From the NCBI GenBank assembly GCA_045594785.1, contig JAZNZE010000059.1, positions 1 through 32,000 on the forward strand: 32,000 bases of DNA. The letters run 5' to 3'. This DNA is from Eubacteriales bacterium (GTDB taxonomy: Bacteria; Bacillota; Clostridia; Oscillospirales; CAG-272). The notes under the pieces were generated by a model. It was not told where the DNA came from, made no database searches, and saw only the letters and a list, made by a program, of their open reading frames with translations. Below, piece after piece: positions 1-32,000 of this stretch. A program made the position numbers and the translations under genes. The first letter of the stretch is position 1. Every line of letters starts with the position of its first letter.

Positions 1-7
1 GATTAAC

Positions 8-349
8 ATGAACAAAACAATCAAAGAACTCACAGTCGAGCTTACCATAGAGATAACCGCTGTTTGTGATACCATCAAAGGCAGAGCAGTATTTGTTAAT
101 CAACTCTTACGTTCCTGCTCATCAATCGGCGCAAACAGTTATGAGGCAAAGTATGCGCAAAGCACTGCTGATTTTGTAAATAAACTTGAAATTGCTCTCA
201 AAGAATGTTACGAAACCGATTATTGGCTTGAAATACTTTTCAAAGTAGGTTCGATGGACGAAAATACATATAAAACGCTTGCAAACAAATGCGGTGCTGT
301 TCGCAGAAAGCTCATCGCCTCTATTACCACCGCAAAAGAGAACTCATAG
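8..349 (+). CDS. Four-helix-bundle protein (TIGR02436, the family annotated as 23S rRNA intervening-sequence protein)
   Basis: 113-aa ORF with family-like motifs QLLRSCSSIGANSYEA and ECYETDYWLE. The frame is open to the window edge, so the true start could lie upstream. Confidence 0.7.
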   Translation: MNKTIKELTVELTIEITAVCDTIKGRAVFVNQLLRSCSSIGANSYEAKYAQSTADFVNKLEIALKECYETDYWLEILFKVGSMDENTYKTLANKCGAVRRKLIASITTAKENS

Positions 350-444
350 GAACAGCTGTGACTTTTAAGCAAAGCTCGAAAGTTCATTTTACAGTAGTAC
401 GGCATAAAATATCTAAATGAGCGTATATGAAAAAAGGGGGTTCT

Positions 445-1155
445 ATGAAACCTATAATCGCAATACTTACGCCGGTTGATGACGAGCGTTCGGTTAATCT
501 TCTGAATACTTATTCCTCGGCTATAGAGCGCTCGGGCGGCACGCCTATAATAATCCCATATACCGAAAGCGAAGATACGCTTAACGAATATGTGCGGCTG
601 TGCGATGGAGTTTTATTCTCGGGCGGCTGCGATATCGAGCCCGGGAGATTCGGTGAAAAAACGAAGGAAACCTGCGGTAATATTCAGAAATACCGCGATG
701 CTTTGGAATTTGCTTTTTTCAAAAAGGCATTTGAGTTAAAAAAGCCGATTATGGCAATTTGCCGCGGAATTCAGGTTGTAAACGTTGCGCTTGGCGGAAC
801 GCTTTACCAGGATATTCCTACAGAAATCCCCTCGGAAATTCCGCACAGACAGAAGGAAGCGCGCAGCAGTCCGTCTCATGATGTTAAAATTATTTCGGAC
901 ACTCCGCTTATGGAGCTTATCGGAAAAGAAAGAATGACTGCAAACAGCTTTCACCATCAGGCAATTAAAGCGCTAGGCGAGAGCCTCGAGGTTATGGCGC
1001 TCGCAGATGACGGAATAATCGAAGCAGTTTATTATAACGGAGAAAATTACATTCTTGGATATCAATGGCACCCAGAAAGGCTTTGTGAAATCAACTCTGA
1101 CAACAAGGCTCTTTTTGATAATTTTATAAACGCTTGTAAAGGAAACGGCAATTAA
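445..1155 (+). CDS. Class I glutamine amidotransferase / gamma-glutamyl-GABA hydrolase-like protein (peptidase C26)
   Basis: Nucleophile motif AICRGIQVVNVALGG plus FHHQA and QWHPE motifs. I prefer the ATG at 445 (MKPIIAIL), preceded by AAGGGGG. The track ORF starts at 427. Confidence 0.85.
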   Translation: MKPIIAILTPVDDERSVNLLNTYSSAIERSGGTPIIIPYTESEDTLNEYVRLCDGVLFSGGCDIEPGRFGEKTKETCGNIQKYRDALEFAFFKKAFELKKPIMAICRGIQVVNVALGGTLYQDIPTEIPSEIPHRQKEARSSPSHDVKIISDTPLMELIGKERMTANSFHHQAIKALGESLEVMALADDGIIEAVYYNGENYILGYQWHPERLCEINSDNKALFDNFINACKGNGN

Positions 1156-1156
1156 A

Positions 1157-1528
1157 ATGGACGACTTAATTTTAGCAGTTATCGCAGGAATTATTTCCGT
1201 TGGAATTATTACAGCTTTTATAGTTCTCGGAATAATGGAAATAAGAAAGATTAAAAAAACAGCAAAAAACGGAATTTTGCAAAAATCAGACGAGCACAAA
1301 ACCGAAAAAATGCACGTTACGGTAATAGATAAGCTTTGCAGCGAAGCTCATATCGGCAGGAAAGCTCAAAAATCAGTAAAAAGCTTTAGCATTCTTTTCG
1401 TAGACGGTGAGGGAAAAATTTTAAGTCTTCCCATATCCGAGGAATATTACGAAGCCTTCGAAAAGGAGCAAAGCGGTGTTCTTACTCTGATTGACGGAGA
1501 TTTTTTCACCTTTGAAATAGATAATTAA
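1157..1528 (+). CDS. DUF2500-like small membrane-anchored protein
   Basis: N-terminal TM helix ([23 protein letters not shown]) followed by a soluble domain ending [14 protein letters not shown], as in DUF2500. The start lies 1 nt after the upstream stop. Confidence 0.6.
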
Positions 1529-1551
1529 AACCAGGAAAGGCAGAGCTTAAA

Positions 1552-2868
1552 ATGAACGGCAACAAAATCCTTCTCGGAAAAAACATCGATGACTGGAAAA
1601 GAGACTTTCCGATAATAGAAAAAATATCAAAATGCGAAGAAGCTGTATGGCTTAACGACAAAAAGCTCGGCTTCTCCGAAGCGATAAAAAATTCTCCTCT
1701 TACAGAAACTGACGTGCGTGATGCTTCTGCAAGGCTCGGAAGATTCGCTTCCTACTTCAAGGCAACCTTTCCGGAGACCGTAGCCACGGGCGGTCTGCTG
1801 GAATCTCCGCTCAGAGAGATTCCGAAAATGAAAAAGGCGCTCGAAGAGGAATACGGTATACATATACCCGGCTCACTTATGATTAAGCTCGACAGCCACC
1901 TTGCAGTTTCGGGCTCTATCAAGGCGAGAGGCGGAATTTACGAGATACTCTGCGTTGCGGAAAAAATCGCAATGCGCGAAGGCGGACTTTCGCTTGACGA
2001 TGATTACGCCTGCCTTGCAGAGCCAAAATTCACAAACCTTTTCTCAAAATATTCCATAGCCGTAGGCTCTACGGGAAATCTTGGACTTTCTATAGGTATT
2101 ATAAGCGCAAAGCTTGGCTTCAAGGTCACCGTACATATGTCAGCAGACGCAAGAGAATGGAAAAAGCGTATGCTTCGCGAAAAGGGTGTTACGGTCATAG
2201 AATATCAGAGTGATTACAGCGTAGCCGTTGAAAACGGACGCAAAGAAGCTGAAAAGGACCCGCTATGCCACTTTGTTGACGATGAAAATTCTAAAGAACT
2301 TTTTCTCGGCTATTCTGTTGCTGCCGAAAGACTTAAGGCACAGCTTGATAAAGAAGGAATAAAAATAGACGGTAAAAATCCGCTGCACGTATACCTTCCC
2401 TGCGGAGTGGGCGGCGGTCCGGGCGGTGTTGCTTTCGGTCTAAAGCTGCAATTTGGCGATAACGTTCATTGCTATTTTGCAGAGCCTACGCACTCTCCCT
2501 GCATGATGCTCGGAATGGCTACCGGTCTTCACAATGCGGTTTCGGTAAACGATTTCGGTGCGGATAACCGCACTATTGCAGACGGTCTTGCCGTTGGAAG
2601 AGCTTCAGGCTTCGTAGGAAAGGTTATGATGCCTCATATTGACGGCTGCTATTCTATTTCCGATGAAAGAATGAGCTCTCTTCTTAAAATGCTTTGGGAC
2701 AGCGAGGATATTCACCTTGAGCCAAGCGCTCTTGCGGGAATGCTCGGACCTGTGGCGCAAAGCAGAATGAAGGGTAATATTCCCGAAAGCGTGCATCTTG
2801 TGTGGGCAACAGGCGGAAGCATGGTGCCGGCTGATGAACTTGAAAAATATTATAAGGCTGCAAAATAA
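1552..2868 (+). CDS. dsdA: D-serine ammonia-lyase (D-serine dehydratase)
   Basis: 438 aa. Long near-identical runs to E. coli DsdA as I recall it: [18 protein letters not shown] (PLP lysine), [60 protein letters not shown]. Confidence 0.95.
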
Positions 2869-2880
2869 GGAAGGAAAAAC

Positions 2881-3654
2881 ATGAAAAGCTTTACTTTTAC
2901 CGTTGACGACAATATAATATTCTTCAGAGAGATAAGCGAGAGGGGGTACGACAGTCTTTTCGAGCATCCATACCTCGCTATGTACAAAAGGCTTCACGAA
3001 AAGCTCGGTCTCAAAATTCAGCTAAACCTTTTTTATGAGGACAAGAAGCTTTTCAACCTTTCAAAATTTCCCGACAGATATAAGAAGGAATGGGAAGAGG
3101 CTTCCGACTGGCTGAAGCTTTCCTTTCATTCAAAGCTTGAAAACGTCAACCCCTATGAGTTTTCGGGATACGATGAGGTTTTTTCCGATTGCAGAGACGT
3201 GCAAAGAGAAATACTGAGATTTGCTTCCGAAAGCTCGCTTGCAAAAACCACCACGGTTCATTACTGCCTAACGACCTTTGACGGATTGAGGGCGCTATAC
3301 GACAACGGTGTACGTGGTCTTCTCGGACTTTACGGCAAGAATCAGAATCCTTCGGTTTCCTATATGAGAAACGAGGCGGAAACCGAGCGCATTCTGCTCG
3401 GTGAAAACGTTCTTACAGACAAAATGACATATGCGGGACTTGATATAGTGCTTAACTGTCACAAAAAGGAGGAAATCCTCCGCCGCCTCGACAGTCTCTA
3501 CGGCAGAAAGCTTATCAAAATTATGATACACGAGCAATATTTTTATGAGGATTACCCCTCTTATCAGGCGGATTTCGAAGAAAAGCTGACTGCCGCATTC
3601 AACGCTCTGAAAGAAAACGGCTACAAGAGCGTATTCTTCGAGGAAACGATATGA
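2881..3654 (+). CDS. Hypothetical protein, possibly a divergent NodB/polysaccharide-deacetylase-like fold
   Basis: 257-aa ORF with RBS AAGGAAGGA. It has an N-terminal TFTVDDN motif (compare NodB TFDDG) and an SFHS motif. The fold assignment is weak. Its stop overlaps the next start (ATGA at 3651-3654). Confidence 0.7.
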   Translation: MKSFTFTVDDNIIFFREISERGYDSLFEHPYLAMYKRLHEKLGLKIQLNLFYEDKKLFNLSKFPDRYKKEWEEASDWLKLSFHSKLENVNPYEFSGYDEVFSDCRDVQREILRFASESSLAKTTTVHYCLTTFDGLRALYDNGVRGLLGLYGKNQNPSVSYMRNEAETERILLGENVLTDKMTYAGLDIVLNCHKKEEILRRLDSLYGRKLIKIMIHEQYFYEDYPSYQADFEEKLTAAFNALKENGYKSVFFEETI

Positions 3655-4439
3655 AAAGAAGACTAATCGACAATATCCCCCCAAGACTGCCCGAAGAAAT
3701 TCTTGAATTTACAAAGGACGCAAAAATTTACGACAGCTCATGCTCCCCGGAAGCTAAAGTCTATTTTCTGGACAAGGGAGAGGGATATTACTTAAAAATA
3801 TCTGCAAAAAAATCGCTTGCCTCTGAAGCAAAAATGACCGACTACTTTCATAAAAAGGGGCTCGGAGCAGAGGTTTTGAATTATATTTCAAGAGAGAATG
3901 ATTTTCTGCTCACGCGCCGTGTTCGCGGTGAGGACGCAACACATGAGAGATTTATAACGAAGCCGGAAATACTCTGTGAAAAAACAGCATATTTTCTCAG
4001 AGCTCTTCATGAAACCGATTTTTCCGACTGCCCTGTAAAGAACAGAAATGAAAGCTATACGGCTCTTGCGGAAAAGAATTTTAAGAGTAATTCTTTTGAC
4101 CTTTCACTTACCGAGGAGCTATTCCCTTTTAAATCGGCAGACGAGGCTTATAATATCTTCAATAGCGGAAAAGCAGAACTGAAAAATGACGTTCTGCTTC
4201 ACGGCGACTATTGCCTTCCTAACGTTATGCTCACGGAGGATTTTAAACTATCCGGATTTATTGACCTGGGAAACGGCGGTATCGGGGACAGGCACATAGA
4301 TATTTTCTGGGGCACGTGGACGCTTATGTTCAATTTGAAAACGGATAAGTACCGTGGCCGCTTTCTAGATGCTTACGGCAGAGACAAAATAAACGAAGAA
4401 ATGCTTAGAATAATCGCAGCGGCTGAGGTTTTTGGATAA
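3651..4439 (+). CDS. Aminoglycoside 3'-phosphotransferase-like kinase (APH family)
   Basis: Catalytic-loop motif LLHGDYCLPNVM and IDLGNGGIGDRHIDI match the APH(3') signatures HGDxxxxN and DxGRxGxADRxxD. Size is 262 aa. Confidence 0.8.
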   Translation: MKRRLIDNIPPRLPEEILEFTKDAKIYDSSCSPEAKVYFLDKGEGYYLKISAKKSLASEAKMTDYFHKKGLGAEVLNYISRENDFLLTRRVRGEDATHERFITKPEILCEKTAYFLRALHETDFSDCPVKNRNESYTALAEKNFKSNSFDLSLTEELFPFKSADEAYNIFNSGKAELKNDVLLHGDYCLPNVMLTEDFKLSGFIDLGNGGIGDRHIDIFWGTWTLMFNLKTDKYRGRFLDAYGRDKINEEMLRIIAAAEVFG

Positions 4440-4461
4440 CACAGGAAAGAGAGAATCAAAA

Positions 4462-5106
4462 ATGAAAAAAATTATTCTTATAGGCGATTCAATAAGAATG
4501 GGATACGACAAATACGTCAAGGAAGCGCTTGCCGGCTCTGCCGAGGTATATTACCCCGCCGAAAACTGCAGATTTGCCGAGTATGTACTCAGATATGCAC
4601 ACACATGGAAAAGCGAGCTTAATTGGCCTGATAACGCAGACCTCGTTCATTGGAATGCAGGACTTTGGGACGCACTTGAGCTTTTTGGCGATGAACCGCT
4701 CTCTACGCTTGATTACTACGGGAATGCTATCAGAAGAATAGATAAGAGACTGCGTTTTCTTTTTCCTAAGGCAAAAATTGTTTTTGCGACCTCAACGGCG
4801 GTTGTGGAAGAAATGGCAAGCCCTGATTTTTTCCGTCATAACACAACGATTAAAAAGTACAACGAAGCGGCAATTCACGCGCTTGCAGAAACGGATACCG
4901 TTATAAATAATCTGTGGGATATTACAAAGACCGCTCCAAAAGATTTTCACTCCGACTGGGTTCACTATTACACGGATAAGGGCACGGAGCTCATAGGAAA
5001 TAAAGTGCTTTCGGTTATCTGCTCCGAGCTTAATATAGAAGCCGACAAAGTAAATCTTAAGAACTTCAAGCCGGAAAAATACAGCAAAGGAAGCATTGGA
5101 TACTGA
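4462..5106 (+). CDS. SGNH/GDSL-family hydrolase
   Basis: Block I motif ILIGDSIRMGY sits right after the ATG at 4462, which has RBS AGGAAAGAGAG. A C-terminal DWVHY motif is consistent with the block V DxxH. The track ORF starts at 4432. Confidence 0.8.
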   Translation: MKKIILIGDSIRMGYDKYVKEALAGSAEVYYPAENCRFAEYVLRYAHTWKSELNWPDNADLVHWNAGLWDALELFGDEPLSTLDYYGNAIRRIDKRLRFLFPKAKIVFATSTAVVEEMASPDFFRHNTTIKKYNEAAIHALAETDTVINNLWDITKTAPKDFHSDWVHYYTDKGTELIGNKVLSVICSELNIEADKVNLKNFKPEKYSKGSIGY

Positions 5107-5107
5107 T

Positions 5108-5731
5108 ATGGAAAAGAATAAAAACTTTGAATCTGAACTACCTGCAAATCACAAGCTTGTTTTTTATATTAATGCTACAAATGCAAAGCTTGGTTTACTT
5201 TTAAACCTGATTGCAGTGTTTGTTTATGCTTTGGTTACGATTGTTGCATTTATCCCCATGATAAAAAGCGATAAGCTCGGCGAGCTGGCAGACACACTTT
5301 TTAAATCAGGCGCTCTCTCGTTTTTGATTTATGCCTTAGTCTTCGTATTTTCTACGGCTATCTATATTATTCTTCACGAGCTGACACACGGAGCATCATA
5401 CAAGCTTTTCACAAAAGAAAAGCTGACGTTCGGAATGAGCTGGAGCTGCTTTTACTGCGGTGTTCCAAAAATTTACGTATACAGAAAAGCCGCTATTATT
5501 TCAGCATCCGCTCCTCTTCTGATTTTCAGCATTATTTTTATCCCCCTCACGATTTGCCTTTACCACGTAAATTTAGCTCTCTATCTCGTTTCTGCCTTTA
5601 TTCTCGGACTTCATATAGGAGGCTGTGCCGGAGACGTTTACGTAATTTCTCTGCTGCTTTTTAAATTCAGGAGCAAAAATACCCTCATGCGTGACACCGG
5701 TCCCGAGCAATTTTTCTATACTGCAGACTGA
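5108..5731 (+). CDS. DUF3267-like polytopic membrane protein with HExxH (putative zincin peptidase)
   Basis: HELTHG motif after the second TM segment, and several hydrophobic helices. The start is ambiguous: ATG at 5108 or TTG at 5096. Confidence 0.7.
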   Translation: MEKNKNFESELPANHKLVFYINATNAKLGLLLNLIAVFVYALVTIVAFIPMIKSDKLGELADTLFKSGALSFLIYALVFVFSTAIYIILHELTHGASYKLFTKEKLTFGMSWSCFYCGVPKIYVYRKAAIISASAPLLIFSIIFIPLTICLYHVNLALYLVSAFILGLHIGGCAGDVYVISLLLFKFRSKNTLMRDTGPEQFFYTAD

Positions 5732-5751
5732 TAGATAAAATAAAACAACCC

Positions 5752-5780
5752 TTGACAAAGATTTTCTAAGGGTATATAAT
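5752..5780 (+). promoter_or_regulatory. Consensus sigma-70/SigA-type promoter
   Basis: TTGACA (5752-5757), an exact 17-nt spacer, then TATAAT (5775-5780). It lies about 40 nt upstream of the RBS AAGGAGAAGG and the ATG at 5820. Confidence 0.65.
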
Positions 5781-5819
5781 GCTAGCGGATTATTTAAAAT
5801 ATTATTAAGGAGAAGGTCA

Positions 5820-7499
5820 ATGAAAATTTTCGATATGCATATACATTCAAGACCGGGTAAGCCCTGCCCCGAAAAGCTTATTAAGGAGATGGAGGCAGTA
5901 GGCGTTTACGGCGGTTGTGTTTTTTCTAACCATCCGATAGAAGGCACAGAGCCCGGCGGCTCCGACTTTGATACCAGAGTTAGAGAAGCGCTTGAATGGA
6001 CTAAGGGATACGAGGACAGACTTTTTCCTGTCGTTTGGATACACCCTAACGAAGAAAATATAATCGAAAAGGTGAGACAAGCAGCAGATGCGGGAATTGC
6101 CGCATTCAAAATGATATGCGAGGATTTCTACGTTTACGATGAGCCCTGCATGTCGGTGCTCAGAGAAATTGCAAGGCTTGGCAAACCCGTAATCTTCCAT
6201 ACCGGTATTCTATGGGACGGAGCGGTTTCATCTAACTACAACAGACCTCTCAACTTTGAACATCTGCTTGATATTGACGGCCTCAGATTTTCTCTCGGTC
6301 ACTGCTCGTGGCCCTGGATAGACGAGTGCGTTGCTCTTTACGGAAAGTACCTAAACGCTTTAAATAACAACAAAACCGCTGAGATGTTCTTTGATACCAC
6401 TCCCGGTACTCCCGAGATATACAGAAAGGAGCTTTATACAAAGCTCTATTACGCAGGGTATAACTCCGGTGATAATATTATGTTCGGCACCGATTCAAAT
6501 GCCAACGAATACCGCAAGGAATGGGTAGGCACTTGGCTTGATATTGACGAAAAAATTCTCGACGAGCTTGGCGTAAGTCAGGAAAACAGAGAGAAGATGT
6601 ATCACGATAATCTTCTTCGTTTCCTCGGAAAAACAAACGCGGTAGCCGAAAAAGATGCTCCCGTGCCCGACAACACTCACGTATGGACCCCCGAAAATGC
6701 CGAGGTAAAGCAGATAGTGAGAAAATGGTATGAAAGACTTGGATTCCCCGAAATTTTCGACAAGGAATTTTATAAGGCTCTCAACTCTATCAAAATTACT
6801 GATGCCATGACCATCGAAAGATATGATAAGGACTGCGAGGACGGAAAGAAAAACCTTATCTATTATCTCTTCTTCTGCGAGGAGCTAAAAAGAAAATATG
6901 AGGCTCTAGGAATACCCGAAAGCATTTTGCTTGATACTCTCGGCGACCTCGTGGTTTGGGCAAAAACCTGGTATTGTGTAAAGGGTGCTTTACATTTGGG
7001 TGAGTTAAAATGGCTTTCACACCATTTGAGCGGAATTCTATTCAAGATAGGAAGACTGCAATTCTGTATGGGTAAATCCGAAGAAGACCTGCCGGAATTT
7101 AACGTTTTGCGCGGTGAAAACGTAATGGAAATACATATTCAGGGCGAAGGAAAGCTTGACATAGAGGAATGCAAAAAGTCAATAGAGGATGCCAAAGTAT
7201 TTTTTGCAAAATACTTCCCCGATTTCAAATATAAGATATTCACCTGCCACTCATGGCTTATAGACAGCGACCTCAAGGAGTTCTTGCCCGAGAACAGCAA
7301 CATTCTTAAATTCGGTGATATGTTCTATCGCGCAAAGAACTACGATTCAAACGCGCTTCTCAGATATATATTCCGCTGGGATACCAATGAAATCAATCTC
7401 AAATACGCTTATTCAAGCTCATCATTTGCAGAAAAGATAAAGGCTGCCGTTCTTAAGGGCAAGGTATTCCACGAAACGCTCGGAGTTATTAAAGCATAA
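5820..7499 (+). CDS. Fusion protein: N-terminal metal-dependent amidohydrolase (TIM barrel, Amidohydro_2-like) plus C-terminal N-acyltransferase-like module (NAT_N/GNAT_C, DUF5596-like)
   Basis: The N-terminus MKIFDMHIHS (HxH) and later GHCSWPW and FGTDS motifs fit an amidohydrolase. The C-terminal half (FTCHSWLIDSDLKEFLPENSNILKFGDMF) resembles the clostridial acyltransferase-domain proteins. The C-terminal family assignment is from memory. Confidence 0.75.
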   Translation: MKIFDMHIHSRPGKPCPEKLIKEMEAVGVYGGCVFSNHPIEGTEPGGSDFDTRVREALEWTKGYEDRLFPVVWIHPNEENIIEKVRQAADAGIAAFKMICEDFYVYDEPCMSVLREIARLGKPVIFHTGILWDGAVSSNYNRPLNFEHLLDIDGLRFSLGHCSWPWIDECVALYGKYLNALNNNKTAEMFFDTTPGTPEIYRKELYTKLYYAGYNSGDNIMFGTDSNANEYRKEWVGTWLDIDEKILDELGVSQENREKMYHDNLLRFLGKTNAVAEKDAPVPDNTHVWTPENAEVKQIVRKWYERLGFPEIFDKEFYKALNSIKITDAMTIERYDKDCEDGKKNLIYYLFFCEELKRKYEALGIPESILLDTLGDLVVWAKTWYCVKGALHLGELKWLSHHLSGILFKIGRLQFCMGKSEEDLPEFNVLRGENVMEIHIQGEGKLDIEECKKSIEDAKVFFAKYFPDFKYKIFTCHSWLIDSDLKEFLPENSNILKFGDMFYRAKNYDSNALLRYIFRWDTNEINLKYAYSSSSFAEKIKAAVLKGKVFHETLGVIKA

Positions 7500-7500
7500 A

Positions 7501-8010
7501 ATGAAAATTATAAAAGCTCAGCTATCCGATTTTGACTTTATTTTCTCTAAAATCATAGAAAACTTCATACCTGACGAGCGCCGAGACTATGAAGAAGCAC
7601 TACTTCTTTTTAGGGAAGGCAGATACGATATATACCGTCTGACACAAGAAGAGGAAAATCTCGGCTTCATAACCGTTTGGCAGCTTGCGGATTTTACCTT
7701 TGCCGAGCATTTCGTCATATACGAACAATACCGCAACAGAGGTTACGGCAGAGAAGCCCTTCTCAAGCTGCAAGCTATGTTTCCAAAAATAGTACTGGAG
7801 GCAGAAGAGCCTGTGGAGATGATGCAGAAAAGACGCCTTGCTTTCTATAAGAGGTGCGGATTTTTCCAAAACGAGCGTCCTTATTTTCAGCCGTCTTATA
7901 GGAACGGAGGAAAACAAGTCCCTATGATTATTATGAGCTATCCTATGCCGCTCGAAGATTTTGATGCGGCAGTAAAAAGCATTTATGCAGGGGTATACCT
8001 CAAAAAATAA
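7501..8010 (+). CDS. GNAT-family N-acetyltransferase
   Basis: 169 aa. Acetyl-CoA binding motif YRNRGYGREAL and downstream AFYKRCGF. It starts 1 nt after the upstream stop. Confidence 0.8.
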   Translation: MKIIKAQLSDFDFIFSKIIENFIPDERRDYEEALLLFREGRYDIYRLTQEEENLGFITVWQLADFTFAEHFVIYEQYRNRGYGREALLKLQAMFPKIVLEAEEPVEMMQKRRLAFYKRCGFFQNERPYFQPSYRNGGKQVPMIIMSYPMPLEDFDAAVKSIYAGVYLKK

Positions 8011-8017
8011 AAATCTT

Positions 8018-8049
8018 ATGCCTCCAATAAAGGCATTAAATTAATTTTT
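8018..8049 (+). terminator. Weak hairpin, possible terminator
   Basis: ATGCCT / AGGCAT 6-bp stem with a 7-nt loop, followed by the T-rich TAAATTAATTTTT. Confidence 0.3.
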
Positions 8050-8063
8050 GAATCGAGCAACAT

Positions 8064-8981
8064 ATGAAAACCAAAGCATTTATATACATAATTATTGCGG
8101 GAATACTCTGGGGCACTTCAGGAATTTTCGTCCATTTCCTTACTCCGTATGGATTTTCCTCAGTGCAAATGACCGCAGTGCGCGGACTTGTTTCCTTCAT
8201 AGGAATGGCAATTTACGCTGCGCTTTCAAATAAAAAATTATTCAGAATCAAAGCCTCTGACCTTCTCTTTTTCGTTCCGATAGGAATTACGCTCTTTTCC
8301 TCGGCTTATCTTTACTATACGGCAATGACGATGACCTCTGTTTCAACAGCGGTAGTGCTTATGTATATGGCACCCGTATACGTTATGGTCTTTTCAGTAA
8401 TTTTTCTTAAAGAAAAGTTCTCCGCACTGAAGCTTATTTCTCTTGTTGCTATGCTTATCGGCTGCTGCCTCGTTTCCGGAATTATCGGCGGCATAGCATT
8501 TAACTCTATCGGAATTCTGTTCGGATTTCTTTCGGGTATTTCCTATGCTACCTATAATATAGTGACGAAAATTGCTCTTAAGAGAGGCCGCAATGCAGTT
8601 TCCGCTTCGGTTTACAGCTTTTTGGTTATGGCTATAATTTCAATGAGCATAGCTAACCCACCTGATATAGCCGACAAGGCTATGGAAAATCCCTGGCCCG
8701 CAATTCCTCTTCTTATCGGCCTCGGAATTGCTACCTTCGTTATTCCCTATTTCCTATACACACTTGCCATGAGAGACCTGCCTGCAGGCACGGCTTCCGC
8801 GCTTGGAATTGTCGAGCCTATGGCGGCAACCGTTTTCAGCGTGATTTTCCTTGAGGAAAAGCTGAAGCTTTTACCCGCTATCGGAATTGTGCTTATTCTG
8901 GTCAGCGTGTTTATGCTTGGACGAGCAGAGGGAAATGAAGATAAAAACGAAACAGAAAAAGACATCTGCAAAGTCGAATAA
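8064..8981 (+). CDS. EamA/DMT-superfamily permease
   Basis: 305 aa, about 10 predicted TM helices, with the two-fold internal repeat architecture typical of EamA. Confidence 0.85.
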   Translation: MKTKAFIYIIIAGILWGTSGIFVHFLTPYGFSSVQMTAVRGLVSFIGMAIYAALSNKKLFRIKASDLLFFVPIGITLFSSAYLYYTAMTMTSVSTAVVLMYMAPVYVMVFSVIFLKEKFSALKLISLVAMLIGCCLVSGIIGGIAFNSIGILFGFLSGISYATYNIVTKIALKRGRNAVSASVYSFLVMAIISMSIANPPDIADKAMENPWPAIPLLIGLGIATFVIPYFLYTLAMRDLPAGTASALGIVEPMAATVFSVIFLEEKLKLLPAIGIVLILVSVFMLGRAEGNEDKNETEKDICKVE

Positions 8982-9047
8982 CACTCACTGCAAAGTAAAA
9001 AAGTTCACATCCGGCGGATAAAATCTATAAAAAGGAAACGTACATAT

Positions 9048-9692
9048 ATGAATTACACTAAGATTGATGTAGAGAATTGGGATAGGCGTGACCTTTTCAA
9101 GCTCTATACAAGCGACTTAAAAATCGTTATGAATATGACGGTTGACGTGGATATCACCTCACTTATTTCCAAAATAAAGAAAAAGGGGCTCCGCTTTTAT
9201 CCCACGATGATATGGATAGTATCCTATCTTATGAATGCCAGAGATGAGTTCAAATATCATCTCACCGAAGGCGGAGAGCTTATAAAATGGGATTACGTCT
9301 CCCCTTCTTATACAGACTTCAATAAAGAAACGGAAAAATTCAACAAATTCGTAACCGAATACTCTTCGGACTTTAAAACCTTTTATGAAAGAGTTGTTTT
9401 GGATTGCGAGAAGCATAGAAACGAATCTGGGTTTATACCGGGACAACCGAAAAATACCTTTGATATAACCTGCCTTCCCTGGACAAGCTACAAAAGCCTC
9501 GACCTTCACATTTACGGTGAAGGCAAATCACTGTTTCCGATAGTAATGTGGGGAAAATACAGGGAGGAAAACGGAAAAATACTTCTCCCGGTTACCGCTA
9601 TGTTTCATCATGCGGTTACAGACGGATTTACTCTTTGCAGATTTTTTGAAGAGCTCAGCGCTTTTGTAAACGAATTTGAACCTCAATGGTAA
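9048..9692 (+). CDS. cat: Type A chloramphenicol O-acetyltransferase-like protein
   Basis: 214 aa. It starts MNYTKIDVENWDRRDLFKLY, as CAT proteins do, and carries the catalytic motif HHAVTDGF (consensus HHAVCDG). Confidence 0.85.
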   Translation: MNYTKIDVENWDRRDLFKLYTSDLKIVMNMTVDVDITSLISKIKKKGLRFYPTMIWIVSYLMNARDEFKYHLTEGGELIKWDYVSPSYTDFNKETEKFNKFVTEYSSDFKTFYERVVLDCEKHRNESGFIPGQPKNTFDITCLPWTSYKSLDLHIYGEGKSLFPIVMWGKYREENGKILLPVTAMFHHAVTDGFTLCRFFEELSAFVNEFEPQW

Positions 9693-9727
9693 AAAACAAA
9701 GAATAACCGGAATTTTGGGGGTACAAA

Positions 9728-10639
9728 ATGGAAGAAAATAAGAGTTTTAAAAGCGGAGTTAAGAATTTTTTTCTTGATACCGTACGAGGATTTGCAATAG
9801 GAATTGCATTCATAATACCCGGTTTTTCCGGCGGCTCAATTGCCGCCATACTCGGTATATACGAAAAGCTTATTTGCGCAATAGCGGATATTTTCACCGA
9901 TTTTAAAAACAGTATAAAAACACTTTTACCGATAGCTCTGGGAATGGTGATAGGTGTAGTATCGTTGCTATTCCCGCTCAGCTGGGCACTTGAAGAGTTT
10001 CCTATACCGACAGTTTCTCTTTTTGTCGGCTTGGCAATCGGCGGTATGCCCTCGATAACCGATAAGGTTAAAGGCGAAAAAATAAAGTGCCAAAATCTCA
10101 TCGCATCGATTATCCCTGCGCTTATAGTTTTATCCATTTCATTTATGCCTATCGGTGCTGAGAAAAATCTTCTCGGCCTTTCGTTCGGTGGCTACGTTCT
10201 GCTTTTCCTCATAGGAATTTTAGGCTCTTCGGCTTTGGTTGTTCCCGGAATTTCAGGAAGCATGCTTCTTCTCATTCTCGGTTATTACAATTCTATAGTA
10301 AATCTTGCCACAGACCATCTGCTTATGGGCAAGGACGTTGGAGTTTCAATTTTAGTTTTAGGTGTTACTGCTCTCGGAGTTGCCATAGGATTTATAGCTA
10401 TATCCGTTATTATGAAAATACTGTTTAAAAAATGTCCTCGCGGAACATACTTTGCGATAATCGGATTCATTGTCGGCTCAATTCCAACAATATACATATC
10501 CACCGCAAAGGAAGCCGGAATGACATTCTCCACTCTCCCCGCATCGCCTATCCACTGGATAGCCTGCGTTTTACTTCTCGCGGTCGGGTTTGCACTCTCC
10601 TACGCACTTGTGGTATATTCCAGAAGGCTTCAAAAGTAA
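9728..10639 (+). CDS. DUF368-family membrane protein (family of the proposed undecaprenyl-phosphate translocase PopT)
   Basis: Duplicated signature PGFSGGSIAAILGIY and VPGISGSMLLLILGYY. Polytopic, 303 aa. Confidence 0.85.
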   Translation: MEENKSFKSGVKNFFLDTVRGFAIGIAFIIPGFSGGSIAAILGIYEKLICAIADIFTDFKNSIKTLLPIALGMVIGVVSLLFPLSWALEEFPIPTVSLFVGLAIGGMPSITDKVKGEKIKCQNLIASIIPALIVLSISFMPIGAEKNLLGLSFGGYVLLFLIGILGSSALVVPGISGSMLLLILGYYNSIVNLATDHLLMGKDVGVSILVLGVTALGVAIGFIAISVIMKILFKKCPRGTYFAIIGFIVGSIPTIYISTAKEAGMTFSTLPASPIHWIACVLLLAVGFALSYALVVYSRRLQK

Positions 10640-10671
10640 AAGAAAATGTCTGCCCATTTAGGTCAGAGCAA

Positions 10672-10710
10672 AAAAGAGCTGAGATACTCAAAACCTATCT
10701 CAGCTCTTTT
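10672..10710. terminator. Bidirectional rho-independent terminator between convergent genes
   Basis: AAAAGAGCTGAGAT / ATCTCAGCTCTTTT 14-bp perfect stem whose A/T runs provide a U-tract on both strands. Confidence 0.75.
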
Positions 10711-10724
10711 TACATATCATTTTA

Positions 10725-11195
10725 TCATATCTTAAAAAGCGGCTTTACAAATCCTGTCGGCTCAACGGAAGAAATATCGCAACCGATTACTGTATTGCGA
10801 TATACTATAAGATTTACGTTTACAGCACCGTCATATCCCTCGTAATCGTTTACAGCATAGGTATAACGAGTTACCTTTTTATTTTTATATTTCGTCAAAT
10901 CAAGCCCCTGAAGCTTCTGCATTTCGTTATACTCAGAAAGCACCCTGTCAAATTTTTCGGGAATTGCAAACTCTTCGCTTTCTTTCGGCTCTCCTGCAAC
11001 GTTTATTCCAAACTGACTGATAAACTCAAGTCTGTCTTCGTTGGTTTTCATACCTCCAAGCTTTATATCTGCTCCTACAGATGCCGCAACCGCATTGCCG
11101 CTTCCAAAAAGTAATATTCCCGCAAGCACAGCCAGGGTTGCAACAATGAGCACAAAAAATTTTATAGTCGAGCTTCTCACCGAATATATGAACAT
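10725..11195 (-). CDS. DUF4830-like secreted or membrane-anchored protein
   Basis: I prefer the ATG at 11195 (MFIYSVRSSTIKFFVLIVATLAVLAG), preceded by GAGAGGAGA. The track ORF extends upstream to 11414 through a terminator and the repeat array, which is implausible. Confidence 0.7.
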   Translation of the reverse strand: MFIYSVRSSTIKFFVLIVATLAVLAGILLFGSGNAVAASVGADIKLGGMKTNEDRLEFISQFGINVAGEPKESEEFAIPEKFDRVLSEYNEMQKLQGLDLTKYKNKKVTRYTYAVNDYEGYDGAVNVNLIVYRNTVIGCDISSVEPTGFVKPLFKI

Positions 11196-11263
11196 AAATT
11201 TTTCTCCTCTCGTATTTGTTAAACTATACGAAGAAAACTGAAAAATTATTACATAAAAAAGAG

Positions 11264-11292
11264 AAAAAACGGAGTTTTTCACTCCGTTTTTT
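11264..11292. terminator. Rho-independent terminator hairpin, usable on either strand
   Basis: AAAAAACGGAGT-TTTTC-ACTCCGTTTTTT. On the - strand it ends transcripts coming from topB, the small ORF and the repeats. Confidence 0.65.
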
Positions 11293-11299
11293 CTTCTTT

Positions 11300-11647
11300 G
11301 CCAAGCTTTTTTCCTTTGACCTGTGACAGAAAAAATATTTTGAGTAAATTTTCGCGTTCTTCTTTCCGATGCCGTATTAAATACGCGCAGAGCGGTATAA
11401 ACGCTATATTTCACAAAACTTTTTCCCCTTCGACCAGTTACTGAGAGGCGGAAGATTTTGAGAAAATTTTTGCGTTCTTCTTTCCGATGCCGTATTAAAT
11501 ACGCGCAGAGCGGTATAAACGCTATATTTCACAAAACTTTTCCCCTTCGACCAGATACTGAGAGGCGGAAGATTTTGAGTAAATTTTCGCGTTCTTCTTT
11601 TCGATGCCGTATTAACATACGGCGAGTAGGAGAAAACGCGGAAATTT
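11300..11647. repeat. Non-coding tandem repeat with 118/117-bp period: two full copies, a degenerate leading partial copy and a truncated third copy joined to an inverted copy of its own start
   Basis: Unit starts (ATTTTGAG...) at 11337, 11455 and 11572. Copies 1 and 2 differ by only a few substitutions and one 1-nt indel. 11300-11336 resembles the unit's 3' end. Confidence 0.9.
11581..11647. other. Long imperfect palindrome/hairpin at the end of the repeat array
   Basis: Outer arms AAATTTTCGCG (11581-11591) / CGCGGAAATTT (11637-11647). Apex GCCGTAT-TAAC-ATACGGC (11606-11623). It lies 18 nt downstream of the small-ORF stop on the - strand. Confidence 0.6.
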
Positions 11648-11664
11648 ACCAAAAGATTCCCCTA

Positions 11665-11763
11665 TCAGTGGTTGCAACAGCAGCAGAATACTACAATTAT
11701 CGCAAGGATGATGATCCAAGTACAGTTATCATCAAAGATGTGGCACAAGCAGTTGTTATTCAT
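11665..11763 (-). CDS. Small Cys-rich hydrophobic peptide, 32 aa: MNNNCLCHIFDDNCTWIIILAIIVVFCCCCNH
   Basis: Found by hand translation, as it is below the ORF-track length cutoff. ATG at 11763 with GGAGG 7 nt upstream, and TGA at 11665-11667. One TM-like stretch is flanked by Cys clusters. Confidence 0.45.
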   Translation of the reverse strand: MNNNCLCHIFDDNCTWIIILAIIVVFCCCCNH

Positions 11764-11810
11764 ATGTTTGCCTCCGGGAGTTAGTAGCGGTTTGAGCCGC
11801 TTAATACCAT

Positions 11811-11838
11811 ATTATGCCGAAGGCTGAATTTGGTTCAA
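11811..11838 (-). promoter_or_regulatory. Candidate promoter for the small ORF, overlapping the topB stop
   Basis: On the - strand: TTGAAC, 16 nt, CATAAT. Confidence 0.3.
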
Positions 11839-13943
11839 TCAAATGAAAAGGTTACGTTATTTTCTTTCAAAACAAGCTTTCCGGAAAACAGCTTTCCGTT
11901 TTTAGAAACAAATCCCGAGAGCTTTGACGTAGAACCCGTAGCAAGAAGCCTTTTTATTTCTGATATGGGCACTGTTTTTTTACATATCGTAAGTCCTATG
12001 CGGAAATTACAGCCTTCCTTATATCCCATACAGCCGTAACCCGAATTTCCTCTGATTACGTTTTTCTTGCATATCGGGCAGACTCCAACTATCTCTCCGA
12101 GCTTTCCCGTATCTATCGGAGAAGCAACGCTCGAGGTCCCGCCGTTTTTGAATATTTCGGAAATTTCATGCTGTGCAAGGCTGACGCTTTCCTCCTCCGT
12201 CATCTCTCCGTGGAAAACCTTTTTAAGCGCTCTTCCAAGCTCGCTTGTTTTATACTTATCCATCACTATTCCAAGTCTTCCGAGGGATTCTATAAGATAT
12301 TCTCCACCTTCAAGAATAGTATATACGTCCTTTTTTAAATTTATATATCCGCTTTTCCTTGCATTATCTATAATTCCGGTTCTGGTCGCTTCCGTTCCAA
12401 GCTCAAGTCCCTCAAATACAGCACGGTATTCTTCGGCATCGTCAACATCACCGTTTTCGGCAAGCTCCTTTGCCTTGGCTTTATCGTCCTTGAAGGGATT
12501 TTTGAGATACTTATTAAGCGTTTCTATAGTGTAATGCCTTGGCGGTGCTGTTTCCTTCTCGGCCGGCTTGAAATTAACGTTTACTTTATCTCCGACAGAT
12601 AGGTTAGGCAAGACCTTATCCTTACCGGAATAATCATCGTATTTCGTCCATCCTGCCTGACGTATGACCGTTCCCTTGAGGGAAAATTCCTCAAGCTCGC
12701 CAACCTTTATTTTTATCTCACTCTTATCGGCAAGACATTCTTCCGAGCAGAAAACTGCTACAAAACGGCGGAAGACTGTTGAATATACGTCTTTTTCCTT
12801 TGGCGAGAGCTTATCTGCCGGCGGAATCTTATAGGTAGGAGTGAGTGCCGAATGAGATTCGATTTTCGAATCGTCAAAAATATATTTGGAATCCTTAAAT
12901 CTTACAGGATATCCAAGCGCCGATACACCGGAAAGAATTTGTTTTATTTTATCCTTTTCCGCAGTAGCCAGATATTCCGAGTTAGTTCTGGGATAGGTCA
13001 GATATCCTTCCTCGTAAAGCTTCTGAACTATTGCAAGGCTATCCGCCATGCTCATTTTATATTTTTTACCGAGGAAGCTCTGAAGTGTGGAAAGCGAATA
13101 GAGCTTACCCGGCAAAATAGTATCCTTTTTGCTCTCTACGCTCGTTACAACTGCGCCCGTTTCATTATAGAGCCTTGCAGTCTCTTCAGCCTTTTCTTTC
13201 TCGTCTTTTGTAAACTTTAATTTACTTATCAGCTCAACTTTTTCTCCGTTAGTGGTAGCAGAAGATTGAACAGAGTAATAAATTTCAGGCTTGAAATTTC
13301 GGATTTCCATATCGCGCTCGTATATGGCTCTTACTATCGGAACTATAACCCTTCCCACGCGCAAAAGCTTACCAGAACGAATGGTTGCGTATCTTGTCAG
13401 GTTAACTCCGTAGAGCCAGTCGATATATGTTCTTGCAAAGCCTTCGCTTGCAAGATTATCGTACTCAGCCTCGTCCTTCATTTCACCCAGCGCGCGTTTT
13501 ACCGTTTCGGGTGTCTGGTCGGGAAGCCAAAGCCTTTTTTGCATCTTGGGAGTCCGAAGAGCGTTTTGAACACAGAGACGAACTATAATTTCACCTTCTC
13601 TGTCTGCGTCTCCCGCATTGACTATCGTATCAACATCATCTCTGTTGCAGAGAGTTTTCAGTATTTCGAACTGACGCTTAACGCCTGCGTCAACCTTTTT
13701 ATCATTTCCCTTTTTCAGCTCAAAACGGAAGCTTTCGGGAAAGCAAGGGAGATTATCCAGCGTCCATGCACCACCGTCCGTACCCGTATAGCTCTCTACG
13801 TCAGCAAGAGAAAAAAGATGGCCGAATGCCCAGCTTACTATATAATCTGAATTGATAAAATAACCGTCCTTTTTATCCATTTTACCTATTCCGGCAACTA
13901 TGTTTCGTGCAAGGCTCGGTTTTTCGGCTATTATTAGCTTCAC
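11835..13943 (-). CDS. topB: DNA topoisomerase III
   Basis: 702 aa. Toprim N-terminus (M)KLIIAEKPSLARNI, GYLTYPRT active-site tyrosine region, and C-terminal Cys-rich zinc-ribbon motifs (CPICKK and GCMGYKEGCNF). GTG start with RBS GGAAGGAGA. Confidence 0.9.
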   Translation of the reverse strand: MKLIIAEKPSLARNIVAGIGKMDKKDGYFINSDYIVSWAFGHLFSLADVESYTGTDGGAWTLDNLPCFPESFRFELKKGNDKKVDAGVKRQFEILKTLCNRDDVDTIVNAGDADREGEIIVRLCVQNALRTPKMQKRLWLPDQTPETVKRALGEMKDEAEYDNLASEGFARTYIDWLYGVNLTRYATIRSGKLLRVGRVIVPIVRAIYERDMEIRNFKPEIYYSVQSSATTNGEKVELISKLKFTKDEKEKAEETARLYNETGAVVTSVESKKDTILPGKLYSLSTLQSFLGKKYKMSMADSLAIVQKLYEEGYLTYPRTNSEYLATAEKDKIKQILSGVSALGYPVRFKDSKYIFDDSKIESHSALTPTYKIPPADKLSPKEKDVYSTVFRRFVAVFCSEECLADKSEIKIKVGELEEFSLKGTVIRQAGWTKYDDYSGKDKVLPNLSVGDKVNVNFKPAEKETAPPRHYTIETLNKYLKNPFKDDKAKAKELAENGDVDDAEEYRAVFEGLELGTEATRTGIIDNARKSGYINLKKDVYTILEGGEYLIESLGRLGIVMDKYKTSELGRALKKVFHGEMTEEESVSLAQHEISEIFKNGGTSSVASPIDTGKLGEIVGVCPICKKNVIRGNSGYGCMGYKEGCNFRIGLTICKKTVPISEIKRLLATGSTSKLSGFVSKNGKLFSGKLVLKENNVTFSFD

Positions 13944-13991
13944 GGTCTATCTCCTTCCCTTATTCGTCTAAAAAAACCATAACAATTATTT

Positions 13992-14020
13992 ATTGTAGCA
14001 CATATTTGTGAAAATTTCCA
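13992..14020 (-). promoter_or_regulatory. Candidate topB promoter
   Basis: On the - strand: TGGAAA, 17 nt, then an extended -10 TGcTACAAT. Confidence 0.4.
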
Positions 14021-14084
14021 TATTTTTGAAAATTTTTTTGGATATTAATTTTTTGCCCTCGCTCTTTATTTTTACCCAAGTTTA

Positions 14085-14093
14085 TGGTATACT
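14085..14093 (+). promoter_or_regulatory. Candidate extended -10 element for the tdk-deo operon
   Basis: TGgTATACT about 30 nt upstream of the tdk start. The -35 is poor (TTTATT at 17-nt spacing). Confidence 0.35.
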
Positions 14094-14125
14094 TTATATA
14101 CAGTAAAAAAAGCGAGGATTAGAAA

Positions 14126-14710
14126 TTGGCAAAGCTCTACTTTAAGTACGGCGCTATGGGTTCTTCAAAGACGGCTCAGGCACTGATAACTAAATTCAAT
14201 TACGAGGAACGAGGAATGCTCGTTTGGCTTATAAAGCCATCTACCGACAGCCGTGACGGTGAAAATATGATTCGCTCAAGAATGGGGCTGGCTTCTGAGG
14301 TCAGGGTGATTTCCAAAAGCGATAATATATGTGACGTATTTACCTCGGAGGCAAAAGCTTCTGACGTTATTATTGCCGATGAATGCCAGTTCTTTACAAA
14401 GGAGCAGATAGATCAGCTCAGGAAAATAACCGATGAATTTGACGTTCCCGTGCTCTGCTTCGGACTTAGGACTGACTTTTTGACAAGGCTGTTTCCCGGA
14501 AGCCACCGACTTTTTGAGGTTGCCGATTCGATAACGGAAATAAAAACTATGTGCGAATGCGGCAGAAAAGCAACGGTAAACGCAAGAATAGACAAAAACG
14601 GAAATATCGTTACCGAAGGACGCCAGGTTTTTCTTGGCGGAAACGACAGATATATTGCTATGTGCCACAAATGCTGGGTTGATAAGATAAATACGGAGGG
14701 AAAAGCGTAA
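14126..14710 (+). CDS. tdk: Thymidine kinase
   Basis: P-loop GAMGSSKT, ADECQFF, and C-terminal zinc-ribbon Cys pairs (CECG and CHKC). TTG start with RBS GAGGA. Confidence 0.9.
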   Translation: MAKLYFKYGAMGSSKTAQALITKFNYEERGMLVWLIKPSTDSRDGENMIRSRMGLASEVRVISKSDNICDVFTSEAKASDVIIADECQFFTKEQIDQLRKITDEFDVPVLCFGLRTDFLTRLFPGSHRLFEVADSITEIKTMCECGRKATVNARIDKNGNIVTEGRQVFLGGNDRYIAMCHKCWVDKINTEGKA

Positions 14711-15378
14711 TGGATATAAAAAGGATTCTCTCTGCCTGCGACCACACTCTGCTTAGGCAGGACGCTACGGAAAACGACATATTCGCTCTGTGTGACGATG
14801 CTATAAAATATGGCACAGCCTCCGTGTGTATTCCTCCCTGCTACGTCAAGGCGGCAAAGGACTACGTTAAAGGAAAAATGAAAATATGCACGGTAATCGG
14901 CTTTCCTCTCGGATACCAGAAAGCAAGTATCAAATCTGCCGAGGCAAAAGAGGCTGTGGCTGACGGGGCTGACGAGATAGATATGGTTATAAACGTCGGT
15001 TTCCTTAAATCAAAGAGGTATGACGACATTCTTGCCGAAATAAAAGCCGTTCGCACCGCGTGCGAGGGTAAGATATTAAAGGTAATTATAGAAACCTGCC
15101 TTCTTACCGATGAGGAAAAAAGAATTATGTGCAAAACCGTAGGCGAGAGTGGGGCTGACTTTATAAAAACCTCAACGGGATTTTCACACGGCGGAGCTAC
15201 ACCGGAAGACATACGGCTCTTTTCGGAAAGCGTTCCCGAGAACTTGAAAATCAAAGCGGCAGGCGGTATAAAAACACTTCTTGATGCAGAAGAATTTCTC
15301 AGGCTTGGCGCAGAGAGGCTCGGAACGAGCAAAATTGTAAAGATAGTGAAATCAGAAAAAGACACAAGCGGTTATTGA
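14710..15378 (+). CDS. deoC: Deoxyribose-phosphate aldolase
   Basis: DHTLL motif, and the Schiff-base lysine context ADFIKTSTGF. The start overlaps the tdk stop (TAATG). Confidence 0.9.
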   Translation: MDIKRILSACDHTLLRQDATENDIFALCDDAIKYGTASVCIPPCYVKAAKDYVKGKMKICTVIGFPLGYQKASIKSAEAKEAVADGADEIDMVINVGFLKSKRYDDILAEIKAVRTACEGKILKVIIETCLLTDEEKRIMCKTVGESGADFIKTSTGFSHGGATPEDIRLFSESVPENLKIKAAGGIKTLLDAEEFLRLGAERLGTSKIVKIVKSEKDTSGY

Positions 15379-15390
15379 AAGGAGAATATT

Positions 15391-16113
15391 ATGGATAAAC
15401 AATTTCACACACCACACATAAACGCATCTCCCAAAGATTTTGCAAAAACAGTTCTTATGCCGGGAGACCCCTTACGCTCAAAATTTATAGCCGAGAATTT
15501 TCTCGAAAACGCAAAGCTTGTCAATAACGTAAGAGGTATTCAAGGTTACACCGGCTCTTACAAGGGTGAAAGGGTTTCGGTTATGGCGAGCGGAATGGGT
15601 ATGCCGTCCATAGCAATATATTCATACGAGCTTTTCAAGTTTTTCGGTGTTGAAAACATCATCAGAGTTGGCTCTGTCGGCGGTATGGCAGAAAAGGTAA
15701 AAATACGAGACATTATCTTTGGAATGGGCGCATCAACCACCACGAACTTTGCCGTGCAGTACGGTCTTGAGGGCACGCTTGCCCCCTTGGCAAGCTACGA
15801 GCTTTTAAGCACTGCTATCAAGGAAGCAGACAAAATAGGCGCTTCGTATCACGTTGGAAATCTTCTTTCCTCAGATATATTCTATAATGCAAATCCAGAG
15901 GCAAATGAAAAATGGACAAGGCTCGGTGTGCTCGGTGTTGAAATGGAGGCTGCTGCGCTTTATATGAATGCCGCTTATCTATCAAAGCGCGCTCTTGCGA
16001 TTTGTACGGTTTCCGACCATCTCGTTACAGGAGAATCGCTTGATGCTGAGGCAAGGCAAAATTCCTTTACTGAAATGATGGAGATAGCGCTCAATACTGC
16101 TATAAAAATGTAA
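15391..16113 (+). CDS. deoD: Purine-nucleoside phosphorylase, DeoD type
   Basis: TPHINA, VLMPGDPLRSKFIAENFLE, NNVRG, GMGMPS and VEMEAAALY closely parallel E. coli DeoD. Confidence 0.9.
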   Translation: MDKQFHTPHINASPKDFAKTVLMPGDPLRSKFIAENFLENAKLVNNVRGIQGYTGSYKGERVSVMASGMGMPSIAIYSYELFKFFGVENIIRVGSVGGMAEKVKIRDIIFGMGASTTTNFAVQYGLEGTLAPLASYELLSTAIKEADKIGASYHVGNLLSSDIFYNANPEANEKWTRLGVLGVEMEAAALYMNAAYLSKRALAICTVSDHLVTGESLDAEARQNSFTEMMEIALNTAIKM

Positions 16114-16129
16114 ATAAAGGTTGTCAAAT

Positions 16130-17305
16130 ATGAAGAAAATCTTTCTAATTGTGCTTGATTCTCTCGGAATAGGTGCTGCACCTGATGCGCATCTTTTTGG
16201 TGACGAAGGAACCAATACGCTTAAAAGAATTTCGGCCTCAAGCCGATTTCACATTCCTAACCTTATAAAAATGGGAATAGGAAATATAGACGGTGTAAAC
16301 TATATTGAAGGCTCTGAGAGACAGACGGCGGCAACTGCAAGGCTCAGGGAGCTCAGCGCGGGAAAGGATACCACTATCGGTCACTTTGAAATATGCGGAA
16401 TAGTCTCAGCATCGCCTATGCCTACCTATCCTAACGGTTTTCCTGCCGAGATAACCGAGGCATTCGAAGCTGCAGTCGGAAGAGGAATTCTTTGCAACAA
16501 GCCGTATTCGGGAACGGAGGTTATCCGCGATTACGGAGAGGAGCATATCAGAACTGGAAAGCTCATAGTTTACACCTCTGCAGACAGCGTCTTTCAGATT
16601 GCAGCCCACGAGGATACGGTGCCGCCGGAGCTGCTTTACGATTATTGCCGCAAGGCACGAAAAATACTCACCGGAAAGCACGGTGTCGGCAGAGTTATAG
16701 CGCGTCCGTTTATAACCGAAAACGGAGGCTATAAAAGAACGGCAAACAGACGGGATTTTTCTCTTCCTCCGCCAAAGGAAACGCTGCTTGACGCAATCAA
16801 GAAGCGCGGGCTTGACGTTATTGCCATAGGAAAAATAGAAGATATTTTTGCCTCCAGAGGAATCACAGAAGCTTATCATACCAAGTCAAACGCTGAAGGA
16901 ATGGCAATATGCGAAAGCTTTTTAGACAAGAATTTTTCCGGCCTCTGCTTTCTTAACCTCGTTGATTTTGACAGCCAGTTCGGGCACAGACAGGATACAG
17001 ACGGTTATGCCGCCGCGCTTTCCGAATTCGATGCCCGGCTGCCGTCCTTCACGGAAAAAATGGACGAGGACACGGTGCTTATAATTACGGCGGATCACGG
17101 CTGCGACCCCGGTGACGAGGACACCGACCATACGAGAGAATACGTGCCGCTTTTTGTTTACGGAAAGAACGTAAACCCCAAAAACCTCGGTACGCTCTCG
17201 GGATTTGGCACGGTGGCAAAGCTCTGCTCCGACATTTTAAAGCTGAATTTTACTCCCGATGCGTATGAAAATATTAAAAGCAAAATAATCGAAGAGGACA
17301 TCTAA
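16130..17305 (+). CDS. deoB: Phosphopentomutase
   Basis: MKKIFLIVLDSLGIG N-terminus, NLVDFD and ITADHGCDP motifs. I prefer the ATG at 16130 over the track's TTG at 16121. Confidence 0.9.
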   Translation: MKKIFLIVLDSLGIGAAPDAHLFGDEGTNTLKRISASSRFHIPNLIKMGIGNIDGVNYIEGSERQTAATARLRELSAGKDTTIGHFEICGIVSASPMPTYPNGFPAEITEAFEAAVGRGILCNKPYSGTEVIRDYGEEHIRTGKLIVYTSADSVFQIAAHEDTVPPELLYDYCRKARKILTGKHGVGRVIARPFITENGGYKRTANRRDFSLPPPKETLLDAIKKRGLDVIAIGKIEDIFASRGITEAYHTKSNAEGMAICESFLDKNFSGLCFLNLVDFDSQFGHRQDTDGYAAALSEFDARLPSFTEKMDEDTVLIITADHGCDPGDEDTDHTREYVPLFVYGKNVNPKNLGTLSGFGTVAKLCSDILKLNFTPDAYENIKSKIIEEDI

Positions 17306-19341
17306 TGAAGAAAAAATATATCTCGGACTCCTTCCGCCACTTTCTGCACGGCGGAGATTACAATCCCGAGCAATGGATAGATACCAAAGAAATATGGGAT
17401 GAGGATATGCGGCTTATGCAGCTTGCGGGTTGCAACGAAATGAGCGTTGGTATTTTTTCCTGGTCAACGCTTGAGCCAAGAGAAAACGAATACGATTTTT
17501 CCTTTCTTGAGGAAATTCTGGATAAGATTTATGCAGCGGGCGGAAGAGCTTTTCTTGCAACCCCCAGCGGTGCGAGACCGCACTGGATGGCAGATAAGTA
17601 CCCGGAGGTTCTTCGAGTTCGCGCTGACGGACAGCGAAACCGCTTCGGAAGAAGGCATAATCATTGCTACACCTCTCCTTATTACAGACAAAAGACCTAC
17701 GAGATAAACCGCTTACTCTCTGAAAAATTCGGGAATCACCCTGCCGTAATAGGCTGGCATATTTCAAACGAGTTTGGCGGTGAATGCTTCTGCCCTCTTT
17801 GCGCAGAGGCTTTCAGGGAATTTCTTAAGAAAAAATACGAAGGCGACATCAAAAAGCTGAATTTTCAATGGTGGACAACCTTCTGGAGCCATACATATTC
17901 CGATTTTTCCGAAATCGAACCGCCTTCACCGATAGGCGATTCCTTCTCTGCCCTTGAGCTTGACTGGAAAAGGTTCGTTATGGAACAAACAACGAGCTTT
18001 ATGGAAAACGAGGTAAAAGCAGTAAGGGAATATTCAAGCCTTCCGGTAACAACTAATTTTATGGAAGAGTACCCCAGAAACGATTATAACGTTAAGGTTC
18101 GCGCCGTTGATATAGTTTCGTGGGACTCATATCCAAAATGGCATAATTTCGAAAGTGATGACGGACACCTGACCGCAGCCGTAGATACAGCAATGAGGCA
18201 CGACTATTTCAGAGCGCTGAAAAATCAGCCGATAATTCTTATGGAATCCACACCGTCTCACACTAACTGGCAACCGATAAACAAGCTGAAGCGTCCGGGA
18301 ATGCATAAGCTATCCTGTATGCAAGCGGTAGCTCACGGCTGCGATGCCGTTCAGTATTTCCAATGGAGAAAATCCCGCGGCTCGAACGAAAAATTTCACG
18401 GTGCTGTCGTTGACCACGTGGGCCACGAAAACACGAGAGTTTTCAAAGAAGTAAGCGAGGTCGGCGCTACTCTCAAGAAGCTTGACAACGTACTTGGTTC
18501 AATGCCTAAAGTCCGCGTTGCAATTATAATAGACGCAGAGAACGAATACGCCCTTACCTATTGCCAGGGCTTCCAAAATGAAAACAAAAAATATTCAGAT
18601 ACCTGCAGAGAATTTTACTCAACGCTTTGGAGACGGGCAATTGACGTTGACGTTATAAGCGCAGATCGTGACCTTTCCTCCTACGACCTGGTTATTGCAC
18701 CAATGCTTTATATGACACCCGAGAAGGTTATAAATTCACTTGAAGGCTACGTGAAGGGCGGCGGCACGCTGATTGCCACCTACACTCTGGGTATGGTTAA
18801 CGAAAACGACCTTTGCTATCTCGGCGGATTTCCCGCAGGTGCGCTCAGAAAGGTTTTCGGCATATGGAACGAGGAGATAGACACTCTCTATCCGACAGAA
18901 AGAAACACTCTTACCTATAATGGCGAGAGCTATGAAATATGCGATTATGCCGAGAGAATACACCCGGAAGGCGCAAAGGTGCTTGCACGTTACACTTCGG
19001 ATTTTTATCGAGGCGAGCCTTGTGTAATAGTAAACGAATACGGCAAGGGAAAGGCTTATTATATTGCCGCCCGTGATACCGGCGCTCTGAAGGATAAAAT
19101 TATCGGTGACGTTCTTGATACGCTCAGTATCAAAGGAAATATCAAGAGTTCTCCCGAGGGAGTTACGGCGCACTCGCGAGAGGACGAGGAATACAAATAT
19201 CTCTTCGTAGAAAACTACACCGAAAAAGAAGCAACCGCACAGCTCTTCTGCTGCGGTACGGATATGGAAACGGGAGTAGCTACAGATAGCAGCATTACTC
19301 TTTCTCCTTACGGGGTACGCATCATAAGAATAAAGAAATAA
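17305..19341 (+). CDS. GH42-family beta-galactosidase
   Basis: 678 aa. HGGDYNPEQW N-terminus, WHISNE (acid/base Glu context), and a length and layout typical of GH42. The ATG overlaps the deoB stop (TAATG). Confidence 0.9.
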   Translation: MKKKYISDSFRHFLHGGDYNPEQWIDTKEIWDEDMRLMQLAGCNEMSVGIFSWSTLEPRENEYDFSFLEEILDKIYAAGGRAFLATPSGARPHWMADKYPEVLRVRADGQRNRFGRRHNHCYTSPYYRQKTYEINRLLSEKFGNHPAVIGWHISNEFGGECFCPLCAEAFREFLKKKYEGDIKKLNFQWWTTFWSHTYSDFSEIEPPSPIGDSFSALELDWKRFVMEQTTSFMENEVKAVREYSSLPVTTNFMEEYPRNDYNVKVRAVDIVSWDSYPKWHNFESDDGHLTAAVDTAMRHDYFRALKNQPIILMESTPSHTNWQPINKLKRPGMHKLSCMQAVAHGCDAVQYFQWRKSRGSNEKFHGAVVDHVGHENTRVFKEVSEVGATLKKLDNVLGSMPKVRVAIIIDAENEYALTYCQGFQNENKKYSDTCREFYSTLWRRAIDVDVISADRDLSSYDLVIAPMLYMTPEKVINSLEGYVKGGGTLIATYTLGMVNENDLCYLGGFPAGALRKVFGIWNEEIDTLYPTERNTLTYNGESYEICDYAERIHPEGAKVLARYTSDFYRGEPCVIVNEYGKGKAYYIAARDTGALKDKIIGDVLDTLSIKGNIKSSPEGVTAHSREDEEYKYLFVENYTEKEATAQLFCCGTDMETGVATDSSITLSPYGVRIIRIKK

Positions 19342-19346
19342 AGCAT

Positions 19347-19387
19347 AAGAGTGGGCAGCGCGGCACACAGCCGTTTTGCTCACTCTT
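19347..19387. terminator. Possible bidirectional terminator between convergent genes
   Basis: AAGAGTG / CACTCTT stem with a large loop, followed by TACTTTAAAATT. Confidence 0.3.
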
Positions 19388-19400
19388 TACTTTAAAATTG

Positions 19401-20228
19401 CTATTCGGATTTACAGTATAAATCGGTTTTTTTATACTGCAACGGCGTCATTCCGTAGTTTTTCTTAAAAAGACGAATAAACCTTGAGCAATCGCCAAAG
19501 CCTGCCAAAAAGCAGGCTTCCGTAACAGAACACTCTCCTCTTAAAAGCTTTTCGGCATACGAAAGTCTTTTTGCTCTTATAAGCTCTCCGGGCGAGAGAT
19601 GCAAGTACTCACGAAACCACCTGTTAACCGTAGGAACGCTGACGTGAAACTGCCTTGCTATCAAATTAACCGAATCAATCTCAAGAAATTTATCGTTTAC
19701 GTATTCAAGAATTTTCTGAAGCTTTCCGGGAATGGAAACCTTTTCATCATAAAAAGTATTTTCCTTCATAAGTCTCAGAATTTCCAAAAATCTTAAGGAA
19801 CGCTCAAAAGAATCACCGTTTTTTTGAAATTCCGATAAAAGCGAGAAAAGCTTCTTTTTATTTTCTTCGCTAAGCCTTACGTATCCGTTTATTTTGTGCT
19901 TTTTTATAAAATCCACTACCGTAATATTTTCACCGACCTCAAACCAGAGGCAGTAATGCTCGTGAACGCAAGGAGAATTATATATACAATGGTGCACCTC
20001 TCCCGGCTCTGAAAAAATTACGTCTCCGGATTTTATCATATAAATATTATCGCCGTGCAAAAAAGAAACGTCTCCCGAAAGGTTCACGTATATTTCGTAA
20101 GAGCTGTGTACGTGCGAATCGTCTATAACGGTTTTGCTCGGGTCTACGTAAAAATCCTTATATGAAAGAGTATACCTTATCTCACTCGGAAAGCCTATGG
20201 ATTCAGAAAGCACTGGCTGAAAGCTCAT
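19401..20228 (-). CDS. AraC-family transcriptional regulator (N-terminal cupin, C-terminal HTH)
   Basis: The C-terminus (PTVNRWFREYLHLSPGELIRAKRL, GFGDCSRFIRLFKKNYGMTP) is an AraC-type double HTH. I prefer the ATG at 20228, preceded by AAAGGAGA. The track ORF starts at 20255. Confidence 0.85.
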   Translation of the reverse strand: MSFQPVLSESIGFPSEIRYTLSYKDFYVDPSKTVIDDSHVHSSYEIYVNLSGDVSFLHGDNIYMIKSGDVIFSEPGEVHHCIYNSPCVHEHYCLWFEVGENITVVDFIKKHKINGYVRLSEENKKKLFSLLSEFQKNGDSFERSLRFLEILRLMKENTFYDEKVSIPGKLQKILEYVNDKFLEIDSVNLIARQFHVSVPTVNRWFREYLHLSPGELIRAKRLSYAEKLLRGECSVTEACFLAGFGDCSRFIRLFKKNYGMTPLQYKKTDLYCKSE

Positions 20229-20270
20229 TTTTAATCTCCTTTTTAAAATATGCATTCGAAGCTGTTAATT

Positions 20271-20306
20271 GATTGAAAACGCCTAAAAACCGATTGATAA
20301 TGCCTA
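20271..20306 (+). promoter_or_regulatory. Direct-repeat candidate operator (two 15-mers, 21 bp apart)
   Basis: GATTGAAAACGCCTA (20271-20285) and GATTGATAATGCCTA (20292-20306) match at 13 of 15 positions. The spacing is two helical turns, in the AraC/permease divergent intergenic region. Confidence 0.4.
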
Positions 20307-20333
20307 GTTATAAGCAAAATTATATGTTATACT
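20305..20333 (+). promoter_or_regulatory. Candidate promoter for the permease-hydrolase genes
   Basis: Extended -10 TGtTATACT (20325-20333) with a weak -35 TAGTTA that overlaps the promoter-proximal repeat. Confidence 0.35.
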
Positions 20334-20428
20334 TCACTATAGTATAGCACAAATTTAATTTTTTTCAAGTCGCTGTTTTTAATTTGGCCAAAATTTTTCA
20401 TACGGCAAAATGCGGAGGATTTTGCATA

Positions 20429-21340
20429 GTGAACAGTTACGTTATTTTATCGGTTTCAATGCTTTGCGCACTTTTTGCAAACGTTATCAAAAAGCGTTCC
20501 GCGGCAGGCTTTAAATCAAAGAAAATCATGCGTTTCTTTTTTAACGCAGCGGTCACCCTTGCCTGTGCCGCATCGCTTTTTATAATAAGTCTCTTTGACG
20601 GACTAACTAAAATTTCCGGCTTTACTCTGATGCTGGGAATACTTTTCGGAATTATTACCGCTATTCAGTTCTTTTTCGCGCTTTTGTCATATGAAAGCGG
20701 CCCGTTTTCTTACACCTCTGTTATAATATCTCTATCGACTATAATCCCTGCATTATCCGGATATCTGATATGGAATGAATCCATCTCCTTCGTTCAAATA
20801 ATAGGTATGGTTCTGATGCTTCTGTGCTTTTTGCTTTCGGTAGATTTTTCGAAAAGTGACAAAAAGACCTCTGCCGTATGGTTTCTGTACGTTTTCATAG
20901 CCTTTATTGCAACCGGATTTATAGGAGTTATGCAGAAATGGCATCAAAGCTCCGAATATAAAGCGGAGCTTGACGGATTTTTGATAATAGCCTTTTTAAC
21001 CGCGTTCGTTTTTTCGGCTGCAGGAAGCTTTTTCGCACTGCTGAAATCTAAAAAGGAAGGAAAAGAAAAATTTTCAAAGCAAGACGTCTCCCCATCTGCC
21101 CTTGTTCTTATGATTTTATGCGGTATGTGCGCGGCTGCAAACAATAAATTCAATCTTTACCTATCCGGAATAATGGACAGCGCGATATTCTTCCCTGTGG
21201 TAAACGGCGGCGGTATGATACTTTCGGCAATCACCTCACTATTTATGTTCAAAGAAAAATTTACAAGGCAAAAATGGCTAGGCATAGCGATAGGCGTTAT
21301 TGCGGTAATACTTCTTTGCAACCCATTTAAAAACAGCTAA
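20429..21340 (+). CDS. DMT-superfamily (EamA-like) 10-TM permease, substrate unknown
   Basis: Polytopic throughout. I prefer the GTG at 20429, which has GGAGG 10 nt upstream. The track ORF begins at the TTG at 20384. Confidence 0.75.
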   Translation: MNSYVILSVSMLCALFANVIKKRSAAGFKSKKIMRFFFNAAVTLACAASLFIISLFDGLTKISGFTLMLGILFGIITAIQFFFALLSYESGPFSYTSVIISLSTIIPALSGYLIWNESISFVQIIGMVLMLLCFLLSVDFSKSDKKTSAVWFLYVFIAFIATGFIGVMQKWHQSSEYKAELDGFLIIAFLTAFVFSAAGSFFALLKSKKEGKEKFSKQDVSPSALVLMILCGMCAAANNKFNLYLSGIMDSAIFFPVVNGGGMILSAITSLFMFKEKFTRQKWLGIAIGVIAVILLCNPFKNS

Positions 21341-21352
21341 AGGAGAAACAAA

Positions 21353-24300
21353 ATGAAAAAAACCTTAAAGCTTAAGGACAGCGTCATATCCATAGAAGGA
21401 AAAAGCTTTCTAATCAAAAGCAAAAACGCTATTCTCGGACTTTCTTTTTCGGAGAGCCTCGGCTTTACCGTGGACGCGCTGAAAAACAGCGCAGGAAAAA
21501 GAGAGGTTGACTACATAAAAGAGCCGCAGAGCTTTCTGCCTATCAGCCTTTACGAAGAGACCGAAGCTAACATAGAAAGCAGCCACGAGCTTATGAATGC
21601 GGTTACAAGAAAGGACGGCGAGGGTGTAAAGGCAGAGATTAAAAGCGGAAACTGGACCTTCGTTTCTGCCGATGCTGAAAATTCTTATTACGGCGGCGCT
21701 AAAGTTCTGAAGCTTTCTGCGGTAGCGGAAAACGAAAGCTACAATCTGACCTTTCACGCGATAACCTATCCCGAATGCAACGTTATCAGATATTGGTTTG
21801 ATATAAAAAACCTAAGCAAAAGTGAGACCGAATGTAAGGTTATTCCTGTTGCACTTGAAATCAATTCTGACGACCAGGAGGATATTTACCGGGCCGCCTG
21901 GTTTAATACCGCAAACGCAAGACAGCATTTCGGAAGAATTAACGAAATGGACTTCGGCGTCAGACCTCCGGAAGTGTCAATTTCTTCAAGAATGACCGCA
22001 GAATATATTCCTCTTGTAATTTTCTACCGCGACAGCAAGCCAAACGATGGCATTATGATAGAAATGGATTATATCTCGCATTGGAATATGCATCTTGAAA
22101 AAACGCTTACCGGAATAAACTGCCGTTTTGGTTTTGACGGAAAAGATAATATAAAAATGGCGGCAGGCGAGGTTATTTCTACTCCTATTATCACTATCGC
22201 AACCTATGCCGGTGATATGGACGAGCTGATGGTAACTCTTTACGACTGGCAGTATACTTATATGTGGGATTACACTCTCGGCGACTACTACGCCAAGCTT
22301 CGCAGCCAGAATCTTGATTACCCTTGGGTATATTGCAGCCGCATCCTTAACGAGCAATTCGCATACCGCATAGCAAGTATGAATATGCTCGCTTCAAAAA
22401 CACACTCGGCGGCAGGAATAGATATCGGCTGGGACGATGCGGGCTGGTCCTCATTCCCGGGCTGGCCCGAGGATTCCTATATGTCCGTTTTCAAAAACAC
22501 CTACGAGGGTCCCGACCACAGACTTTCGACAAGATACTACGAGAAGCTCGGAATGAAGCGCCTTATATGGTTTGCCGGCAAGCCCTCTATCGATATTCTT
22601 GAAACGAAACAAGGCGCTTGGGGAGAATTCGAATGGAGAACTGACGAGGTTTATAACACCGATTTCAAATCAGAGGCTGCCTTCAAAAAGCTGATAAAAA
22701 GCTATCTTGACGGAGGAATACACCGCTCCTTCCATACCTGCTCGGGAGGAGCTACATACGCGGGAAATTTTGACATTCAAAGACTTGCCAACTATCACTA
22801 TCTCTCGGATAACGGAATGGGCCCCGTAAGCACATACTATTTCACCTACTTCACCGTCCCTGACAGATGGGGAGACACTCTCCCCGGTCTTGGAGGAGAA
22901 TACTATGCAAAGGACGGCTCGCATTCCTTCAAAATAAAGAACGGGAAAACAAAATACTATAACCCGGACTTTGCCAGAGGTAATCTGATTATGGCAGGAA
23001 AATACTGCCCCGTAGTCTCCAAAAACACAGAGCTTCACAGAGAAGATGCAAATATTTACGACTATCTGAAGTCTAAGGGCGTTGCGGGAAGATGGAGCTA
23101 TATGTTCCACCCGGGAATTTACGGTGACAGAGAATACTATTATATGCAGAGAACCTCCCGTGACCGCCTGCGTGCAGCAATTATCATACGCAGGCGTCCC
23201 GAAGGCAGAGTTGTTATATATCCCAAAGGGCTCATTGAAAACAAAAAATACACAGTCACCTTCGAAATATGTAACGAAATATTTACAAAAACAGGCAAAG
23301 AACTTATGGAAGAAGGCTTTGTCATTAAGAACGTCAAGCCTCGCGAGGTGATATATTTTAATCTTCCCGACAGTCCAAAAAAAGCAAATGGCGTTACTCT
23401 CCCCACGGTAAAACGCGTTATATGCAAGAGGGAAAACAACGTTGGTACAAGCGGTATAGGAATTTATTGGTCGGCTTATGACGGCGCGCTTCAATACTAC
23501 GAAATAGCGCGTGACGGTGTCGTTATAGCCACAAGCGCGAAATTCAGATATTTCTTTGATACCGATGCCGATTTTGAAGGCAATGCTGTTTACTCAGTGC
23601 GTGCTGTGGGCTATGGAGATAAGGCGAGCGAGTGGGTTGAAGGTGAGTATCTTGAAGGAGAAAGCATAGCATATTCGACACTTGGCGCTCACGGAAAAGA
23701 CCTTGCAAAAATGAACTGGAAAGCAGAGATTTCATACGACTTAAAAACCTTTCTTCCTATGAAATGGACACCTGCCGCAGCAAATCCCGGCGCGGACCAG
23801 GGCGGAACGCCAAACCAAGAGGGCGGAATTGAAGGATACTTTGAAGGCGGTCAGTGCGCAAAAATAGGCAGAGGCTGGCAGCAGGCTTCACCGGACGCTT
23901 ACTGCGTTCGCTCCTTTATAGCTCCGTTTGACGGAAAAATCAAGCTTACGGGAAGAGCGGTCAAGGAATGGTATCACTCTGAGTACGGCTCTGACCTTGA
24001 GGCAGGCGTTATGAAAAACGGTGAGGTTATAGTTCCCTTCACCGCGCTCAAGAAATCCGATATTGACGGTCTTTCGTATAACCTGGAGCTTGAAGTCAAA
24101 GAAGGCGATATTCTTCGCTTCGTGCTGGGTAAATGCGACAGCGAGCACAATGCAAGCGTACATTACGAAAAGGACGCTAATATTGTCGGCTGGAACAGCA
24201 TTATAGAATACCCGGTAGAAAAGGACAAACAAAACGACTTCGTTTACAGAATCAACTGCGGCGGAAATGAATTTACCGATGAAATGGGCGCAGTTTGGTC

Positions 24301-25120
24301 TCCCGATGCTTACTTTACCTCGGGCGAGGCTATAGGAAACGACGATGAGCTTTTTGCAAGTGCGAGAAGCGCAGACGCCTTCTCTTATAAAATCCCCGTT
24401 CCCCCGGGGATATACGCAGTTCGTCTTCTCTTCTCCGAAAATGAATACGATAGCGTTAACGAGCGATTTACAGAGATAAGAATCAACGGCTCGCTCCGCG
24501 AAGCCGAGCTGGATATTGCACAGAGTGCGAGAGGTGTCGGAAAGCCCTACGGCAAGGTATACCACTACATTATCCCAAGCGAGACGGGCGAGATAGATAT
24601 TTCACTTACCTCTATCAAGGGCGGTGCACTTCTTTCGGGAATTGAAATAATGAATGAAAAAGATGGCGTTTATCACATCAACTGCGGTGGAGAGGACTTT
24701 GTAGACTGGGCAGGCTACGTCTGGCAGAAGGATAAATTCTTCGATGGCGGCGAAGCTATCAAGGAAGAAAAAATCCCGTTAAAGCAGGCAAGCCCCACTC
24801 TTTACGACAAGGCTCTTTATCATACCGGAAGATGCGGCTCCGATTTCTCATATAAGATTCCGGTGCGTGACGGAATATACTCGGTTCAGCTGAAATTTGC
24901 AGAATTTGAGTTAACTCTTCCCGACACTCGTCCGATGGATATTTACATTAGCGGTGCTAAGCTTAAAGAAAGCTACAGCCCGGTACGCTCGGGCGAGGTC
25001 GCACCTATAAGCGCAGACGTACGCTTTGATGACGTGAGCGCACAGAACGGATATATTGATATCCGAATTAAGTCACTCTCGGATAAGCCGGCAATTCTCC
25101 GCGCAATAGAAATAGACTGA
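21353..25120 (+). CDS. Large multidomain glycoside-hydrolase-like protein (clan GH-D / GH36-like core) with two C-terminal malectin (CBM57-like) domains and no signal peptide
   Basis: 1255 aa. GIDIGWDDAGW and HTCSGGATYAGNFDIQRLANYHYLSDN resemble the GH36 DDGW and CSSGGGR...SDN motifs. Two repeats of the malectin signature: YRINCGGNEFTDEMGAVWSPDAYF...IYAVRLLFSE and YHINCGGEDFVDWAGYVWQKDKFF...IYSVQLKFAE. The N-terminus MKKTLKLKDSVISIEGK is hydrophilic. Confidence 0.8.
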   Translation: MKKTLKLKDSVISIEGKSFLIKSKNAILGLSFSESLGFTVDALKNSAGKREVDYIKEPQSFLPISLYEETEANIESSHELMNAVTRKDGEGVKAEIKSGNWTFVSADAENSYYGGAKVLKLSAVAENESYNLTFHAITYPECNVIRYWFDIKNLSKSETECKVIPVALEINSDDQEDIYRAAWFNTANARQHFGRINEMDFGVRPPEVSISSRMTAEYIPLVIFYRDSKPNDGIMIEMDYISHWNMHLEKTLTGINCRFGFDGKDNIKMAAGEVISTPIITIATYAGDMDELMVTLYDWQYTYMWDYTLGDYYAKLRSQNLDYPWVYCSRILNEQFAYRIASMNMLASKTHSAAGIDIGWDDAGWSSFPGWPEDSYMSVFKNTYEGPDHRLSTRYYEKLGMKRLIWFAGKPSIDILETKQGAWGEFEWRTDEVYNTDFKSEAAFKKLIKSYLDGGIHRSFHTCSGGATYAGNFDIQRLANYHYLSDNGMGPVSTYYFTYFTVPDRWGDTLPGLGGEYYAKDGSHSFKIKNGKTKYYNPDFARGNLIMAGKYCPVVSKNTELHREDANIYDYLKSKGVAGRWSYMFHPGIYGDREYYYMQRTSRDRLRAAIIIRRRPEGRVVIYPKGLIENKKYTVTFEICNEIFTKTGKELMEEGFVIKNVKPREVIYFNLPDSPKKANGVTLPTVKRVICKRENNVGTSGIGIYWSAYDGALQYYEIARDGVVIATSAKFRYFFDTDADFEGNAVYSVRAVGYGDKASEWVEGEYLEGESIAYSTLGAHGKDLAKMNWKAEISYDLKTFLPMKWTPAAANPGADQGGTPNQEGGIEGYFEGGQCAKIGRGWQQASPDAYCVRSFIAPFDGKIKLTGRAVKEWYHSEYGSDLEAGVMKNGEVIVPFTALKKSDIDGLSYNLELEVKEGDILRFVLGKCDSEHNASVHYEKDANIVGWNSIIEYPVEKDKQNDFVYRINCGGNEFTDEMGAVWSPDAYFTSGEAIGNDDELFASARSADAFSYKIPVPPGIYAVRLLFSENEYDSVNERFTEIRINGSLREAELDIAQSARGVGKPYGKVYHYIIPSETGEIDISLTSIKGGALLSGIEIMNEKDGVYHINCGGEDFVDWAGYVWQKDKFFDGGEAIKEEKIPLKQASPTLYDKALYHTGRCGSDFSYKIPVRDGIYSVQLKFAEFELTLPDTRPMDIYISGAKLKESYSPVRSGEVAPISADVRFDDVSAQNGYIDIRIKSLSDKPAILRAIEID

Positions 25121-25130
25121 TTTACCCCTT

Positions 25131-25175
25131 CCCGTTTTCACCCTGCAGCGTCTCGGTGAAAACGGGCTTTTATTT
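25131..25175 (+). terminator. Strong rho-independent terminator
   Basis: CCCGTTTTCACC / GGTGAAAACGGG 12-bp perfect stem, a 12-nt loop, then CTTTTATTT. Confidence 0.8.
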
Positions 25176-25207
25176 AAAAGATAGTATCAACTATTTCTGT
25201 AAAAGTA

Positions 25208-25236
25208 TTGATTTTGAAGAAAAAGAGTGCTAAAAT
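25208..25236 (+). promoter_or_regulatory. Candidate promoter of the PHP-paralog array
   Basis: TTGATT, 17 nt, then an extended -10 TGcTAAAAT. It lies 37 nt upstream of the ATG at 25273. Confidence 0.55.
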
Positions 25237-25272
25237 CGTATTAGATTTTTAATAAGCAGAGAGGTCCAAAAA

Positions 25273-26250
25273 ATGCTTGATAAATGTAACTACGTAAGGC
25301 TTTTCGGCAGCAATCCGAAATTCTTCAAGGTTAATCTAAACTGCCGCACCAACCTATCGGACGGTCAGTATACCCCAAAAGAGATAAAGGAGCTTTACAA
25401 GGCTCACGGATATTCCGCAGTTGCCTTCTCCGACAAAGACAGAATGGTATCTCACGACGAGCTTAACGATAAGGATTTTATCGCGCTTTCTGCCCTTGAA
25501 TTTACCGTTACCGAAGAGAGCGGCAAAAAGGTAAGCCTTAACGCGATAGCTCTCTCTCCTTGTGCAAAAGCTCCCGCTCTTCCAAAAAACGAGCCTATGA
25601 GTGACAAAGAGATAAGAGAGGCTATCAAAGAATTTAAGGATAACGGATTTTTCGTTACCTGCAATCACCCGAGAAAATCACTCGTAAGCTGTGAAAAAGG
25701 CTCTGCCTACGAAGAGGTTGACGCCATAGAGATACTCAACTATTCCTCCCTTGTAAGCGGAATAAACGAGTATAATGAAAATTACTACGAGGATATACTC
25801 AAAAGCGGAATTCTTCCCTACTGCATAGCGGCTGACGGAAACACGAATAATCTTCCCGTTGGCTATCGCGGCTCAGATTCTCTCGGTGCTTACGTCGTTA
25901 TCGTGGCAGACGAGCTTTCATACGAGGCTATTGCAGACGCTCTTAAAAAAGGAAGATTTTATTCCTCCGAGGGCCCCGAAATTTACGACCTTTGGTATCG
26001 CTCCGAGGTTCTTTACATAAGGTGCTCCCCCTGCGACAAGGTTATTTTCGAGAGCGGAACGCGCCGCGAAGTATTCTTTGCCGAAAACGGCAATCTTCTT
26101 GACGGCAAGGGAATGTGCTTCTGGGTTATGCCGGAGCACGAATACGTAAGAGTTACGATAGTCGATAAGAACGGCAAGAAGGCGTTTACCAACGCCTACG
26201 CCTCAAACGATATTTTCTATACCTATGAGAAGGTAGGAGATTTGAAATGA
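25273..26250 (+). CDS. PHP-fold paralog, type A (A1), with metal ligands largely lost (predicted pseudoenzyme)
   Basis: 325 aa. NLNCRT replaces HxH, SDKD replaces DH, ADGNTN replaces DxH, and the motif III His is lost (SLNAIA). The motif III Glu is kept (ALEFT), and NHP, EILNYSS, GSDSLGAY and FYSSEGPEI are retained. Confidence 0.85.
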   Translation: MLDKCNYVRLFGSNPKFFKVNLNCRTNLSDGQYTPKEIKELYKAHGYSAVAFSDKDRMVSHDELNDKDFIALSALEFTVTEESGKKVSLNAIALSPCAKAPALPKNEPMSDKEIREAIKEFKDNGFFVTCNHPRKSLVSCEKGSAYEEVDAIEILNYSSLVSGINEYNENYYEDILKSGILPYCIAADGNTNNLPVGYRGSDSLGAYVVIVADELSYEAIADALKKGRFYSSEGPEIYDLWYRSEVLYIRCSPCDKVIFESGTRREVFFAENGNLLDGKGMCFWVMPEHEYVRVTIVDKNGKKAFTNAYASNDIFYTYEKVGDLK

Positions 26251-27293
26251 GTAAAAGTACGTTTAAAATTCTTCTTCCCAACGGAAAGGGATATAAAGCA
26301 AATCTTCATAATCACTCGCACGTTTCGGACAGCCTTATTACCGCAGAGGAGCTTAAGGGGCTCTATATGGAGCACGGCTATTCGGCTATTGCTTATTCCG
26401 ACCACGACGTTATAATTCCCCACCCCCGTCTTACCGATGAGAGCTTCGTTGCGCTTACCGCGGCAGAGCTTCACGCAAACGCAAGGGTTACCTTCTGCAA
26501 TTTTGCCAAGACCTGCCACTTCAACGTTGTCGCCATTGATAAGGATAATGCCAAAGCGGTTCTCTGGCACAGAAACGATTACGTGCCTCGCTGCTCGATG
26601 CTGTACTACGACAAGGTTGACGTTGACGAGACGCTCCCCGACTACGAAAGAATTTATTCTCCCGAAAAGCTCTCGGAGATGTTCAAAATATGCAGAGATT
26701 CGGGATATTTCGTTATATACAACCACCCGGTTTGGTCGTGTGAGGACTACGGTGAATACTCCGGATATGAAAATATGCACGCCTTCGAGATTATGAACAA
26801 TTCCTCGGTTGTCGGTGGATATGACGAGTTTAACGGAATTATATATGATGAGTTTCTGAGACAGGGAAAGCGTATTTACTGCGTTGCAGGTGATGACAAC
26901 CACAATATGAGACCTCCGAAGGACAGAAAGAGCGATTCCTTCGGCACCTTTACCGTTATAAAGGCAAAGAAGCTTGAATATAACGAGCTTACCGCTGCGC
27001 TTGTAAACGGAGACTGCTACGCAAGCGAAGCTCCTGAAATCGAATGCATCTGGTATGAGGACGGATACGTTCATATAAAAACCTCTCCCTGCAGAAAGAT
27101 ATGTATGAACACGGGTATAGGCAGAGCCGACATTGAGCTTGCCGAAAGCAAGGAAAAGCCTGTAACGGAGGCAACCTTTAAGGTTAACGAAAGTGACGTT
27201 TACGTAAGGTTTTCTCTTACCGATATGAAGGGAAAAAGAGCCTATTCAAGAGGCTATTTTACCGATGAGATGGATTGGGGGAATGAAAAATGA
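26247..27293 (+). CDS. PHP-domain metal-dependent phosphoesterase-like protein, type B (B1), with a full ligand set
   Basis: 348 aa. NLHNHSH (HxH), YSDHD, AAELH, CHFNVVA, YNHP, EIMNNSS (compare YcdX EINNSS) and GDDNHN (DxH). The start overlaps the A1 stop (ATGA). Confidence 0.85.
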   Translation: MSKSTFKILLPNGKGYKANLHNHSHVSDSLITAEELKGLYMEHGYSAIAYSDHDVIIPHPRLTDESFVALTAAELHANARVTFCNFAKTCHFNVVAIDKDNAKAVLWHRNDYVPRCSMLYYDKVDVDETLPDYERIYSPEKLSEMFKICRDSGYFVIYNHPVWSCEDYGEYSGYENMHAFEIMNNSSVVGGYDEFNGIIYDEFLRQGKRIYCVAGDDNHNMRPPKDRKSDSFGTFTVIKAKKLEYNELTAALVNGDCYASEAPEIECIWYEDGYVHIKTSPCRKICMNTGIGRADIELAESKEKPVTEATFKVNESDVYVRFSLTDMKGKRAYSRGYFTDEMDWGNEK

Positions 27294-28228
27294 GTTCCGA
27301 AATAAAGTACCTTTTACCGCACAAAAATTTCTATAAAGCGAACCTGCACGCAAGGTCAAGCCGCTCGGACGGAAGACTTTCTCCCGAAGAGCTTAAAAAT
27401 GCTTACAAAAATAAGGGCTATTCGGTTCTTGCTCTTACAGATAATAAGCCTTCGTGTGAAAAGACGCTTTCCGACAAGGATTTTCTGGTTATGTCCGGCT
27501 TTGCCTTCGGAGCAAAAAGTGAAAATACCGTTCCGATAAAGAATGCTCACTTCACCGCTCTCTCGCTTACCGAAGAGCCCCAAACGCTTCCGGAATTTAA
27601 CGGAGAATACGACCTTAAGAATATCGCATCATATATATCCGAATGCAAAAAGCACGGATATTTTACGACCTACTCGCATCCCGCAAAGTCCTGCCTCGTT
27701 ATGCCCGAGCAGCTCGAGCTTTCAGAGGTTGACGCGCTTGAGGTTATCAACTATTCCTCTCTTATGGAGGGACAGGACGAATATAACGCGGTTTGCTACG
27801 ATAATTTTCTCAGAAGAAATCACAGACTTTTCTGCACTGCAAGCGATGGAAACAGAAACCTTCTCCCACTTGATGATAAGAGGTCGGATTCCTTCGGGGC
27901 ATATACCTATATAAACAGCGACACGCTTGACTACGCATCTATTGCATCTTCCATTAAAAACGGAGAATTCTACGCAAGCGAGGGTCCCGAAATCAAGGGA
28001 CTTTGGATAAAAGGGGACACGGTTAATATAAGAACCTCTCCCGCAGACAGAATTTTTCTCTGCGCCGGAAGAAGAGCCTGCAGAAGCTTCCAGGCAAACG
28101 GCGGTGTTCCGCTTACCGCGGCAGCCTTCCAGCTTCACCCGAAGGATATATACGTGCGCTTTGTGGTAATAGACGAAGAAGGCAGACGCGCATACACAAG
28201 AGCCTATTACCTTGATGAAATGATGTAA
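27290..28228 (+). CDS. PHP-fold paralog, type C (C1), with degenerate metal ligands (predicted pseudoenzyme)
   Basis: 312 aa. NLHARS, TDNK, FAFG (Glu lost) and SDGNRN. YSHP, EVINYSS, RSDSFGAY and FYASEGPEI are retained. The start overlaps the B1 stop (ATGA). Confidence 0.85.
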   Translation: MSSEIKYLLPHKNFYKANLHARSSRSDGRLSPEELKNAYKNKGYSVLALTDNKPSCEKTLSDKDFLVMSGFAFGAKSENTVPIKNAHFTALSLTEEPQTLPEFNGEYDLKNIASYISECKKHGYFTTYSHPAKSCLVMPEQLELSEVDALEVINYSSLMEGQDEYNAVCYDNFLRRNHRLFCTASDGNRNLLPLDDKRSDSFGAYTYINSDTLDYASIASSIKNGEFYASEGPEIKGLWIKGDTVNIRTSPADRIFLCAGRRACRSFQANGGVPLTAAAFQLHPKDIYVRFVVIDEEGRRAYTRAYYLDEMM

Positions 28229-28233
28229 TAATG

Positions 28234-28274
28234 ATACCGATTTTACAAAAAACCAACATATGCAAAGTCGGTAT
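28234..28274 (+). other. Inter-cassette hairpin (attenuator, processing or stability element?)
   Basis: ATACCGATTTT / AAAGTCGGTAT 11-bp stem (one G-U pair) with a 19-nt loop. There is no strong U-tract. The stem core is identical to the hairpin after the second cassette. Confidence 0.45.
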
Positions 28275-28320
28275 TAGTTAATCCATTTTAAGATTTATAG
28301 AAACGATAGAGAGGTAAAAT

Positions 28321-29361
28321 ATGCTTCCACTTTGTAATCATAAAAGACTTTTTCCCAGAGGAGCAAAACAATACAAGGCAAATCTGAATTGCCACACGAA
28401 TATATCGGACGGTGAATACTTCCCCGAGGAAATAAAGGAGCTTTACAAGGCCAAGGGTTATTCTGCAGTTGCCTTCTCAGACAGAGAGGTGCTTATACCA
28501 CACCAAGACCTTAAAGATGACAGCTTTCTTCCACTTACCGCTTGTGAATATGAAATTGAAGGAAGCGAAGGAAAATCTATTCACTTTAATATAATCGCAC
28601 TTGACGAGGATAACGTTACCCAGCCTCTTTGGCATAGAGAAAAATACATATACCCCTACTCCGAGCCATCTCGCAAATTCGTAAAATTTGACGAAACCGA
28701 GCCCGATTACGAGAGAGAATTCACTCACAAAAAGATAAGTGAAATGATGCAGAAGTGCAGAGACAAAGGCTTTTTCGTAACTCTTAATCACCCCACGCGT
28801 TCCCATCTTAGCTATAACGATTTTGCCGCTTTAGAGGGAATGGACGCTTTTGAAATAACGAACTATTCGTCAATGCTTGCAGGATATGAGGAGCATAACG
28901 ACACTATATTCTCTGAAATTCTGGCGACAGGCAAAAGACCTTATTGCGTTGCCGGAGACGAGAACCAAAATAAAAATCCCTTTGGCTCAAGACAGTCGGA
29001 TTCCTTCGGTGCTTACACCGTAATTCTTGCGGACAGCCTCGACTACAAGTCGATAGCAAACGCTCTGAAAAACGGACACTTCTATTCCAGCGAAGGACCG
29101 GTAATACACGACCTCTGGTATCGCAGTGACGTCCTTTACATAAGATGCTCCCCTTGTGACAAAATCATATTTGAAACGGCTAAGGGAAAAACTGTAAAGC
29201 TTGCAGAGGACGGAGTGCCTCTTACCGGAGAGGGAATGTGCTGCTACATCGCTCCCGAGCATCAGTACGTCAGAGTTACCGTAGTTGATAAATATGGGCG
29301 CAAGGCTTATACGAATGCCTACGATGCCGCCGAGATGGTACACACGTACGAGAAGAGGTGA
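28321..29361 (+). CDS. PHP-fold paralog, type A (A2), partly degenerate
   Basis: 346 aa. NLNCHT, SDRE and GDENQN. E (ACEYE), HFNIIA and LNHP are retained. Long identical runs with A1 (KELYKA.GYSAVAFSD, DLWYRS.VLYIRCSPCDK). RBS AGAGAGG. Confidence 0.85.
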   Translation: MLPLCNHKRLFPRGAKQYKANLNCHTNISDGEYFPEEIKELYKAKGYSAVAFSDREVLIPHQDLKDDSFLPLTACEYEIEGSEGKSIHFNIIALDEDNVTQPLWHREKYIYPYSEPSRKFVKFDETEPDYEREFTHKKISEMMQKCRDKGFFVTLNHPTRSHLSYNDFAALEGMDAFEITNYSSMLAGYEEHNDTIFSEILATGKRPYCVAGDENQNKNPFGSRQSDSFGAYTVILADSLDYKSIANALKNGHFYSSEGPVIHDLWYRSDVLYIRCSPCDKIIFETAKGKTVKLAEDGVPLTGEGMCCYIAPEHQYVRVTVVDKYGRKAYTNAYDAAEMVHTYEKR

Positions 29362-29366
29362 GGAAT

Positions 29367-30407
29367 ATGAAAAAGAATTACAAAGACCTATTTCCTGAGA
29401 GCTTAAACTCATATAAAGTAAACTTACATTGTCATTCTGACGTTTCTGACAGCCTCATAAGAACATTTGAGCTTAAGGATATTTATAAAAATTCGGGCGG
29501 TTATGCAGCCGTTGCATACACCGACCACGACCTTGTAGTAAAGCACCCTGAGTTATGCGATGAAGAGTTCGTAGCTCTTACCGGAGTAGAGCTTTACGTT
29601 CATAGCGGTTTTAATTTTGCGGGCTCTGAAAAGTGGTGTCACTTCAATGCGGTTGCAATAGACGAGAACACTGACGTGCAGCTTTTCTGGCATACCGATA
29701 AATATATTCACAAGGTCTGTATGCTATATGCAGACGCGGTGAACATAAATCCAAGCGAGCCTAATTTTGAAAGAGAGTATTGCCCTGAAAACCTCAACCA
29801 GATGTTCAAAAAATGCAAGGATGAGGGATACTTCGTTATCTATAACCACCCCACCGACTCTCACGAAAATTATAATGACTATTCTAAATACGAAAATATC
29901 GATGCGCTTGAAATAATGAACGGAAGCTGCCTCAGACTCAGTGGAGAAGAATATAACGGAAACGTTTACGACGAGCTTCTCAGATGCGGAAAGCGTATAT
30001 GCTGCGTTGGAAGCGACGATAACCACAACTGTAACCCTCCCTTCACAAGAAAAAGCGATTCGATTGTAGCTTATACAGTAGTAAAGGCTGAAAAAATCTC
30101 CTACAAGGATATTATGGGAGCACTCTGCGCCGGGATTGTTTATGCAAGCGAAGGACCTGAAATCTACAGCATCACTTACGAGGACGGATATGCAAAAATA
30201 AAAACCTCTCCCGCAAGAAAAATCTGTCTTAATACCGGCATAGGCAGGGCGGACGCTGTTTTTGAATCGAAAGACGGTACTCCGGTTACCGAAGCTAGCT
30301 TCAAGGTAGAGAAAAGCGATATCTATTTCAGATTTTCAATTACCGACACTACGGGAAAGAGAGCCTATTCAAACGCATACTTTACCGATGAACTCGATTT
30401 TGAATAA
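29367..30407 (+). CDS. PHP-domain metal-dependent phosphoesterase-like protein, type B (B2), with a full ligand set
   Basis: NLHCHS, YTDHD, GVELY, CHFNAVA, YNHP, EIMNGS and SDDNHN. I prefer the ATG at 29367 (SD-like GAGGTG 6 nt upstream). An alternative GTG at 29358 overlaps the A2 stop (GTGA). Confidence 0.85.
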   Translation: MKKNYKDLFPESLNSYKVNLHCHSDVSDSLIRTFELKDIYKNSGGYAAVAYTDHDLVVKHPELCDEEFVALTGVELYVHSGFNFAGSEKWCHFNAVAIDENTDVQLFWHTDKYIHKVCMLYADAVNINPSEPNFEREYCPENLNQMFKKCKDEGYFVIYNHPTDSHENYNDYSKYENIDALEIMNGSCLRLSGEEYNGNVYDELLRCGKRICCVGSDDNHNCNPPFTRKSDSIVAYTVVKAEKISYKDIMGALCAGIVYASEGPEIYSITYEDGYAKIKTSPARKICLNTGIGRADAVFESKDGTPVTEASFKVEKSDIYFRFSITDTTGKRAYSNAYFTDELDFE

Positions 30408-30418
30408 GGAGGCGCACT

Positions 30419-31366
30419 ATGAACTATAATATCAAATATCTGCTCGGTGAGAAAAGCTTTTATAAAGCAAATCTCCATTCAAGGTCCTCCCTCTCTGACG
30501 GCAGACTTTCTCCGCTCGAGCTTAAAGAGCTCTACAAGAAAAACGGCTACTCCGTGCTCGCGATAACCGATAACGAACCTAAGGATTACGCTGAGCTTTG
30601 TGATGATGATTTTACCCTGCTTTCAGGCTTTGACTTCGGCGCAAGAGACAAGGCTGCTGACGGTGTTCCGACAAAATCCTGCACGTTTACGGCAATTTCA
30701 CTTAACAAGTCTCCCGGGAGCGTAGCACCGTTTGATGCTGAATACGGAAGCGATAAGGTAAACGGCTTTATCTCCGCATACAAAGAGAACGGCTATTTCG
30801 TAACCTACGACCACCCTATCCGCTCTCTTGAGGTCGCGCCCGATTTTCTGAAATACAAAAACCTTGACGCTATGGAGATAATAAATTATTCCTCTCTCGT
30901 TGAGGGATATGACGAATACAACTCGTTTACGTATGACCTCTTTTTAAGATATGAGAACAGAATGTTCTGCATTGCGACTGACGGAAACAGAAACGAGAGA
31001 CCTCTAAGCTCCGAAAGAAGCGATTCGCTTGGAGCGTTCACTATGATAGAGGCGGATTCTCTGAAGTACAGTGATATTGCAAAATCTCTCTCGGAAGGCA
31101 GTTTCTATTCAAGTGAGGGACCCGAAATAAAGGCTTTATGGATTAAGGGAGATTCTCTCAACGTGAGATGCTCTCCGGCAGACAGAATTATTCTTTCAGC
31201 AGGAAGAAGAGCCTGCAGAAGCTTTTACGCAAATGAAAGCGAGACTCTCACCGCCGCAACCTTCAAGATATTTCCGCAGGATATTTTCGTAAGAATATCT
31301 GTAATCGATAAGGACGGAAAAAGAGCTTACACCAGAGCTTATTTCGTTGACGAAATAATGAAATAA
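30419..31366 (+). CDS. PHP-fold paralog, type C (C2), with degenerate metal ligands (predicted pseudoenzyme)
   Basis: 315 aa. NLHSRS, TDNE, FDFG, CTFTAIS and TDGNRN. YDHP, EIINYSS, RSDSLGAF and FYSSEGPEI are retained. RBS GGAGG. Confidence 0.85.
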   Translation: MNYNIKYLLGEKSFYKANLHSRSSLSDGRLSPLELKELYKKNGYSVLAITDNEPKDYAELCDDDFTLLSGFDFGARDKAADGVPTKSCTFTAISLNKSPGSVAPFDAEYGSDKVNGFISAYKENGYFVTYDHPIRSLEVAPDFLKYKNLDAMEIINYSSLVEGYDEYNSFTYDLFLRYENRMFCIATDGNRNERPLSSERSDSLGAFTMIEADSLKYSDIAKSLSEGSFYSSEGPEIKALWIKGDSLNVRCSPADRIILSAGRRACRSFYANESETLTAATFKIFPQDIFVRISVIDKDGKRAYTRAYFVDEIMK

Positions 31367-31369
31367 AAA

Positions 31370-31430
31370 CAAATACCGATTCTGTAAAGGCAAGATTTGT
31401 GCGATACTCAGGGTCGGTATTTTTAAATAT
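31370..31430 (+). terminator. Probable terminator of the PHP array
   Basis: AAATACCGA / TCGGTATTT 9-bp stem with an unusually long loop of about 34 nt, followed by TTAAATATTTTTT. Confidence 0.45.
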
Positions 31431-31464
31431 TTTTTCATTAAAGATCTAATTTTTATTTAGAGTA

Positions 31465-31493
31465 TTGATTTTGGGAGAAAACTATGGTAAAAT
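31465..31493 (+). promoter_or_regulatory. Candidate promoter of the atp-like operon
   Basis: TTGATT, 17 nt, then an extended -10 TGgTAAAAT. Confidence 0.5.
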
Positions 31494-31526
31494 CTTTATA
31501 AAGTTTTGCAGGAGACGGACTAGGCT

Positions 31527-31784
31527 ATGTATAGAAATTTTGTCGGTGCGCTATACGTGTTGAATATAATCTTTCAAGCCATATTTACACTGCTGACACC
31601 GCCCGCAATTTTCTTTCTTATTAACTATCTCTGCGTATCAAAGCTTTCGTTTCCGAAATGGACTTATGCAATCTCCCTTTCCGTAGGTTTTGTTTTAGGT
31701 ATTATCTCAATGATAAAATTTGCGATAACCGCCTCCGAGGCTCTTGAAAGGCTGGAAAAACAAAGAAAAAACAAAAAGGACTAA
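31527..31784 (+). CDS. AtpZ/AtpI-family small membrane protein (ATP synthase operon leader gene)
   Basis: 85 aa, two TM helices and a basic C-terminal tail, positioned directly upstream of an AtpI-like ORF. The family assignment is from memory. Confidence 0.5.
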   Translation: MYRNFVGALYVLNIIFQAIFTLLTPPAIFFLINYLCVSKLSFPKWTYAISLSVGFVLGIISMIKFAITASEALERLEKQRKNKKD

Positions 31785-31788
31785 TTCA

Positions 31789-32000
31789 ATGAAAAAAACA
31801 AAGCTTCCCTATTATGAAATATTTTCTCTGCTGCTTGGAGAAATAATCATTTCTCTTCTCATATGCGCAGTATATCTTATAATAGACAGATTTGACTATA
31901 AGGTTGTAACCGGAGTCTCTCTCGGAACACTTGTTACTATGTTTAATTTTCTTTTTCTCTCAATATCCACAACGAGAGCAATAGATAATTTTCTCCTTCT
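31789..32000 (+). CDS. Partial CDS running off the window: hydrophobic protein, possibly ATP synthase subunit I (AtpI)
   Basis: Hand translation from the ATG at 31789 gives MKKTKLPYYEIFSLLLGEIIISLLICAVYLIIDRFDYKVVTGVSLGTLVTMFNFLFLSISTTRAIDNFLL, with no stop before the window end. Confidence 0.4.
   Translation, partial: MKKTKLPYYEIFSLLLGEIIISLLICAVYLIIDRFDYKVVTGVSLGTLVTMFNFLFLSISTTRAIDNFLL

Follow-up and report, generated by a model that had tools for sequence, protein, structure and literature searches.

A tandemly duplicated three-gene cassette in gut Clostridia places one fully liganded PHP-family protein between two paralogs with degenerate metal sites

Why would a bacterium keep six adjacent copies of a PHP-family protein when the metal site is complete in only two of them? 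The locus that raises this question lies in the window analysed here, the 32,000 nucleotides at positions 1 to 32,000 of contig JAZNZE010000059.1 (Eubacteriales bacterium, assembly GCA_045594785.1). Positions 25273-31366 hold six intact paralogous ORFs on the plus strand in the order A-B-C-A-B-C, exactly where a sequence-only reading had placed them: A1 (25273-26250, 325 aa), B1 (26247-27293, 348 aa), C1 (27290-28228, 312 aa), A2 (28321-29361, 346 aa), B2 (29367-30407, 346 aa), and C2 (30419-31366, 315 aa). Identity is 53% between A1 and A2, 54% between B1 and B2, and 58% between C1 and C2, compared to 34-43% across the 3 types. As that reading had also claimed, the stop codons of A1 and B1 overlap the ATG of the following gene as ATGA, and B2 and C2 are 11 nt apart; the spacer between C1 and A2 is 92 nt. 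The further proposal of a GTGA overlap between A2 and B2 requires an alternative GTG start at 29358 (349 aa) and is unlikely: orthologs of B2 start with MKKNY or MRKNY and a GAGG precedes ATG 29367, so that the latter is most likely the B2 start and the overlap is probably not real.

The assignment to the PHP fold made from the sequence is secure on the basis of predicted structures and relatives. AlphaFold models combined with Foldseek give a PHP fold with a C-terminal beta-domain; the top matches of the B1 model (pLDDT 95.9) are 3E38, 2ANU, RNase AM, and the PHP domain of Pol III alpha, each with probability 1.00, and the C1 model (pLDDT 94.4) has the same matches. In addition, PF02811 is matched by 49 of 56 family members. 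For the window copies themselves, profile searches stay below threshold: the Pfam PHP model scores 17-18.7 bits (gathering score 26.4) and does not match B2. The top curated NCBIfam model for all six ORFs is NF038032 (E 1.7e-18 to 1.5e-5), a PHP-type metallohydrolase family that includes the carbaryl hydrolases CehA and McbA. Since none of the six ORFs reaches the cut-off of 80 (24.6-67.1 bits), membership of this family is ruled out.

We next turn to the metal site, for which ligand and pocket roles were mapped from PMC11656708. The nine ligand columns of the trinuclear site are, in B1 numbering, H21, H23, D28, H53, E74, H91, H160, D217, and H219. Only B1 and B2 have all nine, and the claim that the set is complete solely in the B genes was borne out in 11 of the first 11 triads and in every triad added later. 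A retains approximately 5 and C approximately 2 of the nine ligands, with Lys or Arg filling several of the lost positions; in column order, the residues are N R D K E S H G T in A1, N H D R E H H E Q in A2, H R D N A H H G R in C1 (the most degenerate paralog), and H R D N D T H G R in C2. The gamma and alpha ligands are gone in both A and C, and C additionally lacks most of the beta site. A2-type proteins keep a complete beta site (E74, H91, and H160) together with H23, the conservative replacement D217E, and N21, showing that ligand loss in A is partial. An A2-type protein may thus possess a binuclear alpha/beta centre and A may still be an enzyme, so that of the two pseudoenzyme subunits proposed earlier, the loss of ligands stands for both A and C but the label is not secure for A.

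Differences between the types extend to the surrounding pocket. W163 and E166, which are 98-100% conserved across the family, are both present in B1; A copies are variable at these positions (K/M/L/R/I/A and L/A/V/I, respectively), C1 has K163, and C2 has R163. B2, the B of the second cassette, always carries W163D in what would be the leaving-group pocket. The former metal pocket contains on average 2.2 Lys/Arg in A and 3.1 in C versus 0 in B, and the charge of E271 is reversed to Arg in every A copy and to Lys in every C copy, including C2. The B clade has its own changes, G29S, P33T/A, and F257x (numbering +3), at sites where single-copy relatives show no variation. A1 lacks segments equivalent to B1 residues 99-118 and 132-136, and C1 lacks the equivalent of residues 101-126; more generally, a segment of approximately 20-26 residues after strand 4, bearing the family-conserved H108, Y112, and R135, is lost in C and in some A1 copies. 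With its complete metal site and ancestral pocket, B appears to be the catalytic member, and B1 is presumed to have this role in the first cassette.

The same ligand pattern is present in every related locus recovered (approximately 4 lineages with two triads and 2 with one triad), all from a narrow group of uncultured gut Clostridia. Outside this group, family members are, with few exceptions, single genes with a complete metal site: homologs occur singly in 78 of 80 species-representative loci, all 84 non-triad copies (82 loci) have the full set, as do 137 of 148 diverse representatives at 50% identity. The 11 exceptions are mostly shortened sequences or single, often conservative changes (H91D/E), with substantial degeneration confined to P0301 and P0201. 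The earlier reading had held that homologs occurring mostly as single genes would count against a triad. Such single occurrence is indeed the rule in the wider family, but since the A and C types are found only inside triads, it is no blow to the triad itself. A, B, and C each form a clade with 100% bootstrap support, the ABC clade has 79-81% and A+C 95%, and on this tree A and C are the descendants of one early duplicate. The clades of A and C each contain both cassettes (100% bootstrap), placing the degeneration before the cassette duplication, as had been suspected, and the topology at cassette level is congruent across the three genes. The order of the genes is invariant and their spacing tight (-4 to +25 nt, with the exception of one 92-nt spacer) in every locus, as expected from the window; the triad has been inherited, rearranged, and duplicated solely as an A-B-C unit.

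Are the degenerate copies maintained? In a comparison with unsaturated synonymous sites (dS approximately 0.45), dN/dS is 0.034 for A, 0.039 for B, and 0.062 for C, and values in saturated pairs are below 0.2. These ratios resemble those of GH42, DeoB, and the malectin protein. Purifying selection acts on A and C no less strongly than on B, confirming that the degenerate copies, all of them intact, are maintained. Of 88 non-ligand columns conserved in single-copy proteins, A and B each keep 64 and C keeps 58. A1 orthologs with 57-90% identity have the same ligand losses as A1, and more than 13 clusters share the tightly conserved C2 string HRDNDTH..GR. By dN, A1 is evolving at 2-3 times the rate of B1 (0.23-0.33 versus 0.085-0.13), and the former ligand positions of C1 drift across orthologs, suggesting that some copies may be under relaxed constraint.

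Degenerate copies next to intact ones have also arisen elsewhere. In two unrelated lineages, L101 and L104, a fully liganded gene is immediately preceded by a degenerate copy, at distances of 36 and 15 nt, respectively. They group with the A, C, or ABC clades in only 0-1 of 100 bootstraps, indicating that such pairs evolved independently. The replacements in L101 (H21N, H53K, H91S, D217G, and H219R) match those of A1.

On balance, we lean towards an explanation in which the locus is a lineage-specific three-gene module, present twice, with A and C as non-catalytic partners of B. The ancestor would have been a single-copy, cytoplasmic two-domain phosphoesterase of the PHP family with a trinuclear metal site and, like BVU_3505 (3E38), a PHP barrel followed by a C-terminal beta-sandwich. 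A and C, intact and predicted to fold normally, would have lost the ancestral reaction and were probably retained as partners of B. A heteromer of the three is plausible and has indirect support, and the proteins would then most likely form a hetero-oligomer in place of an ancestral homo-oligomer, the cationic, metal-free pockets of A and C either stabilising the scaffold or binding an anionic substrate. Two complete family modules are joined in one natural fusion, P0231, which speaks for this explanation but could be a gene-calling artefact. The two cassettes may have diverged in specificity, given W163D in B2 and the AraC/EamA/malectin cassette that travels with cassette 2.

Sequential enzymes of a single pathway would be just as likely to show co-transcription and close spacing, and the three could instead be separate proteins acting on related substrates, with gene order and coupling reflecting co-regulation only. 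A, in particular of the A2 type, would be a hydrolase with altered chemistry, using a binuclear centre and an Arg/Lys in place of the gamma metal, and C a metal-independent enzyme or binding protein. We consider this unlikely, although several features speak for it: A2-type proteins retain H23, E74, H91, and H160 with the conservative N21 and E217, the C2 string is as invariant as a functional site would be, and the B clade has changed at otherwise invariant positions. However, the variable W163/E166 positions in A argue against a conserved catalytic pocket, A1-type proteins drop further ligands (S91 and G217), the C1 ex-ligand positions drift freely, and C and the short A1 copies lack the segment with H108, Y112, and R135. 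Moreover, the same Lys/Arg filling appeared independently in L101, which fits scaffold preservation better than new chemistry.

The positive charge of the pockets (including position 271) and the strong selection on A and C would also suit regulators or decoys that bind substrate or product, or B transiently, in no fixed stoichiometry, and act by sequestering or delivering substrate or by inhibiting or activating B. The present data do not separate such proteins from a stable heteromer, but the translationally coupled ATGA junctions are better suited to equimolar production, and we regard this role as improbable. As for A and C being decaying duplicates, functionless pseudogenes in the making, the fast evolution of A1 and the loss of its internal segment are outweighed by the intactness of all A and C genes in every locus, even between lineages with saturated synonymous sites, by the dN/dS of 0.03-0.06 in the unsaturated comparison, by retention of 64 (A) and 58 (C) of the 88 conserved positions, by the confident C1 model, and by the joint duplication of A and C with B. 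Together, intactness, dN/dS, and residue retention effectively refute decay.

Partnership between an active enzyme and a dead paralog kept under selection as obligatory partner is a known concept. In trypanosomatids, the AdoMetDC prozyme is the dead partner of the active enzyme, and Pseudomonas PyrB is partnered with the inactive DHOase-like PyrC'. Other cases are the RNase III pairs of the trypanosome editosome, each with a single competent subunit (PMC9508840), and plant PDX1.2 (PMC6829848). These heteromers have other folds, are mostly eukaryotic, and usually contain one dead partner; the proposed complex would come from a bacterial operon in which each active enzyme has two distinct types of dead or semi-dead partner.

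Within the PHP fold, the closest parallel to A and C is the metal-free PHP domain of proteobacterial Pol III alpha, in which Arg is the commonest ligand replacement and the scaffold is kept for a structural and docking role (PMC3666897). Like A and C, the E. coli DnaE PHP domain has an incomplete nine-ligand set, a conserved scaffold, and a positive side chain in place of metal (Lys/Arg at 23, 53, 163, and 219 in A/C); it is non-enzymatic and serves as a docking site for the epsilon exonuclease, a separate catalytic partner. In contrast to A and C, which are stand-alone proteins of two degenerate types beside an active paralog of the same subfamily, it is a domain within a polymerase with an unrelated exonuclease as partner. 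The best structural match of both B1 (E 2e-11) and C1 (E 1e-8) is 3E38, which shares the PHP barrel, the C-terminal beta domain, and the trinuclear site, and the H-x-x-W-x-x-(Q/E) motif of Sb-PDE and No-PDE, the latter a xenobiotic diesterase of Sphingomonads (PMC11656708), aligns with H160, W163, and E166 of B1. Sequence identity is only approximately 15% and the TM-score approximately 0.42-0.47; the function of 3E38 is not known, and degenerate paralogs are not reported for 3E38, Sb-PDE, or No-PDE. E. coli YcdX, according to PMC2709924 citing Teplyakov et al. 2003, is a stand-alone PHP protein with a nine-ligand trinuclear zinc site and a homotrimer in solution, indicating that the fold can form three-subunit oligomers. 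Its subunits are identical and active; it belongs to a distant subfamily without the C-terminal beta domain, and is absent among the best 50 Foldseek matches listed for B1. Literature searches for a PHP system with a triad of active and degenerate paralogs found none, in line with the impression first formed from the sequence, and one fully liganded PHP protein between two paralogs with degenerate metal sites is a new arrangement for the family.

The block has its own flanking elements, all on the plus strand. An intrinsic-terminator hairpin (25131-25175; 12-bp stem CCCGTTTTCACC/GGTGAAAACGGG plus a T-run) follows the malectin-protein gene, and a promoter-like site (25208-25236; TTGATT, 17 nt, TG-extended TAAAAT) precedes A1, inside a 47-nt element with a second copy at 31461-31507. 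The C1-A2 spacer contains a hairpin (28234-28274, ATACCGA...TCGGTAT) whose arms recur downstream of C2 in a hairpin followed by a T-run (31373-31425), the likely terminator of the PHP block; the identical arms fit a duplication spanning the 3' flank. Upstream, on mixed strands, lies the associated cassette (19401-25120) of an AraC-family regulator (19401-20255, minus strand), an EamA transporter (20384-21340, plus), and a 1255-aa, possibly GH36-like protein with two malectin domains (21353-25120, plus). This cassette is present in every second-triad locus (approximately 4 lineages) and in none of the single-triad loci (2 lineages).

Gene neighbourhoods and one fusion point to a phosphorylated sugar or glycan, or a sugar phosphate derived from a nucleoside, as the probable substrate. 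The genomic context is ambiguous on this point, pairing an operon for nucleoside catabolism on the one hand with glycosidases on the other, and neighbours of family loci include GH42, GH32-PfkB-HAD, AraC regulators, and a sugar-phosphate-isomerase-like protein. The family member P0210 includes a fused GH123 catalytic domain (E 6e-98), and this link to a glycosidase points to carbohydrate-linked substrates.

The block at 25273-31366 of the window holds six intact ORFs on the forward strand, designated A1 (25273-26250), B1 (26247-27293), C1 (27290-28228), A2 (28321-29361), B2 (29358 or 29367 to 30407) and C2 (30419-31366). Their lengths of 325, 348, 312, 346, 349 (or 346) and 315 aa agree with those given in an earlier, sequence-only reading of this DNA. 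The six can be aligned end to end, with identities of 53% (A1/A2), 54% (B1/B2) and 58% (C1/C2) within a type and 34-43% between types. The sequence-only reading also described overlapping genes. The ATGA overlaps at A1/B1 and B1/C1 and the 11-nt gap between B2 and C2 stand, but the proposed GTGA overlap of A2 and B2 is probably not real, since the B2 orthologs start with MKKNY or MRKNY at the residue corresponding to the ATG at 29367, and this codon is preceded by GAGG.

The assignment of these proteins to the PHP fold received little help from sequence profiles. With the Pfam PHP family (PF02811), the window ORFs reach 17-18.7 bits, short of the gathering score of 26.4, with no match for B2; 49 of 56 family members match at E ≤ 0.01 (best E 1.2e-9). 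Membership of the CehA/McbA family (NCBIfam NF038032) was rejected because all six ORFs, at 24.6-67.1 bits, fall below its curated cut-off of 80. Searching the PDB with the B1 sequence returned only a spurious His-tag match, and the family profile gave one marginal match, to the RNase AM PHP protein 9ETK (E 9e-4), so that the fold assignment stands on structure comparison. The AlphaFold2 model of B1, built with 56 homologs, has a mean pLDDT of 95.9 and a pTM of 0.93. The model of C1, the copy with the heaviest losses (pLDDT 94.4, pTM 0.91), has its secondary-structure elements in the same order as B1 and finds the same PHP matches. For both models, all ten of the ten best Foldseek matches are PHP proteins at probability 1.00, comprising 3E38, 2ANU (TM0559) and RNase AM (7UG9, 9ETK); lower matches of B1 include 3E0F, Pol III alpha PHP domains and 2YB1. 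The best match of B1, 3E38 (BVU_3505), a PHP protein of two domains, covers the whole length with an E value of 2e-11, at a TM-score of only 0.42 and 15% identity. By its secondary structure, the B1 model has an all-beta C-terminal domain from about residue 265. Judged by these models, the predicted PHP fold of the six proteins is not in doubt despite the sub-gathering Pfam scores, as the sequence-only reading had supposed.

All six proteins belong to the PHP superfamily by fold, and the superfamily ligand set is present in B alone. In the PHP trinuclear site (No-PDE/3E38), the alpha metal is bound by the HxH motif and a strand-8 Asp, the beta metal by two His, and the gamma metal by a loop Asp, a strand-2 His and a strand-8 His, with a Glu bridging alpha and beta (PMC11656708). 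The equivalents in B1 are H21, H23 and D217 (alpha), H91 and H160 (beta), E74 (bridge) and D28, H53 and H219 (gamma). B1 and B2 retain all nine. At the same columns, taken in the order 21, 23, 28, 53, 74, 91, 160, 217 and 219, A1 has N R D K E S H G T, A2 has N H D R E H H E Q, C1 has H R D N A H H G R and C2 has H R D N D T H G R. The nine-ligand set is thus complete only in B1 and B2, with about five of nine retained in A and about two of nine in C. The restriction of the full set to B, with type-specific losses in A and C, was first noticed in the window and extends to every triad found.

The losses reach beyond the metal ligands. Positions 206 and 209, located 3 and 6 residues past the beta-site His, form the leaving-group pocket (PMC11656708). 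In B1 these are W163 and E166, which are 100% and 98% conserved among single-copy relatives; A has variable residues at both positions, and C has R or K at 163. C is without a segment equivalent to B1 101-126, and A1 of the window is without 99-118 and 132-136; in the wider family, this segment has H108, Y112 and R135 as conserved residues. Lys or Arg residues at former ligand or pocket positions number on average 2.2 in A, 3.1 in C and 0 in B, and in A and C they occupy positions 23, 53, 163 and 219. In addition, E271 is R in every A copy and K in every C copy. The A2 type keeps H23, E74, H91 and H160, with conservative N21 and E217; this set could make up a binuclear alpha/beta centre in which Arg/Lys substitutes for the gamma metal, and A may then retain some chemistry. 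The B clade departs from the single-copy relatives at several positions that are 92-100% conserved (G29S, P33T/A, T157I, F257 to C/S/T/V/N, and R292G), with G29S adjoining the gamma ligand D28, and the presumed catalytic subunit has therefore also been altered since the triad arose.

A profile search of 5.8 billion proteins recovered separate orthologs of A1, A2, B1, B2, C1 and C2 at 65-99% identity, together with a large set of proteins of approximately 340 aa at 45-53%. Among the related loci, the A-B-C-A-B-C hexad occurs in L001, L088, L089/L090 and L091 and is partly visible in L096/L097 and L100, and a single A-B-C triad is found in L003 (NCBI MAG GCA_054292965.1) and L092-L095. Scanning metagenomes with a C-type profile yielded three short contigs, all three consistent with the A-B-C-A-B-C order. 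Outside the triad loci, the family is common in gut Clostridia MAGs. A scan of species-representative genomes with a B-type alignment gave at least 559 loci, with the matches listed at 43-52% identity and the triad-bearing genomes not among them; at 50% identity the family has 531 representatives with E ≤ 1e-30. It is single-copy in 78 of 80 such loci, and all 84 copies are fully liganded. An A/C-specific profile retrieved 54 A- or C-type clusters (90% identity) before the score fell from 425 to 397 bits, and in an exhaustive search clustered at 50% identity, two representatives account for the A and C types, after which the score falls from 481 to 353 bits. These score gaps indicate that the A and C types are limited to one narrow lineage. 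Two loci of species-representative genomes, L022 (1685-3831) and L079 (7959-10758), have two neighbouring family copies each, all fully liganded, so that duplication in this family need not be followed by degeneration.

Each of A, B and C is monophyletic (100%) in a bootstrapped NJ tree. The three types make up one clade inside the family (79-81%), within which A and C are sisters (95%). This topology implies that an intact ancestor gave rise to B and a proto-A/C, that the latter degenerated and split into A and C, and that the whole triad was then duplicated; degeneration is older than the cassette duplication, as the sequence-only reading had argued. The cassette-level topology is identical for A, B and C (for example, the first cassette of L088/L089 groups with the cassette-2 type in all three), so that triads are inherited and copied en bloc.

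Genes that have lost so many ligands might be taken for pseudogenes, but the substitution rates and the intactness of all copies led us to reject this for A and C. Synonymous sites are saturated between most lineages; in the unsaturated pair L088/L089 (dS approximately 0.45), dN/dS is 0.034 for A, 0.039 for B and 0.062 for C, and the remaining pairs stay below 0.2, in a range like that of GH42, DeoB and the malectin protein encoded nearby. In single-copy relatives, 88 non-ligand columns reach a conservation of at least 90%; of these, A retains 64, B 64 and C 58. The low dN/dS and the retained columns argue that A and C are functional proteins rather than decaying genes, and the persistence of intact degenerate copies remarked on earlier reflects purifying selection. 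A1 is the fastest-evolving copy, with a dN 2-3 times that of B1, and the former ligand positions are drifting in C1 and fixed in C2.

Among 148 diverse representatives of the family, only the proteins P0301 (NHDKESH..GR) and P0201 (HHDTEHH..GY) are substantially degenerate, and their genes lie 36 and 15 nt, respectively, upstream of a fully liganded paralog. The first pair (locus L101, 8001-10019) is located between Fe-alcohol dehydrogenase and GH32-PfkB-HAD genes, and the second (L104, 2991-4973) follows an MFS transporter; both are from gut bacteria. The degenerate copy of L101 has the A1-type replacements H21N, H53K, H91S, D217G and H219R. These are convergent: only 0-1 of 100 bootstraps place P0301 and P0201 with the A, C or ABC clades, and we therefore rejected either copy as a distant A ortholog. 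Given this separate placement, a degenerate gene upstream of an intact one arose at least three times in this PHP subfamily. Two predicted polypeptides have other arrangements: P0231 (674 aa) contains two complete, fully liganded family modules, with S at residue 163 in one and W in the other, and the predicted fusion protein P0210 (869 aa) combines a family module with a catalytic domain of GH123 (PF13320, E 6e-98).

At every locus, the PHP block has a tdk-deoC-PNP-deoB-GH42 string on one side and the ATP-synthase operon on the other. The string, consisting of tdk, deoC, purine-nucleoside phosphorylase, deoB (phosphopentomutase) and GH42 beta-galactosidase genes, occupies 14126-19341 in the window and is also present in L001, L003, L088, L089 and L092. 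Only 11-19 nt separate GH42 from the first PHP gene in L003, L088, L089 and L092-L095, and the ancestral triad therefore probably formed the end of a tdk-to-GH42 operon. A cassette of an AraC regulator, an EamA transporter and a 1255-aa malectin-domain protein (19401-25120 in the window) lies on one side or the other of the PHP block wherever there is a second triad, and is absent from single-triad loci, a contrast of about four lineages versus two. Position 163 of B is W in every first-cassette or single-triad copy and D in every second-cassette copy. The 1255-aa protein (21353-25120) looks cytoplasmic and has two C-terminal malectin domains; no family was assigned to its N-terminal ~950 residues. 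Its core may be a GH36-like glycosidase, given a sub-threshold Glyco_hydro_36C match at about residues 620-660 (18.8 bits; gathering score 27) and the motif GWDDAGW.

Phosphorylated sugars or glycans are candidate substrates, to judge from the fusion with GH123, the malectin/GH36-like cassette and neighbours such as GH42, GH32-PfkB-HAD and AraC genes. Deoxyribose or ribose phosphates, or nucleotides, would likewise be compatible with the deo genes next to the block. Conserved neighbours of the single-copy relatives include no strong operon partner, the commonest being an AraC-type regulator at 11 of 82 loci.

Of the three types, B alone combines a complete trinuclear site with the ancestral pocket. 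Neither is present in A and C, which are nonetheless conserved, foldable and co-inherited with B; both are paralogs that have lost catalytic residues while staying under purifying selection. We infer that B works with A and C as its non-catalytic partners, most likely within a hetero-oligomer that would descend from an ancestral homo-oligomer. This reading draws on the translationally coupled or very short junctions and the invariant gene order, on the en bloc duplication and congruent trees, and on the independent recurrence of degenerate and intact neighbours. It also has precedents in the YcdX homotrimer, a three-subunit PHP assembly (PMC2709924), and in the variant PHP domain of Pol III alpha, a structural and docking module (PMC3666897). 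The A/B/C pattern itself is real, conserved and recurrent. A fuller version, which we put forward tentatively and at somewhat less than even odds, has the three proteins joined in an obligate hetero-oligomer, plausibly a heterotrimer, that acts as a PHP phosphoesterase; B would be its one catalytic subunit, and A and C distinct paralogous subunits whose trinuclear sites were rebuilt as metal-free, Lys/Arg-lined anion-binding pockets. Such assemblies would have evolved at least three independent times, and the two cassettes of the window would be isoforms differing in substrate specificity, one of them tied to the malectin-domain glycosidase system.

Stand-alone PHP phosphoesterases are regarded as homomeric or monomeric enzymes. 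Our literature searches (PHP with pseudoenzyme or inactive paralogs; 3E38/TM0559) turned up neither triads of stand-alone PHP paralogs nor PHP partners of a degenerate type, consistent with the sequence-only reading, which knew of no PHP system with this organisation. The nearest known structures, 3E38 and 2ANU, are themselves uncharacterised. As a functional analogue of A and C, the metal-free PHP domain found in Pol III alpha comes closest; in such variant domains, Arg is the commonest ligand replacement, the scaffold is kept, and the domain has a structural role and docks a separate catalytic subunit (PMC3666897). A and C likewise have incomplete ligands and K/R substitutions, and the C1 scaffold is predicted to be intact; however, none of A, B and C is part of a C-family polymerase, and each stands alone, at 312-349 aa. 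Conceptually, the proposed partnership comes closest to heteromers of an enzyme and its pseudoenzyme paralog. If the partnership of A and C with B is true, this conserved operon with an active PHP and two metal-site-degenerate paralogs would be the first that our searches found for the PHP fold, and a rare, clean enzyme/pseudoenzyme partnership from bacteria. The arrangement occurs twice in one genome (two cassettes), recurs across lineages and has arisen independently elsewhere (L101, L104). It makes testable both the conversion of a metal site into a pocket of cationic side chains with the scaffold kept, a question already raised for the Pol III alpha PHP domain, and the duplication of homo-oligomers as a driver of dead-subunit entrenchment. 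It also flags a large PHP subfamily of gut Clostridia without an assigned function and offers a carbohydrate-linked hypothesis for its role.

Scans for consensus promoters and terminators gave counts no higher than those in shuffled sequence; inspection by eye and pattern search located a terminator behind the malectin gene and a hairpin behind each of C1 and C2. The two hairpins (28234-28274 and 31373-31420) have identical arms, ATACCGA...TCGGTAT, with a T-run after the second only, indicating that the 3' flank was part of the triad duplication. A 47-nt promoter-like element (TTGATT, 17 nt, TG-extended TAAAAT) is present in two copies with 72% identity, one at 25204-25250, 5' of A1, and the other at 31461-31507, 5' of a small ORF heading the ATP-synthase operon. 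Where the malectin cassette is instead located downstream of the PHP block, its malectin gene is the immediate 5' neighbour of the atp genes. This adjacency and the repeated element suggest that the cassette moved with a copy of the promoter region, and that a copy of the atp-side promoter region now drives the hexad in the window. Directly before the atp operon, 31527-31784 encodes a predicted membrane protein of 85 aa. Counterparts of 85-88 aa occupy the same site in most related loci with a recovered downstream flank (L003, L088, L091 and L092-L096), the one in L092 with a weak LapA_dom match.
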